In this document: in pieces, positions 1 through 64,000 of the stretch | Layout: the number at the start of each line of letters is the position of its first letter | Numbering within the stretch: position 1 is the stretch's first letter | Assembly (NCBI GenBank): GCA_041688155.1 | Contig: JBDNIW010000001.1 | Coordinates: 7,319 to 71,318 of the forward strand | Source: Minisyncoccota bacterium | GTDB lineage: Bacteria; Patescibacteriota; Minisyncoccia; Phycocordibacterales; UBA918 | DNA: 64,000 nucleotides | Reading direction: 5' to 3' | The notes under the pieces: model-generated | The model's database searches: none | What the model was told of the DNA's origin: nothing | The model's input: only the letters and a program-made list of their open reading frames with translations | Translations under genes and position numbers: made by a program

Positions 1-484
1 TAGATAAAATTGCTTCTTTAACTTTACGGCTGAGTTTTTTGTCTCGGTCAAGGACGGAGTTTTTGATGACTTGCTGAGTGATAGTTGATCCACCTTGCCC
101 GCCAAGTAGGTCACCGTCTTGCATGTTACTCACCGCAGCGCGGATAATTGCGCGGATGTTGATACCAAAGTGATTGTAAAACTGGTCATCTTCGATGGCA
201 ACAGTAGCATTTTTGATGTGACGCGACATGTCCTCTAGTGGCACAATAGTCCGTTTAACGTCTTGGTGGAGGTCATATAACAAGACTTCGCCAGTGCGAT
301 CAAATATTTTTGTTGACTGTAACACTCGTCGTTCATCAAACGCTGATAAATCGGGAATTTGTAAACTAGAAATCCAAATCAGGATTCCGGCGGACACAAT
401 AATAAAACCAGCAAAAAACAGAATCAATCCATCAATGATAAGCTCTTTCCAGTTCTTGATAATCCACAGTTTGGTTTTTTTCAT
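1..484 (-). CDS. class A penicillin-binding protein (PBP1), N-terminal part; partial, runs off the left edge
   Basis: Minus-strand reading frame from the ATG at 484 gives MKKTKLWIIKNW..., an N-terminal TM helix, then the GT51 transglycosylase motifs EDDQFYNHFGIN and GGSTITQQ. There is no stop before position 1. The listed + ORF 228..488 overlaps it and is spurious. Confidence 0.7.
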   Translation of the reverse strand, partial: MKKTKLWIIKNWKELIIDGLILFFAGFIIVSAGILIWISSLQIPDLSAFDERRVLQSTKIFDRTGEVLLYDLHQDVKRTIVPLEDMSRHIKNATVAIEDDQFYNHFGINIRAIIRAAVSNMQDGDLLGGQGGSTITQQVIKNSVLDRDKKLSRKVKEAILS

Positions 485-562
485 GTAACTAGACTATATA
501 AGCAATATTAGCATGGGTTGTCTAGACACCTTTATACGATTGTGTGCTAGCATTATTTCATT

Positions 563-1804
563 ATGAAATTGCATCAAGAGCTCACTGAGCGCGGATTTAT
601 TCATCAGACATCAGCCAGCATCGAAGAAATCCTAGATGGACCAAAACGTACCATATATCATGGGATTGATCCGTCAGCTGACTCGGCCCACGCTGGTAAT
701 ATTGTGATTTGGTTTTTGCTTCGTCACCTGGCTAACGCAGGCCACAAAATTGTTTTTTTGGTTGGAGGAGCAACCGGCCGGATTGGTGACCCAAAACCAG
801 ACGCCGAGCGGACGCTACTACCAGAGAAAACAATCGAAGCTAATTTTGCTGGGATCCAAGCTCAAGCCAAGCAATTTATTACCACTGATGATATTACTTT
901 TGTTGACAACTACGACTGGTTTAAGGAAATTAAATTTATTGATTTCTTGCGTGACATTGGTAAACATTTCACCGTAAATGAGTTGATTAAAAAAGACGCC
1001 ATTGCCAACCGACTTGCTAGTGATGTTGGTTTGTCGTACACCGAGTTTGCCTATCCGTTGGTACAGGGCTACGATTATCTAGAGTTGTACCGCACTCACG
1101 GCTGTGATGTGCAAGTTGGTGGTTCTGACCAGTGGGGAAATATCATCTCAGGAGTCGATCTGGTTCGACGCAAAGAACAGGCATCGGTATATGCATTGAC
1201 CGTACCGCTAGTAATCGATAAAGCAACCGGTAAAAAGTTCGGCAAAAGCGAAGGAAACGCCGTTTGGATTGATCCAACAAAAACCTCACCCTACGAGTTC
1301 TATCAGTTTTGGTTGAACGCTAGTGATGAGAGTGTGGTTGATTACCTCAAACTATTTACCTTTGTTCCCTTAACAGATATTGCGTCAATAGCAAAAGATT
1401 TTGACCTAAATCCAGGCGCTCGCACCGCGCAAAAGAAACTAGCGTCTGAGGTGACGCGCCTAGTGCACGGTGAGTCCGCCTCTGAGTCCGCTAAAGAAGT
1501 GTCGGAATTATTGTTTGGTGACGGGTCGGTCGCCAATATTTCGACTGATGCCCGGGCAATCTTGCTAGCTACGGCACCAACCCTCGCTGTACAAGTTGGA
1601 TTGAGTTTAGTTGACGTGCTGATTGCCGCTGGGTTGGCCACGAGCAAACGCGAGAGCCGGACGTTTATAGAAAGCAATGCAATCACCTTACAAGAAGCCA
1701 AGTGTAGTGACATCAATCAAGTGTTGCGTGAGGAGTATTTTTCCAATGGACTGGCTTTGTTACGCAGAGGCAAAAAGCAATTGTGTGTCCTGATTAAAGA
1801 ATAA
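563..1804 (+). CDS. tyrS: tyrosyl-tRNA synthetase
   Basis: Class I HIGH-type motif (AHAGN) and KMSKS-like KFGKS; a C-terminal S4-like domain; length 413 aa. Confidence 0.88.
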   Translation: MKLHQELTERGFIHQTSASIEEILDGPKRTIYHGIDPSADSAHAGNIVIWFLLRHLANAGHKIVFLVGGATGRIGDPKPDAERTLLPEKTIEANFAGIQAQAKQFITTDDITFVDNYDWFKEIKFIDFLRDIGKHFTVNELIKKDAIANRLASDVGLSYTEFAYPLVQGYDYLELYRTHGCDVQVGGSDQWGNIISGVDLVRRKEQASVYALTVPLVIDKATGKKFGKSEGNAVWIDPTKTSPYEFYQFWLNASDESVVDYLKLFTFVPLTDIASIAKDFDLNPGARTAQKKLASEVTRLVHGESASESAKEVSELLFGDGSVANISTDARAILLATAPTLAVQVGLSLVDVLIAAGLATSKRESRTFIESNAITLQEAKCSDINQVLREEYFSNGLALLRRGKKQLCVLIKE

Positions 1805-1833
1805 ATTGAGACCCTGAGTTTGATGAGTAAAAT

Positions 1834-1866
1834 AAAACCCACTGACTAGCAGCGGGTTTTATTTTT
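1834..1866. terminator. bidirectional rho-independent terminator between tyrS and the convergent minus-strand genes
   Basis: Hairpin aaaacccactg-actag-cagcgggtttt followed by a T-run; the A/T runs lie on both sides. Confidence 0.6.
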
Positions 1867-2125
1867 ACATCTCGTCTACATCATCAAATGAATCGTAGTC
1901 CACGTCTTCTGCATCATCCTCAAGCGCCGCGTCGTCTTCCTCTTCATCCTCCTCCTCAGATGGTTCCTTAACATCTTTTTCTTCAATGTGACCAAATCCT
2001 TCGGTGTCGTCGTCAGTATCATCTTCCTCTTCTCCAACTACTTCAGCTAGTACATCATCACCTAACGACGCATTCTCGTCGTCTGTGTCTTCTAACTCAT
2101 CTTCGTTTTTTGGTTCATCAGCCAT
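1865..2125 (-). CDS. small, highly acidic (D/E-rich) hypothetical protein
   Basis: Clean 86-aa ORF downstream of ruvC on the same strand, bounded by a terminator. Extreme Asp/Glu content and no recognisable domain. Confidence 0.3.
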   Translation of the reverse strand: MADEPKNEDELEDTDDENASLGDDVLAEVVGEEEDDTDDDTEGFGHIEEKDVKEPSEEEDEEEDDAALEDDAEDVDYDSFDDVDEM

Positions 2126-2201
2126 ACAAGGTTTTTATGTATAATTTGTATCAAATTCATGCGCAGACAGCAACTAGTTTGGTGTACAAGTTCGGAAGAT
2201 T

Positions 2202-2681
2202 CTACTGTGTCCGGCCATGATGTGCAAGGCAAGTAATACCAACCGCAATTGCATCGTACTCGTCGTCAAGGGCATCAGGTGGTACATCAGGGATGAGCTG
2301 TTTGACCATTGCTGTCATTGCGGCCTTATCACTGTTGCCGTAGCCAGTAGTAGCGATTTTAATCGCCTGGGGGCTAAACTCGTATATAACACACCCAGCC
2401 TGCATTGCGGTGTAGATAATAATGCCTCGAGCCTGAGCGACTCCCATTGCGGTTTTAACATTTTTGTTAAAAAACAGCGTTTCGATTCCCAGGGTGTCTA
2501 CCGCGTGATCACCAATAGTCTGCGTGATAGCATTTCCAACTACTTGTAAACGGGTATTTAAATCATCGGTTTTATTAGTCAGGACACAAGTAGAATACAA
2601 CACCTTCTCCAAGCCGTTTTGGTACTCCATCACCGCCAACCCAACGCGGTCATATCCAGGGTCAACGCCAAGCACACGCAT
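2202..2681 (-). CDS. ruvC: Holliday junction resolvase RuvC
   Basis: MRVLGVDPGYDRVGLAVME N-terminus typical of RuvC; 159 aa; sits between yebC and the ruvB neighbourhood. Confidence 0.82.
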   Translation of the reverse strand: MRVLGVDPGYDRVGLAVMEYQNGLEKVLYSTCVLTNKTDDLNTRLQVVGNAITQTIGDHAVDTLGIETLFFNKNVKTAMGVAQARGIIIYTAMQAGCVIYEFSPQAIKIATTGYGNSDKAAMTAMVKQLIPDVPPDALDDEYDAIAVGITCLAHHGRTQ

Positions 2682-2683
2682 AA

Positions 2684-3223
2684 CTAGTTAGCACTATCAG
2701 CGCCGGTGTAGACATTAGTGACGTCGTCTTGTTCTTCTAGTTTCTCGATAAACTCAGCTAGTATTTCGCCGGCCTCGTCGTCGAGTTCGACGGGAGTGTT
2801 TGGGGTATAGCCGTCGACTGATTTGGTAAACGCCCAAGTGGCTGAGCCAGGGGCACCTAGTTCAAGCCCTGCTTTAGAAAACACGTGCCGGATTTCTGGT
2901 GCGGTACGGTTGTTGTTGTCAGTGACCGCTTCAATCAGTAGAGGTACCCCTCCTGGGCCATAGCCTTCGTAGAGGACTTCTTCCATCGCACTCCCGCCCT
3001 CGCCTGAACCTTTGGCCAGGGCTCGTTCGATGGCGTCTTTAGGCATTGAGTCTTTTTTAGCCCGGTCAACTGCGGCGATGACGTTAGCTGAGTCAACCCG
3101 CCCACTAGCTTTTTTTACTTCCATCGTAATTAGACGGGAGTGCTTAGAAAACAGCTTGCTCCGCTGCTGGTCAGTCGCGCCTTTTTTATGTTTGATTTTT
3201 GACCACTTATTGTGTCCTGACAT
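2684..3223 (-). CDS. yebC: YebC/PmpR-family probable transcriptional regulator (compact form)
   Basis: MSGHNKWSKIKHKKGATD... and EGYGPGG motifs; the classic yebC-ruvC arrangement. It is shorter (179 aa) than canonical YebC (~240 aa); the middle domain is reduced. Confidence 0.75.
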   Translation of the reverse strand: MSGHNKWSKIKHKKGATDQQRSKLFSKHSRLITMEVKKASGRVDSANVIAAVDRAKKDSMPKDAIERALAKGSGEGGSAMEEVLYEGYGPGGVPLLIEAVTDNNNRTAPEIRHVFSKAGLELGAPGSATWAFTKSVDGYTPNTPVELDDEAGEILAEFIEKLEEQDDVTNVYTGADSAN

Positions 3224-3234
3224 ATATGGCTAGG

Positions 3235-4260
3235 TTAACCTACATTTTCTAAATGACTGTAGGCTTCGGGGCTGGCGGTTCGTCCGCGTGGAGTGCGTTC
3301 AATTAATCCATGACGGATGAGGTACGGCTCAATGACGTCTTCGATGGTGGATGCCTCCTCACCAGTAGCGGCGGCGATGGTGTTCAGTCCTACTGGTCCA
3401 CCATTGAACTTGTTGATGATGACATCAAGCACCGCCCGGTCAGGCGCACCAAGACCGAGCGAGTCAATCTCAAGTAGGGCAAAGGTTTGGTCGATAATGT
3501 CGTTGGTCAGCCCGGTGTTCTCAAGCTGGGCGAGATCACGACAGCGTTTGAGTAGGTAGTTCGCGGTGCGTGGCGTTGCTCGGCACCGACCGGCGATTTT
3601 ATTGATCACCTCTTTAGTGGGGTCCATCCCCAGCAAGTCAGCCGAGCGACCTAATATCTGTCCAATCTCATCGTCACTGTAGAACTCAAGCCGAAACGTT
3701 CCGCCAGAAAAGCGCGACCGTAGTGGGGCTGAGAGCAGTGAGATGCGCGTCGTCGCTGCCACCATGGTAAACGGCGGGAGTTCGAGTTGCACCGTCCGGG
3801 CGGATGGGCCTTTGCCGATGATGATATCGAGCACCCCTGACTCCATCGCCGGGTAGAGGACTTCCTCAATATTTTTACTTAAACGATGAATCTCGTCGAT
3901 AAACAGCACATCACCTGGTGCGAGGTTGGTGAGAATAGCCGCTAGGTCACCAACTTTCTCGATGGCGGGACCCGAGGTGGTTTTCATATTAGTACCCAGC
4001 GTCCTGGCAACTAGGTTTGATAGCGTCGTCTTTCCTAACCCTGGTGGGCCATAGAGTAGAATGTGCTCAGCCGCGTGTCCACGCTCTTTGGCAGCTGTCA
4101 GTAAGATGCGCAGGTTTTCCTTGATTTTGGCTTGGCCGATATACTCCTCCCAGGTTTTAGGACGCAACGTCCGGTCGAGGTTTTGTGCATCGTCTCGGGT
4201 GATTTTTGGGGCAGTAGCAGTCATGTCGTAAGTATACCAAAATATCAAATGCAGTGTCAC
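3235..4260 (-). CDS. ruvB: Holliday junction ATP-dependent DNA helicase RuvB
   Basis: Walker A LLYGPPGLGKTTL, AAA+ core and a winged-helix C-terminus; 341 aa. Confidence 0.9.
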   Translation of the reverse strand: MTLHLIFWYTYDMTATAPKITRDDAQNLDRTLRPKTWEEYIGQAKIKENLRILLTAAKERGHAAEHILLYGPPGLGKTTLSNLVARTLGTNMKTTSGPAIEKVGDLAAILTNLAPGDVLFIDEIHRLSKNIEEVLYPAMESGVLDIIIGKGPSARTVQLELPPFTMVAATTRISLLSAPLRSRFSGGTFRLEFYSDDEIGQILGRSADLLGMDPTKEVINKIAGRCRATPRTANYLLKRCRDLAQLENTGLTNDIIDQTFALLEIDSLGLGAPDRAVLDVIINKFNGGPVGLNTIAAATGEEASTIEDVIEPYLIRHGLIERTPRGRTASPEAYSHLENVG

Positions 4261-4401
4261 TATAAAGCTAATTCAGGCTAATGTGGGTTGATCAGACTAT
4301 GACTCCTTCCTGAGGTGTTGACAAATTTTTGATGTGTGCTAATCTATTGGGGATTCGATAGCTCTCCCGCTTTGAGGCACTGGCCTCTGGCACCGATACT
4401 T

Positions 4402-4552
4402 GTAATTCCAGAAGATAACTCTCTAAACAACTTGGATGCGTTGCGAGGGGTTTCTGGCGCCCGGCCTGGACCGGGATCGCTGCAAACTTCCTTAGCGCGG
4501 CATTCACTTTCAATGCGGAAGTCTTGTTTAGAGAGTTATAGGCTGGAATTAC
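4402..4552. ncRNA. structured palindromic non-coding element (candidate small RNA or MITE-like element); identity unknown
   Basis: About 26-28 bp near-perfect inverted repeat (gtaattccagaagataactctctaaacaac / gtcttgtttagagagttataggctggaattac) enclosing ~95 nt that contains further nested hairpins (acttcc..ggaagt, gcatt..aatgc, cccgg..ccggg). It lies in a 380-bp gap with no credible ORF. I found no conserved tmRNA, RNase P or SRP motifs. Confidence 0.3.
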
Positions 4553-4596
4553 ATAAAGAACTAAACTTGGTACCTCTCGAATGTATCACAGAAAAA

Positions 4597-4632
4597 CACC
4601 CTGTGGTATTGACCACAGGGTGTTTGGCTTTT
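4597..4632. terminator. bidirectional rho-independent terminator
   Basis: caccctgtggt-attga-ccacagggtg hairpin with T-runs on both strands; it lies directly downstream of the pilB stop (minus strand) and downstream of the palindromic element (plus strand). Confidence 0.65.
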
Positions 4633-4643
4633 TGAATCTGAGG

Positions 4644-6389
4644 TTAGACAATGTGGTTGAGGAACGTGTCGTCTGGAGCACCGGCAGCCGGAGGGTTGGT
4701 TTTGCTAGAAATGGTACTCGAAAGGGTTCTGGGTAGTTCTATCACTCGTTCCAGTTCTGCTATCGAAGTGACACCGTTAAGGACTTTTTCAATACCATCG
4801 TGCAACATAGTCGGGATGCCTTGGGGTTTAGCGGCTTCGAGGATCATGTGTTCACGAGGATCGCGTAGTACGACGGCTTCTACTGCGTCATCCATAACTA
4901 TAGCTTCGTAAATACCACCGCGTCCCTTGAACCCGGTGTTACTACACACCTCGCACCCGGGAGCGGTGTACAGCAAACCTAGCGGAGGGACTGTATCTGG
5001 GTGCGGGTGGTCATGTAATATGGTGGTAATGATTTGTTGTTCCTCAGCAGTTGGGGGATGTCCGACTTTACAGTGGGTACACAAAAGTCTGATTAGTCGC
5101 TGGCCGAGGATTAGGTTCACTGCACTACCAAACATCCGCGCATCGACTCCCAAATCCATCATCCGGACAAACGCCGCCACCGCGCTGTTGGTGTGCATGG
5201 TGGTGAGTACGAGGTGACCAGTCTGAGCGGCGTGCATGGCGGTTTCGGCTACTTCGGCGTCGCGCACCTCACCAATCAGAATAACGTCTGGATCCTGACG
5301 CAGTAGTGCCCTTAAGCCTGAAGAAAACGTGTAGTCACCGTCGACCTGGGTTTGGACAATACCCTCGACTTTGTATTCGACTGGATTTTCAATGGTGATG
5401 ATTTTGATACCTTCGGTGTGAACCTCTTGCAAAAACGCGTACAACGCAGTGGTCTTACCTGACCCAGTTGGACCAGTGGTAATGATGAGTCCGTTTGGTT
5501 TTTTGAGTTCTCGACGGACTACCTCGTTGATGTGTTGGTTGAGGTTGAGTTTATCCATTGCAAAACTCGCTACGGTTGGATCAAGTAAACGCATCACGAT
5601 TGATTCGCCATACGCGCCAGGAATCACCGACGAACGCACTTCGACTTCTTTGTCACCGGTTTCAAAAGTAAACCGCCCGTCTTGTGCTTCGGCGCGGCTG
5701 TTGAGGACCATGCCAGAGAGTAGTTTGAGTCGTGACATCATGCGACCATACATATATGTATCGAGATCTACGATGTCGTGCAGCACTCCATCAAACCGGT
5801 AGCGCAGTCGGATGGCGTTGTTCTCTGGTTCGATGTGGATGTCAGATGCGCGCAGGGCGAGAGCACCCGCAAAAATCAACTCCATCGTGGCAGATATCCG
5901 ATAGCTGCTGTTGGCGGTATTGATCTCTTTGAGAATTAGTGCGATGTCGGATTCTTTTTGAATGCGCTTAGTTAGTTCAAGGATGTCACTGGCGCTAATT
6001 TCAAAAATGCCTTTTCTCGACACTGTGGTGTTGGTTAGGTCAGCGTATCGCTCCCAAGCGTGGGTGAGGCTTGCAGATGAAGTCATAAACACCCGAAGCG
6101 TATAGCCGTTTTTTTGTAGAGTCTCTAGAGCAGCTTTGGTTTTTATGTTAGTGGGATTTTTGATTGCGACTGACAGCGTCCGCTGGAGCAATTCAAACCC
6201 AGTTAGTTCAGCCTCGCGGGCGAGAGTCTCGTCGATAGCGGCGATAGCTTCGGGGTTGATGGTGTAGCCGTGCAAATCAATGTGCTCATAGCCGTATTGC
6301 GGTGCGAGGTTTGCAACCGTCCGCTCCTCTTCTTTGTCTCGCAAATCGTTGAGGCGGGCATTAAGGGCTGTGTCATCAAATTGAACCAT
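4644..6389 (-). CDS. pilB: type IV pilus assembly ATPase PilB/GspE family
   Basis: Walker A GPTGSGKTT, Asp/His boxes, and a C-terminal CxxC...CxxC zinc motif. The start is moved to the internal Met (MVQFDD...) at 6389, because the longest ORF start (6494) would overlap divergent tsaE by 68 bp. Confidence 0.82.
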   Translation of the reverse strand: MVQFDDTALNARLNDLRDKEEERTVANLAPQYGYEHIDLHGYTINPEAIAAIDETLAREAELTGFELLQRTLSVAIKNPTNIKTKAALETLQKNGYTLRVFMTSSASLTHAWERYADLTNTTVSRKGIFEISASDILELTKRIQKESDIALILKEINTANSSYRISATMELIFAGALALRASDIHIEPENNAIRLRYRFDGVLHDIVDLDTYMYGRMMSRLKLLSGMVLNSRAEAQDGRFTFETGDKEVEVRSSVIPGAYGESIVMRLLDPTVASFAMDKLNLNQHINEVVRRELKKPNGLIITTGPTGSGKTTALYAFLQEVHTEGIKIITIENPVEYKVEGIVQTQVDGDYTFSSGLRALLRQDPDVILIGEVRDAEVAETAMHAAQTGHLVLTTMHTNSAVAAFVRMMDLGVDARMFGSAVNLILGQRLIRLLCTHCKVGHPPTAEEQQIITTILHDHPHPDTVPPLGLLYTAPGCEVCSNTGFKGRGGIYEAIVMDDAVEAVVLRDPREHMILEAAKPQGIPTMLHDGIEKVLNGVTSIAELERVIELPRTLSSTISSKTNPPAAGAPDDTFLNHIV

Positions 6390-6426
6390 GTTGTGTATAT
6401 GGTAGCACGTTGCTATAGTTCCACTC

Positions 6427-6873
6427 ATGTCAGTTGAACACTTTACAGTGGCGACTTCTGCCGACTTTGAACCGGTGGTAATTGCAGTTCTCAAAAAAAC
6501 AACTGCAATCAGTCAGACTGCTGCAGTTGTCACCCTCACTGGTGATCTCGGCGCTGGAAAGACGACTTTTACCCAACAACTCGCCAAACACCTGGGTATA
6601 ACAGAACCCGTCGTCAGCCCAACCTTTGGGATTATGAAAGCGTACGAGTTGCTGGACCATCCACGCTTCGACCACCTCGTCCACATCGACGCCTATCGGG
6701 TTGAGGATATGAGTGAAGTCGGGCCGCTGCGGTTGCAGGAATTATTTACTACCCCAAGAAAACTAATCTGTCTCGAATGGCCCGAGAACATCGCGAGTAC
6801 ATTACCTACAGGCAGAGTTGCTGTCACGATTGATATCGTAACTGGAGAAGAGCGAACGGTGATGGTGTCTTAA
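6427..6873 (+). CDS. tsaE: tRNA threonylcarbamoyladenosine biosynthesis protein TsaE (YjeE)
   Basis: P-loop GDLGAGKTTF followed by SPTF and a YRV-type pattern typical of TsaE; 148 aa. Confidence 0.72.
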   Translation: MSVEHFTVATSADFEPVVIAVLKKTTAISQTAAVVTLTGDLGAGKTTFTQQLAKHLGITEPVVSPTFGIMKAYELLDHPRFDHLVHIDAYRVEDMSEVGPLRLQELFTTPRKLICLEWPENIASTLPTGRVAVTIDIVTGEERTVMVS

Positions 6874-6874
6874 A

Positions 6875-7591
6875 CTAAGCGTGCACCCCAATCCCACGCC
6901 CAGCAAAATAGATGGTAAATTCTTTGAGCGGTAGCGTGTGGTTTTCTTGAGTTTGATTGTTTTCAAATCCAGACGGATTGTGCAGGGTTAAGGTTTTTTC
7001 TTTTTTGTTATAACCGATGATGAGTACTAGATGACCCCCGATCTGCATCGCTGGAGCGGTGTTGTAGTTGCGAATGTTGGGGTTTACCGATGCAATGACG
7101 AGTGAGCCTGAAGCGAGCAGCGTCTGAATCAAACGGGGGGTTAGTTTGGTATAAATAGTCGCCCGCAAACCAAATCGCTTGAGCCAAGTGATATACGGTT
7201 GGTACTGCATACTAGAAATACCGTCACCGTCTTTTAAATACACTCCAGATTTGGCGGCATCTCGCGCGAGGGGGATGGTTCGGAACTCACCTTTGTTAAA
7301 AAACAGGAGCAACATCGATGTACAAGCCATCCCACAGGTGGTGAGGGCCCAGCGCTCATACTCTTTGATTGACCGAGCGCCCGAGTCTTCCCAGGCGAGG
7401 TCGCGAGACAGTGACTGGTCATCTTTGAGTACCATTTCAGCCCAACTAGGGCTCGCAAACTGTGAGACGTACGGCACCTTATGTCGAATGCGTTCAGGTG
7501 TCCGACCAACAGCCGAGCGAAGCAAAAGAATGCTGTTGCTAAGTAGCTGTTTTATTTTATAGATGATTTTCATGTATGACCAGTGTAGCAA
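6875..7591 (-). CDS. membrane-anchored protein with a C39-like (papain-fold) cysteine peptidase domain
   Basis: N-terminal TM helix; CGMACTSMLL resembles the catalytic Cys region of Peptidase_C39_2 domains. Weak call. Confidence 0.4.
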   Translation of the reverse strand: MLHWSYMKIIYKIKQLLSNSILLLRSAVGRTPERIRHKVPYVSQFASPSWAEMVLKDDQSLSRDLAWEDSGARSIKEYERWALTTCGMACTSMLLLFFNKGEFRTIPLARDAAKSGVYLKDGDGISSMQYQPYITWLKRFGLRATIYTKLTPRLIQTLLASGSLVIASVNPNIRNYNTAPAMQIGGHLVLIIGYNKKEKTLTLHNPSGFENNQTQENHTLPLKEFTIYFAGRGIGVHA

Positions 7592-7610
7592 AACAGTTAT
7601 ACTGTAAGTA

Positions 7611-9992
7611 ATGGCTAAAAAAGAAACCCCGACGTTAGTTTTACTCGACGCTCACGCTATATTACACCGAGCGTATCACGCGCTGCCAGACTTTACGTCC
7701 CCAAACGGCGAACCAACCGGCGCGCTGTACGGCGTTACGACGATGCTACTCAAAATCATTGAGGATTTTAAGCCGCAATACATCGCCGCTTGTTACGACT
7801 TGCCAGAACCGACCTACCGTCACGACGCCTACGACGCCTACAAAGCTGGTCGGAGTAAAACTGACACAGATCTAGTCACCCAGATTATCCGAGCTCGGGA
7901 TATTTTTAACCACTTTGGGATTCCGATTTTTGAGAAAGTTGGGTTTGAGGCTGACGATCTGATTGGAACCATTGCCCACCTAACCAAAGAGACACCAGAG
8001 CTGCGAGTCGTGATTGCTTCAGGTGATATGGACACGTTGCAATGTGTCGACAAAAACCGGGTCGAAGTATTTACTCTCAAACGTGGCATCAACGATACAA
8101 TTATTTATGATGAAGCAGCGGTCAAAGCGCGGTTTGGGTTCGGCCCATCGATGGTCGTCGACTACAAAGGCCTACGTGGTGATGCGAGCGATAACATCCC
8201 GGGGATTCGCGGTATCGGAGAGAAAACCGCGACCACCCTCCTGACGACGTTTGGTACAATCGAACAAATCTATCAGAAACTAGAAGCCAAGGGTGGTGAA
8301 GATAGATTTATCACCGCAGGGATAACCAAACGCATCGTCGGTCTACTGCTCGACGGCAAAGAAGACGCCGAGTTTTCCAAAATGCTCGCAACCATTCGTA
8401 CAGACGCCATTGATTCATTTGACCTTGATTCTACTGAGTGGCGCGAGCATGCAGACATTGAAGGAATTCAAAACCTCTTTAGTGAATATGGATTCCGGAA
8501 CATGACTAGCCGGATTGAACGGTTGTTCAACGTGGTGCTGGTAGATACCGCCGCCGAAGCTGCCAAAATCGGTGATACAGAAATCAAGCAAGCCAGCATC
8601 CTACTCTGGCTACTTGAAAGTGAGCGAACCAACGCCAGTTACGAAGACATTGTCGACTACGGCCGGTCATTTTTGCAAACCAAAACTTGGGAAGAAACCG
8701 TGTCGGCGATGGAAGAAAAAGTACGAGCTGAAGGATTATGGGACTTGTATACCGACATCGAACTACCTCTGATTCCAGTGTTAGAAAACATGAAACAACA
8801 AGGAATTATTTTGGATACCGCATATCTCAAAACACTTTCTACTAAACTACACGTTGAACTAGTGGCACTCGAGACGTCCATCTACCAGCACGCTGGGGTC
8901 GAGTTCAACCTCAATTCACCCAAGCAAATGGGGGAAATCTTATTTGATACGCTCGAACTGAAACCAAAAAACGCCAAGAAAACTGGTGGTGGGCAGCGTA
9001 GCACCAAAGAATCAGAGCTAGAGAAATTACTGGACGAACACCCAATCATTGCTGATATCCTCCGGTACCGCGAACTCAAAAAACTTGTTTCCACCTACAT
9101 CGATAACTTGCCCGAGGTGGTCGGGCCCGACGGGCGCATCCACAGCACGCTCCTGCAAACCGGTACCTCAACCGGACGTATGGCGAGTAAAGAACCGAAC
9201 CTGCAGAACATTCCAATTCGTACCGAAGAAGGTCGGATGGTCCGGGGTGCGTTTGTAGCCGAGGTAGGATATCAGTTGGTAGCAATCGACTACTCACAGA
9301 TCGAGTTACGGATTGCGGCGATTATGTCAGAAGATTCTCAAATGATTGAGATTTTTAAGAAAGGAGAGGATGTTCACAGCGGAGTAGCGTCACGCGTGTT
9401 TGGGGTACCGCAGAGCGAGGTTACCGCAGACATGCGGCGCAAAGCCAAAGTCATTAACTTTGGGATTCTCTACGGCATGGGGGTCAACGCTTTACGGACT
9501 AACCTCGGCGCCGATACGCCGCGCGCCGAGGCTCAAGAATTCCTCAACGCGTATTTCAATACGTTCACCCGGTTGGCTGAATTCCTTGAAGAAACCAAAT
9601 CATTTGCCCGAGAAACTGGCTATACTCAAACTATGTTTGGCCGCCGCCGCCACTTCGCGGGGATCACCTCAGCCGTACCATTTATCCGCGCCCAAGCGGA
9701 ACGCATGGCCATCAACGCCCCGATCCAAGGCACCGGGGCTGATTGTATGCGAGTAGCCATGCGCCAGATTCATGAGTATATTGAGGGACGAAAAAAACCA
9801 GACGACGTTCGGATGTTACTCCAAGTCCACGACGAACTAGTGTTTGAAGTAAAAGACAGCGAGGTGGAAGCAGTTGTGCCAGAGTTGGTGACTATCATGG
9901 AAGCAGCATTGGAGGGGAGGGTCAGTCACGGCGTGCCACTGGTGGCTGATGTAAAAGTAGGGAAGAATTGGAACCAGATGCAGGGGATGTAG
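7611..9992 (+). CDS. polA: DNA polymerase I (5'-3' exonuclease plus polymerase; short Taq-like form)
   Basis: N-terminal FEN-like 5' nuclease motifs; polymerase motifs A (DYSQIELR), B (RRKAKVINFGILYG) and C (QVHDELVFE); 793 aa. Confidence 0.92.
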   Translation: MAKKETPTLVLLDAHAILHRAYHALPDFTSPNGEPTGALYGVTTMLLKIIEDFKPQYIAACYDLPEPTYRHDAYDAYKAGRSKTDTDLVTQIIRARDIFNHFGIPIFEKVGFEADDLIGTIAHLTKETPELRVVIASGDMDTLQCVDKNRVEVFTLKRGINDTIIYDEAAVKARFGFGPSMVVDYKGLRGDASDNIPGIRGIGEKTATTLLTTFGTIEQIYQKLEAKGGEDRFITAGITKRIVGLLLDGKEDAEFSKMLATIRTDAIDSFDLDSTEWREHADIEGIQNLFSEYGFRNMTSRIERLFNVVLVDTAAEAAKIGDTEIKQASILLWLLESERTNASYEDIVDYGRSFLQTKTWEETVSAMEEKVRAEGLWDLYTDIELPLIPVLENMKQQGIILDTAYLKTLSTKLHVELVALETSIYQHAGVEFNLNSPKQMGEILFDTLELKPKNAKKTGGGQRSTKESELEKLLDEHPIIADILRYRELKKLVSTYIDNLPEVVGPDGRIHSTLLQTGTSTGRMASKEPNLQNIPIRTEEGRMVRGAFVAEVGYQLVAIDYSQIELRIAAIMSEDSQMIEIFKKGEDVHSGVASRVFGVPQSEVTADMRRKAKVINFGILYGMGVNALRTNLGADTPRAEAQEFLNAYFNTFTRLAEFLEETKSFARETGYTQTMFGRRRHFAGITSAVPFIRAQAERMAINAPIQGTGADCMRVAMRQIHEYIEGRKKPDDVRMLLQVHDELVFEVKDSEVEAVVPELVTIMEAALEGRVSHGVPLVADVKVGKNWNQMQGM

Positions 9993-10003
9993 CCCCCCCC
10001 CCG

Positions 10004-10249
10004 TTATTTCGGGTGATTCACTAGCGCAATCACGATGTAACCAGGGTCAACAATATAAAAATAAAACCGGTAGCTTTTGTCGATTCGCGCTTGCCAGAGA
10101 TTTTCGGTGCCAGTGTACAGTTTGGTATTTAGAGACGGATGACGGAAATCTTGCAACAAATACCCAAACTGTTTGTCTGCTTTCTTCTGGATGTGCTGAG
10201 GCAATTTTTGGTATTGCTTGTCGGCTTGTTTAGTAAAATTAATCTCCAT
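10004..10249 (-). CDS. type II toxin, RelE/ParE superfamily
   Basis: 81 aa; KQYQKLPQHIQKK...LWQARIDKSYRFYFYIVDPGYIVIALVNHPK matches the RelE-fold pattern. It overlaps the upstream antitoxin gene by 11 nt. Confidence 0.6.
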   Translation of the reverse strand: MEINFTKQADKQYQKLPQHIQKKADKQFGYLLQDFRHPSLNTKLYTGTENLWQARIDKSYRFYFYIVDPGYIVIALVNHPK

Positions 10250-10508
10250 ACTTTTTGCGGAAGGCTGGTAGTTTTTTATGGAATTCTTCTATGCTGCCAA
10301 ATGTAATGTAGCGACCGTGTTTTATATCTTCACGACTCTCGCGAATAGCCTCAGCCAACTCAGGCGGCAGTGACACTTCCGGTTGCACAAAAAACCCACC
10401 ATCGCGCTGTTCAATCCGCAGGGTTTGCCCTTCTTCTAAATGCAGTGCATCTCGGAGTTTCTTGGGGAGGGTGAGGACGCCACGCTGTTGTAATTTAACT
10501 GTAGTCAT
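10239..10508 (-). CDS. AbrB/MazE (SpoVT-AbrB fold) antitoxin
   Basis: VKLQQRGVLTLPKKLRDALHLEEGQTL swapped-hairpin motif; 89 aa; immediately upstream of the RelE-like gene. Confidence 0.6.
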   Translation of the reverse strand: MTTVKLQQRGVLTLPKKLRDALHLEEGQTLRIEQRDGGFFVQPEVSLPPELAEAIRESREDIKHGRYITFGSIEEFHKKLPAFRKKYGD

Positions 10509-10598
10509 ATAGTAAATAATAGCAGAAATACTGAATTACTGCAATTACGTCAGGTCGCTATTATTTCTAATTATAGCGGCTTCGCGTACAATACCCCT

Positions 10599-11303
10599 AT
10601 GCTCAAACTCTATTTTGGAACTGACAGACAAAAAGTTCGTGATGCTGCAACTAACTTTTTGGAGTCACATATGTCATCTGACGGAACAGTGACTACCTTC
10701 GACGCTCAGTCGTTTGTCTCTGGGCAGATTGCTGATGCCCTTGGAGCTGCATCTCTCTTTGGGGGAGAGGAATGGTTTGTGATTGATACCCCAGCGGCTG
10801 ATTCCGATATGGCACAGGAAGTGACCAGCTCACTCAAAGAGATGAGTGAGTCACAAAATACGTTTCTGATTTTAGAGGGAGCACTGCTGGCTCCAGCCAA
10901 AAAATCGTATGCAAAGCATGCCGCCAGTAGTGAAGAATTCACTGCCGCCAAAAATGAGCGGTTCAACACCTTCGCGATGGCCGATGCCTTAGCACAGAAA
11001 GACCGGCGTCAGCTGTGGGTGCTGCTCCAAAACGCCAAGCGTGAAGGTTTGGCCGCCGAGGAAATCATCGGCATGTTGTGGTGGCAGCTCAAGGCCCTTC
11101 GATTGGCAGATGTCACCAGCAACGCCGCTCAAGCGGGGATGAAAGACTTTCCCTACAACAAAGCCAAACGATCATTAGTCAAATTCGCACCCGGTGAGGT
11201 GATCAAAAATTCCCACACCCTCCTCGAGTTGTATCACGACGGACACGCTGGGCTGCGTGATATTGATCTAGCGCTAGAGCAGTGGGTGTTAGGTGGGCGA
11301 TGA
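10599..11303 (+). CDS. holA: DNA polymerase III delta subunit (HolA), compact
   Basis: MLKLYFGTD...LFGGEEWFVIDTPAA pattern like the HolA N-terminal domain; 234 aa. Confidence 0.5.
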   Translation: MLKLYFGTDRQKVRDAATNFLESHMSSDGTVTTFDAQSFVSGQIADALGAASLFGGEEWFVIDTPAADSDMAQEVTSSLKEMSESQNTFLILEGALLAPAKKSYAKHAASSEEFTAAKNERFNTFAMADALAQKDRRQLWVLLQNAKREGLAAEEIIGMLWWQLKALRLADVTSNAAQAGMKDFPYNKAKRSLVKFAPGEVIKNSHTLLELYHDGHAGLRDIDLALEQWVLGGR

Positions 11304-12012
11304 TATAGTTAATCGTATGAAGAGACTCGCGCAAAAATTATTTACTGATCAACCAGGAAAAACTCATCACTTGGTGAACGATTTTTTTGCGCTGCTGACG
11401 ATTGTATCGATTGTGTCGTTGGTACTTGAAACGGTACCAGGGCTAGTAGCGTACGAGCGGACCTTTTTCATCATTGAGTGGGTCGCGGTGTCGTTCTTTA
11501 CCATCGAATACATCGGCCGGACGCTGGCCTCGAAACCAGTCTGGCGCTACCCAACCAGTTTCTTTGGGTACATTGACCTGATATCTATCCTGCCTACTTT
11601 TTTAGGGTTAGGAAACTTTACCTGGCTCAAGTCGGCCCGGGCGTTGCGAATCATCAGACTACTGCGGATGCTCCGGTTAGCAAAAGTTTTGCGTACTGGG
11701 GTGAGTGAAGACAGCATGGGCGTGTTGTCTTTAAACGTACTGATTTATTTTGTCGTACTGACGTTTGCGTTGTTGGTAACAGGCACTGCGATGTATTTGG
11801 TCGAGCCAACCACAGCCGCGTTTGTGAGTATTCCCGCTGGGATGTGGTGGTCGCTGAAAGTGTTCATGGCCGGGATTCCGGTGGTCGAGCCGGTGACGCA
11901 ACTGGGAGAATTTTTCTTCGTACTGACGCGGTTTGTGGGGTTGATGTTGTTGGGGTTGCTGATTGGAGTGGTGGGGAATGTGTTTCGGGGGTTGTTGGGA
12001 GGGAGGGGGTAA
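11293..12012 (+). CDS. ion-transport (voltage-sensor-containing) channel family protein
   Basis: S4-like segment RALRIIRLLRMLRLAKVLR with regularly spaced Arg, multiple TM helices and a pore-like region; 239 aa. Confidence 0.55.
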   Translation: MGDDIVNRMKRLAQKLFTDQPGKTHHLVNDFFALLTIVSIVSLVLETVPGLVAYERTFFIIEWVAVSFFTIEYIGRTLASKPVWRYPTSFFGYIDLISILPTFLGLGNFTWLKSARALRIIRLLRMLRLAKVLRTGVSEDSMGVLSLNVLIYFVVLTFALLVTGTAMYLVEPTTAAFVSIPAGMWWSLKVFMAGIPVVEPVTQLGEFFFVLTRFVGLMLLGLLIGVVGNVFRGLLGGRG

Positions 12013-12124
12013 TTACAGCCATTAACTCGTTATGCTGTTAGGTGCAGCGCTAGTGGTTCCAGATCGCTAACTATAATTCTGCACTTCGCGTAGATTCTAG
12101 AAAGCCTTCGGGGCTATCAACTTT

Positions 12125-12457
12125 CCTTCAAGGGGTCTCGGTCCTTACAGGACCAGTATACCTTTTGGATATATTTTCCTTTCAGGCAAATCTATCGCAA
12201 AAGCTTTTCGAGCCCTAAACGAAAGTCTCCCAGACTTTCGATTCAGGCGCACAAACAAAAAATCCCCACAGGGATTTTTTTGTTGTACGCCTTCAAGGGG
12301 TCTCTCTCGTTACACGAGCAGTATCCACCCTGGACGGTTTGTTCACATTCGCTCCAAACCGCCTCAGTGCGGCTTCGAGCCCTCCGTAAAGTCCCCCGGA
12401 CTTTACTTGAAGGCGCACAAACAAAAAATCCTCATAGGGATTCTTTTGTTGTGCGCC
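12125..12457. repeat. two tandem ~165-bp units downstream (in tRNA sense) of tRNA-Lys, each ending in a tRNA-3'-end mimic plus terminator-like hairpin
   Basis: Unit 1 is 12125..12289 and unit 2 is 12290..12457. Both start (plus strand) with ccttcaagggg, the reverse complement of the tRNA-Lys acceptor/T-stem 3' end. Both contain gcgcacaaacaaaaaatcc-N4-ggatt...gttgt.cgc hairpins and cgagccct..gtaaagtc..gacttt hairpins. Confidence 0.7.
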
Positions 12458-12524
12458 TTCAAGGGCTCGAACCTTGGACCATCTCCTTAAAAGGGAGCCG
12501 CTCTACCATCTGAGCTAAAGGCGC
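12452..12524 (-). tRNA. tRNA-Lys (anticodon TTT)
   Basis: Hand-folded cloverleaf: acceptor GCGCCTT/AAGGCGC, D-arm GCTCAGATGGTAGAGC, anticodon loop CTTTTAA, T-arm CAAGGTTCGAGCCCTTG. CCA is not encoded. Confidence 0.85.
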
Positions 12525-12617
12525 ATATTTTGTTATTACTGTAAAAGTGGCAAAACTATAACATTTTGCACTCAAAAATCAAACGATTTCTGTCATCAGT
12601 CTGATACGCTACTAGCA

Positions 12618-13085
12618 ATGAAATATATCATCCTTGAAAATATCCGCAGCGCCTACAACGTCGGGGCTATTTTCCGGACTGCTGATGGAGCTGGGGTGAG
12701 CAAAATATACTTGGTTGGGTATACTCCTAGCCCGATTGATCGGTTTGGTCGAGTACAGCCCGAGATTCTTAAAACGTCATTGGGAGCGAGTGCAGAGATC
12801 GAGTGGGAACACGTATCTATCAGCAAAGAGCTGATTATTCGACTACAGTCAGCTGGATGCGATGTAGTTGCGGTAGAGCAAGACCCGCGCTCAATCACAA
12901 TCGTTGATTTTGTTGCTCCAGCACACGTGGCGTACATCATGGGTAATGAAGTGGTGGGGGTGGAATCAGACACACTGCAGTTGTGCGACACAATCATTGA
13001 TCTCCCGATGCATGGACACAAAGAATCGCTGAATGTTTCGGTCGCTGCTGGTATAGTTATGTATCATGACGTCCTTTATAGGTAA
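12618..13085 (+). CDS. SpoU/TrmH-family RNA 2'-O-methyltransferase (TrmL-like size)
   Basis: IRSAYNVGAIFRTADGAGV... SPOUT motifs; 155 aa. Confidence 0.7.
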   Translation: MKYIILENIRSAYNVGAIFRTADGAGVSKIYLVGYTPSPIDRFGRVQPEILKTSLGASAEIEWEHVSISKELIIRLQSAGCDVVAVEQDPRSITIVDFVAPAHVAYIMGNEVVGVESDTLQLCDTIIDLPMHGHKESLNVSVAAGIVMYHDVLYR

Positions 13086-14568
13086 TTGGTTAGTGCAGTG
13101 GTTCTTTGCCGGCTTACTGCTTGGAGCTGGGTTTGTGTGGCCGGTGTTTTGGTGGTTGGGATTAGTTGGGGTTACGCGTTTGATTTATTTGGCGATACAT
13201 GAGCCATCATGGCGCCGGGTGTTGATCGGGTCGCTACTGGCGTGGACCAGTAAGTCAGCCTTGTCTTTGTCGTGGTTTTGGAGCGTGTTTCCGATTGCCT
13301 GGCTGACGGTTGGTTCTGATTGGTTGCAATTACTATTGATTTTGGTGTGGTGGCTGACGGCCGCACTGTGGCTGGGTGCGGGCGGAGTGATGTTTGGCTC
13401 GGCAGTCAAGTTGCTACAGTTGTACGTACCAGCGGCCTGGTTGTATGCCGGTTTACCACTCTTGTGGCTGGCAGCTGAGTTGTTTGGGTCGTTAGTTTTT
13501 TCTATAGTAACTATTGGGTCTGGCGGGTCTGTTACAACTGCGTTTAGTTTTGGGTACATTGGGTATTTACTGGTTGGGCACGACTGGTTGGTGCAGGTTG
13601 CGCAATGGGGTGGAGTATACGCGTTAGGGTTACTTTTGGTATCACTTAGTTCATTGACCATTTGGCTCATTGTAAAGCGGCAAGTAGCTATAAGGTACGT
13701 CGCACTGAGTCTTGGATTATTGGTCTGCACCAGTTTAATTCCCTGGCCACATAATGAACTCACCGGTCAAACCAATACACATACAGTTGTGATTATCGAC
13801 ACAACTTTTACTCCTCAGGATTTAGCCGACGCTGACAGTGCCGCTATGCGTCAAGCAGCTCAAGAAGCAGCGATGCAGGCTGCGTTGGTTCTTGAACCCG
13901 ACTACGTGTTACTTCCCGAAGATGCACGATATTTTAACCAAGTTCAAGCGCCCAGATTGACCCAAGCACAATTCAAATTTAGAACAAACAATCCAGAAGT
14001 AGTGATAGTCGATAGTGGGCGAGTGACAGTGGATGAGCGGGTTGTTTTGCAGTCTTTTGTTTATAATGGTGCGAGTCACACTGTCAATCAGTCACAAAAA
14101 CGCTATTTAGTGCCACAGGGAGAATTTATGCCTTCACTTTATGAAGCTGGACTCAAACTGTTTGGGCACAGTGAAGTGATTGATGCTATTGCAGATACAC
14201 TTGACTACACCGTCGGGACTGACACTAGTCAAGCTGATTTCGCCAGTAGTTCACCGGGGGTATTATTTTGTTTTGAAAGTGTGTCACCGTGGGGAGTGCG
14301 TGCAATTATGCAAGAGCGAGGGAATGTACCGTTTATTGCCCACCCGATTTCGCACGCCTGGTTTAATGAACCACACATATTGTGGCAACAGTTGGACAGC
14401 ATGTTGCGAGTACAAGCAATCTGGAATCAGCAGTACATTGTGAGTGCCGGAAACCATGTGCGGGGATATGCTGTGACTCCAGCTGGCACAATCGTGTATC
14501 CGCAGTCGGTAGCCAGTGGTGATAATTGGCACGTCGGTGTTCTCACCGTACCCAAGGTAGATCGTTAG
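13066..14568 (+). CDS. lnt: apolipoprotein N-acyltransferase-like (Lnt) membrane protein
   Basis: W-rich polytopic N-terminal domain followed by a CN-hydrolase-like domain. LLPEDA resembles the Lnt WPESA region, QKRYLVPQGEFMP resembles K..HLVPFGE.VP, and a CFE cysteine resembles the CYE catalytic Cys. Confidence 0.5.
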   Translation: MTSFIGNWLVQWFFAGLLLGAGFVWPVFWWLGLVGVTRLIYLAIHEPSWRRVLIGSLLAWTSKSALSLSWFWSVFPIAWLTVGSDWLQLLLILVWWLTAALWLGAGGVMFGSAVKLLQLYVPAAWLYAGLPLLWLAAELFGSLVFSIVTIGSGGSVTTAFSFGYIGYLLVGHDWLVQVAQWGGVYALGLLLVSLSSLTIWLIVKRQVAIRYVALSLGLLVCTSLIPWPHNELTGQTNTHTVVIIDTTFTPQDLADADSAAMRQAAQEAAMQAALVLEPDYVLLPEDARYFNQVQAPRLTQAQFKFRTNNPEVVIVDSGRVTVDERVVLQSFVYNGASHTVNQSQKRYLVPQGEFMPSLYEAGLKLFGHSEVIDAIADTLDYTVGTDTSQADFASSSPGVLFCFESVSPWGVRAIMQERGNVPFIAHPISHAWFNEPHILWQQLDSMLRVQAIWNQQYIVSAGNHVRGYAVTPAGTIVYPQSVASGDNWHVGVLTVPKVDR

Positions 14569-15569
14569 GGTGTAGTGTAATAAAAACCGTACATGCCAGC
14601 CGCGTCTTTTACTGGCGCGTCAAAAGGATTTAGATACGTGGATTGAATGGTGATTGTACTTAGTGCAGGAACCGTAATTGGCGTCAACGAGAGCGGAATA
14701 TTCCAGCCGGACGGGTTGACTGCTGGCTCAGCAATAAATTGCTCAACGGGTGCATTGTCTAATAGCACAGTGACGTCCTGACCGCCTTTCTGGGGCCAGA
14801 AATTAGCTCCACCAAGAACGATGGTGGTAGAGGAGGTGAATTGGTAGCTGGCACTCGGTTCGTTATTTTCAGCCGTCTTTATAAAATTTGTTTCCACCGA
14901 ACTAGTCGGCACAACGAACGCTTGATGCGGTAGAGGTGGTGTACAAGGACTGTCATCGAGTCGCAAACGAATAAAATCAACTGCTGTGGTATGACTATCA
15001 TCAGTCATGAGTGTCACTACTAGAGTTGGTTCTAACGTGCTGTTGGCAGTGTGTGCACCATGCGGCTCGGCTTGGGGATGAGCCATAAATTCGACGATGA
15101 GTTGTTCGCCAGTGGCGAGAGGAATGCCGTAGGGAGCGGGTAATTTAGTTGGTTCTAGGGTGTGGCGAGACGCTGAGTATATCTCGTGCGCACCTCCGTC
15201 TTTCATAAAATGCCAGGGACAAATGGCCGGAATCCGGCCGACCACACTGACTGATACGTGATGCAAAATCGAACTATCAGCCCCTTCCATAGTCACTTCA
15301 AACCCAGTCACAACAGTGTCTTTCTCTACAGTAATAAGTGGTGAATAAAACCAGTGACTGTTAGGCCCGTCTGGTGTTTCTGGTCCGTCGTTAGTTGGGA
15401 TCATTTTGTGGGTAGCCGGCACCCGAATTGTGATAGCGGTGTCTGAGTGGGTGGGGTTGGTTGGAGTTGCGATTGCAACTCTGGGAGACGTTTGTATCAA
15501 CCCGTAGGCAGTAACTGTTACTGCAATGAGGAATCCGAACAAAATGAGTACTACAATGTTTCGTTTCAT
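14565..15569 (-). CDS. hypothetical secreted/membrane-anchored protein
   Basis: N-terminal hydrophobic segment MKRNIVVLILFGFLIAVTVTAYG; no recognisable domain; 334 aa. Confidence 0.45.
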   Translation of the reverse strand: MKRNIVVLILFGFLIAVTVTAYGLIQTSPRVAIATPTNPTHSDTAITIRVPATHKMIPTNDGPETPDGPNSHWFYSPLITVEKDTVVTGFEVTMEGADSSILHHVSVSVVGRIPAICPWHFMKDGGAHEIYSASRHTLEPTKLPAPYGIPLATGEQLIVEFMAHPQAEPHGAHTANSTLEPTLVVTLMTDDSHTTAVDFIRLRLDDSPCTPPLPHQAFVVPTSSVETNFIKTAENNEPSASYQFTSSTTIVLGGANFWPQKGGQDVTVLLDNAPVEQFIAEPAVNPSGWNIPLSLTPITVPALSTITIQSTYLNPFDAPVKDAAGMYGFYYTTP

Positions 15570-15591
15570 GGGTTTACTGTATCTTGCTTAA

Positions 15592-16857
15592 TTAGTTCAA
15601 TAACTCTTGAACCGTTGCAGCGTCGCTCCAAGTTTGTTTGGTTCCTTGTGGCCCCATGATGTAAGGATCAGTGCCTTTACCGCTAACCAAAACGTAGCCG
15701 CCGTCTGGACAATCAGCTATCGCGGTTTGGATTGCGGTCCGACGATCCATGATGATTCTGACTGCTGCTTCGGGACTCATGCCGTTTTTCATCGCTTGCA
15801 CGATGGCTAGAGGGTTCTCATCGTAGGGGTCTTCGTTGGTGAGGATAATCTGATCGCAGTATTCCTCGGCGATTACGCCCATCTCGGGTCGCTTCCAGGT
15901 GTCGCGTCCACCACCGGTGTTACCCAGTACTCCAATAATATATTTACCCGCAAATGCCTGGTAGAGCTGCGTGAGTGAGTCTGGGGTGTGGGCGTAGTCA
16001 ACCACCACGGTGATTTTCTTGGGAGCATCAGCTGGTGAGTGAAACTGCTCAACTCGGCCGGCTACTGGTGGCAATTTGGACAAACTCTCGCGGATTGATT
16101 CGAGCGGTACGCCGATAGACCGCGCGTAGGTAATCGCAGCGAGGGTATTGTAGACATTAAACACGCCGACGATGGGCACGCGGATGGTGACGTTATCGAT
16201 AACCATTGTGACGGAGTCTTTTTGTAGAGAGTGCAGTGTGAGGTTGTTGAGACGATAGGGCAGTAGACGCTCCACTTCGTAATTAAGGAAATCCTGCCCG
16301 TGTTGATCGTCGACGTTAGAGACCAAGGTTCGAGGTCGTTTGGTGCTGTTTGCCACGGCGGCCGCCAGCTGCAGTTTGGCGGCTTTGTAGTTGGCAAACG
16401 AACCGTGTGATTCGATATGCTCTGGGGTCAGGTTGGTAAACAGGAGCGCGTCAATCTCAACAAATTTATGCCGAAACTGCTTGGCCCCCTCCGAGGTCAT
16501 CTCAACCACCGCGTGGGTGCAACCAGCGTCGACCGCTTTGCGCAAAAACCGCTGGATAAAAAACATCCCCGGCATGGTCATTTTGAATAAATTGCGTTCG
16601 CGCTCGTCCCCGTAGGTAAACTGAATGGTCGAGAGGGAGGCCGTCTGGTATCCGGCTCCCCGCAAAATTTGCGCGAGGATCTCAGTGGTGGTTGATTTAC
16701 CTTTGGTGCCGGTGATGCCGATAACGGTAATCTCTCGGGATGGGTGTTTAAATTTAATTGCTCCTATATACGCTAGCGCGTAGTGATAAGCCGGTTGAAT
16801 TGCCTTGAATACGCGTTTTGGAATAAATCTTTTTACAGTTTGGCGAAAGTTTTGCAT
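15592..16857 (-). CDS. murE: Mur ligase, MurE-like (UDP-MurNAc-tripeptide synthetase) lacking the canonical N-terminal domain
   Basis: GITGTKGKST P-loop, GVFNVYNTLAA, VVVDYAHTPDSL, GGGRD..KRP and NEDPYDENP motifs match the MurE central and C-terminal domains. At 421 aa it lacks the UDP-binding N-terminal domain. Confidence 0.65.
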   Translation of the reverse strand: MQNFRQTVKRFIPKRVFKAIQPAYHYALAYIGAIKFKHPSREITVIGITGTKGKSTTTEILAQILRGAGYQTASLSTIQFTYGDERERNLFKMTMPGMFFIQRFLRKAVDAGCTHAVVEMTSEGAKQFRHKFVEIDALLFTNLTPEHIESHGSFANYKAAKLQLAAAVANSTKRPRTLVSNVDDQHGQDFLNYEVERLLPYRLNNLTLHSLQKDSVTMVIDNVTIRVPIVGVFNVYNTLAAITYARSIGVPLESIRESLSKLPPVAGRVEQFHSPADAPKKITVVVDYAHTPDSLTQLYQAFAGKYIIGVLGNTGGGRDTWKRPEMGVIAEEYCDQIILTNEDPYDENPLAIVQAMKNGMSPEAAVRIIMDRRTAIQTAIADCPDGGYVLVSGKGTDPYIMGPQGTKQTWSDAATVQELLN

Positions 16858-16863
16858 AGCTAG

Positions 16864-17436
16864 TTATGGTAATTTTTGTAAGGCTTTGGTGATAATGTCA
16901 TTGACTGAGTTTTCGTCCGTGTTGAGTGATTGCACTGTCGCCCGCGCAGACGCGGCATCGTATCCAAGGGCCACCAGGGCATCAATCGCATCGGTTTGTT
17001 TGGCGTCAAGTGGACTCGATGGGGTGACGTGTTCGGCCAATTCACCGAGTTTCTCATGTAGATGGTTCACCACGTTTTCGCAGGTTTTCTTGCCGATGCC
17101 AGACAACTTTTGGAGTTGGGCTGGTTCCTTGTTGGCAATCTGCTCAATCAACAGAGTAGGGCTAGCTTGGCACATGATGGCTAGGGCGGATTTGGGGCCG
17201 ACTTTAGGCACACTCAGTAGCAACTCGAACAATCGCCGCTCGACACTAGTAGTAAACCCGTATAGATCGAGCGCGGTTTCCCGCACTGCCAGGTACGTAT
17301 GCATCATCGCCTCGGCCCCCTGAGTGTGAATCGTAGTGTGGGTTGGGGTATATATCAAGTACCCAACACCATTGACGTTGAGGATCAGGGCATTGTCTTC
17401 TATGTGGGTAATGGTCCCGGTCAGCTGGCGTATCAT
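16864..17436 (-). CDS. ruvA: Holliday junction DNA helicase RuvA
   Basis: MIRQLTGTITHIEDNALILNVNGVGYLIYTP OB-fold N-terminus and helix-hairpin-helix motifs; 190 aa. Confidence 0.85.
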   Translation of the reverse strand: MIRQLTGTITHIEDNALILNVNGVGYLIYTPTHTTIHTQGAEAMMHTYLAVRETALDLYGFTTSVERRLFELLLSVPKVGPKSALAIMCQASPTLLIEQIANKEPAQLQKLSGIGKKTCENVVNHLHEKLGELAEHVTPSSPLDAKQTDAIDALVALGYDAASARATVQSLNTDENSVNDIITKALQKLP

Positions 17437-17525
17437 GCACCTATTATACTAGATGTGGCCATTTGGAAACCCCTTGCCTTTTAGATATCAATACGGTACA
17501 GTACGCCCACTTTAGAGAAATATAT

Positions 17526-17792
17526 ATGCCAATCACTACCGGAGCCAAAAAAGCCTTACGAGCCTCAGAACGCAAAAAAGTGTTCAATATTCGTCGTAAG
17601 TCAACCATGAAAGACGTCACCAAAGCGGTCGACAAAGCCGTCCTAGCAGGAGACACCAAAGCGGCTGAAGCGCTGCTACCCGCAGCCTACAAAGCCATCG
17701 ACAAAGCCGCCAAGCGAGGGGTAATCAAGGAAAACACCGCCGCCCGAAAGAAGTCACGACTGACCGCGAGGATTGTCAAGGCGAAGGCCTAA
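17526..17792 (+). CDS. rpsT: 30S ribosomal protein S20
   Basis: MPITTGAKKALRASERKKVFNIRRKS... is typical of S20. The start is moved to the internal Met at 17526; the ORF-track start at 17463 is too long. Confidence 0.85.
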   Translation: MPITTGAKKALRASERKKVFNIRRKSTMKDVTKAVDKAVLAGDTKAAEALLPAAYKAIDKAAKRGVIKENTAARKKSRLTARIVKAKA

Positions 17793-17810
17793 CTAGTTAC
17801 GCAGCGAGTA

Positions 17811-17845
17811 ACAACAAAACCGACCCACTGGGTCGGTTTTGTTGT
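17811..17845 (+). terminator. rho-independent terminator after rpsT
   Basis: acaacaaaaccgaccc-actg-ggtcggttttgttgt hairpin. Confidence 0.6.
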
Positions 17846-18048
17846 TACTCTGACTTCTGACGAAGTCCGTTTGTGCGCAGGGAGAGGGATTCGGTCAGAA
17901 ACAAATTTCTTTGCAATTTTTCATGATACTGACTCGCTTAGTCGTACTCGCCTACGCTCCGTGCGACATTACTGCGTCTCCCGAATCCCTTACCCTCCCG
18001 CACGAAATACGACAAAACCTAAAGACACGCTTTAGGTTTTGATATTTG

Positions 18049-18133
18049 CGGAGAGAGAGGGATTCGAACCCTCGGTACCTTGCGGTACGCTGGTTTTCAA
18101 AACCAGTGCAATCGACCACTCTGCCATCTCTCC
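18049..18133 (-). tRNA. tRNA-Ser (anticodon TGA), class II with a long variable arm
   Basis: Acceptor GGAGAGA/TCTCTCC, anticodon stem CTGGT/ACCAG with loop TTTGAAA, long variable arm, T-arm AGGGTTCGAATCCCT. CCA is not encoded. Confidence 0.8.
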
Positions 18134-18196
18134 GAGTGTTTGTCAAGTTTAGGTGTGTTTTACCTCAGCTTGGTAGGTGATATCATACCAGAAATA

Positions 18197-18646
18197 TTAT
18201 TTTTTCATATAGTGTTCGCTGGTATGGCAATTTGGACATAATAACTCTAGATTATTTAAATTATTATTATCCCGGTTACGATCGATATGATGCACTTGCA
18301 GTATTTCGTATACATTATATTGGCAACGCTGACATAGGCTGCCTCGTTCTTTCATTAATCTCTTTTTTAGGATTCGACTAGTCACCACTTTATCTTTTGA
18401 CGGTCTGCGAGTTTTATATTTTATTCCAATACGACTTTTGTTAGCGCAGCTACGACTACAGGTCTGTTTATTGGCACCTGACAACATCGGTGTTTTGCAT
18501 ACTAAACAAGGTATTTCTTGCCGACACGAAATGCCGTAACAGGCTTGGCTACAGTAGGCTTTGCCATTGTTCTGTATCAGAACTCCTGGTCGGCGATAGA
18601 TTGGTGTCTGACATATAATACAAGTTGTGTTTGGATTACGTTCCAT
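18197..18646 (-). CDS. HNH endonuclease with an N-terminal Cys-rich zinc-ribbon region
   Basis: HNH motif QVHHIDRNRDNNNLNNLELLCPNCH plus several CxxC pairs. The gene is clearly more AT-rich than its neighbours. Confidence 0.75.
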   Translation of the reverse strand: MERNPNTTCIICQTPIYRRPGVLIQNNGKAYCSQACYGISCRQEIPCLVCKTPMLSGANKQTCSRSCANKSRIGIKYKTRRPSKDKVVTSRILKKRLMKERGSLCQRCQYNVYEILQVHHIDRNRDNNNLNNLELLCPNCHTSEHYMKK

Positions 18647-18739
18647 TTCATAACTATACCACTAATCCAGTAGACCAGCATACACAGAAACGCAATCTAG
18701 CTCGTTCGTCACTAATTTGTTCATGCTACAATTCTAGTA

Positions 18740-19210
18740 ATGGAACCAGCACTTCGCTCTATAACTTGGGAAGCGCCCCAGCACCATCATGTCGAGAAAG
18801 GGAACGACTGGTTTTTTGCGTTGACGATTGTCATTATTGCGCTCGTGGTGGTGGCTGTGTTGTTTGACAACGTATTGTTTGCGCTGTTGATTGGGCTGTC
18901 TGGGGGAGCACTGGCGGTCTCAGCTGCCAAACGCCCAATGATCATCCCCTACGCCATCACCGTTCGGGGGATCCGGATTGAAGATCGTCTGTATCCGTTT
19001 TCTACGCTCGATTCGTACCACATCGATGAAGAAGATCCCCGTGGTCCGCAACTGCTGGTCAAATCTGAAAAAAAGCTGATGCCGCTGATTGTCATGCCGA
19101 TCCCGGCAGAACATATCGACGAGATTGAAGACATTCTCAAAGAACGATTAGTAGAAGAAGAACTTATCGAGCCATTTTTTGTTAAAGTCCTAGAGTTGTT
19201 TGGGTTGTAA
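18740..19210 (+). CDS. hypothetical membrane protein (two TM helices)
   Basis: 156-aa ORF with a hydrophobic core ALTIVIIALVVVAVLFDNVLFALLIGLSGGALAV; no domain recognised. Confidence 0.4.
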   Translation: MEPALRSITWEAPQHHHVEKGNDWFFALTIVIIALVVVAVLFDNVLFALLIGLSGGALAVSAAKRPMIIPYAITVRGIRIEDRLYPFSTLDSYHIDEEDPRGPQLLVKSEKKLMPLIVMPIPAEHIDEIEDILKERLVEEELIEPFFVKVLELFGL

Positions 19211-19297
19211 ATCAAATAGGGCCAGTGTCGACTAGTGCGTATTACAATGTAGAGGTTTGGTAATATATCTTTTTATGCTATATTCTTTGCCGTAAAG

Positions 19298-19369
19298 GCT
19301 CCCATAGTTTAACGGATAAAACACCGGTTTGCGGAATCGGAACTCCAGGTTCGATTCCTGGTGGGAGCA
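19298..19369 (+). tRNA. tRNA with anticodon GCG (Arg) by hand fold
   Basis: Acceptor GCTCCCA/TGGGAGC, D-arm GTTT..AAAC, anticodon stem CCGGT/ATCGG with loop TTGCGGA, T-arm CCAGGTTCGATTCCTGG. The GCG anticodon is unusual for bacteria, so the isotype call is tentative. Confidence 0.6.
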
Positions 19370-19370
19370 C

Positions 19371-19417
19371 GAGTACAAAAAAGAGCACACGCTAGTGTGC
19401 CTTTTTTGTTCGTACTC
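19371..19417 (+). terminator. rho-independent terminator after the tRNA
   Basis: gagtacaaaaaagagcacac-gcta-gtgtgccttttttgttcgtactc extended palindrome with a T-run. Confidence 0.65.
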
Positions 19418-19595
19418 CCAAGAAAGCGGAGCTTTCGCCCAGGAATCCAAGAGATGGAATATAGCGCACGCAGCGAAGCGAGTACGATATGACATCTGTA
19501 CCGTTCATGTAATGAAAGATAGCCTAGTGGGAGTACAGGCAAGGATTTCAGCTGAATTCGCGCCGCTTTTGTACCCATGCTAAACTAGCTACACT

Positions 19596-20351
19596 ATGCG
19601 TATACTTGGGATTGATTTTGGGACTAAAAAAGTGGGGTTGGCGTTAACCGATGAGTCAGGATCGATGGCGTTTCCTCACAGTGTCATCCCAAACGACGCG
19701 GTGTTGCTTTCGACGGTCGTTGACCTGATTGCCGAGCAGCAGGTCACAGCAATCGTTATGGGGCACTCGCTTAATCTCGATGGTACTCCCAACGCGGTAC
19801 AGGCCCACATTGAAATGTTTATCGCTGACCTGACTGTACGGGTACCAATTCCGATTCATCTGGAGCCAGAGCAGCTCACCAGTAGGCAGGCCGCGACTAC
19901 AACTGGCCGTAATACGCAAACTGACGCAGCTGCTGCCGCTTTGATACTAGAAAGTTATCTCGCTAAACAAAAAAATATGCCCGTGCAATTAGCACTAGAC
20001 GAAGCGGTGGTGAAGATATCAAATGAAATCTCGTTTGAGCAATTCTCTGCGGTAGAAATTAGACTGGGGACGATCATAGCCGTAGAAATAGTCGAAGCTG
20101 CGGACAAACTCCTCAAACTGACAGTTGACCTGGGTGAACCTGAACCGCGGCAAATCGTGTCAGGCATCCGCGAGTACTACCCAGATGCACAAGTGTTGGT
20201 CGGGCTGCAGTGTCCGTTTATTGCCAACCTAGCACCGCGCCAGATCAAAGGCTTTGTCAGTCAGGGTATGATCCTCGCTGGTGCAGTTGACGACACGTTT
20301 GCGTTACTCAACCCATCGACACACCTGCCAGCTGGTACTCGTCTCTATTAA
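19596..20351 (+). CDS. ruvX: fusion protein: RuvX/YqgF (pre-16S rRNA nuclease / Holliday-junction-resolvase-like) with a C-terminal tRNA-binding OB domain (CsaA/Trbp111/Myf-like)
   Basis: N-terminal MRILGIDFGTKKVGLA, GHSLNLDGT and DAAAAALILESY match RuvX motifs. The C-terminal IRLGTIIAVEIVEAADKLLKLTVDLGEPEPRQIVSGIREYY...GFVSQGMILA matches the tRNA_bind (EMAP/CsaA) domain. 251 aa. Confidence 0.7.
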   Translation: MRILGIDFGTKKVGLALTDESGSMAFPHSVIPNDAVLLSTVVDLIAEQQVTAIVMGHSLNLDGTPNAVQAHIEMFIADLTVRVPIPIHLEPEQLTSRQAATTTGRNTQTDAAAAALILESYLAKQKNMPVQLALDEAVVKISNEISFEQFSAVEIRLGTIIAVEIVEAADKLLKLTVDLGEPEPRQIVSGIREYYPDAQVLVGLQCPFIANLAPRQIKGFVSQGMILAGAVDDTFALLNPSTHLPAGTRLY

Positions 20352-20352
20352 T

Positions 20353-20964
20353 ATGAATGAACCATCAGTTCTTGATACCCAGGTTGAGAAAGTGCTCAAT
20401 ACCAGGACAGTCACCCGGGCGCAGTCACTGATGCAATCTCGCTCGGGTTTGTGGCTGATTGTCATCGTTTCTTTTATTGAGTCAGCGTTACCTCTGCCAA
20501 TCATTACCGACCCTTTTATGGTGGCCGGTATATTAGCCAACCGCAGCCGGGCGGCTTTGATTGTGGGTATTACGCTAGTCACGTCGGTGCTAGGTGGGGT
20601 GGTCGCGTTTATCATGGCTCGCTACTTTTTTAATCTACTTGAAGCCATGATGACTAGCAACATGCTGGCTCAGTTTCAAACTTTGATTGCGATGGATTCT
20701 TCCAACACCCTAGTGGTAACACTCGTTGGTGCCGTTACTCCAATTCCGTACACCGTTACAGCTTGGGTGGTTGCGGTTGGGGAGGGTAGCCTAATACTGT
20801 TTATCGTCGCGTCAATTATTGGTCGGGGGATTAGGTATAGCATCGTTGGAGTGTGTACGTACTGGTTTGGTTTGCGTGCGCTGACCTATGCCCGTCGCTC
20901 GCTGGGAGTTACCTCAGTGGTGTTAGCTGGGCTAGTGGTCGCCTACGTCTGGTACAAACTGTGA
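20353..20964 (+). CDS. DedA/YqaA-family (VTT domain) membrane protein
   Basis: LWLIVIVSFIESALPLPIITDPFMVAGIL matches the DedA core. The start is moved to the Met at 20353, which follows the stop of the upstream gene. Confidence 0.55.
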   Translation: MNEPSVLDTQVEKVLNTRTVTRAQSLMQSRSGLWLIVIVSFIESALPLPIITDPFMVAGILANRSRAALIVGITLVTSVLGGVVAFIMARYFFNLLEAMMTSNMLAQFQTLIAMDSSNTLVVTLVGAVTPIPYTVTAWVVAVGEGSLILFIVASIIGRGIRYSIVGVCTYWFGLRALTYARRSLGVTSVVLAGLVVAYVWYKL

Positions 20965-21016
20965 GTTGTAGCTACTGCGTTGTGGTTAGAGAACGCGTAT
21001 ACTGTCGTCACACACC

Positions 21017-22105
21017 ATGTTCACCAAGCTGTTCACCCCTTCAGTACCTCCATACATAAAACTCCCGAGCATCGGGTTGGATATTTCTGACACGTCTTTG
21101 AAATACGTGTCACTCGAACCAGCACAAGCAGGGCAGTACTCACTTGAAAACTGGGGAGACATCACCATTCCAAATGACGTGCTGCACCGAGGAGAGGTCA
21201 TAGATATCAAACAACTCACCACGGTACTAGCAGAATGCAAAGCAAAAACAGGAGCAGAGTTTGTACGGGTGTCACTGCCAGAAGAACGAGCGTATCTGTT
21301 TGAAACTGAAATCAAACGCAGCACTCCGATGAAAGAATTGCGCAGCCTGCTCGAATTTCGCTTGGCCGAAAATGTTCCGATCCCCGCTCGCGACGTGTTT
21401 TTTGATTACGCAATCCTACCGTTCTCGAGTGAGACAGACCGGACGATGCACGTGGCCGTGACCGCCTATACTAAAGAAACCGTGCAGGCGTACTACGAGG
21501 CGTGTCTCGCCGCAGGGCTACAACCGTTGGCATTTGAAGTCGAGGCACAAGCCATGGCGCGCGCCGTTATACCGGCAGACATAGAAGGAGCGGTGATGCT
21601 GGTTGATTTTGGTAAAACCCGAACTGGGATTGGTATCGTTTATAAAAACACGCTGCTCTATACTTCAACCATCGATATTGGTGGAGATCAGCTGTCGACG
21701 GCACTGCGTAAACAATTAGGTAATAAAACCGAAAAGGAGTTAACGCACTTAAAGAATACTGAAGGACTCATATGTGGTGCCGAGTCATCGCAGGTGCACG
21801 ATGCGGTGATCACAACCATGTCAGTCATCAAAGACGAACTCGCGACGCGGATTCAGTACTGGCACGTCCGGACTGGCTCCGAAGAAAAACGTCGCCTGCA
21901 AAAGATAATTCTGTGTGGTGGTAGTGCAAACCTCAAGGGTTTGCCGGCATACCTCGCTGAGTCACTTGGTATAGAAATCGAGTTGGGTAATGTCTGGACA
22001 AATACTTTTTCGTTGGATGAATTTATTCCTCCGATTGACCAGCGGCACTCGTACGGATACGCCACCGCGGTGGGTCTTGCTCTAGCTTCCGATATACATA
22101 TATGA
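21017..22105 (+). CDS. pilM: type IV pilus assembly protein PilM (actin-like ATPase fold)
   Basis: IGLDISDTSLKYVSL N-terminal motif; 362 aa; followed by pilN and pilO with 4-bp overlaps. Confidence 0.75.
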   Translation: MFTKLFTPSVPPYIKLPSIGLDISDTSLKYVSLEPAQAGQYSLENWGDITIPNDVLHRGEVIDIKQLTTVLAECKAKTGAEFVRVSLPEERAYLFETEIKRSTPMKELRSLLEFRLAENVPIPARDVFFDYAILPFSSETDRTMHVAVTAYTKETVQAYYEACLAAGLQPLAFEVEAQAMARAVIPADIEGAVMLVDFGKTRTGIGIVYKNTLLYTSTIDIGGDQLSTALRKQLGNKTEKELTHLKNTEGLICGAESSQVHDAVITTMSVIKDELATRIQYWHVRTGSEEKRRLQKIILCGGSANLKGLPAYLAESLGIEIELGNVWTNTFSLDEFIPPIDQRHSYGYATAVGLALASDIHI

Positions 22106-22644
22106 CCAATCTCATTCCCCCAGAAGCAAAAACTGAACTTGTCCGACTGTATTGGATCCGGATGGTGAGTGTGTGGGCGCTGCTCTGGTCGGTGTTATTG
22201 TTGGTGGGTGCGCTGCTACTGTACCCAACGTATCTGTTGTTAACTGGAACCAGTGCAGCTTATGTTGAGACGGTTGCATCAGTATCAGAACGAACTGAGG
22301 TGTTTGACCTAATGGTTGAGGATCTCAATCGTTCCAGCCAAGAAGCAAAAACAATTGTTCAAGCTGCAGGCAAAGTGTCTTTATCTACATTGTTGCAAGA
22401 CATGTGGTCGGTTAACGGAGGGGGTATTGATATTGTGGGTGTGCAAATGGCTCGAGACGTCGATGGTATTACCCCGATTGGAATAACCGGTGAGGCCGTT
22501 GACCGCCAGTCGCTGGCACTGTTTCGCGATAGACTCGAGGCTCTACCTTATGTCACCAAAGTAAATCTACCGATTGAAAATCTAGCGGAGAATCAAGACA
22601 TTACTTTTAGCATCCTGGTTACCATTAACTCTGACAATCTATGA
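22102..22644 (+). CDS. pilN: type IV pilus assembly protein PilN
   Basis: Single N-terminal TM helix then a periplasmic domain; position and size (180 aa) fit PilN. Confidence 0.6.
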   Translation: MTNLIPPEAKTELVRLYWIRMVSVWALLWSVLLLVGALLLYPTYLLLTGTSAAYVETVASVSERTEVFDLMVEDLNRSSQEAKTIVQAAGKVSLSTLLQDMWSVNGGGIDIVGVQMARDVDGITPIGITGEAVDRQSLALFRDRLEALPYVTKVNLPIENLAENQDITFSILVTINSDNL

Positions 22645-23171
22645 TCAGCCAAAAAACAAAACGTGTCGCGGTGTTGTCTGGAGTGGTTTTTGTAGGGATG
22701 TGTGTCTTTGTCGCTTTTGCAGTCCGCATGATTATGCTGGAATCAGTAGTTTTGTCAGAACAGGTCGCCGCCATTGCGGTCGACCAATCCCAGCAAGTGG
22801 CGTTCACTCGCCTAGAGAAACTAGTGCAAGCAACAGCGGGTGAGCGGTCTGAGCTTCGATCATTTTTCTTAGAGTCTCAGTCAGATAGTATTGATTTTTT
22901 GAACTATATTGAACAGCTTGCAACCGAACGTGGAGTTGCGCTTGAGACAACTAATCCAAAAGAGATTGAGGTCGAAGGTAAAACCTTCCTCTCGGTAGAG
23001 TATTCACTGGAGGGTAGTCTAGGTCAAGTTGAAGGATTTATTCAGTTGCTGGAAAATATCCCGTACGTATCACAACTGACAGCGGTACAGCTTAGGCGCG
23101 GGTCAAGTTTGGTGTGGCAGGCTGATATTATCATTGACGTAGCTGTTTTAACTTATGAACCAATCCTCTAA
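22641..23171 (+). CDS. pilO: type IV pilus assembly protein PilO
   Basis: N-terminal TM helix, coiled-coil region; 176 aa; operon position. Confidence 0.55.
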   Translation: MISQKTKRVAVLSGVVFVGMCVFVAFAVRMIMLESVVLSEQVAAIAVDQSQQVAFTRLEKLVQATAGERSELRSFFLESQSDSIDFLNYIEQLATERGVALETTNPKEIEVEGKTFLSVEYSLEGSLGQVEGFIQLLENIPYVSQLTAVQLRRGSSLVWQADIIIDVAVLTYEPIL

Positions 23172-23616
23172 ACAACTCAAAGCGATGGCACATAGGCTAT
23201 TTACAGCCCGGCCCGGAGTAGCACTAGTCAAAACGCTACACCCCAAACGAGACTGGATGGTTGGGCTGCTGGTAGGTATTTGCATCGCAACCACTATTGT
23301 TGGTTGGAGCAGGTACACGTACGTAGTAAATCGTGACGGTGGTACAACAAACCAAGAAATAGAGATTGCCAACCCAACCTATAAGGCAGTATTGGTTGAC
23401 CAAGCTCTGACAATTTTTCAAACCCGAGCAGCTAATTTTGTAAACACTGATCTACCAACGGTAGCTCCTATTGAGGCACCAATGGTTGAGCTGGAAACTG
23501 GGACTTCTTCTGCCATTACACCGGTCGATACGCAAAACCAAGAGCTGCAGATAGAAACAGTTGAGTCGCCAGTAGAGCAAGAGCAGATTTCAGAAACTCC
23601 AACGCTAAGTTGGTAG
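23155..23616 (+). CDS. hypothetical pilus-operon protein (PilP-like position) with a TM helix
   Basis: Overlaps the end of pilO; TM segment VGLLVGICIATTIVGW; 153 aa. Confidence 0.4.
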   Translation: MNQSSKQLKAMAHRLFTARPGVALVKTLHPKRDWMVGLLVGICIATTIVGWSRYTYVVNRDGGTTNQEIEIANPTYKAVLVDQALTIFQTRAANFVNTDLPTVAPIEAPMVELETGTSSAITPVDTQNQELQIETVESPVEQEQISETPTLSW

Positions 23617-23619
23617 TTG

Positions 23620-24035
23620 GTGTCCCCACTAGGAGTCGGTCACCTTCACAGCAATAGTTTGTTCGACTGGTGGTCTCTAAACTATTGTGCTACGCGACCC
23701 CGCCGCTCGTAACGTCCTCCCTGCGGTCCGGGCGATGTACTCGCTCTTTTCGACTCCTAGCCGAAAGCGTTGCTTTCTTGGAGACACGAACAAAAATGGC
23801 ACACTCACGTGTGCCATTTTTGTACTCGTGTCCCCACTAGGAGTCGGTCACCTGCGCAGCAATAGTTTGTTCGACCGGTGGTCTCCAACCTATTGTGCTA
23901 CGCGACCCCGCCGCTCGTAACGTCCTCCCTGTGGTCCGGGCGATAAACTCGCTCTTTTCGACTCCTAGCCGAAAGCGCTGCTTTCTTGGAGGCACGAACA
24001 AAAATGGCACACTCACGTGTGCCATTTTTGTACTC
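23620..24035. repeat. two tandem ~208-bp non-coding units (E1 23620..23827, E2 23828..24035) downstream of tRNA-Arg(TCT)
   Basis: Each unit begins (plus strand) with cgtgtccccactaggagtcg, the reverse complement of the tRNA-Arg T-loop half plus the acceptor 3' strand. It then carries a conserved ~125-nt core and ends with a terminator hairpin gaacaaaaatggcacac-tcac-gtgtgccatttttgtactcg. The units are ~92% identical. Confidence 0.85.
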
Positions 24036-24107
24036 GTGTCCCCACTAGGAGTCGAACCCAGATCAAAAGGATAGAAGCCTCTCGTTTTATCCATTAAACT
24101 ATAGGGA
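24036..24107 (-). tRNA. tRNA-Arg (anticodon TCT)
   Basis: Acceptor GTCCCTA/TGGGGAC, D-arm GTTT..AAAC, anticodon stem AGAGG/CCTTT with loop CTTCTAT, T-arm CTGGGTTCGACTCCTAG. Confidence 0.8.
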
Positions 24108-24460
24108 CAAATAACGGTAGCGTTATTTGTACTGAGTACAATACCAGAAATTAAGCAGAGAGAAAGCAGAAGAAGCGCGCTCTGATACAAGTATCAATAT
24201 GAGCGCGCTTTAGGGGCGTTTTCTCAGTTGGTTAAAACATAGCCCAATCAGTGAAAACGACAGTGTCTGGTTCTGGTGGCAGCGGTGGGTCTGCTGGATC
24301 CGGGACGGAACTTGGAGCTGCGGGTTGCTCTACCTCGACTGCGGGTGGTTTTGGCTGTTCCATAACAGCGCTCCTGTGCTTGGCGCTACGTTGTACGTAG
24401 CATACTCGTAAAATACGTTTGCAGACGCACCTCGTCAATTGAGTTATAAACAGTTGATTA

Positions 24461-25138
24461 TTATTTGGTCGGGTCGGTAATTGGAATCAGGATTTCATTC
24501 CGCCTAGTCAGTGGCATTGAGAGTGGGGGATTGTATTGCGCTACCTGGGCTGGGGCGCTGATGATGTAGCCGTCAGTGGTAATAAGTTCTTCGAGTAGAG
24601 CTTTTTTTGCCTCAACGCGACTCTCTGTTGCATACCAAGTAAACCTCAGCGCAGCGACCGTTGTAGCCGACACTTCTCGCAGGGTGACTTGTGGATTATT
24701 TGGAGTTGGGAGGGTATCTAGAGTATATTTTGACGGTAAGACAAACGACACGTTCCGGTTCAGCGACTCTCCAACCGTGGTTGCAACCGGCACGGTCATG
24801 GCGATCTTTTCGGATGTTGTTTCAAGAACAGGGGCAGTCATTGAAATACTGGTTTTGCTCGTATTGTTCCCAAAAATATAATCAGCGATTAATCTAAACC
24901 CACCACCAAGTGCCTCTTGATACGTACCAGTGATTTCGGTTTCGGCCACGATGTACGAATCGTACTGGCGGATCTCGTAGCCCACCCGTCGCTCCAGCAC
25001 AGTGTACGAGGGCTCTTCTATATTCCTAATAGCAAGGTAGCTGCCAATGGTCCACAGGGCAAGCGCAGCGAGTAGTCCAAATGCGAGGTAGTACATGTCA
25101 GTAGTGTACGCCTGTGCAACCCAAAAGAAAACCCGCAA
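24461..25138 (-). CDS. SOUL/HBP-family heme-binding protein, membrane-anchored
   Basis: YEIRQYDSYIVAETEI...GGFRLIADYIFGNN...MTAPV...FVLP pattern typical of the SOUL heme-binding family; N-terminal TM helix. Confidence 0.55.
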   Translation of the reverse strand: MRVFFWVAQAYTTDMYYLAFGLLAALALWTIGSYLAIRNIEEPSYTVLERRVGYEIRQYDSYIVAETEITGTYQEALGGGFRLIADYIFGNNTSKTSISMTAPVLETTSEKIAMTVPVATTVGESLNRNVSFVLPSKYTLDTLPTPNNPQVTLREVSATTVAALRFTWYATESRVEAKKALLEELITTDGYIISAPAQVAQYNPPLSMPLTRRNEILIPITDPTK

Positions 25139-25151
25139 GCGGGTTTATTCT

Positions 25152-25300
25152 GTGCGCGCAAAGAGACTCGGCCACCTTCGCATCAATTCTTTGTTCGACC
25201 GACGGTCTCCAAACTATTGTGCTACTCGACCCCGCCGCTCGCAGACGTCCTCCCTGCGGTCCGGGCGATATACTCGCTCTTTTCGAGTCTCTACGGAAGT
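25152..25300. repeat. element E3: tRNA-Val-3'-end mimic plus the conserved ~125-nt core (same family as E1/E2)
   Basis: Starts gtgcgcgcaaagagactcgg (compare the tRNA-Val acceptor 3' strand and T-stem). The core ggccaccttcgcatcaat...gtcctccctgcggtccgggcgatatactcgctcttttcgag is about 85% identical to the E1/E2 cores. Confidence 0.8.
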
Positions 25301-25527
25301 AAAACAATGCTCATCTGAATTCGGAGTACCTCGTGGTCACGAATCGCAAACTATAATCCTGGATTTTATGCAGATTCTAGAAAGCGTTCTCGACCCCGAC
25401 TCGACTGTTTTCTCCCTTGGAAAGGGGAGAAAGACATGTCTCCGTCTCGCACCAAGGCACAGGACTGAAACTTTTCAGTCCCTAAAACCAAACACGTCTC
25501 ACATGAGACGTGTTTTGTTTTACCTTG

Positions 25528-25747
25528 GTGCGCGCTCTGAGACCCGGTCACCTTCGCATCAATATTTCGTTCGACCTACGGTCTCCAAACTATTGTGCTA
25601 CGCGACCCCGACACTCGAATCGTCCTCCCTGCGGTCCGGGCGATATACTCGCTCTTTTCGAGTCTCTACGGAAGTAACTTTGGTTACTTCCTCAGCGCGC
25701 ACGAATAAAAATTGCCCACACTGCGTGTGGGCTAATTTTTATACTCG
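25528..25747. repeat. element E4: tRNA-Val-3'-end mimic plus conserved core plus terminator hairpin, directly abutting tRNA-Val
   Basis: gtgcgcgctctgagacccgg, then the core, then the hairpin cgaataaaaattgcccacac-tgcg-tgtgggctaatttttatactcg. Confidence 0.8.
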
Positions 25748-25820
25748 TGCGCGCTGAGAGACTCGAACTCCCGACATCTTCAGTGTAAATGAAGCGCTCT
25801 ACCAACTGAGCTAAGCGCGC
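25748..25820 (-). tRNA. tRNA-Val (anticodon TAC)
   Basis: Acceptor GCGCGCT/AGCGCGC, D-arm AGCTCAGTTGGTAGAGC, anticodon stem CTTCA/TGAAG with loop TTTACAC, T-arm TCGGGAGTTCGAGTCTCTCA. Confidence 0.85.
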
Positions 25821-26162
25821 GAATTAGGTTGGATGCAAATACTGCTCGTGAGCGGATATTTGTAGGCACTATCGTACCTAATTTTGGAGAAAAGACAAGC
25901 GGCCTACCTTTTGAGGGTAGGCCGCAGAGCGGTCATTTCATCGCTTGACCGCTTGTGGTGGTTGACGTCGACACACACCAACATTCCTGTCCTTGACGGT
26001 TTTCCCCCGCTTGGGTTTTGGTTGCTCTTCACGCACTGCAGCAGCTTGCTTTTTTGCTGCTCTATCGGCGTCGTCTGGAGTCCAGTCTTTAGGCATACGC
26101 GTATCGCTCCTCTGTTTGTACTAAGTTACTATTTGTCTCTTTATAATTCGTTTTGCAAAAAA

Positions 26163-26456
26163 ATGCAAGGTATACTGCTGCGTATGATTAGAATGGAAGC
26201 TATTATTAGTGGGGAGGTGCAGAATGTTCGGTATCGGGTGTTTGTGCAGGATGCGGCTACCCAGCTGGATCTGGTTGGGTTGGTGAAAAATCTACCCAAC
26301 GGCACGGTGCGAGTGGTGGCGGAGGGACCGCCTGATGTCCTCAAAGCATTAGTCGAATATCTGCACGAAGGGTCGCTGCAGGCCAAGGTTGATAGTGTCG
26401 CTATCGAATGGCAGACCGCCACCAGAACTTTTGACGAGTTCTCTGTGTTACAGTAG
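26163..26456 (+). CDS. acyP: acylphosphatase
   Basis: Signature ISGEVQNVRYRVF (the V.G.VQGV.FR motif) and LVGLVKNLPNGTV. The listed ORF (from 25884) is over-extended; the start is moved to an internal Met at 26163 (alternatives at 26184 and 26193). Confidence 0.7.
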   Translation: MQGILLRMIRMEAIISGEVQNVRYRVFVQDAATQLDLVGLVKNLPNGTVRVVAEGPPDVLKALVEYLHEGSLQAKVDSVAIEWQTATRTFDEFSVLQ

Positions 26457-26468
26457 GCAACAATTACT

Positions 26469-27176
26469 ATGGCAGAACAAAAATTACCACAGTGTCTCGG
26501 GTTCATTATGGATGGGAATCGTCGCTGGGCGACCGACCAAGACCTGCCTACCTACGAAGGCCACAAGCAAGGCGGTGAAGTTCTGCGGACCTGTATGGAA
26601 TGGCTGCGCGAGGCCGGTATCCCGCACGCGGTGTTCTACGCGTTCTCGACTGAGAATTGGAACCGCCCCGAAGCGGAGGTGACGTACCTGATGGATCTGT
26701 TCCGTCAGTGGCTGACAGAAATAAACGACAAAATCCATGGAGAAGGTGTGCCTGATCGCGAACGGATCAAAGTGCGTCTGGTCGGCCGCCGGGAAGATTT
26801 TGCTCCTGATATTGTGGAGCAGATGAATCGACTCGAAGCGGAGAGTCTGGAATACACAAAAGCCACTACTACTGTCTGGATTGCGTTGTCATACGGTGGA
26901 CGGGCGGAAATAGTCGCTGCGGTCAATCAAGCAATAACCAATGGTGAGCCGGTAGACGAAGCCTCGTTTGAGGCGCTGCTGCAAACCGCTGACATGCCCG
27001 ACCCGGACCTGATTATCCGTACTAGCGGTGAACAACGACTATCAAATTTTATGACGTGGAAATCGGTGTACAGCGAACTGTATTTTATCAAAAAACATTG
27101 GCCAGCATTGACTCGGGACGATTTTAACGACATACTCGACGAATATGGCAGACGCATCCGCCGCAATGGCAAATAA
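26469..27176 (+). CDS. uppS: undecaprenyl-diphosphate synthase (cis-isoprenyl transferase)
   Basis: GFIMDGNRRWA and FSTENW..RP motifs; 235 aa. Confidence 0.88.
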   Translation: MAEQKLPQCLGFIMDGNRRWATDQDLPTYEGHKQGGEVLRTCMEWLREAGIPHAVFYAFSTENWNRPEAEVTYLMDLFRQWLTEINDKIHGEGVPDRERIKVRLVGRREDFAPDIVEQMNRLEAESLEYTKATTTVWIALSYGGRAEIVAAVNQAITNGEPVDEASFEALLQTADMPDPDLIIRTSGEQRLSNFMTWKSVYSELYFIKKHWPALTRDDFNDILDEYGRRIRRNGK

Positions 27177-27930
27177 TGACACCACCAACCTCATCCCAGA
27201 CGTCCTATTTGAAACGGATGAGGTATTAGTGATTAACAAACCATACGGTTTGCTCGTGCACGCTGATGGTAAGTCACCTGATAGCACAGTGGTTGATTGG
27301 TTCCTTGAGCTGTATCCAGACGCCCACGGTGTGGGTGAGCCGGCAACCGACCGAGCGGGTAATACACTGGAGCGATCAGGCGTCGTACACCGGCTTGATC
27401 GTGATACCTCGGGGGTAATGATTTTGGCCAAAACCCAGTCCGCCTACGAACACCTCAAGCAACAATTCCAAGACCGCCTAGTGCACAAAGAATACCGAGC
27501 ACTGGTATACGGCCGGATTAACGACCGCTGGGGCACCATCAACCGTCCGATTGGACGCAGCGCCAAAGATCACCGGCGTCGCTCAGCTGAGCGCGGCGCC
27601 AAGGGCGTCCTGCGCGAAGCCATCACCGAGTTTGAACGCATCGGGATGGGTGAGTACAAAGACGAACCGTTCGCCTACGTCAAATTATTCCCTAAAACTG
27701 GTCGCACCCATCAACTGCGCGCCCACATGCGGGCAGTCGACCGACCGATTGTGGGCGATACGCTGTATGCCGCTCATCTGGCGGAGCGGTCCAACCACCT
27801 CGACATCAACCGCATGGCCCTGCACGCCCATGTGCTTGAACTGGTATTGCCAGGTGGTGACACCGAGCGCTTTATCGCTCCTGTGCCGATTGCAATCGAA
27901 GAAGCGGCCGAACGTATTGCGTCCGACTAG
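27145..27930 (+). CDS. RluA-family pseudouridine synthase
   Basis: Catalytic HRLDRDTSGVMILAKT motif; 261 aa; the start may be a few codons further downstream. Confidence 0.75.
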   Translation: MADASAAMANNDTTNLIPDVLFETDEVLVINKPYGLLVHADGKSPDSTVVDWFLELYPDAHGVGEPATDRAGNTLERSGVVHRLDRDTSGVMILAKTQSAYEHLKQQFQDRLVHKEYRALVYGRINDRWGTINRPIGRSAKDHRRRSAERGAKGVLREAITEFERIGMGEYKDEPFAYVKLFPKTGRTHQLRAHMRAVDRPIVGDTLYAAHLAERSNHLDINRMALHAHVLELVLPGGDTERFIAPVPIAIEEAAERIASD

Positions 27931-28004
27931 GCATTGTGGTAGATTACGGCACATTCAGACGGGTAACTCCGGGTAATTATTAATAGACATACAACCAATT
28001 TGGT

Positions 28005-28628
28005 ATGAAAGCAGCAATCGCAGGGGTGAACATTTCACCAGTAAACATGGTAGAGCGCAAAGAACTCGGTATCAAAGCCGGAGACACCATTCGTGTACAC
28101 CAAAAAATCCAAGACAAGGGAAAAACTCGAATCCAGATTTTTGAAGGACTCGTGTTGGCTCGAAAACACGGTACTGAACCAGGCGCAACGTTTACCGTTC
28201 GCAAAGTAGCCAGTGGCGTCGGCGTAGAGAAAATCTATCCCCTCTACTCACCAATGATCGACAAACTAGAAATCGTCAAACGATCAAAAGTCCGCCGAGC
28301 CAAGCTGTACTTCATCCGCGAAAAAGTAGCTCGAGAAATCAAACGACAAATGCGTCGCATGACTCTCGCTACAATCTCAACCGAATCAGCCGTTGAAGTG
28401 GAAGCCCGAGCGGCCGCCGAAGCAAAACTAGCTGAGGAAGAAGCCGCGAAAGCCGCCGAAATGGAAGCCGCCGCAACAGCCGAAGCTGAAGCCAAAGCCG
28501 CCGAAGCTGCAGTAGCAGAAACCCCAGCTGAAGCCGTCGTTGAACCAGTGGCAACCTCAGAAGAGTCAGCCTCAGAAGAAGCAAAAACTGACGCCTCAGG
28601 CGATTCGGCAGAAGTTAAAAAAGACTAA
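28005..28628 (+). CDS. rplS: 50S ribosomal protein L19 with a ~90-aa Ala/Glu-rich C-terminal extension
   Basis: N-terminal 115 aa match L19 (GDTIRVHQKIQ..RIQIFEGLVLA...TFTVRKVASGVGVEKIYPLYSP...VRRAKLYFIR). The tail is low-complexity AEAKAAEAAVAE. Confidence 0.8.
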   Translation: MKAAIAGVNISPVNMVERKELGIKAGDTIRVHQKIQDKGKTRIQIFEGLVLARKHGTEPGATFTVRKVASGVGVEKIYPLYSPMIDKLEIVKRSKVRRAKLYFIREKVAREIKRQMRRMTLATISTESAVEVEARAAAEAKLAEEEAAKAAEMEAAATAEAEAKAAEAAVAETPAEAVVEPVATSEESASEEAKTDASGDSAEVKKD

Positions 28629-28635
28629 CTCCAAC

Positions 28636-28670
28636 AAAAAACAGCGGCTCATGGGTCGCTGTTTTTTTTG
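28636..28670 (+). terminator. rho-independent terminator after rplS
   Basis: aacagcggctc-atgg-gtcgctgttttttttg. Confidence 0.6.
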
Positions 28671-28766
28671 TTTGATGTTGTATACAGTCAACCTATCATA
28701 TCTACCCCGCAAACTTGCAAAAGCCCAAGAAATCTTTACAATGACCGGGCTGAATAAGCAGTAGAT

Positions 28767-28848
28767 GTCCACGTGGAGAAATTGGTAAACTCGTACGCTT
28801 GAGGGGTGTATGCCTAACAGCTTGCTGGTTCAAGTCCAGTCGTGGACA
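28767..28848 (+). tRNA. tRNA-Leu (anticodon GAG), class II
   Basis: Acceptor GTCCACG/CGTGGAC, anticodon stem TACGC/GTGTA with loop TTGAGGG, long variable arm, T-arm CTGGTTCAAGTCCAG. It is followed by the terminator hairpin 28852..28893 (agccatacgaaaaccggcg-taa-ccgccggtttttgtatggct). Confidence 0.8.
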
Positions 28849-28930
28849 CAAAGCCATACGAAAACCGGCGTAACCGCCGGTTTTTGTATGGCTGGTTACT
28901 AGATACTTTATAATTAGGTACAATAGCTCC

Positions 28931-29410
28931 ATGAGAAAGATATGGAATCGACCGGCTTGGCCGGTGTGGAGTGTGAGTACCAGTGACGCTACTGGACAGG
29001 GGAATATGAACATCGCAACCTATGTGCAGGCGGTGTCACTCGACCCCAAGCTGATGACTATTGCCCTGTATAACCACACCAAAACGCTCAAGAACGTACA
29101 GCAGACCAAGCGGGCGTTACTCCAACTCCTGCCCGAGTCACTAGCGCCAGTGGTGCGTATCTGTGGTCAGCAATCTGGCAATCATATCGACAAAATCACC
29201 CGGCTGCAAAAACGATTTATTTTAGCCCAGTGTAACGAGCTGTATTACTTGGCAGACGCCGCTGGGTATGTCGAGCTAGCGTTGGTTGATCTACACGATG
29301 TTAGAGGTGACCATAGGTTGGGGACGTTCACAGTGGGGAAGCAGAAAAACCTGCACGACGAACCAATCTTGACCACTGACTTTCTACGGGAGCATAAATA
29401 CATCCGCTAG
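28931..29410 (+). CDS. flavin reductase-like (FMN-binding split-barrel) protein
   Basis: NMNIATYVQAVSLDPKLMTIALYNHTKT pattern resembling the flavin reductase domain; 159 aa; a tataat -10-like box sits upstream. Confidence 0.4.
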   Translation: MRKIWNRPAWPVWSVSTSDATGQGNMNIATYVQAVSLDPKLMTIALYNHTKTLKNVQQTKRALLQLLPESLAPVVRICGQQSGNHIDKITRLQKRFILAQCNELYYLADAAGYVELALVDLHDVRGDHRLGTFTVGKQKNLHDEPILTTDFLREHKYIR

Positions 29411-29519
29411 CAATCTGCTATAGACAAAAGAAGTGTTTTGTGCCATTGTACTGATAGCTGATCTTCGACTGTATCGAGACTCATATATAACCCTTTATTC
29501 CCTTGAAAGGAGAATAGCT

Positions 29520-30035
29520 ATGCGGTTTATTCTTGCGCTATGCTTGATTGTGTTTGGCTTCGCAGCATCTGCACAAACGCAACCACTTATCTTGTTCACC
29601 GAATCGCCTGTAAAATGCGTGCGACTGCCTGGTATGGTGACTCTGTTTAATCGGGTCGTCAACGAGCAGCAGGTCATGCCGCCGATGAGCACCGATGTGT
29701 TTCGAGGCAACGGTGACTGTACGTATAACTTCCGTCCGTACACCGCCGATCGGCAAGAAGCGATTCGGGCTGGTGTATCTGGTGCTCAGTCCCTGGGCGG
29801 TTTTATCGGCTGGATTGAAACTGAGCGCTGGCTCATCGCTGTCGAGCACATTGGTATGCTCGACCGTGCGATGGAGACAGCTTATCGGCCAGGAGCAATT
29901 CTGGATCGGAATCGGTGGACACTGCCTCGACACTGCTTCAATCTGACGCAGACGTTCGGCGGTGTTCGCATTGTTGGCCACCAGTTAGACTGGCGTGGCC
30001 AAGAGTGGAATTGTAACCAACCGGTTTTGCGTTGA
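29520..30035 (+). CDS. hypothetical secreted protein
   Basis: Strong Shine-Dalgarno gaaaggaga then ATG at 29520; signal-peptide-like MRFILALCLIVFGFAASAQ. The listed ORF start at 29433 is probably too far upstream. Confidence 0.5.
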   Translation: MRFILALCLIVFGFAASAQTQPLILFTESPVKCVRLPGMVTLFNRVVNEQQVMPPMSTDVFRGNGDCTYNFRPYTADRQEAIRAGVSGAQSLGGFIGWIETERWLIAVEHIGMLDRAMETAYRPGAILDRNRWTLPRHCFNLTQTFGGVRIVGHQLDWRGQEWNCNQPVLR

Positions 30036-30102
30036 ATTAAGTACAGCAAAAGCCCCGCAAAAACGTGGGGCTTTTTTATTGTTGGTTTTTCTCTGGTGTT
30101 GG

Positions 30103-30717
30103 TTAGAGTTCACAAGTCAGTCCACATTCCTCATCAGGCGCCACGCCTCGCTCGGGGCAAGTGCCGCTGTAGAAACAAGCGTCGTCGGGGATGGCCACTT
30201 TGTACGTTGCCAAGTTTGGGTTGTCGCTACTGCCGTAGTAGAGCAGCAGTCGGTCGTTATCAACCGGTACGTACTGCGTGATGGGGTCGGGGTACTGCTC
30301 GCCGTTGATGTATAGCACTAGCTGGTCGGTGTCAGTGGTACAGAACTGGTTATCCAGCGTCACACACGTATCAGTTAGTACAATGCCAAGTGAGCCAAGA
30401 AACTCGGCAAAAGTAATGTCAACGTCGTGGATGTGCATCATGTCACCGTTGTTGTCGTGCAAGTGAGCGTGCTCGTGCAGTTCTTGCTGACTAGTGGTCT
30501 GGAACGCGTCGCCTGATAATTCAACCAACGTGTCGCCCACGATGATATGGAAATCAGCGTGGACGTGGTACTTACTATCAAACGGATCAGCAATCGGGTG
30601 GTTGTCCTGGTGATTGGTATGGTCGTCCATACCGTACATGGTCATTAGTAACCCCATCCCGATACTCAGTCCGAGTCCAGCAACAAAAGAAACAATTTCG
30701 GCACGTTGTATGTTCAT
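30103..30717 (-). CDS. hypothetical membrane-anchored His-rich protein (possible metal binding)
   Basis: N-terminal TM helix; HEHAHLHDNNGDMMHIHD and several other His clusters; 204 aa. Confidence 0.4.
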   Translation of the reverse strand: MNIQRAEIVSFVAGLGLSIGMGLLMTMYGMDDHTNHQDNHPIADPFDSKYHVHADFHIIVGDTLVELSGDAFQTTSQQELHEHAHLHDNNGDMMHIHDVDITFAEFLGSLGIVLTDTCVTLDNQFCTTDTDQLVLYINGEQYPDPITQYVPVDNDRLLLYYGSSDNPNLATYKVAIPDDACFYSGTCPERGVAPDEECGLTCEL

Positions 30718-30759
30718 GGGGTCAGTGTAGCGATTTTGGACTCGCCTGTCTACAATTCA

Positions 30760-32124
30760 TTATTCCTGGGTTGTTATATTGATACTAGGAGTTGGTAGGG
30801 TCGGCTGGGGACTGACGATGAGTAGTAAGTCTTCAGCACCTAGTCTGGTTTGTAGCCATAGTTTAAATCCGTCCGCTTCGGAGATGGTTAGTGGGACGGC
30901 GGTGGCGTCGGTGTAGAGTAGGACAATGGTTTGGTTCTGCGCACTCGCTTCAGCTGTCCCGGACTCGATAGTTCCGATAGCGATGTTTTGCACCAGTCGG
31001 TTGATGGCTCGGGCCTCACCCAGTAATCGTGCGGGGCTTTCAAATGACTGTTGTTCAGCCTCCAGGCGCGCTTCGAGCGCCGAGACTTTGTCTTCGTCAC
31101 CGCGTATCTCGTTTAGGGCCGTGGTCCACTCTTCTTCAGTCAGAGCAAACGAGTTTTGGCGGATATTCAAACTGGTGTTGTCTAACCCAAATTCTGGCAA
31201 CCTGTCGGCAAACGCAGCTATCTCGATGTCAGAGAACCGCTTCGCCAGGAAGGCAACCTCGATGCGGCTATCAGTGCGGCTGTAGGCGACGTCGCGGTGG
31301 ATCACGACGTAGCCCTGCGCTTCAAACACGTCGCGGATATACAATTCGGCGTTTTGGTTAAAGTTGTTCTGCCCGACAAATGTGTAGGCGAGGTAGGCAG
31401 CTGGACTGACGATAATTACGATAATAATCGTAATAAAGTGGTTGACCCGCTTACGGTGTACCAAGTCGGGGTATTCTCGCTTGGGTAGTTTGAGATAGCG
31501 CGATACGACGAGTGCCGACAGACAGATGAAAATACAGTTGATCAGAAAGAGGTAGAACGCACCGTAGACAAAGTTCCACTGTAGCGTCGCAATCCCGTAC
31601 CCAACGGTACATAGTGGCGGCATGATGGCGGTTGCAATCGCCACCCCGGGGATGATGTTGCCGTGGCGCGCGCGACTGATGCCGATGAACCCAGCCATCC
31701 CTCCAAACACCGCAATTAACACGTCAAAGATAGTCGGTGACGTCCGGGCTAGCAGTTCCGATTGTGCGTTACTAATTGGCGACAAGGCGAAGTAGATAGT
31801 CGAGACGGTGATACTGATGGCCGTGAGGAGGAGTAAGTTGCGGAACGAGCGTCGCATCAGACCCCAGTCGTAGATAGCCAATGACATTCCCAGACTCACA
31901 ATTGGTCCCATCAACGGTGAGATAAGCATGGCGCCGATGATGACTGGAATCGAGTTGATGTTCAATCCGACCGAACAGGCACCAATCGCAAATATCAGCA
32001 CCCAGACCCGCGCACTACTGACGTCTGAGTCGTCTTTGATGTTGTCGATAATAGTGCGGCGATCCTCAGCGCCTTCACGCAAATCAAAAAGTTTCTTAAA
32101 AAATTGCTGTACGGATTTGGTCAT
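30760..32124 (-). CDS. polytopic membrane protein, uncharacterized (DUF389-like architecture)
   Basis: About 6 TM helices in the N-terminal half and a soluble C-terminal half; 454 aa; family assignment uncertain. Confidence 0.4.
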   Translation of the reverse strand: MTKSVQQFFKKLFDLREGAEDRRTIIDNIKDDSDVSSARVWVLIFAIGACSVGLNINSIPVIIGAMLISPLMGPIVSLGMSLAIYDWGLMRRSFRNLLLLTAISITVSTIYFALSPISNAQSELLARTSPTIFDVLIAVFGGMAGFIGISRARHGNIIPGVAIATAIMPPLCTVGYGIATLQWNFVYGAFYLFLINCIFICLSALVVSRYLKLPKREYPDLVHRKRVNHFITIIIVIIVSPAAYLAYTFVGQNNFNQNAELYIRDVFEAQGYVVIHRDVAYSRTDSRIEVAFLAKRFSDIEIAAFADRLPEFGLDNTSLNIRQNSFALTEEEWTTALNEIRGDEDKVSALEARLEAEQQSFESPARLLGEARAINRLVQNIAIGTIESGTAEASAQNQTIVLLYTDATAVPLTISEADGFKLWLQTRLGAEDLLLIVSPQPTLPTPSINITTQE

Positions 32125-32187
32125 AGTATTTGGACTGTTGGACGTAAGTATACCAGCCTGGTTCGGTTGTATTTGCGGGAGTGCTGC

Positions 32188-33657
32188 TTATCTATCCAGC
32201 TGGGCAAAATACGCCGCACTGGTGGTTTGGAAAGTAGCTTTTTTCTCGTCGGACATCTTCTCGAGCAATCGCGGCATCATCGACAGGCGATAGTTAGACG
32301 AGAAAAAGTCCCGGTGCGTCCCGATGAACCGCCAGTACAAACTAGTCCAGACCTGCTCCCAGTCACCTGAGGGATAGTCAGACATTTTGCGGATATAGTT
32401 GCTACCCGAGATATATGGTTTGGTTGCAAACGACCCACCGTCTGCAAACTGACTCATACCATAGACATTTGGCACCATCACCCAGTCGTACGCGTCGACG
32501 TACATTGCCATGAACCATTTGTAGACTTCGTCCGGGTGAATCTCGCTCAGCAACATCACGTTCCCCAGCACCATCAAGCGGTCGATGTGGTGGTTATAGC
32601 CGTATGTGAGTGCAGTTTTGATGGCGTCATCGACCGGGTCGACCGTCGTGGTGCCGTCCCAAAATGAGTTGGGAAGGGTACGTCTGTGCTGCCAGAAATT
32701 CTGGGTCCGCATACTACTTCCGTCACACTCGTACGCCGCACGGATGAATTCCCGCCAGCCAATGATTTGCCGGACAAATCCTTCAACGTTATTGAGGGCG
32801 ATGTTATGTTTGGTTGCGTACGCGAGCACAGCCTCTACCACTTGCATCGGTGTCAGCAATCCGAGGTTTAAGAGAGGAGAGAGTGTGGAATGAAACAGTC
32901 GAGTGTGCTTCGTGGTCAACGCGTCTTCGTAGGTGCCAAAGTTATGGAACCGGTCCTCTAGGAATGCCTGGAGGAATTCCGCAGCGGCCGCGTGGGTATA
33001 TGGTACCCACACGTGTGTCTCGCCATATAGTTCACCCTTGATTTTCTCGAGCCACACGATTGCCGCGGTAACCTCAGCGTTGTCAAACGGCGTGATGTCT
33101 GCCGGCAACTCAATCTGCTCGGGTAATTTCTTCCGGTTAGCTTCGTCAAAACTCCACTGGCCACCGGTGGGTTCACCGTCGGAGTCGATCAAGATGTTTT
33201 TGTCTTGGCGGAGTTTCTTGTAGAAAGCCGCCAGGTGTTTTTTAGATTTCTCATAGCGTGCAATGGCGTCGGCTTTCTCAAGTAGGAACAACGGTGACTC
33301 GTAGCGCTCTAGTGTAAATGCATGCTTGTTTGTGGCAGTAGTGATTCGTGTTTCGAGCCAGTAATCGGTCGTATCGACGATGTGCAATTGCTCAATATCG
33401 TCAGCAGCGATTTTGATAAAGACAGATGTGGTGTTGGGGTATTGCAATACGTCGAGGTAAGTCACAGTGAATCCTTGTTTTTCAAGTTGGATTTTATACG
33501 CCTGGAGTGAGAGTCGATGTAGGAGTAATTTCTGCCGGTGGGTAGGGAACTCGGTCAGAAATAGTGATTCTTCAACTAAATACACCGGCCGCTCTGGAGC
33601 CAGCGCAGGGTGATCAGCGAACAACTGATGCGGGTAAATAATAGTCGCGTCTTTCAT
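32188..33657 (-). CDS. cryptochrome/photolyase-related protein (COG3046 / DPRP-type)
   Basis: C-terminal [18 protein letters not shown]...[28 protein letters not shown] resembles the photolyase FAD-domain core. The start is moved to the internal Met ([13 protein letters not shown]) at 33657 so it does not overlap the divergent genes. Confidence 0.55.
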
Positions 33658-33682
33658 AGGGGTGAGTATACTAGAAACCGTT

Positions 33683-33820
33683 ATGGCAGTAAAAGTACCA
33701 GAATCCAAAATATGTCCCGTCTGCAAACGGCCGTTTTCCAATCGCAAAAGCTGGCGCGCTCGCGGACAATGGGAGCAGGTGGTGTATTGTTCTGACCGCT
33801 GCCGCAAACAAAAACTATGA
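33683..33820 (+). CDS. small zinc-ribbon protein, DUF2256-like (45 aa)
   Basis: [45 protein letters not shown]; CPxC...YCSDRCR pattern. The stop overlaps the next gene's start as ATGA (33817..33820). It is missing from the ORF track because it is under 60 aa. Confidence 0.55.
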
Positions 33821-34893
33821 ATCCACATCTCACCCACACAAAAATCCTCGAGCAGATTGATTTGATTGATCCGGTCAAGTACGCCAAAACCCGCAACCAC
33901 CTGACTGGTGCGGTGACACACCTGTCGCCGTACATCACCCGTGGGATTATTACGCTGCCAGAAATCAGGGAGCGGTTACTCGCAAAACACTCGTACGACG
34001 ATTGTGAGAAATTAATCCAGGAATTGGCCTGGCGCGAATACTTCCAAAAAGTGTTTACTGAAAAAGGCGAGATGATTTTTGCTGACCTGCGGTTTACCCG
34101 TGATGACTGGCGACACAATCAGCTGGCGTCAGGTATCGTCGATGCTACCACCGGTATAAATACCATTGACGAGGCAGTCACGCAGCTGTACGCCACTGGT
34201 TACATGCACAACCACGCCCGCATGTGGACGGCGATGCTGTCCTCAAATGTCGCCAAAGCAAACTGGACCACCATGAGTCGGTGGATGTACTATCACTTGA
34301 TAGATGGGGATCTGGCGTCCAATACACTGTCCTGGCAGTGGGTGTCTGGTACCAGTATCAATAAACAATACGTTGCGAACCAAGAGTTGATCAACGCCTG
34401 CATCCCACATAGTCAGCGTGATACATATATAGCTGTACCTCGGGAAGAAGTAGGGACGATCCCACTTCCAACCGAACTAGAACTATCACGACCGTTTGAC
34501 TTACAAACTGAGTATCCAACTAGCGCCCTCATCCCAGACCTCACTGACAAGAACGTATTTCTCTATCATCCGTGGAGTATCAACGCCGCCTGGCGTGCAG
34601 AGGAAGTGGGGGAGCGAATATTTATAATTGAACCCAGACTGTTCGACAAACATCCAGTTTCAAATCGAGTACTGGAACATATGTTAGCCGTCCTGCAGAC
34701 TCAAGTTCCAAGTGCCAACATCTACGTCGGCAACGTCGAAACCCTGCCCGGCATTACCCAGGCGACCGTGTATTCACAAACTCATCCAACTACGACGCAT
34801 TACCCCGGAACCCACGACGCTGTACCAGAACTATTCCCCGAGGTACACGGCTACTACCCCAGTTTTTTCAAATTCTGGGAAGCAACCAAGTAG
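33817..34893 (+). CDS. photolyase FAD-binding-domain protein (no canonical N-terminal alpha/beta domain)
   Basis: [14 protein letters not shown] and [19 protein letters not shown] match DNA photolyase FAD-binding domain motifs; 358 aa. Confidence 0.65.
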
Positions 34894-34951
34894 ACAGTAG
34901 GAAGTCACCTAGACTGCAAATCACTTGCATTAATGTCAACATGACTGTATC

Positions 34952-35806
34952 ATGCAAACCACTTGCATTATGATTTTAGGATTTTTAGGAAAAGGCGGTA
35001 GTGGCAAATCATCAGTTTCAACCCAGATGGCTTTATGGCTGCAGGCACAGGGTAAGTCTGTGCTCGCCATCGACGCTGACCACAACATGGATTTGTCCTA
35101 CAACTTGGGGTACGAAGGTGCTGGCCCGTACATCGGAGGTTCTTTTCTACCACTGCGAGAAGAGTTGGGCTTGGTGGGGCACGAGCCAACGGAGGGATTG
35201 TTTACTGGCCCCGTTCCCACCCACCGGTTTTCATTTTCTACCCCTGATCCATACAGCGCACAGTACGTACACCCACTCGCGGACAACCTGTCACTAATGC
35301 TATCTGGTCCGCAACACGACCAGGTGTTGTATGGAGCACACTGCAGTCACTCGCTCGCAGCACCACTCAAAATTTATTTACCCCTACTGGACTTGGCTCA
35401 AAATGAAGTGGTTGTAGTCGATGAGAAAGCGAGCGTGGACGCAGTTAGTACGGGGATTCCAACTGGGTTTGACGTGGCAATAGTGGTGGCTGAACCACGT
35501 CCGCATAGTCTGCGGGTAGCCAAACAAATCCTCGAACTGTTGACCTGGTACGACGTTCCGGCTATTACGGTGCTTAACAAAATGCAGTCAGATTCAGACT
35601 GGACAATGTTTGCTGGGGCGTTGGGGGTTGAGCCGGCCGCGTCGCTTCCGTTTGCTAGTGGTATCGCAGATGGATTACTGAGTACCGGCCAATTTGACCA
35701 ACTGTACGCCGCCGCCCAAACAGCCCAATCACAGACGACACGACTTGATCGCACTATCAATAAATATAAACGCAACACCGAGTTTCAGGCTACTCAACCA
35801 GCATAG
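34952..35806 (+). CDS. ParA/MinD/CooC-family P-loop ATPase
   Basis: Deviant Walker A GKGGSGKSS near the N-terminus, then an AIDADHN segment; 284 aa. Confidence 0.55.
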   Translation: MQTTCIMILGFLGKGGSGKSSVSTQMALWLQAQGKSVLAIDADHNMDLSYNLGYEGAGPYIGGSFLPLREELGLVGHEPTEGLFTGPVPTHRFSFSTPDPYSAQYVHPLADNLSLMLSGPQHDQVLYGAHCSHSLAAPLKIYLPLLDLAQNEVVVVDEKASVDAVSTGIPTGFDVAIVVAEPRPHSLRVAKQILELLTWYDVPAITVLNKMQSDSDWTMFAGALGVEPAASLPFASGIADGLLSTGQFDQLYAAAQTAQSQTTRLDRTINKYKRNTEFQATQPA

Positions 35807-35891
35807 TTGGCAGCGCTAGGTTTTGCAGCTGCAAAACCTAGCGCTGCCTGCGATGAAGCGGGTAGCCATAGATAAAAGGAGTTCCTAAAAA

Positions 35892-36155
35892 ATGACCTCA
35901 CCTTGTGGCGGATGTCCGCCTTGCTGCAAACGTTGCGTCTTTGACGCTGTCGGTCAGTTGGTCTCAGCGGCCGCTGCGGCCACAACTGTCGTCACGGCCG
36001 ACGACTATGGCTGTGTCAAAGGCTTTGGCAACATCCAAGTCAGAGGCGGTCGGCTGGGGCAGATGCGCAACGACGCATTTCACCAAGTGACTGTCGCTGG
36101 CGCCAAGTTCCTGCGCCTGACTGGCAACCCGCTGGCCAATCATTTGGCCACGTAA
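35892..36155 (+). CDS. small Cys-rich hypothetical protein
   Basis: Strong SD (aaaaggag, 10 nt before the ATG); N-terminal MTSPCGGCPPCCKRC with five Cys in 12 residues; its own terminator hairpin at 36165..36197. Preceded by a perfect 20-bp palindrome at 35811..35850. Confidence 0.45.
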   Translation: MTSPCGGCPPCCKRCVFDAVGQLVSAAAAATTVVTADDYGCVKGFGNIQVRGGRLGQMRNDAFHQVTVAGAKFLRLTGNPLANHLAT

Positions 36156-36555
36156 AGTCACAGTGACCCGCCCACAACAGTGGAGCGGGTCATTTTTATG
36201 CTTTATAATAAACAACATGTCACAACCACAACAATTATTAGCCGCTATCCATTCCCTCACCTAGGTATGTGCGGCGTCTGCGGATTACCGACCACTCACG
36301 TTAGTACGCTACAAGCGGCTAGCCTGATCCCGATATTTTTATTTGTATTTGGGACGTTCGTCTGGGCGTGGTGGATGGTCACTCGGTTACGGATTGAAAA
36401 CTATTTTCTCAACCGATATCAACAAATTGCTGGCCTATTACGCAGACGATAGTGGGGGCAAAATCTCTGGAGGAAAGGCTTCCGGGTTGTGCTGCACGCA
36501 GCGGAATGTGTTACGTAGCTTGCTACGTAACACACTCCATAGCATACTAAGGCTA

Positions 36556-36714
36556 ATGGAAAAACACATTCGTAAAGTCACTCGGGTCGGGAAGCGAAGT
36601 TTGTCTGTGGTGATACCGGCAGACATTGTCAGGGAGTTAGGAATACGCGAACGTCAAAAACTCGTCGTGCGCCGCTCAGGGCAAAAGATAATCATCGAAG
36701 ACTGGAAAGAGTAA
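36556..36714 (+). CDS. AbrB/MazE-family (SpoVT-AbrB) small DNA-binding protein, possible orphan antitoxin
   Basis: MEKHIRKVTRVGKRSLSVVIPADIVRELGI swapped-hairpin motif; 52 aa from the internal Met. The upstream 70 codons of the listed ORF look non-coding. Confidence 0.45.
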   Translation: MEKHIRKVTRVGKRSLSVVIPADIVRELGIRERQKLVVRRSGQKIIIEDWKE

Positions 36715-36825
36715 CCCCGGAGGTCAAGTTGCAACCAATATTAGTAATCCTACCAAGCACTACGCAGGCGGGTCCTCTAGGGATATTTTGTTTGACAAAA
36801 GTTTGACAATTGCTACACTGTATAC

Positions 36826-37074
36826 ATGAAAACAAAACCAGCGACTCAGATTGGGATGCGTGAATTCTTGCGTAATATAAAAAGCGTCAAAACCGCTGTC
36901 GGAAATGGGGAAGAGTTCGAGGTACTTGATCACGCGACGCCGGTGTTCAAAGTAGTGCCTACAAAAGCGAGCAAGAGTCATAAATACACCTTTGCTGACC
37001 TATCCCAATTCCAGTTCAACGCTGGTCCAAAAACTCTCGCCGCAGACGTAGATGGTCTGGTTTATGGCAACTAA
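36826..37074 (+). CDS. Phd/YefM-type antitoxin
   Basis: ATQIGMREFLRNIKSVKTAVGNGEEFEVLDHATPVFKVVP resembles the Phd/YefM N-terminal pattern; it overlaps the downstream PIN gene. Confidence 0.55.
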   Translation: MKTKPATQIGMREFLRNIKSVKTAVGNGEEFEVLDHATPVFKVVPTKASKSHKYTFADLSQFQFNAGPKTLAADVDGLVYGN

Positions 37075-37453
37075 AGCAATTATATTTGATAGTAATGTTT
37101 GGATTGGGTATTTTAACGTCAGTGACACCACGCACAAGCGGGCAGTGGCAGTGTTCGAGAAACACAGTGGACAGAGCATCATCTTAACCGAATACATTCT
37201 GCTCGAAGTAGCCACCGTACTCAAACAACAAATCGGTCCAGTAGCCACAAGCAGAATCATCACCGCTCTCCTACAGACCGACACGATTCAGGTGCTAGAA
37301 AGCGCAGCCTATTTCCAAGCAACCCTCCAACAATTTTTAACCACAAAAGAGAAACATCTATCGTTCGTAGACACATCGCTGTTGACCCTAGCGAACGATT
37401 TCACGATAGTGACGTTTGATAAAAAGCTAGCAGCTGCGCTGAGGGGTAGCTGA
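37064..37453 (+). CDS. PIN-domain toxin (VapC-like)
   Basis: IIFDSNVWI (first acidic residue), EYILLEV and FVDTSLL acidic positions are typical of PIN. The start is moved to MATKAIIFD at 37064, an 11-nt overlap with the antitoxin gene. Confidence 0.6.
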   Translation: MATKAIIFDSNVWIGYFNVSDTTHKRAVAVFEKHSGQSIILTEYILLEVATVLKQQIGPVATSRIITALLQTDTIQVLESAAYFQATLQQFLTTKEKHLSFVDTSLLTLANDFTIVTFDKKLAAALRGS

Positions 37454-37540
37454 AAATTGTGGCTGACCCTAATTATCTCTACGGGGGGGGGCTGTGTCCG
37501 GCGGAAGGACCTCCGGGTTCTTTTTGCTATACTGGGACAT

Positions 37541-38680
37541 ATGAAAAAGGTTTTGTTGGGGATTGGGTTACTAGTTTTGGTCGCTATGGTTGGGGTGTGG
37601 TACCTAGCGCCTTGGCAGTCTCCATCATTACAGACTCCAGTGTATGTTGCACCAGTTACCGAGTCTGCTGTAGAGAGTGCTGAGTCAGTCGAATCAAAAG
37701 TTGCACTTGAAGTCGTGGCTGAAGGCTTAACCGTGCCGTGGGAAGTTCTGTTTTTGCCTGACGGAGAACTGTTGGTGACTGAGCGGCCGGGTCGAGTGGT
37801 GTTGCTGCCGTCTGGTCGCCTGTATGAGGTAGCTGAGGTGTCGAGTACCGGTGAGGGTGGGCTGCTTGGAGCGGCGCTTCATCCTGATTTTGCGCGTAAC
37901 AACTGGGTGTATCTGTATCAGACGACAGAGGATGGGCTGGGATTAAAAAACAAAGTGGTGCGGTACGTGCTGACTGATGAGAGTCTGACGCGTGACCGAA
38001 TTATTTTTGATGACATCCCTGGCGCGCGGTTCCATGATGGGGGACGGATTGCGTTTGGTCCCGACGGGTACCTGTATGTGACGGTCGGCGATGCCCTGCG
38101 CGCGGACGAAGCCGCCAACCCAACCACGCTCGAAGGCACGCTGCTACGCCTGACCGACGAAGGTGAGCCAGCGCCGGGCAATCCGTTTGATACTGCCGTG
38201 TATTCCTACGGTCACCGCAACGCGCAGGGATTAGCTTGGGACCCGGCCGGCAATCTATGGAGTAGCGAGCACGGGCGGTCAGTCGGTGGCTCAGGCTACG
38301 ACGAGATCAACCTGATTACTCCGGGCAGTAACTATGGCTGGCCAGATTCAGAAGGGGAGACGGTAGCGGATGGCACTGTCGCGCCAGCCTGGCACTCGAC
38401 CGCCGACATCACCTGGGCACCTGGCGGCCTGGCGTATCACGAGGGTAGTCTATACATGCCCGGCCTGCGCGGACAGACATTATACGAAGCCGTCCTCGAT
38501 GGCACTGAAATAATCGCCTGGCACGAACACCTAGTCGGACAATACGGCCGCCTGCGCACCGTAGTAGTCAGCCCAGACGGCTACCTGTACCTGACCACCA
38601 GCAACCAAGACGGCCGTGGCGACCCAACCCCAACCGACGATAGGCTGATTCGTTTGGATCCGGCGCAGTTGGAGCGATAA
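37541..38680 (+). CDS. PQQ-dependent sugar (glucose/sorbosone) dehydrogenase, beta-propeller family, secreted
   Basis: Signal peptide MKKVLLGIGLLVLVAMVG, then GSDH-family motifs (PDGYLYVTVGD, HRNAQGLAWD, GWPDSEG). Confidence 0.65.
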   Translation: MKKVLLGIGLLVLVAMVGVWYLAPWQSPSLQTPVYVAPVTESAVESAESVESKVALEVVAEGLTVPWEVLFLPDGELLVTERPGRVVLLPSGRLYEVAEVSSTGEGGLLGAALHPDFARNNWVYLYQTTEDGLGLKNKVVRYVLTDESLTRDRIIFDDIPGARFHDGGRIAFGPDGYLYVTVGDALRADEAANPTTLEGTLLRLTDEGEPAPGNPFDTAVYSYGHRNAQGLAWDPAGNLWSSEHGRSVGGSGYDEINLITPGSNYGWPDSEGETVADGTVAPAWHSTADITWAPGGLAYHEGSLYMPGLRGQTLYEAVLDGTEIIAWHEHLVGQYGRLRTVVVSPDGYLYLTTSNQDGRGDPTPTDDRLIRLDPAQLER

Positions 38681-38698
38681 TTAAAGCATCTGAGAGGA

Positions 38699-39226
38699 CT
38701 AAATTTTAAATCTCGGTTTCCATAATTTGTACGTAGTTCTGGCGGTGGTAGCGAGTATTATCAATTCCATTAATAATGGCCCAATTGAAAGAAACACAGT
38801 GTTGTGAACAATCCATAGTGAAGTTGAAAGCATCATCATCAGTCTCATCTTGATTCCAGAAAGATAAAAAACAGCAATCGTGCCTACTACTGCGGATATA
38901 ACTGGAAGTATATCAATTAGTTCGTTGAAGGTGTAAATCCCAACTGAAATATAAATTAACAAGAACACAATAGCTGCGCCACGCACTTTCTTGTAAACAG
39001 AAATAGAATTTCTTATCCCAGTGATCAAAGACATGGCAGCAGCCGACTCAGAACCTAGTAGGTAAAAGTGCAGCGCTAGAACAAAACTCTGGATAGCTTG
39101 CCAGATGCGAAGCTGCTGGTCTTCTGCCTTTGAGAATGCATAGACCCCAGCTATAAATGCAACAAAACCAAGTCCTTGTATTAGGTATAGATTTGTAGTG
39201 AGGGTAACCAGGGTCTCTAAAACCAT
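38699..39226 (-). CDS. hypothetical integral membrane protein (5 TM helices)
   Basis: Hydrophobic throughout; 175 aa; no motif recognised. Confidence 0.4.
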   Translation of the reverse strand: MVLETLVTLTTNLYLIQGLGFVAFIAGVYAFSKAEDQQLRIWQAIQSFVLALHFYLLGSESAAAMSLITGIRNSISVYKKVRGAAIVFLLIYISVGIYTFNELIDILPVISAVVGTIAVFYLSGIKMRLMMMLSTSLWIVHNTVFLSIGPLLMELIILATTARTTYKLWKPRFKI

Positions 39227-39299
39227 ATGTAATCGAGTATAGCAGTATAGAGTGTCGTTTGGTCTAGTGCTTGCTTGGATTAATTTATTCTAAGCCTGC

Positions 39300-40076
39300 T
39301 TACTCCCTTATCAAAAACTCCTCAATCGCCTCAAACGTTTCTGGTGCAGCAAATAAATTATTGTGACCGGCGTTTTCGATGCTTACAAAAGTTTTATCGC
39401 CGGACAGACTATCGTACAACTCGCGCCCAAGGCTGTAGGGGATAAGTTGATCCTCTTTGCCGTGGATGATGTGGGTGGGGCCGGGGTAGGTAGCTAGGTT
39501 GGTGACGTTATCATACGCGTTCTCTACCAGTAGGCTGGTGGGGTAGAACCAGAAGCGTTGACTGGCTACCGCGGCTAGGTCGGTAAAGGGGGTGATCAGG
39601 AGTAATTTGGCTGGGGGAGCGAGACTGGTGTGGTACGCGGCTACGCCACCACCGATGCTTTCGCCTACGAGGGTGATGTTGGTGATGTTGTTCTGCTCTA
39701 GCCAGTCGATTACATTACGCGCGTCTTGTTTGATCAGAGTGTGGGTTGGGGTACGCGCGTCGCCACCGTAGCCGGCGTACTCGACGATGATGTAATCATA
39801 CCCCGTCTCAGCAAATAGCTGCGCGTACCCAGCCCGATCACAGGCCGAGCCAGCGTTACCGTGATACAGCACGGCCACTGGCAGGTCAGTCCCGCTGACA
39901 TACATCCGCGTCCCGTTGTGGGTGACTTTCTCTGCGCTCAGAAATGCTGGACAACTTGCAAAATCACGGGTTCCCGGCTGATACACAATCCGCTCTTGGT
40001 TCAAGGTCAGCCACGTCCCAAAGGAAATGTAAAAAACGGCAAATATTCCAACCGCGATTTTGTTTCGTCGTTGCAT
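39300..40076 (-). CDS. alpha/beta-fold hydrolase (esterase/lipase-like), membrane-anchored
   Basis: Nucleophile elbow GESIGG, Asp/His later (GHNNL); N-terminal TM helix; 258 aa. Confidence 0.65.
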   Translation of the reverse strand: MQRRNKIAVGIFAVFYISFGTWLTLNQERIVYQPGTRDFASCPAFLSAEKVTHNGTRMYVSGTDLPVAVLYHGNAGSACDRAGYAQLFAETGYDYIIVEYAGYGGDARTPTHTLIKQDARNVIDWLEQNNITNITLVGESIGGGVAAYHTSLAPPAKLLLITPFTDLAAVASQRFWFYPTSLLVENAYDNVTNLATYPGPTHIIHGKEDQLIPYSLGRELYDSLSGDKTFVSIENAGHNNLFAAPETFEAIEEFLIRE

Positions 40077-40150
40077 GGTGCAAGTATAGCAGGGTAGAAC
40101 GAAGAACCACCGGTAGTAAGGTCCTCCGGGTGGTTTGCTTACACTGCCAC

Positions 40151-41998
40151 CTACCCGGCGGTTTTTTGGTATTCCTTAATCGCGTCGATAAATGTATCAG
40201 CGTACTCTTTTAATTTCTTTTGGCCGACGCCAGTGATGGTTGAGAACTGGGCTTTGGTCTGGGGCTGTTGATACGCCATGGCGTGTAGAGACGCATCGCC
40301 AAACACCACAAACGCTGGGACACCGCGCTCGTCGGCGATACGCTTGCGTAAGTTTCTTAGCATGGCAAAACATGCCTCATCGGTTTCGATGTCGGTAACC
40401 CCAATCGCTTTTCTGGATTGTTTGCGAGGCTTGCTGGTCCTGGTTGGAGCGGGGTCAGCATCAGTTAGGAGCATGTCGTCTTGGACGCGCGGGAGCTGCA
40501 GTGTGGCCTTGTTGATTAAAAAGTCAGCCCCCAGTTTACTCACCGCAAAGGTTGGGTAGTCACCAACGTTTTTGCGGATATAGCCGATGGCGAGTAGCTG
40601 CATAAACACTTCGTTCAAGACACTCTCTGGCAGGTCGCCCGCGATACCCCAGACCGAGAGAGTGTCGTGGTTGTAGTCGAGGACTTTTTGTTCTTTGGAA
40701 CCACGTAGGACTTTGACCACATGCGCGCGCCCAAACCGGCCACCAGTTTTGATGATGCCAGACAATATTTTTTGCGTAACCTCGGTTGCATCGACCGTGT
40801 CGCTGCTGGATTTGCAGACGTCACATGTCTCACAGGTCGTAATGGTTGGCTGCTCGCCAAAGTAACTGATCAGGTTGACCCACCGACACGATCGCCCCTC
40901 GGCATAGTTCATCACCTCGCGGATACCGTCGAGTTCTTTTTGCTTTTCAATTTCATCTGACACCATACCGAGGAAATAATCCAGCTTGATTTTGTCGCCC
41001 GCTGAGTACAGCAGCACACACTCACTGCGCAGACCGTCACGACCAGCGCGACCGATTTCTTGGTAGTAGCCCTCGAGGGTTTTGGGAAAGGTGCGGTGGA
41101 TGACCAGACGCACATCTGGTTTGTCGATCCCCATGCCAAACGCGGTCGTAGCGGTGATGACGTTGATCCGGTCATGGATAAAGTCATCTTGCCGAGCGGC
41201 GCGCTTGTCTGACTCGAGTCCAGCGTGGTATGCGCCGGCGGAAAAACCTTCGGCTTGCAACGTCTCTGCCAGCGCCTCGGTGTCTTTGCGGGAGAAGCAA
41301 TAGACGATGCAAGACTCATCTGGATGCTGGCGCAGTAGCGATACGATTTTTTGCACCTCGTTCTTTTTGGGGAGAACTTTGATTTCTAGGTTTTGGCGAT
41401 AGAAACTAGAGACAAATATTTTGGGCTTTTTCAGGTTCAGTTCACTGATGATGTCGTCGCGCACGTTTGGGGTGGCCGTCGCTGTCAGCGCAATAATCGG
41501 GATGGTAGGGAAGCTGGCGCGAAAGGATTTTAGGTTACGGTAATCGGGACGGAAGTCGTGCCCCCACTGCGAGATGCAGTGCGCTTCGTCGATGGCGAGG
41601 GCCTTGATGTCGCAGGTCTTGAGCCAGTCAATCATACCCGGCACCGATAGTCGCTCGGGCGCCATGTACACCAGCTGGTATTTCCCAGCTACCGCGCCGT
41701 CCATCCGCTGACGCAATTCAGCCCCATCGACCGACGAGTTCAAAAACGTCGCTTTGACGCCGTTGGCGGTCAATGCATCCACTTGGTCTTTCATCAGAGA
41801 AATCAGCGGCGAGATCACAATCGTCGTGCCGCCAAGCAGCAGGGCTGGAAGTTGAAAGCATAAAGATTTTCCACCACCGGTTGGCATCAGCACTACGGTA
41901 TCGCGTCCAGATAGAAATTCAGCAATGACCGCTTCCTGTAGCGGCCGAAAAGCGGTGTAGCCAAAGTGCTTTTTTAATGTTTCCAGATAGTCGGCCAT
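40151..41998 (-). CDS. recQ: ATP-dependent DNA helicase RecQ
   Basis: DEAH box (DEAHCISQWGHDFRPDY), helicase motifs I-VI, zinc-binding Cys cluster, RQC and C-terminal HRDC domain; 615 aa. Confidence 0.9.
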   Translation of the reverse strand: MADYLETLKKHFGYTAFRPLQEAVIAEFLSGRDTVVLMPTGGGKSLCFQLPALLLGGTTIVISPLISLMKDQVDALTANGVKATFLNSSVDGAELRQRMDGAVAGKYQLVYMAPERLSVPGMIDWLKTCDIKALAIDEAHCISQWGHDFRPDYRNLKSFRASFPTIPIIALTATATPNVRDDIISELNLKKPKIFVSSFYRQNLEIKVLPKKNEVQKIVSLLRQHPDESCIVYCFSRKDTEALAETLQAEGFSAGAYHAGLESDKRAARQDDFIHDRINVITATTAFGMGIDKPDVRLVIHRTFPKTLEGYYQEIGRAGRDGLRSECVLLYSAGDKIKLDYFLGMVSDEIEKQKELDGIREVMNYAEGRSCRWVNLISYFGEQPTITTCETCDVCKSSSDTVDATEVTQKILSGIIKTGGRFGRAHVVKVLRGSKEQKVLDYNHDTLSVWGIAGDLPESVLNEVFMQLLAIGYIRKNVGDYPTFAVSKLGADFLINKATLQLPRVQDDMLLTDADPAPTRTSKPRKQSRKAIGVTDIETDEACFAMLRNLRKRIADERGVPAFVVFGDASLHAMAYQQPQTKAQFSTITGVGQKKLKEYADTFIDAIKEYQKTAG

Positions 41999-42151
41999 AT
42001 AGTAGCGCTATAGTACCAAGAAACTGAGCGGAAGACTGGTGTCTCCCTGACAACTCGCTGCAAATAGAATCTTACCTAGGCCTTGCCTAGACAGAAATAG
42101 AGGGCTGCGACTGTAGTTACACTCAAAGAGCAAAGCGAGTTGCTTGGTTGT

Positions 42152-44089
42152 TTAATAGTTCAGGCCAAAGTAGCGAGGGAACAATACTTCGCTGTCGTCA
42201 GTGGTAACACCAGTGGCGGTAATCGGTAACTGTTCAATATTGGCTGGCCAGGGCAGGGGTAGGGTGCCGGTAAATTCCTTTGCTCCAAACAGCACGTCTG
42301 CCACGCCAGCGCCCTCGCTACCAGGTAGCCAGGCGACTACCAGTGCATCCCAGTCGGCCATCTCCTTGGTAATAATCAGTGGTCGACCGGTGACCAAAAT
42401 CACAATCACGGAATCACTGGTTTGCTGCAGGTTTTTGATAGTTGCAAGGTCTTCTGCACTGAGGGTGGGGGATGGGTTGTCGCCCCAGCCTTCGGCGTAG
42501 GGGGATTCGCCGACTACCGCAATACCAATCTGGGCTCGGGGAGTGTCAGCGGCAAATTGTCCAGCTTCGTTGTATGCAATTATGGTCTGGGCCCCCGCTA
42601 CCTGGGTGATCCCAGCTAGAATTGAAGTAGAGTTCGGTGTCCAGTTGCCGTCGACCCCTTGCCACTCCATACTCCAGGCGCCCATTTGCACACCGACGTT
42701 ATTCGCTGCGCTACCGGCCACGTTAATTCTTTTGATTGAAGAGTTCAGTGGCAGTACGTTATTTCCATTTTTGAGGAGTACGAGCGATTGCGCAACAGCG
42801 GCGCGCGCCAGTGCGCGATGCTGTTCCTGCACGTTGTCGGTCATTGCTACCACCGCTGGTTCGCCGTCAAACAACCCAAGGGAAAACTTGGCGTACAAAA
42901 TCCGACTGACCGCGTCATCAATTCGCTTATCAGAAATGAGACCGAGGCGATTTGCCCACAACATGTGTCGCTGGAACGCCACGTAGTCAAACGGCAACAT
43001 CACCATATCGACCCCCGCGTTGATTGCGGTAACGGTCGACCAAAAATCATTACGTCGTCCCTCATGAACCCCGTACCAGTCAGACACCAAAAAGCCCTTA
43101 AAACCTAGTTGTCCTTTCAGTACATCAGTCAGCAAGTACTTTTGTCGCGCGGTGCGTTCATCGCCCCAGGTATTGAGTCCGACCATTACACTCAGCGCTC
43201 CGGCCTCTATCGCCGCTTGAAACGGTGGTAGGTAGTCTGTCTGTAGCAGCGTATCGTTGGCCATGGTCACACCTTGATCTATCCTAAAGTTCTCGTTGTG
43301 TGAAGTGTCCCAACCCATGGCACCTAGGCCCGCGAAGTGTTTGGGCGTGGCGAGTACTTGCAGCCGTTGATTATTTTCGCCGGACGCTGATTGCAACCCT
43401 TCTACGTACGCGGCACCGAGCTCGGCTACGAGTGTCGGGTCATCAGAAAACGTTTCGTACACCCGACCCCAACGGATATCTTGGGGTGCATCAAGGGTTG
43501 GTGCAAAATTCCAATTGACTCCCGTGGCAGTCATCTCGGCTGCGGTTGCCGCTGCAACCTGGCGCACCAATGCAGCATTTCCAGCGGCCCCAAACCCAAT
43601 CGCATGGGGGAACACCGTAGCGCCAGTCACGTGGGCATGCCCATGGATGGCGTCTGACCCATAGAGTAGGGGGATGCCAAGTCTTGATGACGCCGCTATC
43701 AGCTGGTACTCAGCAATCATTTGCTTCCAGCCAGCCAAGGTATTGTCAGCCGGTTTGGCACCAGAGCCACTCAAAAGTGCACCCAGCCCGTAGTCACTGA
43801 TATCACCGACAGTCTTCAGACTATTTTTCTCGACCAATGTCATCTGCCCAATTTTTTCTTCGAGGGTCATGAATGACAGGAGGTTGGCAACGCGGTCTTT
43901 ATTTGGGAGGGCCGCGTCTAGGTACGGTGCATCGGGTGGAACTGGTGTCAGAGGTGCCCGATCAAAATAACTAGTATTCATAAAAATATATCCCAGCGCC
44001 ACTACCACTATGGCCAGTAGTGCGAGGTACCCCATGGGGTAGCGGTTAGTGAGGTTAGTACCAATAGTCATTTGATTAGTATATAGCAC
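42152..44089 (-). CDS. glycoside hydrolase family 3 protein (beta-glucosidase / beta-hexosaminidase-like), membrane-anchored
   Basis: GH3 N-terminal domain motifs (GIPLLYGSDAIHG, KHFAGLG, GFKGFLVSDW) plus the GH3 C-terminal domain; N-terminal TM helix; 645 aa. Confidence 0.8.
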   Translation of the reverse strand: MLYTNQMTIGTNLTNRYPMGYLALLAIVVVALGYIFMNTSYFDRAPLTPVPPDAPYLDAALPNKDRVANLLSFMTLEEKIGQMTLVEKNSLKTVGDISDYGLGALLSGSGAKPADNTLAGWKQMIAEYQLIAASSRLGIPLLYGSDAIHGHAHVTGATVFPHAIGFGAAGNAALVRQVAAATAAEMTATGVNWNFAPTLDAPQDIRWGRVYETFSDDPTLVAELGAAYVEGLQSASGENNQRLQVLATPKHFAGLGAMGWDTSHNENFRIDQGVTMANDTLLQTDYLPPFQAAIEAGALSVMVGLNTWGDERTARQKYLLTDVLKGQLGFKGFLVSDWYGVHEGRRNDFWSTVTAINAGVDMVMLPFDYVAFQRHMLWANRLGLISDKRIDDAVSRILYAKFSLGLFDGEPAVVAMTDNVQEQHRALARAAVAQSLVLLKNGNNVLPLNSSIKRINVAGSAANNVGVQMGAWSMEWQGVDGNWTPNSTSILAGITQVAGAQTIIAYNEAGQFAADTPRAQIGIAVVGESPYAEGWGDNPSPTLSAEDLATIKNLQQTSDSVIVILVTGRPLIITKEMADWDALVVAWLPGSEGAGVADVLFGAKEFTGTLPLPWPANIEQLPITATGVTTDDSEVLFPRYFGLNY

Positions 44090-44171
44090 CTATATAATGA
44101 ATCACGTGACAACCGTGGCTGATTAGTGTTAGGGTGAGGATAGGAGTTACTCGACTAATACATCTAGAATT

Positions 44172-44831
44172 ATGTCAAAACCAATCACACTATATTCACT
44201 AGCGACCCCCAACGGTCAAAAAGTATCAATTGCCCTAGAGGAAATGGGGCTAGCGTACGACGCAATCAAAATCGATATCACCAAAGACGAGCAGTTTGAT
44301 CCCGCCTACCTCAAACTCAACCCCAACGGCAAAATCCCGACTATCACAGACCACGAAGGACCCGAGGGTGAACCAATCTCGATTATGGAGTCAGCGGCTA
44401 TTTTGATCTACCTAGCTGAAAAATCAGGCCAGTTGCTGGCGACTGATCCGCGAGAGCGAATGGTTACGTTACAGTGGCTGTTTTTCCAGGTGGGGCACGT
44501 CGGACCAATGTTCGGTCAGTTTGGCCACTTCTACGCCCACGGCGGGAAAGACGCCTGCGATCACCCGTACCCACTTGAGCGCTATACAAAAGAAACCAAG
44601 CGCCTACTCGCTGTGCTCGAGGAGCGCCTGACAGCCAACGCCTACCTAGCCGGGCCAAACTATTCGATTGCCGACATCGCAACCTTCCCCTGGGTCGGCT
44701 GTCTTGATTGGGGATATCACGCGAGTCAGGTCCTAGACCTGCAGTCATACCCACACGTCATGGCCTGGCACCAGAAATGCAGCGAACGACCAGCCGCCAA
44801 GCGAGGTGCAGCGGTGTGCCCGTTTGATTAG
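44172..44831 (+). CDS. glutathione S-transferase family protein
   Basis: Thioredoxin-like N-terminal domain (LYSLATPNGQKVSIALEE...GKIPTI..E) and a GST C-terminal domain; 219 aa. The convergent-gene terminator hairpin lies at 44954..44983. Confidence 0.75.
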   Translation: MSKPITLYSLATPNGQKVSIALEEMGLAYDAIKIDITKDEQFDPAYLKLNPNGKIPTITDHEGPEGEPISIMESAAILIYLAEKSGQLLATDPRERMVTLQWLFFQVGHVGPMFGQFGHFYAHGGKDACDHPYPLERYTKETKRLLAVLEERLTANAYLAGPNYSIADIATFPWVGCLDWGYHASQVLDLQSYPHVMAWHQKCSERPAAKRGAAVCPFD

Positions 44832-45019
44832 AGTAGTTTAGAACGATAGTTGAACGGATCAAATATTGAAGAAGTGTAGTGTCGAACGTACCGTGCATAG
44901 GGTGGTAAGGTCTAACAATGGTGGTTGACTCTATTTACCTAAAATAATTACAGAAAAGACTCCCAACCTCGGGAGTCTTTTCTGAAAGTGGGTAGGGTTG
45001 AAGGGAATGTTTCGGTGAT

Positions 45020-45733
45020 TTACTCCAGGTACTCGAACGTATGTGCTTGAGGAGTAGATGCGCCGGCCTTCCTCAAAACAGCATTTATTGGTTGTAATGA
45101 TGCAAAAGCTGTAACTACATCTGTTTTGATATGTTTGCTATTTATGTCTGTGTCACTTAGCCCGCAGCCGATTGTGAAATCTTTGTGGCGTAGCAAATCA
45201 ATTCCGGGATGGGCAACGTCATATCCCTGGGGCGCTTTTTTAAGTTTATACGCGTCACTGAGTCCCTGTGGAAAATAGTATTCTAATGTGGGGTCAGACA
45301 ATAGTTTTTGTATTTTTTTATGGTGGGTTGCAATATATCCCCGCATAGTGTCTAGATGTAGGCGGTCGGGCATCTTGATACCTCCACCCATGAAAGATTT
45401 GTCATCGGGCGCAATCGCAAAATAATATACTGGTTCAGTTGGGTCTTTTATATCGGCTGAAATAAGTCCTGACAACGTTGTTTTATATTTAGCTTTGTTT
45501 CTAGAAAAGCGAGCGTCTCGATGCAGTCGAAATACTTTTATTGTCTCGATGCCTTTTTTATGATTACGTGCGATTGCAGTATCAAATGTTATGACTTCAT
45601 CCCGTATCTGTCCCAGCAGCTGAGTGAATTCCTGTCTCAGCACATTGTATTCATCTTTATGTTCCTCGTACCACTCTTTGTTATTGTTTTGTTTGATACC
45701 TCGCAGGAAGGTAAGTAGTTCAGAATGTATCAT
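45020..45733 (-). CDS. DUF2461 (TIGR02453) family conserved hypothetical protein
   Basis: N-terminal LTFLRGIKQNNNKEWYEEHKDEY matches the characteristic DUF2461 opening; 237 aa. Confidence 0.6.
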   Translation of the reverse strand: MIHSELLTFLRGIKQNNNKEWYEEHKDEYNVLRQEFTQLLGQIRDEVITFDTAIARNHKKGIETIKVFRLHRDARFSRNKAKYKTTLSGLISADIKDPTEPVYYFAIAPDDKSFMGGGIKMPDRLHLDTMRGYIATHHKKIQKLLSDPTLEYYFPQGLSDAYKLKKAPQGYDVAHPGIDLLRHKDFTIGCGLSDTDINSKHIKTDVVTAFASLQPINAVLRKAGASTPQAHTFEYLE

Positions 45734-45941
45734 ACGTTTTTTGTTAGCCTGGCTACCGATGTAGTGTTGCAGCTGGTGTGTAGAACTATATCAGTTTGAG
45801 GGTATAAACCCAGTCTGACTAAAAATGAGAACTTACTGACGGAGGCCTTGCCTCCGTAGGGACGCATGTGAAGTGTTTGGAAGCTGTTGCAGTTGAAGCT
45901 TTAATTGACCTGGTTGCTAAGTAGAGTGATACAATTATTTT

Positions 45942-46472
45942 ATGGGAAAAGAACAATTAAAAATAGGAGTCACAATATTAATCACGTCAATTGTAGTTGG
46001 TTTAGCTGTTTATTACTTCACTAACCCTAAGATAGGGAAAGAAAATACTGACACAAAGCAGCAACTCAGTACTTATAATCAAAGCTCCAAAGAATATGCT
46101 GTAATGAGTCGAGAGCTTTGGAGTGCGTTTTCGTGTTCTACTTGGGCTTCCCATTTTAAAGACGGAGAAGAGGCCGAAAGATTGTTCTTGTTTGGCTATG
46201 AACAGGGGGAGAAATTCCTAGGTGCCACACGTGCGGAAAAAATTACTTACGCAGATTTTCAATCAGAGGTTCCAATTGGAGTTAGTTTGTCACTAGCAGG
46301 TCCCAACAATGATTTTGTCCTTGGTGTACTTTATACAAACGCACAGGAGGACGCGTTGGAGGAAGTGTTCTACACTAATTATGATAGAAAAAAACTTAAT
46401 TCTGATGATTTACAAAAATCTATTGCAGAAAAGAAGTATCGTGAAGGAAATTGTCAGTTGATTGGAAGATAA
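45942..46472 (+). CDS. hypothetical membrane-anchored protein (low-GC islet gene 1)
   Basis: N-terminal TM helix IGVTILITSIVVGLAVYYF then a ~150-aa soluble domain; markedly AT-rich codon usage versus the neighbours. Confidence 0.5.
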   Translation: MGKEQLKIGVTILITSIVVGLAVYYFTNPKIGKENTDTKQQLSTYNQSSKEYAVMSRELWSAFSCSTWASHFKDGEEAERLFLFGYEQGEKFLGATRAEKITYADFQSEVPIGVSLSLAGPNNDFVLGVLYTNAQEDALEEVFYTNYDRKKLNSDDLQKSIAEKKYREGNCQLIGR

Positions 46473-46552
46473 AGTAGGAATGGCTCCTGACCCCATTTAT
46501 AAAGCTTCACCTAGGACTCTCTTAGGTGAAGCTATAAGAATATAATCTAACT

Positions 46553-47155
46553 ATGGAACATAAAGAACAATTTACTAAATTATTATCGGAAATAGAGAAT
46601 GACAGCTCAGTAAAAGAGTCAGTAAAAGATTGGGGAGTTGCACTGCTCAAAAAATTGATTCGTGGCACTGAAATTGTAAATCGTGAATATGATTATTATG
46701 ATAATGGTTATTACCTTGGTTATTTAATGATAGCTGCTCAAAGGATTGAAAATACACTTGTTGGACTGATTGAAAGCCTAGAAAAGTTACAAGCACAGGA
46801 AGAAGTACGGGAAGTGAAAATGCCAAAGCTTAATCGTCCACTAGGCTGTCTTGCAGATATTCTTGAAAAATATATCGAATCAGAAATTATTAAGGAATTA
46901 AGAGATTTCACAGAATTTAGAAACGAAATAGTACATAAAATTTATATTGTTCAATCTACATCGTTATCTGAAATAGAAAACTCTATCCCAAGAAGTTACG
47001 ACCAGGCTAAAATTCTTGCTTTACAGACAAAAATTATGAAGCTACAAGCTTTGGTCCTCAAAAAAATACACACCGATAGCGAAGTGTATATCGATGCAAT
47101 TGAAGCCAAGATTGACGAGGAACTTACTGATCAAGTATCACTAAAATTAAAATAA
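46553..47155 (+). CDS. hypothetical alpha-helical protein with an Rx4H (HEPN-like) motif (low-GC islet gene 2)
   Basis: EFRNEIVHKIY fits the HEPN R-x4-H(-x-x-Y) signature. Predicted all-helical, no TM; AT-rich; flanked by hairpins containing a repeated CCTAGGACT motif (46517, 47176). Confidence 0.45.
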   Translation: MEHKEQFTKLLSEIENDSSVKESVKDWGVALLKKLIRGTEIVNREYDYYDNGYYLGYLMIAAQRIENTLVGLIESLEKLQAQEEVREVKMPKLNRPLGCLADILEKYIESEIIKELRDFTEFRNEIVHKIYIVQSTSLSEIENSIPRSYDQAKILALQTKIMKLQALVLKKIHTDSEVYIDAIEAKIDEELTDQVSLKLK

Positions 47156-47340
47156 AACCCTGCTGATTCTAAGTTTCGCCTAGGACTGTACGCTTCGCCT
47201 AGGTCAAGCATTGTCATGCCTACCATACGCTCAACTTGGAGGTTGAAATAAAGTAGGTGGGTGTACGTATGAAATAACAACTAACATTGCTTGATTTGAT
47301 GTCTTGTATAATTTGCTTATAAATAGCGCTGCCACTCACT

Positions 47341-49008
47341 ATGCAATTCTTTAAAACCCACAAAATAAAATTTGTAATTATTCTCATATTGGCTGGTGGC
47401 GGATATTGGTATACCCAGTCTGATCGGACAGAAGAACCAACGGTAGCAGCGGTAGTGGTTGAACAAGTGGGGCGGGGTGATGTGACTTCAGGGATTGAGA
47501 CGACTGGTGAGATTGTGGCCGCTCAGAAACTTAATCTGGACGTGTATAAACAGATTTCTCGGATTGATCTGGTGAACGTTATTAATGGCGGTACGGTCGC
47601 TGCTGGTGATGTGCTGTTTACCTTTGATGCGAGTAACGCGCTGGTTGCGGTTGAGTCATCTAGAGTAGGGGTGCTGGGGGCAGAGCTCACCCTTGAGAAT
47701 CAACGGGCAAATGTGACCGATCCAAATAGCACCATCCGAACGCTTGAAAACGATATCGTTGCATTAGAAGCGGACATCGCGCAAGCTGGGGTAGATAAAA
47801 ATCGGGCGTATCGGGCGTACCTCAACGCGAACTTGGAACCCGTACCAGGTACGAGTAACACAGTAGATAAAGTGAAGCCAACCATATCTGGTTTGTACAC
47901 AGCGACCAACGAGGGGGAATACCGAGTGAGTGTGTATCGGTCTGGAGCAGACTCTGGTTACTCATATCGAGTTGGTGGGCTGGAGTCTAATACGGAATCT
48001 GTGTTACTAGGAGTACCATCTTTGCTTGGACAATCAGGACTTGAGATTACCTTCCCTTTATCAATAGCCACTGGTGATGCTTGGATTGTTGCGGTTCCAA
48101 ACATCCACGCTCCAGAGTATGTTGCTACGCTTGAATTATACGAGGAGACAATTACTAGTCTAGAGCTACTGGTGGTTGAGGCTGGAGTCAGTATCCAAAA
48201 CAAGCAGCAAGAAATAGAAGATATCTTGCAAACGGACACGACTCAGTTCCGTGATCTTGGGGTGTCCCAAGCCCAAGCTGAATTAGCTCAAGCGCGAGAG
48301 CAGCTTTCACAGAACTTTGATGTTGTGCAGGAGCAAAGTATAGTCGCACCGTTTTCTGGCACGGTTGAGGGCATGGAAAACGTAGTAGTTGGGGCGTCCC
48401 CAACTCGTGATACCAACGACCCTATCACCCTTGGTACCCTTATTTCTGATGATTTTTTAGTGACGTTTTCACTCAGTGCTGTGGATGTGGCAAAGGTCTC
48501 AGTGGGGCAGTTGGTGTTGGTGAACATTACTTCCTTTCCAGATATACCAACCCTTGAGGCTACTATCAACGAGATTAGTTCACTACCAAATAGTGAAGGG
48601 GTAGCGCAGTATGCGGTGCAAGCGTTAATCAACTTACCACCAGAAGCAACAGTCCAGCTACGTGAGGGATTATTGGCTGATATCGAGATTGTGCAAGAGG
48701 TGGCCGTAGATGTAGTGCGAGTCCCTAGTGCAGCGATAGTCTACGAAAACAGACAAGCACAAGTCCGCGTGCTGACCGACCTTACCCCAGAGCAACAAGA
48801 GACAATCACCACTTTGAATATTATTCGAACGATGTCTGATCAGTCGGTTGGGTTTATGGTCGATGTTGAGATTGGTGTAGCGGGCGCATTTTATAGTGAA
48901 ATCATTGGTGGTCTAACGGAGGGGCAATACGTAGTGGTTGGTGATACTGATGATACTGAGTCAGCCCTCAGTGAATCGAGGCGAGGTGGTCGGCCAAATA
49001 ATGATTAA
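47341..49008 (+). CDS. efflux-pump periplasmic adaptor (HlyD/MacA-like membrane fusion protein), long form
   Basis: N-terminal TM anchor, coiled-coil and beta-barrel/lipoyl-like segments; first gene of a three-gene ABC exporter operon; 555 aa. Confidence 0.6.
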   Translation: MQFFKTHKIKFVIILILAGGGYWYTQSDRTEEPTVAAVVVEQVGRGDVTSGIETTGEIVAAQKLNLDVYKQISRIDLVNVINGGTVAAGDVLFTFDASNALVAVESSRVGVLGAELTLENQRANVTDPNSTIRTLENDIVALEADIAQAGVDKNRAYRAYLNANLEPVPGTSNTVDKVKPTISGLYTATNEGEYRVSVYRSGADSGYSYRVGGLESNTESVLLGVPSLLGQSGLEITFPLSIATGDAWIVAVPNIHAPEYVATLELYEETITSLELLVVEAGVSIQNKQQEIEDILQTDTTQFRDLGVSQAQAELAQAREQLSQNFDVVQEQSIVAPFSGTVEGMENVVVGASPTRDTNDPITLGTLISDDFLVTFSLSAVDVAKVSVGQLVLVNITSFPDIPTLEATINEISSLPNSEGVAQYAVQALINLPPEATVQLREGLLADIEIVQEVAVDVVRVPSAAIVYENRQAQVRVLTDLTPEQQETITTLNIIRTMSDQSVGFMVDVEIGVAGAFYSEIIGGLTEGQYVVVGDTDDTESALSESRRGGRPNND

Positions 49009-49013
49009 TCAGT

Positions 49014-49694
49014 ATGACTACACCTGTCGTAGATCTACAACACATCAACAAAGAATTTAAGCTGAGTGCAGAGGTGTCTGTTACGGTGTTGCGTGATGTT
49101 TCGATTCAAATTCAATCAGGTGAAATGGTCGCAATCCTCGGACCCTCTGGATCAGGAAAGTCGACCTTGATGAACTTGATTGGGTGTCTTGATATACCAA
49201 CCTCTGGTGATTACTTTTTTGCTGGGACGAGAGTTAACGATTTATCTGATGACGAGCTGGCAGAGTTACGTTCGTCTGATATTAGCTTTGTCTTTCAGTC
49301 ATTTCATCTCCTCTCAGGGAAAACAGTCTACCAAAATGTACTATTACCATTGCTATACCAGCGATCATTTTCTGGTAGTAAAGACGAAACAGTCAAAGCT
49401 GCCTTGCGACAAGCCCAGCTTGAAGAAGAGCAGTGGTACAAAAAACCAAACCTACTCTCAGGTGGACAGCGACAACGAGTTGCGATCGCACGCGCGTTAG
49501 TTGCTAAACCAAAACTACTACTGGCTGACGAACCAACTGGAAACCTCGATTCCAAAACGGGAGTCAATGTCATGGAAGAACTCAAAACCCTCAATCGTGA
49601 ATATGGAACGACGATTGTAATCGTAACTCACGACGAGAGTCTGGCTGAGATGGTTGATCGGGTGATTACTATTAAAGATGGAGTTGTTTCCTAA
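49014..49694 (+). CDS. ABC transporter ATP-binding protein (MacB/LolD/FtsE-like)
   Basis: Walker [13 protein letters not shown] signature [15 protein letters not shown], Walker [13 protein letters not shown]; 226 aa. Confidence 0.85.
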
Positions 49695-49699
49695 ATTAT

Positions 49700-50884
49700 A
49701 TGAATCCGTTTAATGTCTTACGAGAAGCCTTGCAGGCGCTACGAAGCAATGCGCTACGTTCATCACTGACAATCATTGGAATCGTGGTGGGTATATTTTC
49801 AGTGACCGCCATGCTGGCGTTAGGGGAGGGGTTGTCTGGCAATATTGCCGAACGGTTTAATGCGTTCACTAGTGGTGATATCACCATCGTTGGTGATATT
49901 ACTGAGCAAGATCTCAGTTGGCTGCAAGACCGACCGTACGCGTCAGTCGTGGTTGGGTTTCAGTCAGCTGGTGGTGTCGACACTATTTTTGCCGGGACAG
50001 ATTTCAACCCGTCAGTACAAACAATCTTGGGTGAGTACGAAGCGATAACAGGATTTGAGCTTATCTCAGGAAACGCTTTTGATTTTACCGATGCAGAGTT
50101 TGCTGAGCGGGTCGCTATTGTCGACGAAGGATTTCTAGATAGCGTCGAGACCGATAGTGGGGCAGATGCCAGTAGTGGAATCGTGATACTTAACGGCCAG
50201 CGCTTCACAATCATCGGGGTACGCGAGGGAGGTAGTGGTGGGTTTGGCCGTCGGGGAGATGGTGCAATTATCGTACCGTACGCGGCAGCCCTGGGGGTGG
50301 TGACCAATACTACCCAGTTTTCTTCAGTCGGGATGAACCTAAATGACGTAGCTTATTTTGAAACCTACTCAAAACATATCCTGACGTCTCTCAATGCCTC
50401 TCGGTATGTAGAGCCAGATAGTGACGAATTCTTTGGGGTGAGTAGTGCGCAGGAATTTATCAAAACTGCCCTTGAAACAACGGCGATGATCAGCGTGTTT
50501 CTAGGGGTGATTGGTGGTATTGCATTGTTTGTGGGTGGGATTGGAACCATGAACATGATGCTCACCACAGTAACTGAACGGACCAAAGAAATTGGTTTAC
50601 GTAAAGCGGTTGGCGCTCGCAATAAAGACGTTCTGTTACAGATTTTATTTGAATCAGTCTTGCTGACGTTGCTCGGGGGAGCGATTGGGATTGCTTTGAC
50701 CTACGGGGTGGCATACATCGCGAACCGGGTACTCGCTGACAATGATTTCTTGAGTATCTCCATGTCTGGAACTGTAGTCTTATACGCCGTCATCGTTTCA
50801 TTTTGTGTTGGGATTATTTTTGGATTGTACCCAGCCCGAAATGCTTCGAGACTTCAGCCAGTAGACGCGTTACGAAGTGACTAA
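49700..50884 (+). CDS. ABC transporter permease, FtsX/MacB-type
   Basis: N-terminal TM helix, large periplasmic domain, C-terminal FtsX 3-TM bundle; 394 aa. Confidence 0.75.
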   Translation: MNPFNVLREALQALRSNALRSSLTIIGIVVGIFSVTAMLALGEGLSGNIAERFNAFTSGDITIVGDITEQDLSWLQDRPYASVVVGFQSAGGVDTIFAGTDFNPSVQTILGEYEAITGFELISGNAFDFTDAEFAERVAIVDEGFLDSVETDSGADASSGIVILNGQRFTIIGVREGGSGGFGRRGDGAIIVPYAAALGVVTNTTQFSSVGMNLNDVAYFETYSKHILTSLNASRYVEPDSDEFFGVSSAQEFIKTALETTAMISVFLGVIGGIALFVGGIGTMNMMLTTVTERTKEIGLRKAVGARNKDVLLQILFESVLLTLLGGAIGIALTYGVAYIANRVLADNDFLSISMSGTVVLYAVIVSFCVGIIFGLYPARNASRLQPVDALRSD

Positions 50885-51119
50885 TACTGATTTTGTACAG
50901 TGTTCGCTATAGAGTAGGAATTACAATTCAGGTATTTTGATGTAAAAAAGTATGAAAAGGTTAGCTGTTTTATTGCCACTATCTATTGAGATTGGACTGA
51001 TGGAGCTTTGTTGCAGGACACTCTAGAGGTAGTCACTCCACTTTGGACCTAACCTAAATAGGCCACCTATATATCGATATCAACAGTTACAAAATATGAG
51101 GAGATAATTTATTGCTATT

Positions 51120-53363
51120 ATGAAATCTATGAATTCACACCAACCAAGTGTAGTCACTCTTTGTACCAAAGCTTTATTTATAACTAGTGTCGTAACCGCT
51201 TTATTTTTTATCATCGGTATTCAGGTGGCTGCTGCGCAGACACCTGGCTCATTTAGTACCACCTGGCAGACCGACAATCCGGGAACTAGTAGCTCAACTG
51301 CTATTACCATCCCTACTACCGGTGGAGGATTTAACTACACAGTCTACTGGGAAGAAGTTGGTACTCCAGGGAATAACGGAACAAGTACAGGACTTACTGG
51401 TGACGCGACGATTGATTTTCCAAGTGCGGGTACCTACCGAGTAGATATTACCGGTGATTTCCCAGAGATTTTCTTTGACGGTGCTGGTGATCAAGAAAAG
51501 ATTCTCACCATTGAACAGTGGGGAACTATTGCCTGGAGTAGTATGTATCATGCTTTCTATGGTACGACTAATTTGACGTACGAAGCTACAGACGCACCTG
51601 ACCTTTCATCCGTAATTGATTTAGCTGGCATGTTTTTTGGCGCCACTGCTTTTAACGGCAATCTTGATACGTGGGATGTGAGTAATGTTGTTGCTATGGG
51701 TGATATGTTTCGCGATGCAACCAGCTTCAACGGGACACTTAATGGCTGGGGTTCTGATATTGGTTCGGTTACAAACATGTCTGCAATGTTTCAAGGTGCC
51801 ACCAGCTTCAACCAACCACTAGATACCTGGGACGTAAGTAGTGTGACTAACATGGGAAATATGTTTCGAGATGCTAACAGCTTCGACAGTGCTCTCAACG
51901 GCTGGGGTGCTAATACAGGAATTGTTACAAACATGCTTTCAATGTTTGAAGGTGCCACCAGCTTCAACCAACCACTAGATACCTGGGACGTAAGTAGTGT
52001 GACTAACATGGGAAATATGTTTCGAGATGCAACAGCCTTTAATCGACCACTAGAGGATTGGAACGTGAGTAGTGTTGTGAGTATGTCGTCCATGTTTGAA
52101 GGGGCTACTAACTTTAACGGTGCCCTCAATGGCTGGGGTACCACGACGGCATCGGTGACCACTATGTTTGATATGTTTGAGAGTGCAGCTAACTTCAACC
52201 AGCCATTGGATAACTGGGATGTAAGTAGTGTGACTAATATGAATGATATGTTCCAAAACTCTGTCAACTTCAACGGTGCCCTTAACGGCTGGGGTACCAC
52301 GACGGCATCGGTGACTAATATGCAGTCGATGTTTAATGGGGCAGATAGTTTCAATCAACCACTTGATCAGTGGGATGTGAGTAGTGTTACAAGTATGGCG
52401 TTCATGTTCCTTGACGCTGGTAATTTTAACAGTGCCCTCAATGGTTGGGGGACCACTACTGCCAGTGTTACTAGTATGTTTGGTATGTTCGAAGATGCGA
52501 GTAACTTCAATCAACCGCTTGGTACATGGGATGTAAGTAGTACTACAAACATGAATCGTCTATTCCAAAATGCTGCCAACTTTAATCAACCAATCGAGAC
52601 TTGGGATGTGAGTAGTGTTAACAACATGCAGGCAATGTTTAACGGTGCTACTAATTTCAACCAACCGCTTGGTGCGTGGGATATTAGAAATGTGCCACCT
52701 ACTGGTCTCGCGAACACCTTTGATGGAACCGCTTGGAGTAAAGAAAGCTACTCAGCTACGTTAGAGGGATGGAGTGCTCAAGGAAGTACACCTCCAGGTC
52801 TAGATTTAGAAACTACCGCCCAGTACCTTGCAACAGCTGAATCAGCTCGGCAGATGCTCATTTCTAATGGTTGGACTATCACTGATGGTGGAGTGTATAC
52901 AGCACCCCCAAGTGGAGGAAGTAGTGGAACCCGTACCCGAATGCCATCTACGTCACAAATATTACCACCCGCACCACCAACATCCGCACCACCAACATCC
53001 GAAGTACCAGTCGATCGAGATGAGATTTTAGTACGCATCGCAGAGTTAGAACAACTAATAGTTCTCCTGCAAACCCAAGCTGGAATGCCAGTGTCGCCAA
53101 TCCCAACAGATTCAGAAATACCAGATGATTGTTTTTTCAGTCGTGACCTCATGACTGGCTCTAGTGGGGAAGACGTTACTTGTCTACAGTCGTACTTAAC
53201 GAGTACTGGAGACTTCAGTTACTCTGAAGGACCGACTGGCTACTATGGTGAGGTGACCAGAACCGCAGTGCGACGATGGCAAGAGCGGAACGAAATACTT
53301 CCAGCAGCGGGCTACTTTGGCTCAATCTCTCAACGTACCTCTCGTAGTGCGTATACTAAATAG
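51120..53363 (+). CDS. large secreted surface protein with DUF285 (BspA-like) repeats, a Pro/Thr-rich linker and a C-terminal peptidoglycan-binding domain
   Basis: Signal peptide; at least 12 repeats of the FNQPLDTWDVSSVTNMxxMF type (DUF285). The C-terminus GSSGEDVTCLQSYLTSTG...YYGEVTRTAVRRWQERNEIL resembles a PG_binding_1 domain. Internal nucleotide repeats include an ~88-nt near-identical copy at 51796..51883 and 51955..52042. Confidence 0.7.
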   Translation: MKSMNSHQPSVVTLCTKALFITSVVTALFFIIGIQVAAAQTPGSFSTTWQTDNPGTSSSTAITIPTTGGGFNYTVYWEEVGTPGNNGTSTGLTGDATIDFPSAGTYRVDITGDFPEIFFDGAGDQEKILTIEQWGTIAWSSMYHAFYGTTNLTYEATDAPDLSSVIDLAGMFFGATAFNGNLDTWDVSNVVAMGDMFRDATSFNGTLNGWGSDIGSVTNMSAMFQGATSFNQPLDTWDVSSVTNMGNMFRDANSFDSALNGWGANTGIVTNMLSMFEGATSFNQPLDTWDVSSVTNMGNMFRDATAFNRPLEDWNVSSVVSMSSMFEGATNFNGALNGWGTTTASVTTMFDMFESAANFNQPLDNWDVSSVTNMNDMFQNSVNFNGALNGWGTTTASVTNMQSMFNGADSFNQPLDQWDVSSVTSMAFMFLDAGNFNSALNGWGTTTASVTSMFGMFEDASNFNQPLGTWDVSSTTNMNRLFQNAANFNQPIETWDVSSVNNMQAMFNGATNFNQPLGAWDIRNVPPTGLANTFDGTAWSKESYSATLEGWSAQGSTPPGLDLETTAQYLATAESARQMLISNGWTITDGGVYTAPPSGGSSGTRTRMPSTSQILPPAPPTSAPPTSEVPVDRDEILVRIAELEQLIVLLQTQAGMPVSPIPTDSEIPDDCFFSRDLMTGSSGEDVTCLQSYLTSTGDFSYSEGPTGYYGEVTRTAVRRWQERNEILPAAGYFGSISQRTSRSAYTK

Positions 53364-53524
53364 ATACTAACTAAAACAAAAAAGCCAGCGTGAAGCTGGT
53401 CTTTTTGTTTTGAGCTCTATCAATATATTTTGGTGTGGCGTCGAAAGTTGTCAGCTTAGTTTTCAGTGTGTACACGTTGCGCTACTGTCCGTTAAGTGTA
53501 AGAGTAACTAATGTAAGTCGTTAT

Positions 53525-54022
53525 ATGAATCAGGACACCCAAGAACAAGTGTTTATAGAATCTTTCTCCACCTATGGAGATGCTATTTTTCGATTTTGTA
53601 TGGTCAAAGTATCAAATAAAGAATTAGCAGAAGATATGACGCAAGAGGTGTTCACGAGGTACTGGCAATACCTGCGGAATGGAAAAGAAATGACGAACAC
53701 TCGTTCGTTCCTCTATACCATCGCAAATAATATGGCCAAGGATTGGTACAAAAAGAAAAAGTCTGATTCCTTGGATGCGAAAATGGAATCAGGTCAAGTG
53801 CCAAAAGATACCAGTGCTAGTCCAGAGGAAGTCGCATCATATCAAGAGGTACTCGAGGCAATGAACGGTATGGAGGAAAAAGACGCGGAAGTGTTACTGC
53901 TAAAGTTTGTCGAAGGGTTAGATCCAAAAGATATAGCTAAAATTTTAGGAGAAACAGCTAACACTGTATCTGTCCGTATCAATCGAGCGACCAAACGGCT
54001 GCAGCAAAAAATGCATATATGA
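53525..54022 (+). CDS. ECF-subfamily RNA polymerase sigma factor
   Basis: Sigma-70 region 2 (FRFCMVKVSNKELAEDMTQEVFTRYWQYL) and region 4 HTH (DIAKILGETANTVSVRINRATKRL). The start is moved to the internal Met at 53525. The stop overlaps the next gene's start as ATGA. Confidence 0.75.
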   Translation: MNQDTQEQVFIESFSTYGDAIFRFCMVKVSNKELAEDMTQEVFTRYWQYLRNGKEMTNTRSFLYTIANNMAKDWYKKKKSDSLDAKMESGQVPKDTSASPEEVASYQEVLEAMNGMEEKDAEVLLLKFVEGLDPKDIAKILGETANTVSVRINRATKRLQQKMHI

Positions 54023-55248
54023 ACAAAGATAAAAATACTGATACCTATCTAAAAAAACTAGCAGACATACAACTGTCTGACTCTTCTCGTTCTCGTATGG
54101 AGGATGAATTGCTTGCGCACGCTCGTTTTCATGGTGTAAGAGTTGGGGAGGATAGTCGTTCTATAGTACAAGTACCGCAGCGCACTCTATTATTTACCTT
54201 ACTTAAACAAACAAAATCTATGACCGCAGCAATAATTATGATCATGCTGATCGCTGGAGGAGGGACTACATTCGCCGCTGAAGGGGCCGTGCCAGGTGAT
54301 TTCTTGTATACAGTAAAAACAGAAGTAAATGAAAACGTAAAAAGTGCGTTTGCTATTTCAAGTGAAGCTGAAGCCCGACTGCAAGCTCGACTCGTCGAAG
54401 AACGACTAGAAGAAGCTGAGGAACTCGCCGCTCGAGGTGAACTTACTGCTGAAGTTGCAGCTGATCTCAGTGCCCGCATCCAAACCCACACCAACCAAGC
54501 CCAAGAGCAAAGTGAGAAAGGAGAAGCTAAAGGTGACTATGAATCTTCAGCCACTGTCCGAGCTTCTTTGGAAGGAAGTTTTCGAGCCTACGCTGACGTA
54601 TTAGCCGGTCTGAATACTCGAGTGTCTGGTAACGATGGCGCATCATTAGTAACTGATATTCGAAGCTATGCTGACCTAACGGCAAACGCTCAAGCCACTG
54701 CAACGGCCACTATCGACGCCTTTGTCAATATGAAAGCCACAGCCCAAGCAACAATTGATCGAGCTGATAATTACATCACAGAAGTAGAAGTTACACTCAA
54801 TCAGGCAGCCTCTGAACTATCAGCCCAGGCGTACGCTCGAGCTGACGTTCGATTAAACGAAGCTATAGCTGTCCAAGCTGAAGCAAAAGCTTCTTTCCAA
54901 ACTGAAGCCTATCGAGCTGCCTACACGACAACTCAAGCAGCGATGCGGATTGCAAGTGAAGTAGACGCAATGATAAACAGTATGCTCCGATTACAGGTAG
55001 ATGTGAATGTAGAGAACGTGCTTGATGGGATACTCGATGTTCGTACTGAAACTGACGAGCAGACAAACAGACGAACTAATTCTGAAGAAAATACAGAGTC
55101 GACAGATAGTCCTGATGCAGCTGGTTCAGATAGAGCAACTGATAGTTCTGCTGAGGTAAATGCAACCACAGACGCAAGTGTAGACGCAGATATCATTGAT
55201 GTTGATATACAAACTGATACATCAGTACGAGGAGGACTACGTCTATAA
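54019..55248 (+). CDS. putative anti-sigma factor: short cytoplasmic N-terminus, one TM helix, long Ala-rich helical extracytoplasmic domain (DUF5667-like)
   Basis: Translationally coupled to the ECF sigma gene; TM MTAAIIMIMLIAGGG; about 330 aa of coiled-coil-prone A/E/Q-rich sequence. The terminator aaaatcccc-agaa-ggggatttt follows at 55268..55289. Confidence 0.5.
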   Translation: MNKDKNTDTYLKKLADIQLSDSSRSRMEDELLAHARFHGVRVGEDSRSIVQVPQRTLLFTLLKQTKSMTAAIIMIMLIAGGGTTFAAEGAVPGDFLYTVKTEVNENVKSAFAISSEAEARLQARLVEERLEEAEELAARGELTAEVAADLSARIQTHTNQAQEQSEKGEAKGDYESSATVRASLEGSFRAYADVLAGLNTRVSGNDGASLVTDIRSYADLTANAQATATATIDAFVNMKATAQATIDRADNYITEVEVTLNQAASELSAQAYARADVRLNEAIAVQAEAKASFQTEAYRAAYTTTQAAMRIASEVDAMINSMLRLQVDVNVENVLDGILDVRTETDEQTNRRTNSEENTESTDSPDAAGSDRATDSSAEVNATTDASVDADIIDVDIQTDTSVRGGLRL

Positions 55249-55751
55249 AGCTAACTAAACATCCATCAAAATCCCCAGAAGGGGATTTTGTAACTCCGGA
55301 GGACCTGCTTCCGGGTAGCCCAATAAAATTATTTACACAGTACAGTCTAGAATTTAAGCAGGGACAGTAGTTTCCTAAAAGTATGGTGTAATAAAAATTT
55401 TTAACTGAGGAAACCTGAAAAGGGGTCAGCTATCTTTCTTGAGCGCTGCTCTCATGGACGAACGTAAACTACGGGCAATACTGCTCGAGCAGGGAAGGTT
55501 GGCAAAGTGCTTCCAACCTTTTAGTGGTTTAAAAGAATCACCGCTTTAAAGCCTGCTTTAAAGCGGTGATTCTTATTACTTTGGGACGATGTCGTGGAGT
55601 GAGAATTGGCTCAGTGTCCCGGCGCATGACGCTTCTGCCAGACACGCCGACAAAATGTACAGTCTCTGTATAGAGATGGTTGCACTGTGCGTGAGGACAG
55701 GTGAGATATGGCGGCCTATATTACAGCCGTATATTTTGCTACAATTTAAAT

Positions 55752-56783
55752 ATGGAAAAACTACCAAAGCTGAAGCCGGGAGATAAAGTCGCTATCGTTT
55801 CACCTAGTTTTGCGGCGCCAGGTGTTTGGCCACATGTACATCAGCTGGGACTAGAGCGGTTGCGTGACGTGTTTGGCCTAGACCCGGTTGCGTATCCAGC
55901 TACAGCCAATGTAGGTGCTACTACACAAGAGAAAGCCGCTGATTTGGTGTCTGCGTTTTCTGATCCAGACATAAAAGCAGTGATTGCTACCCTGGGGGGA
56001 GATATTCAAGTTACCTATATCAAGCACCTTGACCCGACAGTTTTTAGGGAAAATTCAAAGCCGTTTTTTGGGTTTAGTGATAACTCTCATTTCTCTAATT
56101 TTTTGTTCCTCAATGGCGTGCCTTCGTACTACGGAGCCGCTTTGTTTACCCAATTTGCCAGACAAGGTGCATTGGATGAATATACCGTTACGTACATCAA
56201 ACACGCTTTATTTGATAAGGGGGAGTTCGAGCTAGTACCGTCTGAAACATATAACGATGTTGGGCTTGGTTGGGATGATCCCGAGTTACTCACGTCATTC
56301 AGAGAGGTAGAGAAGAGTGATGGATGGTTCTGGGATGGCGAAACGGATGCAGTCGGACGGCTGTGGGGTGGTTGCGTTGAATCAGTGGACGAGATGCTGC
56401 GACATGGAGTACCTATTCCATCTCTCCAACAGTTTGAAGATATCGTGCTGATGCTTGAAACATCAGAAGAAATCCCTACGGCTGATTATGTGAAGCGGGT
56501 ACTAAGAGCATTGGGTGAGCGGGGCATTCTGGAGCGAGTGAACGGGGTGTTGATGGGACGCCCCAAAGCCTGGGAGTTTGATAGACCACAGACAGCCAAA
56601 GAAAAAGCCACGTACCGTGAAGAGCAGAGAGAGGCAGTTTTGAGTACCGTTCGCCAATATAATAAATCTATCCCCATTGTACAGAACCTAAACTTTGGAC
56701 ACACAGATCCACAGATCCCGATGCCGTATGGAAATATAGTCCGTATTGTTGCAGATGAGAAGAGAATCTTTGCTCAGTTCTAA
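55752..56783 (+). CDS. ldcA: LD-carboxypeptidase (peptidase S66, LdcA-like)
   Basis: LKPGDKVAIVSPS N-terminal motif and overall S66 layout. The start is moved to MEKLPKLK at 55752. Confidence 0.6.
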   Translation: MEKLPKLKPGDKVAIVSPSFAAPGVWPHVHQLGLERLRDVFGLDPVAYPATANVGATTQEKAADLVSAFSDPDIKAVIATLGGDIQVTYIKHLDPTVFRENSKPFFGFSDNSHFSNFLFLNGVPSYYGAALFTQFARQGALDEYTVTYIKHALFDKGEFELVPSETYNDVGLGWDDPELLTSFREVEKSDGWFWDGETDAVGRLWGGCVESVDEMLRHGVPIPSLQQFEDIVLMLETSEEIPTADYVKRVLRALGERGILERVNGVLMGRPKAWEFDRPQTAKEKATYREEQREAVLSTVRQYNKSIPIVQNLNFGHTDPQIPMPYGNIVRIVADEKRIFAQF

Positions 56784-56942
56784 TGTCTTGGTAGAGTATA
56801 AAAATAACCTTAGAGAAACCTACTTTAAAACGCTGGTCAGCTCTTCCAACTCTAGTGGAACCAATTGGAAGGATTAGGCCTTGATTGATAAAGTGAGCCC
56901 AGGATTTATTATAGGTAAGAGGGGAGTAAGTAGTTTTCCTAA

Positions 56943-57203
56943 CTAACCGTACAGTTCGCTGTGTGAACCGATAGATGAAAAATATATAGTATCTGTGTCT
57001 TTGATCGCAAAAACAGCCCTAACATCAGCGTTTACATTAAAACTTTGGTATCCTTTATATTTTCCGGCTAAGGTGTGGACGTGTAGTAAGGGGTGAGTTT
57101 CTTCTTCGATATATAGTTTCAAGCGTATTGCAAACTGTTTCTGAATCTTTAGGGGTAGTTTTTTGTACTGCTTATCAAAGCGTTTGCTACGAGAAATATA
57201 CAT
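56943..57203 (-). CDS. type II toxin, YafQ/RelE family
   Basis: KRFDKQYKKLPLKIQKQ...LAGKYKGYQSFNVNADVRAVFAIKDTDTIYFSSIGSHSELYG closely follows the YafQ pattern (..W.GYRD.HV.PD..LIY.......L.F.R.G.H..LF); 86 aa. Confidence 0.65.
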   Translation of the reverse strand: MYISRSKRFDKQYKKLPLKIQKQFAIRLKLYIEEETHPLLHVHTLAGKYKGYQSFNVNADVRAVFAIKDTDTIYFSSIGSHSELYG

Positions 57204-57206
57204 AGG

Positions 57207-57482
57207 TTACTTGTTGAGGGCTGCAATGAAGTCATCGACATTATTAAATTTCTTGACCTGGCCAGCTTTGTACTCGAGCTCAGCTTCTTCAAGAATGCTC
57301 TCAAGGTAGGGGGTGGGGCGGTACTGATTGGCAGACAGAGTGATTTCCTTATCGCGTACAAACTGCTTCAAAAAAGCATTGACAACAGTACTCAAGGGTA
57401 CACCTAATTCCTCAGCCACTTTCTTAGCCTCAGCCTTTAGGTTTTTGTCAGTCTTTACATTTAAAATGGTATGCGTGTTCAT
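57207..57482 (-). CDS. DinJ/RelB-family antitoxin
   Basis: MNTHTILNVKTDKNLKAEAKKVAEELGVPLSTVVNAFLKQFVRDKEI has the RHH/DinJ pattern; its stop lies 3 nt before the YafQ-like start. The start is moved to the internal Met at 57482. Confidence 0.6.
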   Translation of the reverse strand: MNTHTILNVKTDKNLKAEAKKVAEELGVPLSTVVNAFLKQFVRDKEITLSANQYRPTPYLESILEEAELEYKAGQVKKFNNVDDFIAALNK

Positions 57483-57610
57483 ATACCAAAGTATATACAT
57501 TGGTATACTCGTGTCAAGCGACATCGAGCCACAGCTTGGGGGTAGCGTCGTAGGGGCTCCAGGAACTGGGTTTGAGGAGGGGGAGGGGATGAAATGATTT
57601 ACATCTCAGG

Positions 57611-57913
57611 TTAGGCACTAAATTGTGACTTCAAGCGATTACCTCTATCTTCCATAAAGTTCAAAAAATCTTCTGTATCGCATTGGTCAATTAACAGTCT
57701 GATTTTACTACGAAGCTGGTCCATTTTGTAGTTAATTTCATCCTTGTGCTCAATACCAGACCCAATTAGGGTGAGACTGACTCTGCCCTGGTCAAGCGCA
57801 TCTTCTATCGCAAGTAAAACTGTTAAGTGGGTATAAATGTCTTCATCAAAATTCACATCACCTAATGCTAGTCCAGCGTCAGCGACCTGTAGTAAATGTT
57901 CTCCAATAGTCAT
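57611..57913 (-). CDS. hypothetical protein
   Basis: 100-aa ORF in an AT-rich region; no motif recognised. Confidence 0.3.
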   Translation of the reverse strand: MTIGEHLLQVADAGLALGDVNFDEDIYTHLTVLLAIEDALDQGRVSLTLIGSGIEHKDEINYKMDQLRSKIRLLIDQCDTEDFLNFMEDRGNRLKSQFSA

Positions 57914-58030
57914 ATCCTAATAGTATATCAAGGAAACAGAAGAGTGGTATTTTAATACCAGGCCGTAGCGTCACGTCGCCCTTTATTTTAAATGGGCTTG
58001 AGGAGAATGATGATACAAGTGTGTACATTT

Positions 58031-58540
58031 CTAGTTTTTTACATTACTTAGTTTGAGAATGAACTGGTGATTAAATAATTTGTGTGCAATCAGAGAAGCA
58101 AGTAACGCTCCAGATGAGTATCCTACTAGACATAGCACAAAGAGTAGTGCTAGAGATAGTGGGAATTCGTATCTCCAGACAGGAAACAAGTAGTTTGTGA
58201 TCTCGTAGACAGCAACCAGTGCACTAAGCCAGATTACGAAGTGGATAGTACTGACCTTTTTAAGGAGTAGCGTACTGGCTACGAAGAGTCCGTAAGATAA
58301 TCCAGCATTGAGCAGTAAGAAAGGAAAACCAAACCCAAGTTCGTATGAAAAAAGGCCTAAGTATCTTCCAAGCAGATGGTCATACAATAGTCCGATTGCT
58401 ATCCCAATAAAAATTCCTCGTAGGAGTAGTGTTGGCATCTCGTCTAGTTTTTTGTAGTAAGCGGCACATACAAAAAAGAAAATAAATTGCACCAAAATTA
58501 CAACTCCAAAATGTAGCCAAACTTCAGAAATCATACCCAA
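58031..58540 (-). CDS. hypothetical integral membrane protein (4-5 TM helices)
   Basis: Hydrophobic throughout; 169 aa. Confidence 0.4.
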   Translation of the reverse strand: MGMISEVWLHFGVVILVQFIFFFVCAAYYKKLDEMPTLLLRGIFIGIAIGLLYDHLLGRYLGLFSYELGFGFPFLLLNAGLSYGLFVASTLLLKKVSTIHFVIWLSALVAVYEITNYLFPVWRYEFPLSLALLFVLCLVGYSSGALLASLIAHKLFNHQFILKLSNVKN

Positions 58541-58694
58541 ATTATAACAGTCCGAACGTCTCGGTAGGGTGAGAAAGTGCGGGGCATTTTCGCAAGACCT
58601 TGCCTGGTATTTTGAAAAAGGAAAAACAGTGACGAGGTGTACGGTACCCGTGAGGTTTCAAAAATAATCCTACTAAATCTACTTTAAATCGCTG

Positions 58695-58767
58695 GGCGGC
58701 TACCGGGAATTGAACCCGAATTTCTAGTACCACAAACTAGCGTAATAACCATTATACAATAGCCGCC
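58695..58767 (-). tRNA. tRNA-His (anticodon GTG) with genome-encoded G-1
   Basis: Extra 5' G pairing with C73 (8-bp acceptor GGCGGCTA/TAGCCGCC), anticodon stem CTAGT/ACTAG with loop TTGTGGT, T-arm TCGGGTTCAATTCCCGG. Confidence 0.8.
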
Positions 58768-59018
58768 ATATCTCGCGGGATGGCGGCCGCAGGCCGCCAT
58801 CCGTTGTGCGCATAGTTATACCTATTTTTGCCTAAAAAGTCGAGGGGTGTTCACGGTATACTAGTGCTATGGGAAAAGAATCATTGGTTATTGTGCTGGC
58901 GCTGGTGTTTATACTGGGGGCTGGAGTGGGGTTTTATGTCACGCGGTTGTTTTTCTAGCCGGTGGGCCGGGGTGAGCGCTATACTGTATGATTAGTTTAT
59001 TCGGAGTAATGTATAAGT

Positions 59019-59387
59019 ATGTTGAAAGAATTTAAAGCCTTCGCGATGAAGGGGAATGTGATTGATCTGGCGGTGGCGGTGGTTATTGGCGCTGCTTTTG
59101 GCAAGATTGTCTCTTCGCTCGTGGATAACCTGATCACGCCGCTGGTGGGGATGTTTATGGGTGGGGTTGATTTTACTGATTTTTCTTACGCGGTGGGGGA
59201 TGCGGTGTTTGGATATGGGGCCTTCGTGCAGTCGGTTATCGATTTTACCATTGTAGCGTTTGTTATTTTTATGGTCATCAAGCTGATTGGCCGCGCTAAA
59301 GGTCCGGCTGAAATCAAAGAACCGGCACCCCAAGGTCCAACGCAAATCGAACTGCTGATGCAAATCAGAGACAGCCTCAAGCGGTAG
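59019..59387 (+). CDS. mscL: large-conductance mechanosensitive channel
   Basis: MLKEFKAFAMKGNVIDLAVAVVIGAAFGKIVSSLVDNLITPL is a canonical MscL N-terminus; 122 aa; terminator hairpin at 59408..59447. Confidence 0.9.
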   Translation: MLKEFKAFAMKGNVIDLAVAVVIGAAFGKIVSSLVDNLITPLVGMFMGGVDFTDFSYAVGDAVFGYGAFVQSVIDFTIVAFVIFMVIKLIGRAKGPAEIKEPAPQGPTQIELLMQIRDSLKR

Positions 59388-59784
59388 TACCGACGTACAC
59401 TGATTGTAAATCAACTGATTCGACCAGGAATCAGTTGATTTTGTATTAAAACCTAGTTTTGACTGCTGGCCAAACCTATTTCCTAAGCGAGTGTAGCGGT
59501 GGAGTTATCCCCATCGTCCACAGGAATGCCGTTAGTTTTTGATTATGGTCAGTTTTAAAGAGTGCTAGAATATAGCTAACACCGACGAAGACTGATTTCT
59601 TGTCGTGTGTCGGAGGTAGACACACTATTCCTATTTTATAGGTCGCGAATACTAGATTCGTGTGTTTCGTAGTTCTCATCACACTTAGAAACTAGCTATC
59701 TGCTTGCATGTTCTGCAAGCGATTTTCTTCCACCGTTAGTGTCTGCATCTGATGAGGTTAATAATCATCACTTTATTTGATCAC

Positions 59785-61098
59785 ATGAAAATCCAACACA
59801 TTCGCAAGCGAGACGGTCACACCCAGCCGTTTGATATCGAAAAAATCGTCGACGCGATTGCCCGCGCGCTCGTCGAGACTGGTGAAGGAGACCGCAAAGA
59901 CGCGACCGAAGTAGCCGAGCTGGCGCACCAAAAAGTCGTCGCCATGTGCGTGCGAGCGGGTACCGCCGAAGAGGGTAGTGCCATCGCCAACAAATGTATC
60001 GACGGGAATCCAGCGGTGGAAGAAATCCAGGACCTGGTCGAGCAAGCCTTGATGGAGAAGGATTATTTTGTGACTGCCAAGGCGTACATTATTTTCCGTA
60101 ATGCCCGAAAAAAATTGCGTGAGCGAGATATCTTTGCCCACCGGATGCACCTTAAGCCGTATGAATACCCGGAACTATATGAGTACGTCGACGCTGTACG
60201 TCACTCATACTGGGTACACAGTGAATTCAACTTCACTGGTGATGTGCAGGATTTTCATGTCAACGTCAATGATGTCGAGCGCAACGCCATCAAGAACACC
60301 ATGTTGGCGATTGGTCAGATAGAAGTGGCGGTAAAAAACTTTTGGGGTGATATCGGCAAGAAAATGCCCAAGGCTGAAATCAGTGCGGTCGGGGCCACGT
60401 TTGCTGAGTCGGAGGTACGTCACACTGATGCCTACGCTCACTTGCTAGAGATCCTTGGTCTCAATGGTGAGTTTGTCAAAATCAAAAACAACCCGGTAAT
60501 CCTAGAGCGAATGGAGTACCTCGATAAGGTAGGAGCCCTCGCTCAGACCAAGAGCAACAAAGAGTACGCCCAGGCAGTCATGCTGTTCTCATTGTTCGTT
60601 GAGCACGTGTCACTATTCTCACAGTTCTTGATCATGATGAGCTTTAATAAGCACAAGAACGTGTTTAAGGGGATCAGTAACGCGGTAGAGGCGACGAGTA
60701 AGGAAGAGAACCTGCACGGGATGTTTGGGATTGATGTGATCAACATCATCCGAGACGAGCACCCTGAGTGGTTTGGAGCTGAGACGGAAGCAATGATCAC
60801 CAAAGCGTGTATCGAAGCGTTTGAATCAGAGAGTAAAGTTATCGACTGGATCTTTGAAGCGGGTGAACTAGATTTTCTGCCCGCAGCGAACGTCAAAGAG
60901 TTCGTCAAGCACCGGTTCAACAACTCACTAGCAGCCATCGGTATGCCCCGAGTGTTCGAAGTTAGTGACGCTCTCTTAGAAGAAACAGACTGGTTTGATA
61001 ACGAAGTGATTGCAACTAAGCACGTTGACTTCTTTGATAAAAGATCAGTCAACTATAGTAAGCGAACCGCAAGTGTTACAAGTGACGATTTGTTCTAA
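59785..61098 (+). CDS. nrdB: ribonucleotide reductase class I small (beta, R2) subunit with an N-terminal ATP-cone domain
   Basis: N-terminal KIQHIRKRDGHTQPFDIEKIVDAIARAL matches the ATP-cone. Downstream is a ferritin-like diiron/tyrosyl core (EVAVKNFWGD..., AESEVRHTDAY, FVEHVSLFSQF, E..HG). The start is taken at the Met at 59785. Confidence 0.75.
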   Translation: MKIQHIRKRDGHTQPFDIEKIVDAIARALVETGEGDRKDATEVAELAHQKVVAMCVRAGTAEEGSAIANKCIDGNPAVEEIQDLVEQALMEKDYFVTAKAYIIFRNARKKLRERDIFAHRMHLKPYEYPELYEYVDAVRHSYWVHSEFNFTGDVQDFHVNVNDVERNAIKNTMLAIGQIEVAVKNFWGDIGKKMPKAEISAVGATFAESEVRHTDAYAHLLEILGLNGEFVKIKNNPVILERMEYLDKVGALAQTKSNKEYAQAVMLFSLFVEHVSLFSQFLIMMSFNKHKNVFKGISNAVEATSKEENLHGMFGIDVINIIRDEHPEWFGAETEAMITKACIEAFESESKVIDWIFEAGELDFLPAANVKEFVKHRFNNSLAAIGMPRVFEVSDALLEETDWFDNEVIATKHVDFFDKRSVNYSKRTASVTSDDLF

Positions 61099-61169
61099 CA
61101 TAGGCGTATAGAAACCAAGGTACATAAAATCAGTCGCGATTAGAAAGGTAACCGTAAGAAAGAAACACT

Positions 61170-62861
61170 ATGAAAAAAGAACCATGGCACTGGGTCAACG
61201 ATAATACACGAGCGTTTATGGCACGTGGGTATCTCGTAGACGGACAAACAACTGAAGAACGGGTACGAGTAATTGCTGAATTCGCTGAAAAAACGCTTGG
61301 CAAAGAGGGGTTCGCTGACAAGTTTGAAGAGTACATGAGTAAAGGCTGGATCAGCCTGGCAACGCCAGTGTGGGCAAACTTTGGTCTTGAACGAGGATTG
61401 CCGATTAGTTGTTTTGGTTCGTACGTGGCTGACGACATGGCTAATATTCTACATACTCAAGGTGAGGTGGGGATGATGAGTAAGTATGGTGGGGGATGCT
61501 CCGCCTACTTTGGTGATCTGCGCGGGCGAGGAAAAGAGATCCTCAACAACGGCTATTCGTCTGGGCCAGTTCACTTTATGCAGCTGTTCGAAAAGATTCT
61601 TGATGTAGTAAGTCAGGGGGCAACCAGACGGGGAGTGTTTGCCGCCTACCTACCAGTCGAGCACTCAGATATCCATGAGTTTCTTGATATTGGAACTGAA
61701 GGAAATCCAATTCAAAAAATCAATCACGCTGTGACAGTAACCGACGCCTGGATGGAATCAATGATTGCTGGTGACGAAGATAAGCGAAAGATTTGGGCCA
61801 AGATCATCCAACGACGAGGTGAAATCGGGTACCCGTACATTATGTTTATTGATAATGCGAACAACGGCCGACCAGACGTCTACAAGGATAAAGATCTACC
61901 AATCTACGCCAGTAACGTGTGTAGTGAAATAATGCTCCCAAGTAGTAAAGACTGGTCATTTGTTTGTTGTCTATCGTCAATCAACTTGCTGCACTACGAT
62001 GAATGGAAGGATACTGATCTCGTAGAAACGATGACCTACTTCCTAGAGGCCGTGATGACTGATTTCTGTAACAAACTAGAAGCCTGGCGCGACTCAGAGG
62101 ATGAAGATAAGCGACTGGCGTTTAAATTTATGGAACGGCCATACAATTTTGCCAAAGCCAACCGGGCGCTCGGACTGGGGGTACTGGGATACCACTCACT
62201 CCTGCAGAGCAAAGGGTTGGCCTTTGATAGTGACCAAGCGTCAGTAATCAACAAAGAAGTATTCGCCCTGATGCAGGAACGATCATTAGCTGCGAGTATC
62301 GCTATGGCGACTGAGTACGGGGAACCATCAATCCTCAAAGGATACGGCCGACGACACGCAACCACAATGGCGATTGCACCGACGACATCGTCAGCGTTTA
62401 TCCTCGGACAAGTGTCACAGGGGATTGAGCCTATCTGGAGTAACTGTTACATCAAAGACGTTGCCAAGATGAAGGTGGTCATCAAAAATCCATCGCTCAA
62501 AATTCTCCTAGAAGAAAAAGGAAAAGATACCAAAGAGGTCTGGGATAGTATCCGTGATGCCGATGGATCAGTGCAGCAACTCGACTGTCTGACAGACGTT
62601 GAGAAAGCCGTGTACCGAACGTTCCCAGAAATCGACCAGTCAGCTGTGATTGGCTGCGCCGCCGACCGACAAAAATTCCTTGATCAGGGGCAGTCACTCA
62701 ATGTAATGGTGGCACCAGACACACCAGTCAAAGACATCAACCAGCTCTACATCAAAGCCTGGAAAGAGGGATGTAAGGCGCTCTACTACCAACACAGTAT
62801 GAACGCAGCCCAGCAGATGGTGCGCAAGAAACTGGCTGAGAAAGAGGCGAAAGGGAAGTAA
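61170..62861 (+). CDS. nrdA: ribonucleotide reductase class I large (alpha, R1) subunit without an ATP-cone
   Basis: Active-site motif ASNVCSEIMLPS (the N-x-C-x-E loop) and a 10-stranded barrel layout; 563 aa, consistent with no N-terminal cone; terminator at 62861..62895. Confidence 0.8.
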   Translation: MKKEPWHWVNDNTRAFMARGYLVDGQTTEERVRVIAEFAEKTLGKEGFADKFEEYMSKGWISLATPVWANFGLERGLPISCFGSYVADDMANILHTQGEVGMMSKYGGGCSAYFGDLRGRGKEILNNGYSSGPVHFMQLFEKILDVVSQGATRRGVFAAYLPVEHSDIHEFLDIGTEGNPIQKINHAVTVTDAWMESMIAGDEDKRKIWAKIIQRRGEIGYPYIMFIDNANNGRPDVYKDKDLPIYASNVCSEIMLPSSKDWSFVCCLSSINLLHYDEWKDTDLVETMTYFLEAVMTDFCNKLEAWRDSEDEDKRLAFKFMERPYNFAKANRALGLGVLGYHSLLQSKGLAFDSDQASVINKEVFALMQERSLAASIAMATEYGEPSILKGYGRRHATTMAIAPTTSSAFILGQVSQGIEPIWSNCYIKDVAKMKVVIKNPSLKILLEEKGKDTKEVWDSIRDADGSVQQLDCLTDVEKAVYRTFPEIDQSAVIGCAADRQKFLDQGQSLNVMVAPDTPVKDINQLYIKAWKEGCKALYYQHSMNAAQQMVRKKLAEKEAKGK

Positions 62862-63106
62862 AACAAACGGCGGCCGATAGGCCGCCGTTTGTTTTACCCA
62901 CCCCTGTTGAAATCTTTTAAACTCGCGGAGCGAGTGAGGTATAGTAATTGGAGTAAGAGCTTCGGCTCCTGCGAACATGTTTCTATATTGAGTTCAGAGC
63001 CTAGCCTTGACTCAAGATGGTGGCGCCTACCAGGGACTACGTATCGCGACTACGCAGTCCCCGCTAGGCGCCGTTGTCATTGGTGGTGAAATATGGTTTG
63101 CTATCT

Positions 63107-64000
63107 CTATCTATGCGTTTTTCATTTATACTCGCACTCACCGTGGTCTTGTCGCTGGCAGGGGTGCAGTGGTATCAAACCACGCAGTACATCTGCCCAG
63201 TTCCAATCAGCTACCGCTTGGGGGTGATTGATGAGTCGTTTGTCATTTCTGAATCCAAAGCCAAGCAATACATCGAAGAAGCGGCAACCGTTTGGGAAGG
63301 CATCGCTGATCAAGATTTATTTATATACAACGAACAAGCTGACTTCACCATCAATTTTGTGTTCGACGAACGACAAGCCAATGCCGACGCGCAGATAACT
63401 GACCGTGACCGACTCGATGGAATCGCGACTCAAAACGAAGCCTTCCGGACGCAGATTGCTGGTGTCCAATCCACTTATGAAGCCAGGCAGGCTACGTTTA
63501 ACGCTAACCGCGAGTCGTACGACGGCCGTCTGCAGGCATACAACAATCAAGTCCGCCAAGCTAATGATCGTGGCGGAGCGACCCCGGTGGTGTTTGCTGA
63601 GTTGGAATCAGAGCGCGTGACGCTGGCTGCGGAGTCAGAGGACCTGCGAATCGAGGCTGACGCACTTAATGACCTCGCCCAGCAGTTAAATGAGTTGAGT
63701 GTGGAAGGGAACCGTTTGATCGAAACGTACAATGAGGAGGTCCGTACCTACAACCTGATATACGGTGAAGCGCACGAATTTACCCAGGGTGACTACCGTG
63801 GTGGTGAAATCAATATCTATAAATTCTCTAATGAGTTTGAACTGGTTACGGTGCTCGCACACGAGTTTGGGCATGCTCTAGGCATTGACCACATTGAGGA
63901 ACCGGGGTCGCTGATGTATTATTTACTTGACGACGAACTTGATCAGATTCCGACCCTGTCTGCCGGCGATATCGCTGCCTACCAGCTGGTCTGTACCGAC
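63107..64000 (+). CDS. secreted matrixin-like (metzincin) zinc metallopeptidase; partial, runs off the right edge
   Basis: Signal/TM segment MRFSFILALTVVLSLAGV, a coiled-coil-like middle region, and the HEFGHALGIDH zinc motif (HExxHxxGxxH). The frame is open from 63107 to the window end. It is not in the ORF track because no stop is reached; the minus-strand ORFs listed there are spurious. Confidence 0.65.

Follow-up and report, generated by a model that had tools for sequence, protein, structure and literature searches.

Structured non-coding units behind tRNA-Lys of a Minisyncoccota bacterium carry direct and inverted copies of the tRNA 3' end and belong to a family found behind tRNA and tmRNA genes of Patescibacteria

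The closest analogues of the locus described here are the tyrT/rtT repeats of E. coli and the accretion of islands at tRNA genes as seen in tycheposons. Distal to the E. coli tyrT and tyrV genes, 178-bp repeats are likewise arranged in tandem behind a tRNA, each ending in a copy of the ~19 nt of the tRNA 3' terminus, and the rtT RNA has been described as taking part in the processing of the adjacent tyrT transcript (10.1101/2024.07.17.603846). The copies distal to tyrV were found at +159, +337 and +515 with one mismatch each, and the unit holds an inverted partial copy, GGGGAAGGAT, which pairs with ATCCTTCCCC and closes the unit. Tycheposons possess a full tRNA and partial-tRNA direct repeats, target tRNA and tmRNA genes and insert successively, displacing older insertions outward, where degenerate remnants are found (10.1101/2020.12.28.424599). 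Integrative elements of this kind bring their own tyrosine or large serine recombinase, with each lineage tied to particular tRNAs. In integrons the recombinase acts in trans. An acceptor-like helix beside another RNA is known from plant mitochondrial t-elements, MALAT1 mascRNA and the tRNA-miRNA RNAs of MHV68, and such helices can recruit RNase P, RNase Z and the CCA-adding enzyme, thereby setting RNA ends. Patescibacteria have tiny genomes with few recognised mobile elements, and their acquisition of accessory genes is poorly understood.

The window, i.e. the whole stretch of 64,000 nucleotides analyzed here, contains only seven true tRNAs according to ARAGORN and RF00005, which left the units described below uncalled, and extending the genome sequence past the window yielded no more tRNAs. 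One of the seven, tRNA-Lys(UUU) (12451-12524, minus strand; ARAGORN; Rfam RF00005, 66.9 bits), has no encoded CCA. The sole promoter match of the Lys region, a sigma-70-like TTGATT-16-TGnTATAGT (12555-12582, minus strand), was located upstream of this tRNA, with zero matches inside the Lys units in the same promoter scan. Downstream of the tRNA, unit 1 (12290-12457) and unit 2 (12125-12289) follow in tandem, ~166 bp each. Their global identity is 71%, and the repeat finder detected an 81-nt family (85%) and a 35-nt family (86%) at a spacing of 165-166 nt. Along each unit, a terminator-like hairpin comes first, followed by an inverted copy of the last tRNA bases together with a small hairpin, then by a structured core and finally by a direct copy of those bases. 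The term X is used for the last ~20 nt of tRNA-Lys, ttcgagcccttgaaggcgcac, the template of the copies in the units, and X' for the inverted copy. On both strands of the window, CCCTTGAAGG, which corresponds to the T-stem 3' strand and the start of the acceptor 3' strand, was found three times only, namely in tRNA-Lys and at the ends of units 1 and 2. The X mimic of unit 1 spans the entire acceptor strand (ccccttgaaggcgtac), that of unit 2 stops after ccccttgaagg. In both units a 'ctcgaa' segment matches, as reverse complement, the T-loop and T-stem 3' strand of tRNA-Lys (AGGGCTCGAA versus TTCGAGCCCT, 10/10). The 3' arm of each long hairpin, gtgcgccttcaag, likewise reverse-complements the end of the tRNA, whose own 3' terminus thus provides the 5' arm. 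A preliminary description had already named two ~165-bp tandem units, their ccccttgaagg ends as tRNA mimics, and a terminator-like and a small hairpin per unit. All of this was borne out by the repeat families, by the distribution of CCCTTGAAGG, and by the inverted repeats and folding detailed below. The direct tRNA-end copy of the proposed layout also holds, while the inverted copy in each unit had been overlooked.

The long imperfect hairpin X-H1-X'a (12406-12463) is an inverted repeat with 26-nt arms (12406-12431 and 12438-12463) of 88% complementarity. Its 5' arm is made up of the tRNA T-stem 3' strand, the acceptor 3' strand and an A-rich stretch, its 3' arm of a T-rich stretch and gtgcgccttcaag, and its inner portion looks like a bidirectional terminator. 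The further parts of unit 1 lie on the minus strand. Folding predicted the small hairpin P2, taaagtcc-ggg-ggacttta (12386-12405), whose loop/stem motif AGTCYGGGRGACT was found again in many family members. It is followed by X'b (12374-12385), ggagggctcgaa, in which the tRNA T-loop and T-stem 3' strand recur as reverse complement (inverted repeat, 10/10), by the long hairpin P4 (12325-12373; folding, and covariance model R1 with 84 bits over 12285-12424), by the conserved junction ATACTG with the P5 hairpin ctcgt-GTA-acgag (12306-12324; folding and family alignment), and by the direct copy of the tRNA 3' end, X-1 (12285-12304; folding), gagaccccttgaaggcgtac. The pairing of P4 is preserved despite a sequence unlike that of unit 2. 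In the predicted fold of unit 1 (-64.3 kcal/mol, z = -5.66), X-1 pairs with X'a and X'b, closing the unit by a 13-bp stem and a 6-bp stem.

A second long hairpin, X-1/H2/X'a-2 (12245-12292), has 22-nt arms (12245-12266 and 12271-12292) of 86% complementarity. The parts of unit 2, again on the minus strand, are the small hairpin P2, cgaaagtc-tggga-gactttcg (12220-12240; folding), X'b (12207-12219; inverted repeat, 10/10), tttagggctcgaa, the P4 hairpin (12161-12206), aagcttttgcgatagattt...aaatatatccaaaagg, which is the canonical type-L core (covariance model R1, 115.6 bits over 12120-12258), the junction TATACTG with the P5 hairpin gtcct-GTA-aggac (12141-12160; folding and family alignment), and a truncated direct copy, X-2 (12125-12140; sequence, fold and mimic scoring), cgagaccccttgaagg. 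As X-2 is without the acceptor part, unit 2 is without a closing stem and looks decayed. Next to it, the remnant of a third unit (12040-12124, minus strand) was assigned to a 'G-type' family distinct from the Lys units. It shows 75% identity over 60 nt to unit E3 of the Val locus, which in turn aligns over ~118 nt with the complete G-type unit found behind tRNA-Tyr of L161. A motif at 12069-12105 had been proposed to mark the array end. Its recurrence over ~37 nt at 25349-25385 was confirmed (zero chance matches expected), but the boundary role had to be abandoned, as the motif lies inside the truncated G-type unit and is an internal hairpin of it. The perfect TATAAT of this motif was not called in the promoter scan and was rejected as a promoter.

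Units ending in a copy of the 3' end of their own tRNA were found at 5 of the 7 tRNAs of the window (Lys, Ser-tga, Arg-gcg, Arg-tct and Val), with almost no such copies in the upstream flanks, which served as control. X'/X stems also close the Ser and Arg-gcg units, which make up the S family (z = -3.6 and -3.8). The bodies of the Arg-tct and Val units are ~87% identical from TCGAA to GTGACC, with unlike P2, X' and X. Outside the window, Lys-type units were detected behind tRNA-Lys of distant Patescibacteria (L008, L013, L014), with ends re-fitted to the tRNA of each genome, and the Lys-type core also occurred behind tRNA-Arg in L014 and tRNA-Ser in L067. Metagenomes were scanned with a pattern of the body only, without the tRNA-derived flanks, which resulted in at least 120 loci. 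Among the matches listed, a tRNA was found less than 700 nt upstream of 95 copies, representing at least 26 anticodon classes and 14 amino acids, and every copy found stood behind a tRNA or tmRNA gene or within such an array. For the same matches, the direct mimic scored a median of 15 against its own tRNA, often with 20-22 nt perfect, versus 6 against other tRNAs, and the inverted copy scored 11 versus 6. Behind Rfam-confirmed tmRNA genes, the units were fitted to the end of the tmRNA. Unit sizes ranged from 130 to 210 bp with no ORF in the unit, and arrays mix unrelated unit families. Covariance model R1 detected units in 7 of 60 unbiased GTDB loci, and the close relatives L006, L007 and L061 carry no units. 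The family is widespread, both flanks are always fitted to the local tRNA, and the arrays, besides mixing families, can hold ORFs. The earlier suggestion of a general process at tRNA 3' ends, rather than one duplicated segment, is supported by these distributions within and outside the window. Rfam searches, both at the gathering threshold and at E <= 10, yielded tRNAs and tmRNA only, with no ribozyme, riboswitch or rtT. The family was absent from Rfam and from the literature searched. A module that is always fitted to its local tRNA, behind at least 26 different tRNAs and tmRNA of uncultured Patescibacteria, points to an undescribed family of cassettes which generates variable DNA where tRNA genes end.

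The core is a three-way junction of the P4 hairpin, the junction GGUAUACUG and the P5 hairpin with a GUA triloop. The X copy runs from the T-loop to the discriminator, and X' is usually split by P2. Paired cells amounted to 91.5% in the family alignment versus 75.3% after shuffling, the covariation score was 0.421 versus 0.125, a value attained in 0 of 500 shuffles, and pairing dropped to 30-56% in slid controls. In P5, which was represented by 44 distinct stems, all four Watson-Crick pair types were observed at the outermost pair and three or four at the other four pairs. The stems covary strongly, and the core is conserved by structure. Comparing the tRNA-sense with the opposite strand, 71 versus 13 G-U pairs were counted in P4 and 51 versus 15 in P2, and the sense strand gave the more stable fold in 91 of 102 units. 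We are aware that this strand asymmetry is no proof of an RNA, since G-T wobble is tolerated in folded single-stranded DNA too. Where X differs from the tRNA, X'a was found to pair solely with the upstream tRNA end in 12 cases and solely with its own downstream X in 6. As X'a thus tracks the upstream tRNA end, it may be the X-H-X' hairpin, not the closing stem, that is maintained.

Strains that are nearly identical were found to differ by entire cassettes, some of them with ORFs, the junctions falling exactly at the end of X. L084 matches L138 at 99.3% but is short of exactly one cassette (ORF and unit) between two X copies, and the pair has a perfect shared stretch of 37 nt at the junction. 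L116 and L142 are 99.1% identical and diverge directly after X, and L116 carries two identical tandem units. In L140, 3 kb of accessory genes lie between two X copies. Cargo found between X copies encodes Fic, NYN, a DUF2726 endonuclease-like protein and glyoxalase. Instead of site-specific recombination, such indels could reflect slippage between similar units or homologous recombination. At the Lys locus all available contigs of the present strain agree to 100%, which makes the Lys units themselves no more than candidates for mobility. Contig L005 terminates within the tRNA; such repeats can break assemblies.

Pfam searches of the ~32 ORFs of the window revealed no recombinase, integrase or transposase, those of the array cargo no recombinase, and clustering of 740 ORFs around units no recurring recombinase. 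Homologues of large serine recombinases were found at 4 loci only. At L067 two large serine recombinases lie within 6 kb, the only case of such enzymes near the units. In IMG/VR the type-L pattern had one genuine match, the Patescibacteria-like contig L067, and two spurious coding matches. Matches of the A-type (Arg/Val) and G-type patterns in viral contigs were all spurious and lay in high-GC coding sequence. A blastn search against INPHARED phages and PLSDB plasmids found no match, and no circular or excised forms of a unit were seen.

Comparing the units with the described systems, the E. coli repeats share their X'-body-X logic. However, rtT is without sequence or structure homology to the units, and Rfam RF00391 (rtT) had no match in 11950-12620 and 23500-25900, either at the gathering threshold or with the cut-off relaxed to E <= 10. 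Furthermore, the E. coli repeats represent one unit type at a single locus with an encoded CCA, whereas here one core serves at least 26 tRNAs and tmRNA, families are mixed per array, terminator-like hairpins are present and ORFs are possible. With tRNA-island accretion the units have in common the anchoring at tRNA and tmRNA genes, partial-tRNA repeats, remnants, accessory or defence cargo and apparent strain-level gain and loss, and they are flanked by an intact tRNA and a partial-tRNA direct repeat, as used to recognise integrase-borne elements. In contrast to integrative elements, the units encode no recombinase, have repeats of ~11-22 nt versus ~40 nt, and possess an inverted tRNA-end copy and a covarying structured core. 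Like integron attC arrays, they combine small cassettes, imperfect palindromes kept in structure, not in sequence, and small, often orphan ORFs; unlike integrons, they are anchored on tRNA genes and have a conserved core outside the palindrome. Identity with attC was rejected, as the hairpin feet CTTGAAGGCGCAC / GTGCGCCTTCAAG are tRNA-derived, not RYYYAAC/GTTRRRY, and no IntI, attI or Pc was found. The units are not MITEs either: the inverted repeats X'/X vary per locus with the local tRNA end, and copies occur only behind tRNA or tmRNA genes or in arrays. A tRNA or tRNA-like gene was rejected because there is no cloverleaf and no call by ARAGORN or RF00005; only the acceptor/T-stem-like closing helix is kept. 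Compared with t-elements, mascRNA and the MHV68 RNAs, the units are without T-loop and cloverleaf. A tRNA pseudogene with a T-loop insertion does not fit, as X'b reverse-complements GCTC, the T-loop's non-palindromic portion, and is not a T-stem 5' strand with a T-loop after it. On inspection, the junction sequences also misfit a hammerhead core.

The reading we favour, with about an even chance of being correct, is that the Lys array consists of two diverged cassettes and the stump of a third from another family. All would belong to modular non-coding cassettes of Patescibacteria, anchored at tRNA and tmRNA genes, which are gained and lost by recombination at X and whose cores would form an RNA that a tRNA-like helix closes. 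We infer that cassettes would be added or lost by recombination within or at X, in a manner resembling the attL/attR accretion at tRNA genes, except that the enzyme would act in trans. Each new cassette would supply a fresh tRNA terminator and displace older cassettes outward, where decay would follow; unit 2 and the G-type stump are consistent with such outward decay. A weakness of this reading is that, with a terminator-like hairpin before each unit and no promoter match in the arrays, transcription would depend on read-through. In read-through transcripts from the tRNA promoter, X' would pair with X, closing the core by an acceptor/T-arm-like helix, and tRNA-maturation enzymes could release a stable unit-length RNA, by analogy with the rtT RNA from the tyrT repeats. 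The cassette model gives no account of how a core gains X and X' for a new tRNA. The recombinase searches without result, the identical contigs at the Lys locus, the indels open to other mechanisms and the X'a pairings that favour the upstream tRNA end also count against it. That the units arose purely by local tandem duplication from the T-loop, through unequal crossing-over or slippage (the origin proposed for the tyrT repeats of E. coli), without mobility and without a family, is very improbable. The Lys units are adjacent, in register and have a common X and H, the tandem units of L116 are identical, and the E. coli repeats look alike. Yet homologues of the Lys core occur behind other tRNAs and in other genomes, each time with re-fitted flanks, the similar Arg-tct and Val cores of one genome have unlike ends, and unrelated families are mixed within arrays. 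As a complete explanation, local duplication is contradicted by the metagenome loci at different tRNAs with fitted flanks; it probably explains changes in copy number within an array, not the origin of the units. We also consider it quite unlikely that the units are decayed scars of integrase-borne islands (prophages, ICEs or tycheposon-like), i.e. leftover attP arms and old attR sites with incidental structure. Repeats, outward displacement, remnants and the use of tRNA and tmRNA genes do match the descriptions of tycheposons (10.1101/2020.12.28.424599), accessory cargo lies between X copies, and L067 has its two recombinases. However, integrase families normally hold one or few targets, whereas one core family is found with at least 26 tRNA classes and tmRNA. 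Moreover, decaying arms would not be expected to show strong covariation, G-U pairs biased to one strand or conserved sequences at junction and loop, an inverted tRNA-end copy is foreign to attP arms, most arrays have no integrase in or near them, and no matching attP was found in the phages, plasmids and viral contigs searched.

Two further explanations are both unlikely. According to one, the units are dedicated small-RNA genes, 'companion' RNAs of tRNAs, which are inherited vertically and homogenised by gene conversion ending at the T-loop-derived TCGAA (left) and TTCGA (right), without cassette mobility. This would agree with the synteny of Lys-type units behind tRNA-Lys where the SpoU neighbour is only 53-62% identical, with covariation and strand bias, and with cross-locus similarity that begins and ends exactly at the T-loop-derived anchors. 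It is at odds with the patchy distribution (absence from the three close relatives, 7 of 60 unbiased loci), the decayed copies and ORF cargo in arrays, the whole-cassette differences between strains, and units which lack their own promoters and have a terminator-like hairpin ahead of every one; the origin of X' and X at more than 26 genes would also be left without account. According to the other, the folded element is a recombination substrate or guide, either a single-strand site X-H-X' as in integron attC or the CTX phage attP, or a bridge-RNA-like RNA whose X' pairs with the tRNA gene end and so guides a recombinase acting in trans. Structure kept over sequence, the extra-helical P2 on the long hairpin, cassette arrays with small accessory ORFs and an X'a that follows the upstream X speak for it, and flanks complementary or identical to the target at all of the at least 26 targets are what a programmable guide would look like. 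Against it, no IntI, IS110-type or other partner protein was found, the attC R-box consensus is absent from the hairpin feet, and circular or excised forms were not seen. There is a small but appreciable chance that Patescibacteria own an integron-like, tRNA/tmRNA-anchored cassette system in which the folded RNA or ssDNA module is the programmable site or guide for a trans-acting enzyme. If so, a programmable module would explain the retargeting of one core to more than 26 tRNA genes and the accumulation of small accessory genes behind tRNAs in reduced genomes.

Abundant in metagenomes, the family flags DNA downstream of tRNA and tmRNA genes that is variable. Should the units be cassettes, as favoured above, they would represent flexible-genome hot spots of this large radiation and imply a recombination mechanism whose specificity can be retargeted. 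As processed RNAs, they would constitute a new class of tRNA-linked small RNAs and the first relatives in kind of the long-unexplained E. coli tyrT/rtT repeats. Covariance model R1 lets annotators label intergenic DNA which is now left unexplained.

The minus-strand tRNA-Lys(UUU) gene (12451-12524; ARAGORN and Rfam) is without an encoded CCA. Directly 3' of it, in tRNA sense, lies a long hairpin (inner part, H) with 26-nt arms that the repeat finder scored as 88% complementary. Its 5' arm starts within the tRNA (cttgaaggcgcac...) and its 3' arm ends with gtgcgccttcaag, the reverse complement of the tRNA-Lys 3' end. A small hairpin (P2) comes next, followed by ggagggctcgaa, which is the reverse complement of the tRNA-Lys T-loop and T-stem 3' strand (10/10). 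The body of about 75 nt extends from there to gagaccccttgaaggcgtac, a copy of the tRNA-Lys 3' end that closes the first unit (unit 1, 12290-12457). The arrangement is repeated once more (unit 2, 12125-12289), with the second tRNA-end copy breaking off at ccccttgaagg. The preliminary description of tandem Lys units was correct, as the two units were found 71% identical overall and CCCTTGAAGG was confined to the three expected places in 64 kb, solely the tRNA-Lys and the ends of units 1 and 2. Hairpins and tRNA-derived parts are near-identical, while the body diverged. The direct tRNA-end copy (X) had been recognized in the unit layout; the inverted copy present in each unit (X', usually split by P2 into X'a and X'b) had been overlooked.

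Folding of unit 1 (12418-12285) yielded -64.3 kcal/mol compared to a mean of -42.3 for dinucleotide shuffles (z = -5.66). In the predicted fold a 13-bp stem between X'a and X closes the unit, P2 corresponds to the small hairpin, and X'b together with the T-part of X forms a second stem enclosing a long P4 and a short P5 hairpin with a GTA triloop. For unit 2, P2, P4 and P5 were predicted; the truncation of its X leaves it without a closing stem. The single units 3' of tRNA-Ser(tga) and tRNA-Arg(gcg) showed the same closure as unit 1 (z = -3.6 and -3.8, respectively). The 5' strand of the Arg-gcg unit, gtActccca, perfectly complements the unit's own 3' copy, tgggagTac, while the tRNA itself reads tgggagCac. 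A perfect 10-bp palindrome, AAAAGCTTTT, opens the core of the Lys-type (type-L) units (seen at 12197-12206 and in the type-L consensus), and GTATAC is part of the junction. Such a palindrome might serve as a double-stranded protein-binding site; this reading is disfavoured and a hairpin preferred, since unit 1 lacks the palindrome and nevertheless retains the pairing.

The ~40-nt motif at 12069-12105, formerly taken for a boundary motif marking array ends, indeed recurs at 25349-25385. It does not mark an end: it is an internal hairpin of a third unit family (G-type), with the layout agacgga, hairpin, gagtcggggtcgaga, motif hairpin, cgtgacc and X. A complete G-type unit with a match of ~118 nt to the Val-locus unit was found 3' of tRNA-Tyr in the related locus L161, another one 3' of tRNA-Phe in L145, and positions 12051-12110 at the Lys locus are 75% identical to the Val G-type copy. 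As the motif is internal to this family, the Lys array reads as unit 1, a decayed unit 2 and a truncated G-type stump (12040-12124).

Inspection of the tRNA 3' flanks in the window revealed that 5 of the 7 tRNAs are followed by units with a terminal copy of the respective tRNA 3' end. Besides the two Lys units, these are the arrays at Ser-tga (17874-18047, minus strand; tRNA-end copy at +159), Arg-gcg (19371-19536, plus strand; copy at +152), Arg-tct (23620-24035, minus strand; two units, TRF period 208, 95% identity) and Val(tac) (25150-25746, minus strand; copies at +205 and +581). No units were found 3' of tRNA-Leu(gag) (28767) and tRNA-His (58694), and the upstream controls gave one weak match only. 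Arg-tct and Val units have a common body, ~87% identical from TCGAA to GTGACC, and differ in P2, X' and X, each fitted to its own tRNA. The Ser and Arg-gcg bodies have a further motif in common (gcgcacg.agcg.aggcgagtacga). An HNH endonuclease gene (18197-18646, minus strand) is located directly upstream of tRNA-Ser(tga). A SOUL heme-binding protein gene (24461-25138, minus strand), co-oriented with the tRNAs between the Val array end and tRNA-Arg(tct), could be array cargo.

Judged by its flanking genes and the best related genomes, the window belongs to the Patescibacteria, among Paceibacteria/Kaiserbacteria-like lineages. Same-strain contigs were 100% identical at the Lys locus. In 60 GTDB genomes identified via the SpoU neighbour, tRNA-Lys was followed by homologous units of the Lys type in L008 (a pair of units), in L013 and in L014, with X'a, X'b and X all changed in step with the respective tRNA-Lys. 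For instance, L008 carries cagggatcgaa ... accctggtgggcggat and its tRNA-Lys ends with ccctggtgggcggac. In L014 a Lys-type core is also present 3' of tRNA-Arg(gcg), carrying an Arg-specific X. The close relatives L006, L007 and L061 contained no units. A body-only type-L pattern (CGAAAASCTTTT-N25-45-AAAAGGTRTACTG) matched at least 120 metagenome stretches. Among the matches listed, 95 type-L copies had a same-strand tRNA less than 700 nt upstream, representing 26 anticodon classes and 14 amino acids. In these matches the median ungapped score of the sequence after P5 against the last 24 nt of the tRNA was 15 for the own tRNA and 6 for other tRNAs, the fit often being perfect over 20-22 nt from G53/T54 to the discriminator, and the segment before the body fitted the reverse complement of the tRNA end (median 11 versus 6). 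Of the listed copies without a called tRNA, several sit 3' of tmRNA genes, with X fitting the tmRNA 3' end, and others come after further units in long arrays. At L074:1481-2047 and L164:231-798 a tmRNA (Rfam RF00023) is directly followed by a type-L unit, its flanks fitting the tmRNA 3' end. The covariance model for Lys-type units (R1) scored the two window Lys units with 115.6 and 84 bits and detected units in 7 of 60 unbiased GTDB loci. Rfam holds no family matching the units, and nothing relevant was found in literature searches on such elements in Patescibacteria or candidate-phyla-radiation bacteria. The two Lys units are members of a hitherto undescribed, widespread family of modular cassettes anchored at tRNA and tmRNA genes, and the earlier idea of a general process at tRNA 3' ends was right.

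Structure statistics were calculated for 102 non-redundant units. Standard pairs occupied 91.5% of cells versus 75.3% in shuffles, and the covariation score of 0.421 (shuffles 0.125) was reached by 0/500 shuffles. Sliding of the partner columns reduced pairing to 30-56%. P5 occurred as 44 distinct stems, with all four Watson-Crick types at the outermost pair and three or four types at the remaining four. In per-sequence folds G-U pairs were commoner on the tRNA-sense strand (P4 71 versus 13, P2 51 versus 15), which was the more stable one in 91/102 units; the X'/X stems were symmetric (73 versus 62). Covariation and G-U bias are consistent with RNA or with strand-specific folded single-stranded DNA, both in tRNA sense, without telling them apart. 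The cases in which X departs from the tRNA comprised 12 with X'a pairing solely to the upstream tRNA end, 6 with pairing solely to the own X and 13 with pairing to both via G-U. Therefore, maintenance of the X-H-X' hairpin is no weaker than that of the closing stem.

Turnover of whole cassettes became visible in related loci. In L138, 3' of tRNA-Trp, successive cassettes each consist of a small ORF, a type-L unit and X; L084 is 99.3% identical, minus exactly one ORF plus unit cassette between two X copies. Between L116 and L142, identity is 99.1% across tRNA-Gly and two identical units and is lost right behind the second X, where one locus continues with another unit type and the other with ORF cargo. 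In L140, 3 kb of accessory genes are bracketed by two X copies, with a type-L core just 5' of the distal one. Array cargo included a glyoxalase, a DUF2726 endonuclease-like protein, Fic, NYN, a T4SS pilin/VanY protein and a helicase, and no integrase. No recombinase was found among about 32 window ORFs and no recurring one among 740 ORFs near units. Two large serine recombinases were present in L067 only, within a defence island 0.2-6 kb downstream. This island (L067:228-10370), 3' of two tRNA-Ser genes, also encodes ParB, a RelA/SpoT-like toxSAS, a DNA methylase and a ResIII helicase, and a tRNA-end-like copy and an inverted T-arm copy (agtaagggattcgaa) lie near its junction. Searches of phages, plasmids and viral contigs for unit matches were negative or spurious.

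The sole promoter-like match at the Lys region lies upstream of the tRNA and none was found inside arrays; therefore, any unit RNA must stem from read-through. H hairpins were called as terminators at the Ser-tga, Arg-gcg and Val loci, the latter two on both strands, and not in the Arg-tct and Lys arrays. From anatomy and comparison, a two-part mechanism appears most likely: cassettes would be gained and lost through recombination at the tRNA-end copy, and a structured core closed by a tRNA-like helix would be expressed via read-through, as with rtT. The nearest analogue is provided by the 178-bp tyrT/tyrV-distal repeats of Escherichia coli. In strain K-12 (NC_000913, 1286200-1287900; L194) three copies of the 19-nt tRNA-Tyr end follow tyrV at 178-nt spacing. 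Every unit also holds an inverted partial copy, GGGGAAGGAT, which pairs with the tRNA-Tyr end and closes a 10-bp stem, so rtT units and window units are alike in their X'-body-X layout; homology between them was not detected. A role of rtT RNA in the processing of the neighbouring tyrT transcript has been reported (10.1101/2024.07.17.603846). Tycheposons and other tRNA-integrating islands share with the units partial-tRNA repeats, successive insertion, decay of older elements, tmRNA use and accessory cargo; however, they encode their own recombinase and are without inverted copy and structured core (10.1101/2020.12.28.424599). Integron arrays follow a similar cassette logic, but every defining sequence feature of integrons fails here.

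Several further observations were made. An inverted repeat of 9-10 bp, TTCAGAACT...AGTTCTGAA(AGCC), flanks ORF-bearing cassettes in L138:11500-13700, L187, L178 and L153, and its right copy is reminiscent of a variant T-loop with an acceptor-like end behind it. At L146:262-1095, L155, L079, L088, L187:2904-3563, L081, L135, L100 and L037 an ORF of ~225-280 aa was found that is absent from the window. Its N-terminus carries an HTH (HTH_23 / resolvase-HTH-like), and its C-terminal domain has the motif LYWAEG(A/G)K and appears LAGLIDADG-like. In several loci (e.g., L146, L079, L088, L100, L187) it lies directly upstream of tRNAs (Gln, Arg, Gly, Val) and may be a mobile tRNA-linked gene. A 747-aa ORF of the window has internal tandem repeats (51696-52585, plus strand; periods 75 and 156), with DUF285 repeats in the L195 orthologue, and looks like an ordinary repeat protein. 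Finally, rnpA, dnaA and dnaN (L196:3892-7398) are located about 3-6.5 kb before the window start; the window therefore adjoins the likely origin of replication, and a gene for the RNase P protein is present in the genome.

Follow-up and report, generated by a model that had tools for sequence, protein, structure and literature searches.

RuvX/YqgF is a protein that bacteria generally conserve and that several species cannot live without, and its role in the cell is disputed: it has been proposed to be a Holliday-junction resolvase, a nuclease for the 5' end of pre-16S rRNA, an antitermination factor in transcription, and a general 5'-3' RNase (PMC9601230). In a 64,000-nucleotide stretch of DNA from a Parcubacteria-group (Patescibacteria) bacterium, hereafter the window, one open reading frame (ORF) joins RuvX to an OB domain of a kind that binds tRNA. 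We asked whether this is a genuine protein, how it arose, and whether the union says anything about where the nuclease acts.

Anatomy of the fused protein

The ruvX-trbp ORF lies at 19596-20351 on the forward strand. It starts with ATG, contains no internal stop codon, and encodes 251 amino acids followed by TAA. As a preliminary description based on the letters alone had proposed, it specifies a single RuvX plus tRNA_bind protein. Both Pfam profiles match in one frame and above their gathering scores, PF03652 (RuvX) on residues 1-123 with 89.8 bits against 29.2 (E=2.5e-25) and PF01588 (tRNA_bind) on residues 155-249 with 83.3 bits against 27 (E=1.3e-23), the latter covering the full profile (positions 1-96). 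The motifs from which the N-terminal half had been recognized are in place (DFGTKKVGLA at residues 7-16, GHSLNLDGT at 56-64, and ESY at 119-121), as is the C-terminal string quoted with them. Only the length needs correction: rather than 140 residues, the RuvX domain comprises about 125, which are followed by a disordered linker.

The RuvX domain (residues 1-123; 19596-19964, forward strand), whose last helix extends to about residue 127, also exceeds the cutoff of the NCBIfam model RNAse_H_YqgF (TIGR00250; 52.4 versus 43.25), and by sequence it matches the solved YqgF structures 1vhx and 1nu0 with E about 1e-7. AlphaFold2 modeled the whole fusion protein with a mean pLDDT of 87.9 and the N-terminal domain mostly above 90. 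The predicted domain has the five strands and three helices of an RNase H-like fold, and Foldseek aligned it with 1vhx, 7ess, 7w89, and 1nu0 at TM scores of 0.70-0.84. In YqgF the active site consists of an aspartate in strand beta-1, a glutamate at the end of beta-5, and an aspartate in helix alpha-3 (PMC9601230). The corresponding forward-strand codons of the window gene are those for D7 (19614-19616), E92 at the C-terminal end of beta-5 (19869-19871; model strand 87-91), and D110 at the start of alpha-3 (19923-19925; model helix 109-127). D7 and D110 are invariant in alignments of 39 and of 99 fusion proteins, and E92 is invariant in the former and at least 90% conserved in the latter. Judged from these alignments, the fusion has a predicted catalytic triad that is intact. 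E90 is likewise conserved in the fusion proteins.

The C-terminal OB module occupies residues 145-250 (20028-20345, forward strand). Compared by sequence with solved structures, it matched the C-terminal domains of methionyl-tRNA synthetase (MetRS) and Trbp111 (E=5e-22 to 5e-18), with matches spanning Trbp111 residues 7-110. Foldseek aligned the model with Trbp111, the MetRS C-terminal domain (MetRS-C), and CsaA (8vtz, 5h34, 1mkh) at TM scores of 0.88-0.94 and rmsd values of 1.1-1.9 Å over 107-111 alignment columns, and the predicted structure includes the OB barrel and, at its N and C termini, the extensions by which Trbp111 builds its homodimer interface. The original assignment to the tRNA_bind/CsaA/Trbp111 group is thus borne out. 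At the level of NCBIfam equivalogs, the OB half stayed below the cutoffs of metG_C_term (TIGR00399; 104.9 versus 116.65), the tRNA-binding protein PRK10089 models (53.5 versus 117), and CsaA (TIGR02222; 39.5 versus 119.65), so that it is a member of the superfamily but of none of these tested curated equivalogs. Nor is the window protein a methionine-tRNA ligase, a class with HIGH/KMSKS motifs and an anticodon-binding domain: only the last ~117 positions of MetRS models match it (108.9 bits versus a cutoff of 598), and a Pfam scan gave no match to tRNA-synt_1g.

What such a module holds has recently been revised. A 2024 co-crystal shows that the Trbp111 OB domain captures only the single-stranded 3'-terminal C75-A76, and the view that Trbp111-type OB folds read the shape of tRNA is no longer held; mutations of R75, S82, M85, and K33 impair binding, while changing P74 to alanine had little effect (PMC11286949). 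The Trbp111 dimer, a very robust homodimer, is formed by residues 1-15 and 90-111 (PMC11286949). In the window protein, K33 of Trbp111, which takes part in C75 recognition (PMC11286949), corresponds to K171 (codon 20106-20108, forward strand), at least 90% conserved in the alignment of 39 fusion proteins and in one further alignment. The L45 loop, P214-R215-Q-I217-K218-G-F-V-S222-Q-G-M225 (20235-20270, forward strand), corresponds to the Trbp111 pocket for C75-A76 (PMC11286949), with P74, R75, I77, S82, and M85 of Trbp111 aligning with P214, R215, I217, S222, and M225. R215, S222, and M225 are invariant in the fusion alignments, where P214 shows at least 90% conservation; Trbp111 F78 is replaced by K218, a position held by R in Arc1p. 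Within the dimer-interface segments, G247 is invariant among the 99 fusion proteins, and I145, F150, P240, and T248 each show at least 90% conservation. From this conservation, the module retains a predicted pocket for the 3'-terminal CA together with the Trbp111 dimerization segments. Because a Trbp111-type OB domain grips single-stranded 3'-CA, any targeting would be to free CCA-3' ends, and the earlier suggestion that the module directs the nuclease to structured RNA does not stand in the light of the co-crystal.

Between the two domains lies a flexible linker, residues 128-144 (19977-20027, forward strand), delimited by pLDDT, alignment, dN/dS, and comparison of gene junctions. Its first residue, M128 (19977-19979), lines up with the start codons of separate trbp genes at the junctions of 23 split loci. 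AlphaFold2 assigned pLDDT values below 50 to residues 131-138. Relative to the nearest relative (locus L081), residues 125-146 have a dN/dS of about 1.5; the value is 0.07 for the RuvX domain and 0.07 for the OB domain, both of which are under strong purifying selection. The model depicts a linker of ~17 residues acting as a disordered tether between two independently folded modules. AlphaFold2 models of two independently fused proteins, that of the window (pTM 0.51) and one with a 9-residue linker (pTM 0.53), contained no defined interdomain interface, such as would be needed if RuvX were guided by the OB protein in relatives that make the two separately. In a mirror-tree comparison, which is a weak test for domains this short, the RuvX-OB correlation was the weakest among six pairs (r=0.45) and dropped to 0.01 as a partial r, compared with a partial r of 0.44 for PilM and PilO.

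Each half has familiar counterparts. Stand-alone RuvX/YqgF proteins (E. coli YqgF, B. subtilis YrrK 1vhx, M. tuberculosis RuvX 7ess, and D. radiodurans YqgF 7w89) share the RNase H-like fold and the three-carboxylate site, but they are single-domain proteins of about 130-170 amino acids, whereas the window protein adds a flexibly tethered C-terminal OB domain through which it is probably a dimer. With A. aeolicus Trbp111 (1pyb, 8vtz), E. coli YgjH, and the MetRS C-terminal domain it has in common the full Trbp-type OB fold and conserved equivalents of K33, P74, R75, I77, S82, and M85; the OB domain is free in Trbp111 and YgjH and sits on a synthetase in MetRS, whereas here its partner is a nuclease. 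In bacterial MetRS, PheRS beta, the human TyrRS C-terminus, Arc1p, and AIMP1, tRNA is captured by a flexibly attached PF01588 OB domain (PMC11286949). The window protein follows the same design, in which a PF01588 OB domain is added to a catalytic or scaffold module, except that in those enzymes and cofactors the partner works in aminoacylation and here it is a nuclease. To our knowledge, no nuclease has been described as the partner of an appended PF01588 domain. Tex and Spt6 reportedly carry a YqgF-type domain and an S1 OB-fold RNA-binding domain in one chain, a combination attributed to Aravind, Makarova and Koonin (2000) and to the Tex structures. The likeness to the window protein is that of an RNase H-fold YqgF-type domain sharing a polypeptide with an OB-fold RNA-binding domain. 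However, Tex and Spt6 are large proteins built of many domains, HhH and S1 among them, and the YqgF domain they carry is regarded as non-catalytic, whereas the window protein has 251 residues and an intact predicted triad. A Pfam scan at E up to 1 found no S1, HhH, or Tex domains in it, which, with its length, places it outside the Tex/Spt6 class (>700 aa), and the lack of a PF02075 match places it outside the RuvC-type resolvases, a class marked by that profile, four carboxylates, and the junction-binding helices alpha-3a/3b. Among solved structures, Foldseek found no single chain that covers both halves. We also found neither the fusion nor the gene pair described in the literature on RuvX/YqgF with Trbp111, tRNA_bind, CsaA, or Patescibacteria, in keeping with the first impression that no characterized example exists.

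Origin from a neighboring gene pair

In 77 of 81 related Parcubacteria loci, ruvX is followed on the same strand by trbp, as separate genes in 71 and fused in 6; the remaining 4 have ruvX without an adjacent trbp. The stand-alone trbp genes encode 107-140 amino acids and adjoin ruvX with a median gap of about 11 nt; ten pairs overlap, some as ATGA, and the junctions in sister genomes read TAA, 1-10 nt, and ATG. On the complete chromosome CP060229.1 (locus L044), for example, ruvX (9971-10387), trbp (10384-10719), and dedA (10723-11337) are orthologous to the window genes, identically ordered, and likewise flanked by dedA and pilMNO, but the stop and start codons of ruvX and trbp overlap as ATGA and yield two polypeptides, whereas the window encodes one with a linker. 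No second copy of tRNA_bind or RuvX was found in the related loci.

Since only a few bases separate the genes in most relatives, a single sequencing or assembly error, a lost stop codon or a frameshift, could have mimicked a fusion. This explanation can be dismissed for practical purposes. Three independent contigs, derived from different samples, carry the same 251-aa ORF at 91% amino-acid and 88% nucleotide identity and without an indel; in the nearest relative, 88% identical in nucleotides, the ORF has the same length of 756 nt. More than 100 protein clusters of 242-305 aa combine both Pfam domains at 36-91% identity, some of their genes lying on contigs of 0.3-1.05 Mb and some recurring on up to 67 contigs. 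The whole clade of the window gene, about 45 clusters plus locus L001, is fused and spans about 60-91% identity, and the ~17-residue linker of the window protein has no counterpart of the stop codon and spacer. The breadth of the fused clusters and the indel-free relative rule an artifact out.

The fusion is therefore real, but it is not an isolated invention. A survey of related genomes recovered the same fusion, as the preliminary description had envisaged, and also showed that the pair is split in 71 of the 81 loci. Of the best 150 representatives at 50% identity, only 17 are fused. On a tree of 190 sequences the gene pair changed state at least 12 times, which points to about 12 independent fusions or fissions, and the linkers, which differ in sequence and length, are non-homologous between separately fused clades. 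On these comparisons the split state is the ancestral as well as the majority one. The window gene is a lineage-specific in-frame fusion of neighboring ruvX and stand-alone Trbp111-like genes, which arose when the TAA stop was lost together with a few nucleotides of spacer, and it is one case of a conserved ruvX-trbp pair that has been fused repeatedly. Taken together, we regard the anatomy and evolutionary origin of the fusion as close to certain.

In the split pairs, 32 of 70 are in frame, an excess that is probably due to a ranking bias of tblastn, which scores an in-frame pair as one segment. Their ruvX genes end in TAA (50), TAG (12), or TGA (8). Stop-codon readthrough or an alternative genetic code was rejected, given three types of stop, a proper ATG after each, and more than one stop in some spacers (as in locus L002).

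Genomic neighborhood

One nucleotide past the stop codon of the fusion begins a gene for a DedA/VTT-family membrane protein (20353-20964, forward strand; PF09335, E=3.4e-6, below the gathering score), which holds the same position in L044, L002, and L081. In 31 loci dedA directly follows trbp or the fusion gene, and none of these equally tight junctions is fused. Three divergent RuvX-DedA fusion proteins do occur in relatives, so that ruvX also joins a neighbor with no evident functional connection, and Pterin_4a-tRNA_bind and PilM-PilN fusions are present in the same lineages.

Across relatives the syntenic region comprises tRNA-Ser, ruvX, trbp, dedA, pilM, pilN, and pilO, and because the synteny extends over the whole region, adjacency of ruvX and trbp alone is weak evidence. 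ARAGORN placed a tRNA-Ser(UGA) gene at 18048-18133 on the reverse strand of the window; in most relatives (52 loci scanned) it lies divergently, immediately upstream of ruvX. A tRNA-Arg(GCG) gene (19298-19370, forward strand; ARAGORN and Rfam) ends 225 nt upstream of the fusion and is followed by a terminator-like hairpin (19385-19400), the only such element in a promoter and terminator scan whose counts did not exceed those of shuffled controls. The Rfam scan of the window detected tRNAs only, and neither RNase P RNA nor rRNA. The window also encodes canonical RuvC (2202-2681; PF02075, E=7.9e-33), RuvB, and RuvA, the ruvA gene lying 2.2 kb upstream of the fusion. If the MetRS of these organisms had no C-terminal OB domain of its own, trbp would be its detached subunit; MetRS was found neither in the window nor in 1.18 Mb of related loci, searched by tblastn with an approximate E. 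coli MetG query and by a KMSKS/HxGH motif scan.

Does the OB domain guide the nuclease?

The fusion hints at a link between the RuvX nuclease and tRNA 3' ends, and the evidence for functional coupling of the two halves is mixed. In the reading that we consider here, the fusion would form a homodimer through its OB halves, as their conserved segments suggest, and an OB-mediated dimer would carry two RuvX domains per molecule. With RuvA, RuvB, and RuvC all encoded in the window, a role on RNA is likelier than Holliday-junction resolution; the YqgF of D. radiodurans is an RNase that does not resolve junctions, and that of E. coli processes pre-16S rRNA and has been reported to lack resolvase activity, though one study found Holliday-junction cleavage. 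The OB halves would anchor the protein to free CCA-3' ends, for instance of mature tRNA or tmRNA, and so may concentrate the nuclease at the acceptor end, where the 5' and 3' termini meet; the logic would be that by which MetRS and other synthetases receive tRNA in cis from the same OB domain. Relatives with split genes may produce the two proteins in coupled amounts from their adjacent genes.

We regard it as tentative, with somewhat less than an even chance, that the nuclease is in fact directed or regulated by its OB module, and we rate the CCA-anchored explanation as a whole in much the same way, as possible but slightly less probable than its negation. Its most specific form, in which RuvX and a Trbp-type OB protein, fused or as a coupled pair, make up a nuclease guided to CCA ends, the OB dimer holding the 3'-CCA of tRNA or tmRNA and offering the adjacent 5' end or the acceptor region to RuvX, which would trim 5' leaders or serve in tRNA quality control, is unlikely. 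If true, it would make tRNA-type RNAs a physiological substrate class of RuvX/YqgF, at least in Parcubacteria.

The main competitor to a CCA-guided nuclease is that nothing new was made. RuvX would continue in RNA processing, for example at the pre-16S rRNA 5' end, and Trbp as a general chaperone of tRNA 3' ends or a cofactor of synthetases, which would make it a detached "MetRS beta subunit", the flexible linker letting each half go on as before. Where two genes of a streamlined genome are kept apart by no more than a stop codon and several bases, as in the sister genomes, stop loss fuses them readily, and the other fusions in these lineages, involving DedA, Pterin_4a, and PilM-PilN, suggest that it does. 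The missing interface in both models, the absence of RuvX-OB covariation, the freely evolving linker, the general synteny, the ancestral and majority split state, the loss of adjacent trbp in four lineages, and the best scores of the OB half against MetRS C-terminal models all fit such independence. However, about 12 ruvX-trbp fusion or fission events contrast with none among the 31 junctions with dedA, and the fused clades are old and stable, with both halves strongly constrained. Obligate 1:1 expression with a low-abundance nuclease would also suit a bulk tRNA chaperone poorly, and in the characterized aminoacylation-related cases the appended PF01588 domain serves substrate delivery (PMC11286949). 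On balance, independent jobs for the two halves strike us as plausible, though the probability falls clearly below one half; the fusion would then be a product of ordinary genome streamlining. That an appended PF01588 domain delivers substrate is established knowledge for MetRS, Arc1p, and AIMP1.

A further alternative takes the OB domain mainly as a dimerization module, yielding a dimeric RuvX that resolves Holliday junctions or other branched DNA, as reported for dimeric mycobacterial RuvX. The robustness of the Trbp111 homodimer (PMC11286949), the segments of which are conserved in the fusion, and the proximity of ruvA agree with it, as do the resolvase activity of M. tuberculosis and H. 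pylori YqgF/RuvX and the dimers in which the M. tuberculosis and B. subtilis proteins crystallize (PMC9601230). Yet with canonical RuvC, RuvB, and RuvA encoded in the window a replacement resolvase is not needed, and a pure dimerizer would not require the invariant residues that bind RNA 3'-CA. The D. radiodurans protein, moreover, lacks resolvase activity, and so, the one contrary study aside, does that of E. coli as reported. We therefore hold this alternative to be highly improbable.

The repeated fusion of RuvX with a domain that grips CCA-3' ends turns the proposed guidance into a concrete and cheaply testable hypothesis, that RuvX acts at or near tRNA-type ends, for which the fusion is a natural single-chain construct. 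More generally, the locus illustrates how, in the densely packed genomes of the Candidate Phyla Radiation (CPR; Patescibacteria), operon neighbors become multidomain proteins, and the RuvX-DedA fusions warn that "Rosetta stone" links in these lineages should not be taken at face value. In keeping with a tether model, the flexible linker resembles that of the tRNA-binding domains appended to synthetases.

A single reading frame for RuvX and a tRNA-binding domain

Positions 19596 to 20351 of the forward strand form one ORF of 251 codons with an ATG start and no internal stop. The preliminary description had read it as RuvX fused to a tRNA-binding OB domain, and the profile search that it proposed bears this out: both Pfam profiles scored above their gathering scores, RuvX (PF03652) on residues 1-123 (89.8 bits vs 29.2, E=2.5e-25) and tRNA_bind (PF01588) on residues 155-249 (83.3 bits vs 27, E=1.3e-23). 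All motifs quoted there were found in the translation. The N-terminal half also exceeded the cutoff of the NCBIfam RuvX equivalog TIGR00250 (52.4 vs 43.25), and its sequence matched the YqgF structures 1vhx and 1nu0 in the PDB (E about 1e-7). The C-terminal half gave its top NCBIfam scores with MetRS C-terminal models (TIGR00399, 104.9 bits) and stayed under all NCBIfam equivalog cutoffs, those of the CsaA and 'tRNA-binding protein' models included; its PDB sequence matches were MetRS C-termini and Trbp111 (E=5e-22 to 5e-18).

A search across 5.8 billion proteins returned 694 matches, and about 110 of the 120 best clusters carried both Pfam domains (36-91% identity, 228-305 aa). These two-domain clusters bear the source labels Paceibacteria, Parcubacteria or Patescibacteria; contigs of 0.3-1.05 Mb carry several of them, and some recur across 22-67 contigs. 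P0001, the closest relative among the matches listed (91% amino-acid and 88% nucleotide identity), is present on three contigs from different samples, with the 756-nt ORF and its neighbours as in the window. The more than 100 two-domain clusters, together with the intact ORF of P0001, rule out an assembly artefact, and the sequencing error against which the preliminary description had cautioned is dismissed by the identical ORF length on all three P0001 contigs and by the large contigs among the homologues. The fusion is real, and the original reading of the sequence was correct. Between the window gene and P0001, which differ by no indel, dN/dS was 0.07 in each of the two domains, RuvX and OB, and about 1.5 in the linker. 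Thus, both halves are selectively maintained, while the linker is a free tether.

Two conserved modules and a probable role in RNA

AlphaFold2, run with 99 sequences, returned a mean pLDDT of 87.9 but a pTM of only 0.51. Both domains were confident, the RNase H-like one spanning residues 1-127 and the OB one 145-250; the linker was disordered, with pLDDT below 50 at residues 131-138. Foldseek matched the N-terminal half to YqgF structures (TM 0.70-0.84) and aligned the OB half with the entire length of Trbp111, MetRS-C and CsaA (TM 0.88-0.94); no solved chain among its matches spanned both halves.

The YqgF catalytic triad comprises a carboxylate in beta-1, a glutamate ending beta-5 and a carboxylate in alpha-3 (PMC9601230). 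Its equivalents are D7, E92 and D110; across 99 fusion proteins the two aspartates never vary and E92 is conserved at 90% or more. As for the OB half, a 2024 co-crystal of Trbp111 with tRNA showed that OB domains of this class ignore the elbow of the tRNA and capture only the single-stranded 3'-terminal C75-A76, through K33, K73-P74-R75, I77, F78, S82 and M85, the protein being a very stable dimer through residues 1-15 and 90-111 (PMC11286949). The corresponding pocket contains K171 and P214 (at least 90% conserved), the invariant R215, S222 and M225, and I217. F78 of Trbp111 is replaced by K218, where Arc1p has R. The dimer-interface segments are likewise conserved (I145, F150, P240 and T248 at least 90%, G247 invariant). 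Judging from these residues, the OB module may well still bind CA-3' ends and dimerise. None of the seven tRNA genes of the window (12451-12524, 18048-18133, 19298-19370, 24036-24108, 25747-25820, 28767-28849 and 58694-58766) encodes its 3' CCA, so CA-3' ends arise only after 3' processing and CCA addition.

The N-terminal half is a member of RuvX/YqgF in every feature that could be tested. The C-terminal half belongs to the PF01588 superfamily and is of the Trbp111/MetRS-C type in fold, pocket and dimer segments, with no curated equivalog. Assignments of the whole protein as MetRS, RuvC or a Tex-like protein were rejected.

The reverse strand encodes a canonical RuvC (2202-2681, E=7.9e-33), clustered with yebC (2684-3223) and ruvB (3235-4260), and, alone at a distance of 12.6 kb, RuvA (16864-17436); the organism thus has a standard resolvasome. 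This ruvA adjoins a Mur-ligase gene and is divergent from rpsT (S20). YqgF of D. radiodurans is a Mn2+-dependent 5'-3' RNase without resolvase activity, and that of E. coli processes the pre-16S rRNA 5' end in 70S ribosomes (PMC9601230). A role in RNA is the more likely one for the window protein, and it is highly improbable that the OB domain merely dimerises RuvX for junction resolution.

Recurrent fusion of a conserved gene pair

Scanning one genome for each GTDB species confirmed at least 574 relatives, and the best 80 loci (1.18 Mb in total) were examined together with the window. In 71 of these 81 loci, ruvX (about 125-150 aa) is followed on the same strand by a separate, stand-alone Trbp-like gene (trbp, mostly 107-140 aa); six have the fused ORF (the window, L001, L008, L009, L010 and L022), and in four (L060, L069, L072 and L080) ruvX has no adjoining OB gene. 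The survey of related genomes suggested in the preliminary description thus recovered the same fusion in 5 of the best 80 loci, most others being split. In 70 split pairs the gap ranged from -23 to +231 nt (median about 11 nt), with 10 pairs overlapping, as by ATGA in the complete chromosome CP060229.1 (L044), and 39 spaced by 0-20 nt. Relative to ruvX, trbp lay in the same, +1 and +2 frames in 32, 24 and 14 loci, a mild in-frame excess that probably reflects ranking bias. Sister genomes of the window's clade have TAA, 1-10 nt and ATG between the two genes, and in some of them about 25 low-complexity residues, similar to the fusion linker, extend the N-terminus of Trbp; in the alignment, M128 of the window protein coincides with the start codon of the ancestral Trbp.

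Neighbour joining of 190 sequences, 120 of them fusions and the other 70 split pairs after concatenation, gave a tree that required at least 12 changes between fused and split states, with the root inferred as split. The window lies inside a large all-fused clade whose nearest neighbours are split, and linker length and sequence vary among fused clades. In a profile search of 1.84 billion 50%-identity representatives, only 17 full-length fusions were among the matches listed (246-391 bits); below them scores fell sharply, the RuvX and Trbp proteins with a single domain reaching no more than 182 bits. The ruvX-trbp pair is conserved, and the fused form is its minority state; in Parcubacteria these operon neighbours have fused repeatedly.

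We tentatively favour a reading in which the OB module tethers or directs the RuvX nuclease to CCA-3' ends; a serious possibility, which we rank a close second, is that RuvX and OB retain two independent activities and were fused neutrally. The latter accords with the pTM of 0.53 that AlphaFold2 gave for another protein, which was fused independently and has a 9-residue linker, and with the distance-matrix correlation between RuvX and OB, the lowest of six pairs (r=0.45), which fell to a partial correlation of 0.01 when PilM and PilO were controlled for, whereas PilM-PilO retained 0.44. The whole region is moreover syntenic (tRNA-Ser(UGA), ruvX, trbp, dedA, pilM, pilN, pilO), and in three proteins of 322-345 aa, each a singleton cluster (P0196, P0200 and P0208), RuvX is joined to the product of the next downstream gene, the membrane protein DedA/VTT. 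Since these are 40-41% identical across the junction, RuvX-DedA is also a real, conserved fusion, the second for ruvX, its partner being the gene downstream when trbp is absent. In these three proteins RuvX would be membrane-tethered. Neighbour fusion thus occurs in these genomes without obvious functional logic.

Against neutrality, ruvX and trbp adjoin, very tightly spaced, in 77 of 81 loci and have fused about a dozen times, the fused clades being old, whereas the equally tight junction of trbp, or the fusion, with dedA (31 loci, median gap 3 nt) is fused in none. Both partners act on RNA, and on aminoacylation enzymes and cofactors the OB domain delivers tRNA via a flexible tether in every characterised case. 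Such synthetases and cofactors, to which a Trbp/EMAPII OB domain is appended, are among the closest design analogues of the window protein; another is Tex/Spt6, where an S1 OB fold accompanies a YqgF-type domain. In our literature search we found no published description of either the RuvX-tRNA_bind architecture or the pairing of ruvX with trbp, and public databases hold such proteins under automatic names only ('Holliday junction resolvase RuvX', 'transcription antitermination factor YqgF', 'tRNA-binding protein', 'MetRS beta subunit'). The fusion is best described as an uncharacterised combination of two known families, and offers a testable lead on RuvX function, tempered by clear signs that it may be incidental.

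Surroundings of the locus

In most relatives tRNA-Ser directly abuts ruvX, so the block of HNH endonuclease, DUF5673 membrane protein and tRNA-Arg(GCG) genes looks inserted in the window's clade. The HNH gene (18197-18646, reverse strand) lies between tRNA-Ser(UGA) and the DUF5673 gene, a placement identical in the related locus L081. A promoter-like site (19257-19284) precedes tRNA-Arg(GCG), and a GC-rich hairpin with a T-run, readable on both strands (19385-19400), directly follows it; counts of promoter and terminator sites were not above those in shuffled controls. Within 19400-19595 the fusion gene probably has a separate promoter that went unrecognised.

Around ruvX, many related genomes carry the tRNA set of the window (Lys, Arg(GCG), Ser(UGA), Arg(UCU), Val, Leu, His) in broadly conserved order. 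In two Parcubacteria loci ARAGORN reported a 'tRNA-Stop' with anticodon UUA (L005, 7-80; L060, 4172-4245), which could be a suppressor-like or a miscalled tRNA. The type IV pilus assembly components PilM and PilN form a single ORF of 539-541 aa in three related genomes, another neighbour fusion within the same gene array. Close relatives also place the OB domain in other architectures (P0190, P0250 and P0258): Pterin_4a with tRNA_bind (194 aa, 5 contigs, one of 681 kb), a 551-aa protein in which tRNA_bind occurs in three stretches, and an N-terminal YtxH-like region (a weak, sub-threshold Pfam match) with tRNA_bind.

Elsewhere in the window, the long forward-strand ORFs 13066-14568 and 47341-49008 (500 and 555 aa) matched nothing in Pfam at an E of 1e-5 or lower, and a 747-aa protein with DUF285 repeated six times and a peptidoglycan-binding domain at the C terminus (51120-53363, forward strand) is likely a surface protein. 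Among the related loci, one titled Patiriisocius sp., a flavobacterium (L035, JBLHQB010000019.1), carries a Parcubacteria-type ruvX-trbp-pil locus, and many with the title 'uncultured Candidatus Saccharibacteria bacterium' lie among relatives belonging to Nomurabacteria and Kaiserbacteria; both mismatches probably stem from mis-binning or from generic labels.

Follow-up and report, generated by a model that had tools for sequence, protein, structure and literature searches.

Results

Units Behind the tRNA-Arg(TCT) and tRNA-Val(TAC) Genes

Why is the 3′ end of a tRNA gene repeated several times just downstream of this gene, each time at the end of nearly the same sequence? The question arises at two loci of the window (the whole 64-kb stretch of DNA analysed here), where a core of about 125 nt occurs four times, in the tRNA sense, 3′ of tRNA-Arg(TCT) and tRNA-Val(TAC). 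A repeat search of the window found these type-1 copies to start at 23620, 23828, 25152 and 25528, exactly as had been claimed in an earlier, sequence-only reading. The two loci are composed as follows.

24036..24108, minus strand: tRNA-Arg(TCT), anchor of the E2-E1 array (ARAGORN; Rfam tRNA model, 62.4 bits)
23828..24035, minus strand: unit E2, type-1 core (161.7 bits), in the order CGAGTAC, terminator hairpin, GTTCGTG, acceptor-5′ mimic, small hairpin, P1 5′ strand, core, P1 3′ strand plus acceptor 3′ strand
23620..23827, minus strand: unit E1, type-1 core (162.6 bits)
23792-23821: terminator of E1
23780-23787: acceptor-5′ mimic of E1
23764-23778: hairpin h of E1
23751-23760: P1 5′ strand of E1
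23714-23736: invariant motif of E1
23620-23638: tail and P1 3′ strand of E1
25747..25820, minus strand: tRNA-Val(TAC), anchor of the E4-E3 array (ARAGORN, Rfam tRNA model)
25528..25746, minus strand: unit E4, type-1 core in the Val frame, with a G.U pair within P1 (163.8 bits)
25152..25527, minus strand: unit E3, type-1 core in the Val frame (154.8 bits); its left part of 228 nt has a hairpin (25483-25522) and a 60-nt motif (25330-25389)

In the repeat search, E1 and E2 formed an exact 208-nt tandem unit with 95% identity; by BLAST, E2 is 94.7% identical to E1, 88.0% to E3 and 87.5% to E4. The 23-mer GTCCTCCCTGCGGTCCGGGCGAT was observed four times vs. zero expected. All four copies lie on the minus strand, which is the sense of both tRNAs, and their ends match the 3′ end of the adjacent tRNA at 19/19 (E1 and E2), 17/19 (E3) and 16/19 (E4) positions, in agreement with what the earlier reading had stated. 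The tRNA-derived inverted repeat said to bracket the core is also present, as CTAGGAGTCG/CGACTCCTAG at the Arg locus and GAGACTCG/CGRGTCTC at the Val locus. The closing helix of the type-1 units consists of an inverted and a direct copy of the T-loop/T-stem 3′ side of the neighbouring tRNA, and the units end in the acceptor 3′ strand of the same tRNA, while the upstream part of most units comprises a small hairpin and a copy of the 5′ acceptor strand. It had also been stated that each copy is followed by the same terminator as the real tRNA. This holds for E2 only: E4 and E3 are followed by different hairpins, and directly 3′ of E1 lies the 3′ end of a convergent ORF (23155-23616). An assembly artefact is excluded, since independent contigs (L076, L060, L048) carry the same units.

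Further Units in the Window

The count of four units was correct for type 1 and missed four more (E5-E8), which have other cores and lie behind tRNA-Arg(GCG), tRNA-Ser and tRNA-Lys (two units):

19298-19370: tRNA-Arg(GCG), 5′ of E5
19371..19536, plus strand: unit E5, a shorter type-2 core in the same frame as the others; orthologue at L058:2211-2375
18048-18133: tRNA-Ser(TGA), upstream of E6
17873..18047, minus strand: unit E6, type-3 core (19.8 bits, E 0.013)
12451-12524: tRNA-Lys(TTT), upstream of E7
12285..12450, minus strand: unit E7, whose core retains the tip motif of helix H3
12126..12284, minus strand: unit E8, second of the tandem behind tRNA-Lys, with a truncated tail

In total, the 64-kb window has eight units behind five of its seven tRNAs, each unit being 3′ of a tRNA gene and on the same strand. 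The match to the last ~19 nt of the tRNA is 17/19 for E6 and 16/19 for E7, and only partial for E5 and E8. Behind tRNA-Leu, there is a terminator palindrome only.

Fold, Covariation and Strand

The unit fold has covariation support. In the model-fitted alignment, 90.7% of the cells pair vs. 81.5% in shuffles, and 18 pairs are changed on both sides vs. 8.0; on no measure was the observed value reached by any of 500 shuffles, and slid controls gave a pairing of 32-44% only. With the unfitted MAFFT alignment, four of five measures agree with this result; the exception is the number of further pair types, which does not exceed that of the shuffles (346/500). Hairpin h covaries as GAAAGC/GCUUUC vs. 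GAAACC/GGUUUC, and the type-2 hairpin as UCCAU/AUGGA vs. UUCAU/AUGAA. An A-to-G change in P1 or P3 of E4 and E3 keeps a wobble pair. A G.U pair stands at position 70/124 in 12 of 14 sequences, and in 4 of 14 there is a U.G pair in helix H1; these pairs work on the tRNA-sense strand only, thereby fixing the strand.

P1 is the closing helix between the start of the tRNA-end copy and the upstream inverted copy, with the acceptor 3′ strand left as a tail. In the minimum-energy folds of whole units, the 5′ acceptor copy pairs with this 3′ tail in E1, E2, E4, E5, E6 and E7; the Pro-type, L051-type and E3 copies have, at best, a weak acceptor-like 5′ strand. A 20-nt motif, itself the query by which the copies were found, is exact in all of them, and the flanking columns are invariant, too. 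Two helices considered for the motif region (CCGC/GCGG and CCCG/CGGG) had no support from variants and were left unpaired.

Coding Potential and Transcription

The units had been called non-coding, and this is borne out by indels of 1 and 2 nt and by compensatory substitutions between copies, which rule out protein coding; the ORFs running across the units are only mechanical. A canonical hairpin-plus-T-run terminator separates the tRNA from each unit and a sigma-70 scan revealed no promoter of the units' own, so that their transcription needs either read-through or an unrecognised promoter. No Rfam family covers the units at gathering scores in the whole window or at E ≤ 10 in 23500-25900 and 11900-19700.

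Conservation and Copy-Number Change

Judging by sequence comparison, the units are under clear purifying selection. They are 84-92% identical to their counterparts in L021, L046 and L059; the identity of adjacent coding sequence is 63-71%. Homologues were found on 17 low-GC metagenome contigs and in one metagenome-assembled genome (MAG), behind Val, Arg, Pro and Gly tRNAs, and in each case the frame and the ends match the respective tRNA. The same-strand position 3′ of a tRNA gene was also seen in L042, L046, L055, L060, L068, L075 and L076. The modules CGAGTAY, terminator, RTTCGTG and core are homologous across tRNAs, and only the target-derived segments differ; mosaicism between units is observed as well.

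The relatives have empty sites and differing copy numbers, and it is always a direct repeat of the tRNA 3′ end that delimits the insert. In the close relative L076 (flank 99.5% identical), there are 1+1 units vs. 2+2 in the window, and the whole E3 is missing. The sequence after tRNA-Arg(TCT) is CCAACTAG in L046, and the window continues after its last repeat with CCAACTAC. Likewise, L058 has an empty E6 site where tRNA-Ser is followed by AAACGGACTTCG, the same flank that the window has after the E6 tail.

The motif (20-22 nt) recurs in Flavo-1-like Bacteroidetes repeats and in high-GC repeats. The unit model gives only 8-21 bits on these repeats from other phyla; chance matches are expected at high GC, some of the matches are Shine-Dalgarno regions, and the recurrence may reflect either chance or a shared module. 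A phage origin of the units was considered and rejected: a motif scan of IMG/VR gave no match, and the matches to a second pattern (L040, L041) are unrelated sequence.

Comparison with the RtT RNA of E. coli

RtT, a stable RNA released by processing of a tRNA operon transcript, has been seen as an enterobacterial oddity restricted to one operon and unclear in its role. The sequence-only reading knew of no described family with the architecture found here; this was wrong, for Rfam RF00391 (RtT, the 178-bp repeats of tyrT) has it. The E. coli tyrT-tyrV locus contains four RtT units, each with the helix GGGGAAGGAU/AUCCUUCCCC and the tail CACCACCA, and their copy number is polymorphic across E. 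coli genomes. One tyrT repeat unit is reported to encode the sRNA rttR (PMC3318445; bioRxiv 10.1101/2024.07.17.603846).

The units of the window share the RtT architecture without detectable sequence homology. Just as in E. coli, they lie directly 3′ of tRNA genes, in the same sense and often in tandem, and their final ~19 nt are a copy of the tRNA 3′ end. The initial ~10 nt of this copy pair with an upstream inverted copy, and the remainder forms a 3′ tail; this closing helix encloses a branched core of about 100 nt, and the copy number varies between strains or relatives. However, the RtT model had no match in the whole window at its gathering score of 45 bits or in 23500-25900 and 11900-19700 at E ≤ 10, and our model R1 had none in the E. 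coli tyrT-tyrV locus. Unlike RtT, the window units have an intrinsic terminator between tRNA and unit, usually add the acceptor-5′ mimic and the small hairpin, have several core types, follow five or more different tRNAs within 64 kb, and are devoid of a tpr-like ORF. Their host also differs, being a low-GC uncultured lineage whose closest genome match is a MAG labelled Candidatus Pacebacteria.

Discussion

The best explanation, to which we give a probability of roughly one half, is that the units are genes for RtT-type RNAs, each of them added on behind a tRNA gene. Among the interpretations offered earlier, a family of tRNA-like small RNA genes fits best with the covarying fold, the strand set by the G.U pairs, the acceptor-like stem and the existence of RtT; transcription and processing of the units, as well as their cellular role, are what we infer from these features. 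The units probably act at the RNA level. A unit would be read in the tRNA sense, probably via read-through from the tRNA promoter, and its RNA is predicted to fold into a Y shape, in which the inverted copy of the T-loop 3′ half and T-stem 3′ strand would pair with the direct copy to form P1, thereby closing a branched core that measures 75-125 nt. As most units have a copy of the tRNA 5′ acceptor strand at their 5′ end, their two ends could form an acceptor-like stem. RNase P would be expected to act at the 5′ end, and 3′ trimming and CCA addition at the 3′ end, the likely product of these tRNA-maturation enzymes being a stable RNA of about 150-175 nt. Its putative working surface comprises the invariant, unpaired, purine-rich CCCGGACCGCAGGGAGGACG and the GA-rich internal loop. 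Recombination and gene conversion, both at the repeated tRNA ends and from unit to unit, may lengthen or shorten the arrays and exchange their cores.

The RtT design thus recurs in a very distant, small-genome uncultured lineage, where it comes in several core types, behind most tRNAs of the region and often in tandem. This suggests a general bacterial (or small selfish-unit) way to append RNAs to tRNA genes, either recurrent or ancient, and provides a second, independent system for asking about the roles of RtT-type RNAs and the origin of the tRNA-matched ends. The finding also matters for annotation, as a repeated tRNA 3′ end in these genomes should not be taken for an integrase scar by default.

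Less probably, the units are miniature non-autonomous integrative elements that enter tRNA 3′ ends and are moved by a recombinase encoded elsewhere. The inverted and direct target copies would then be an attachment site, possibly one that folds as single-stranded DNA in the manner of CTX phage attP or integron attC, with the structured core serving either as an accessory site or as the gene of a passenger RNA. Empty vs. occupied sites with the flank resuming exactly past the repeated tRNA end (L046, L058), tandem stacking beside the tRNA, the differing unit number of L076 and the homologous modules at different tRNAs that vary only in their target-derived segments are all in favour of this explanation, and the tRNA 3′ ends here do receive islands, e.g., a serine recombinase island in L021. 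Nevertheless, no integrase was found among the 20 window ORFs scanned or in the unit-adjacent cargo of L056 and L061, and a tblastn comparison of the window with the L021 recombinase, the only recombinase seen, gave no match. The L021 unit must have been already resident, since the island junction falls between the tRNA and the unit; we therefore rejected the idea that this unit is the end of the island, the junction being at the tRNA 3′ end and the unit keeping its own left part. Moreover, 160-210 bp is very small for recombination of a double-strand circle, the motif scan of IMG/VR was empty, the conserved G.U pair and the GA-rich internal loop are RNA-like, and homologous recombination also gives copy-number change and core mosaicism (cf. 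E. coli RtT). The tyrosine-recombinase integration envisaged earlier accounts for the stacking and for presence/absence bounded by direct repeats; it lacks a linked integrase, and direct repeats alone leave the matching inverted copies unexplained.

Known elements that integrate at tRNA 3′ ends, including cis-mobilisable and satellite ones without an integrase, resemble the units in that a direct repeat from T-loop to discriminator bounds the insert, copies are stacked beside the tRNA and relatives have empty sites. The window units differ in their small size, in the lack of a recombinase in any of them, and in the addition of inverted target copies and an RNA-like covarying core fold. With CTX phage attP and integron attC, they share inverted target copies ~100 nt apart that can fold into a target-mimicking duplex, and arrays beside a fixed site, but they have no Xer- or IntI-type signature sequences, and their core is branched and strongly conserved in sequence. 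The geometry of a folded single-stranded att site fits the predicted unit folds; the conserved G.U pair and the RNA-like loops argue for RNA and against such a site. The units are not MITEs, as their inverted repeats are not common to all copies but vary from locus to locus, being in each case the sequence of the local tRNA end.

The RtT-type reading itself gives no account of why the frame matches the neighbouring tRNA rather than any tRNA, and presence/absence bounded by a direct repeat is also compatible with site-specific insertion. A rather improbable alternative is a new small mobile element with its target written in nucleic acid. Its conserved structured core would be flanked by the last ~19 nt of one tRNA gene, in antisense on one side and in sense on the other. 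Guided by the folded element, as RNA or single-stranded DNA, either a host enzyme or a trans-acting recombinase would locate and enter the 3′ end of this tRNA, and a change of frame would direct the same core to a different tRNA (Val, Arg, Pro, Gly). In a related variant, the unit would give rise to an RNA sponge specific for the neighbouring tRNA and kept inactive by its own tail.

A still less probable view is that template switching or fold-back replication at the tRNA T-arm and terminator palindromes left the units behind as by-products without function, the direct, inverted, direct order of tRNA-end copies being the scar. The left half of each unit does, in fact, form a single long palindrome with the terminator loop at its centre (tRNA end, CGAGTAC, stem, loop, stem, GTTCGTG, inverted tRNA end), and tRNA-Leu resembles a first step. 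Yet the units are far more conserved than the neighbouring genes, the copy-finding motif is exact in all copies and has invariant flanking columns, and compensatory changes are seen in the core helices, which are not palindrome arms.

Least probable are decayed tRNA pseudogenes that arose by tandem tRNA duplication and acquired a T-loop insertion: the 5′ acceptor copy GCGCGCU is identical to that of tRNA-Val (GUCUCCA vs. GUCCCUA in tRNA-Arg), the T-stem 3′ strand is paired to an upstream complement that differs from the tRNA's T-stem 5′ strand, and the units end in the acceptor 3′ strand plus discriminator, but they have neither D arm nor anticodon arm, no unit is called by ARAGORN or the Rfam tRNA model, both of which detect just the seven true tRNAs, the P1 5′ strand perfectly complements the T-loop 3′ half instead of being the tRNA's own T-stem 5′ strand, the same conserved core lies within frames from different tRNAs, and the units are under selection. 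ARAGORN detected no tmRNA in the window. The units differ from tmRNA in that they have no tag ORF, their ends copy the neighbouring tRNA, and their insertion replaces the T-loop, so that no intact T-loop is left; what they have in common with tmRNA and other RNAs with tRNA-like ends is that the 5′ and 3′ ends pair as an acceptor-like stem around a large insertion.

Units behind the tRNA genes of the window

A repeat search of the window recovered four copies of the ~125-nt type-1 core (units E1 to E4) at the same starts as the sequence-only reading had given (23620, 23828, 25152 and 25528). The window contains a 23-nt stretch of the core four times (0 expected); E1 and E2 form an exact 208-nt tandem unit (95% identity), and identity to E2 is 94.7% for E1, 88.0% for E3 and 87.5% for E4. 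The claim that each copy ends in the 3′ end of the adjacent tRNA was borne out, the last ~19 nt matching at 19/19 positions in E1 and E2, 17/19 in E3 and 16/19 in E4. So was the inverted repeat said to bracket the core: the first ten bases of the tRNA end pair with an inverted copy ~125 nt upstream. The same terminator had been claimed after every copy; this held for E2 only, E1 being without any terminator downstream.

Missed by the earlier reading, units with the same frame and other cores were found behind three additional tRNAs. The window thus holds eight units behind five of its seven tRNAs; all seven were examined, and no unit was found behind tRNA-Leu(GAG) or tRNA-His.

Units and tRNA genes in the window
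24036-24108, (-) strand, tRNA-Arg(TCT), with E1 and E2 in its sense
25747-25820, (-) strand, tRNA-Val(TAC), with E3 and E4 in its sense
19371-19536, (+) strand, unit behind tRNA-Arg(GCG)
17873-18047, (-) strand, unit behind tRNA-Ser(TGA)
12285-12450, (-) strand, first tandem unit behind tRNA-Lys(TTT)
12126-12284, (-) strand, second tandem unit behind tRNA-Lys(TTT)

Different cores have sub-motifs in common: the Lys unit retains the tip of the core helix H3, CGCACGnAGCGnAGgCGAGTACGA is common to the Arg(GCG) and Ser cores, and TATATCGCCC...AAGGACGAT is kept in the orthologue of the Arg(GCG) unit in L058 (L numbers denote compared sequences from other genomes and metagenomes).

Layout and fold of the unit

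The unit extends beyond the core, whose copies were what had been seen before. Let T be the 3′ half of the T-loop with the 3′ strand of the T-stem, A the acceptor 3′ strand with the discriminator and one further base, A′ a copy of the tRNA 5′ acceptor strand, and T′ the complement of T. In tRNA sense, the order is then the tRNA end (T+A), CGAGTAC, a hairpin preceded by an A-run and followed by a T-run, GTTCGTG, A′, a small hairpin h, T′, the core, and T+A. A′ at Val is GCGCGCU, identical to tRNA-Val, and at Arg GUCUCCA vs. GUCCCUA in tRNA-Arg. In folds of whole units, A′ pairs with A, h is formed, and T′ pairs with T to close the core (helix P1), which gives a Y shape with tRNA-like ends.

A covariance model was built on 14 distinct units, their structure being set by hand, and 25 hits were realigned to it. 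This check for conserved structure, proposed earlier, supported the fold above both shuffles and slid controls. In the model-fitted alignment, 90.7% of cells pair vs. 81.5% in shuffles, both-side changes occur in 18 pairs vs. 8.0, and the real alignment exceeded every shuffle on all five measures; when the partners were slid, pairing fell to 32-44%. An unfitted MAFFT alignment agreed on four of the five (pairing 89.7% vs. 82.5%; covariation score 0.234 vs. 0.127 in shuffles), further pair types in it not exceeding the shuffles (346/500). By eye, three versions of H3 can be told apart, each of them fully compensated: GCACAAUAGUUUG/CAAACUAUUGCUGC, GCUUAGUAUCUUUG/CAAAGUACUUAGC and CAGUAUUUAU/AUAAAUACUG. 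Covariation is also seen in h and in the hairpin of the type-2 core (that of the Arg(GCG) unit). The basal pair of the core helix P3 is G.U in 12 of the 14 sequences, and in P1 and the core helix H1 the only changes tolerated are those that leave a wobble pair when read on the tRNA-sense strand. Together, these pairings indicate a molecule that folds as the sense strand, and RNA is the simplest candidate.

Homologues and conservation

The species-representative genomes scanned yielded one true homologue, L021, a MAG labelled Candidatus Pacebacteria, and a metagenome scan found the type-1 core in 17 low-GC contigs. Just as in the window, the homologous units lie at tRNA 3′ ends, directly behind a same-sense tRNA wherever the contig allows (Val(TAC), Arg(TCT), Pro(TGG) or Gly(TCC)), and their P1 and tail match their own neighbouring tRNA. 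The window units are 84-92% identical to those of L021, L046 or L059, whereas adjoining coding DNA reaches only 63-71%; the units are thus under purifying selection. No type-1 copy departs from the motif CCCGGACCGCAGGGAGGACG (one free position), a constancy due in part to the selection of copies, since the motif itself was the search query; the columns beside it are likewise invariant, and it is without convincing pairing.

The 20-22-nt type-1 motif CGCCCGGACCGCAGGGAGGACG is also part of dispersed repeats in other phyla, where it frequently lies in the loop of a hairpin: in the Bacteroidetes MAGs OH_CBrB_165/290 and OH_CBlB_34 (L002-L039), whose repeats match Flavo-1 weakly (L032, 29.4 bits; cut-off 42), and in high-GC contigs (L043-L053, L057, L066, L077). 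This may be chance or a shared module. In L052 (about 1350-1480) and L063 the motif stands twice in tandem ahead of a small kdpF-like ORF, whose Shine-Dalgarno sequence comes from the second copy. A LOOT RNA (RF03000, 70.5 bits) lies at L061:5886-6014(-), about 4 kb upstream of the L061 unit.

Comparison with RtT of E. coli

No Rfam family covers the window units. The sequence-only reading knew of no described family with such an architecture; RtT (RF00391), the repeats behind the E. coli tyrosine tRNA genes, does have it. The tyrT-tyrV locus carries four RtT units (133-137 bits, Rfam). In the RtT consensus, a closing helix GGGGAAGGAU/AUCCUUCCCC is followed by an unpaired tail, CACCACCA, equal to the tRNA-Tyr 3′ end, and the 5′ strand of the helix repeats the tRNA-Tyr T-stem/acceptor segment in inverted orientation (L079, E. 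coli NC_000913.3 1286200-1287800). By megablast, 4726 of the 5426 E. coli genomes carry RtT, each at 1 to 9 places, and about 700 lack it; its copy number varies among these genomes, as that of the window units varies against their relatives. Older papers reportedly place the last 19 nt of tRNA-Tyr in each 178-bp repeat. The RtT model did not detect the window units, nor the unit model the E. coli locus, so the window units are not members of RF00391; they are a second, unrelated-looking instance of the RtT design. Taken together, the window family is real, selected, structured and more extensive than first noted, and a family of this kind has already been described in E. coli.

We give a probability of roughly one half to the reading that the units are RtT-type RNAs, each attached to a tRNA gene. 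Such an RNA would be excised through its own tRNA-like ends, its working surface would be the invariant unpaired purine-rich stretch, and the arrays would be remodelled via recombination at the repeated tRNA ends. In E. coli, a passage of PMC3318445, citing Bosl and Kersten 1991, has the sRNA rttR encoded by one tyrT repeat unit, and a preprint (bioRxiv 10.1101/2024.07.17.603846) connects rttR with the processing of the tyrT transcript and, possibly, with the stringent response. The chief weakness of the RtT-type reading is that a terminator separates each unit from the tRNA and that no recognisable promoter was found for the units.

Gain and loss of units, and exchange of cores

In L046, CCAACTAG comes directly after tRNA-Arg(TCT), and in the window that flank (CCAACTAC) begins where the final repeat of the array ends. 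The sequence behind tRNA-Ser in L058, AAACGGACTTCGTCAGAAGTCAGAG, stands in the window behind the tail of the Ser unit. The close relative L076 (99.5% identity to the window over 2.6 kb) has one unit per locus vs. two in the window. At the empty L046 site (10690-10696), CCA follows tRNA-Arg(TCT); at window 24036 the unit is placed after the first C of CCA, which leaves this gene without an encoded CCA; the CCA is found instead in the final repeat of the array.

The main rival, a miniature integrative element whose attachment site consists of the inverted and direct target copies, would fit these indels bounded by a direct repeat; we consider it less likely, the lack of a recombinase, the very small size of the units and their RNA-like features counting against it. 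No integrase was found among 20 window ORFs scanned and no recombinase in the unit-adjacent cargo of L056 and L061, and the core is absent from IMG/VR. L021 carries a ~6-kb island between tRNA-Val and its unit.

Features of the L021 island
1161-2798, (-) strand, 545-aa large serine recombinase, 3′ end overlapping tRNA-Val
1172 to about 7150, the island, also carrying a methyltransferase

The L021 unit retains its own left part, with a decayed tRNA end alongside, so the island arrived later; its recombinase has no match in the window. That the units are replication scars is improbable, and that they are tRNA pseudogenes more so, as both leave conservation and covariation unexplained.

The two Arg loci, TCT and GCG, resemble each other in frame and hairpin h and differ from Val; in the core, Arg(TCT) resembles Val and Arg(GCG) differs. 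Cores have thus been exchanged between loci. The L058 tail has the tRNA base at a position where A′ expects another, as if converted by the tRNA.

In L056, L059, L065 and L058, a ~2.3-kb unit-adjacent segment with cyclodipeptide-synthase-like and DUF218 genes is inverted between contigs otherwise 99.9% identical; no recombinase was seen with it. It is bounded by 313-nt inverted repeats (L056 671-982 / 2862-3174), and a second L056 pair, of 231 nt (3156-3386 / 6022-6252), flanks a 771-aa DKNYY-domain gene. The L056 inversion junction, GTGCAGAATTACTACAC, resembles a 60-nt motif, GCTTTCTAGAATCT...AGAATTATAGTT.GCGAT...ACCAC, found in the window at 12050-12109(-), after the Lys array, and at 25330-25389(-), in the E4-E3 spacer (45/60 identical).
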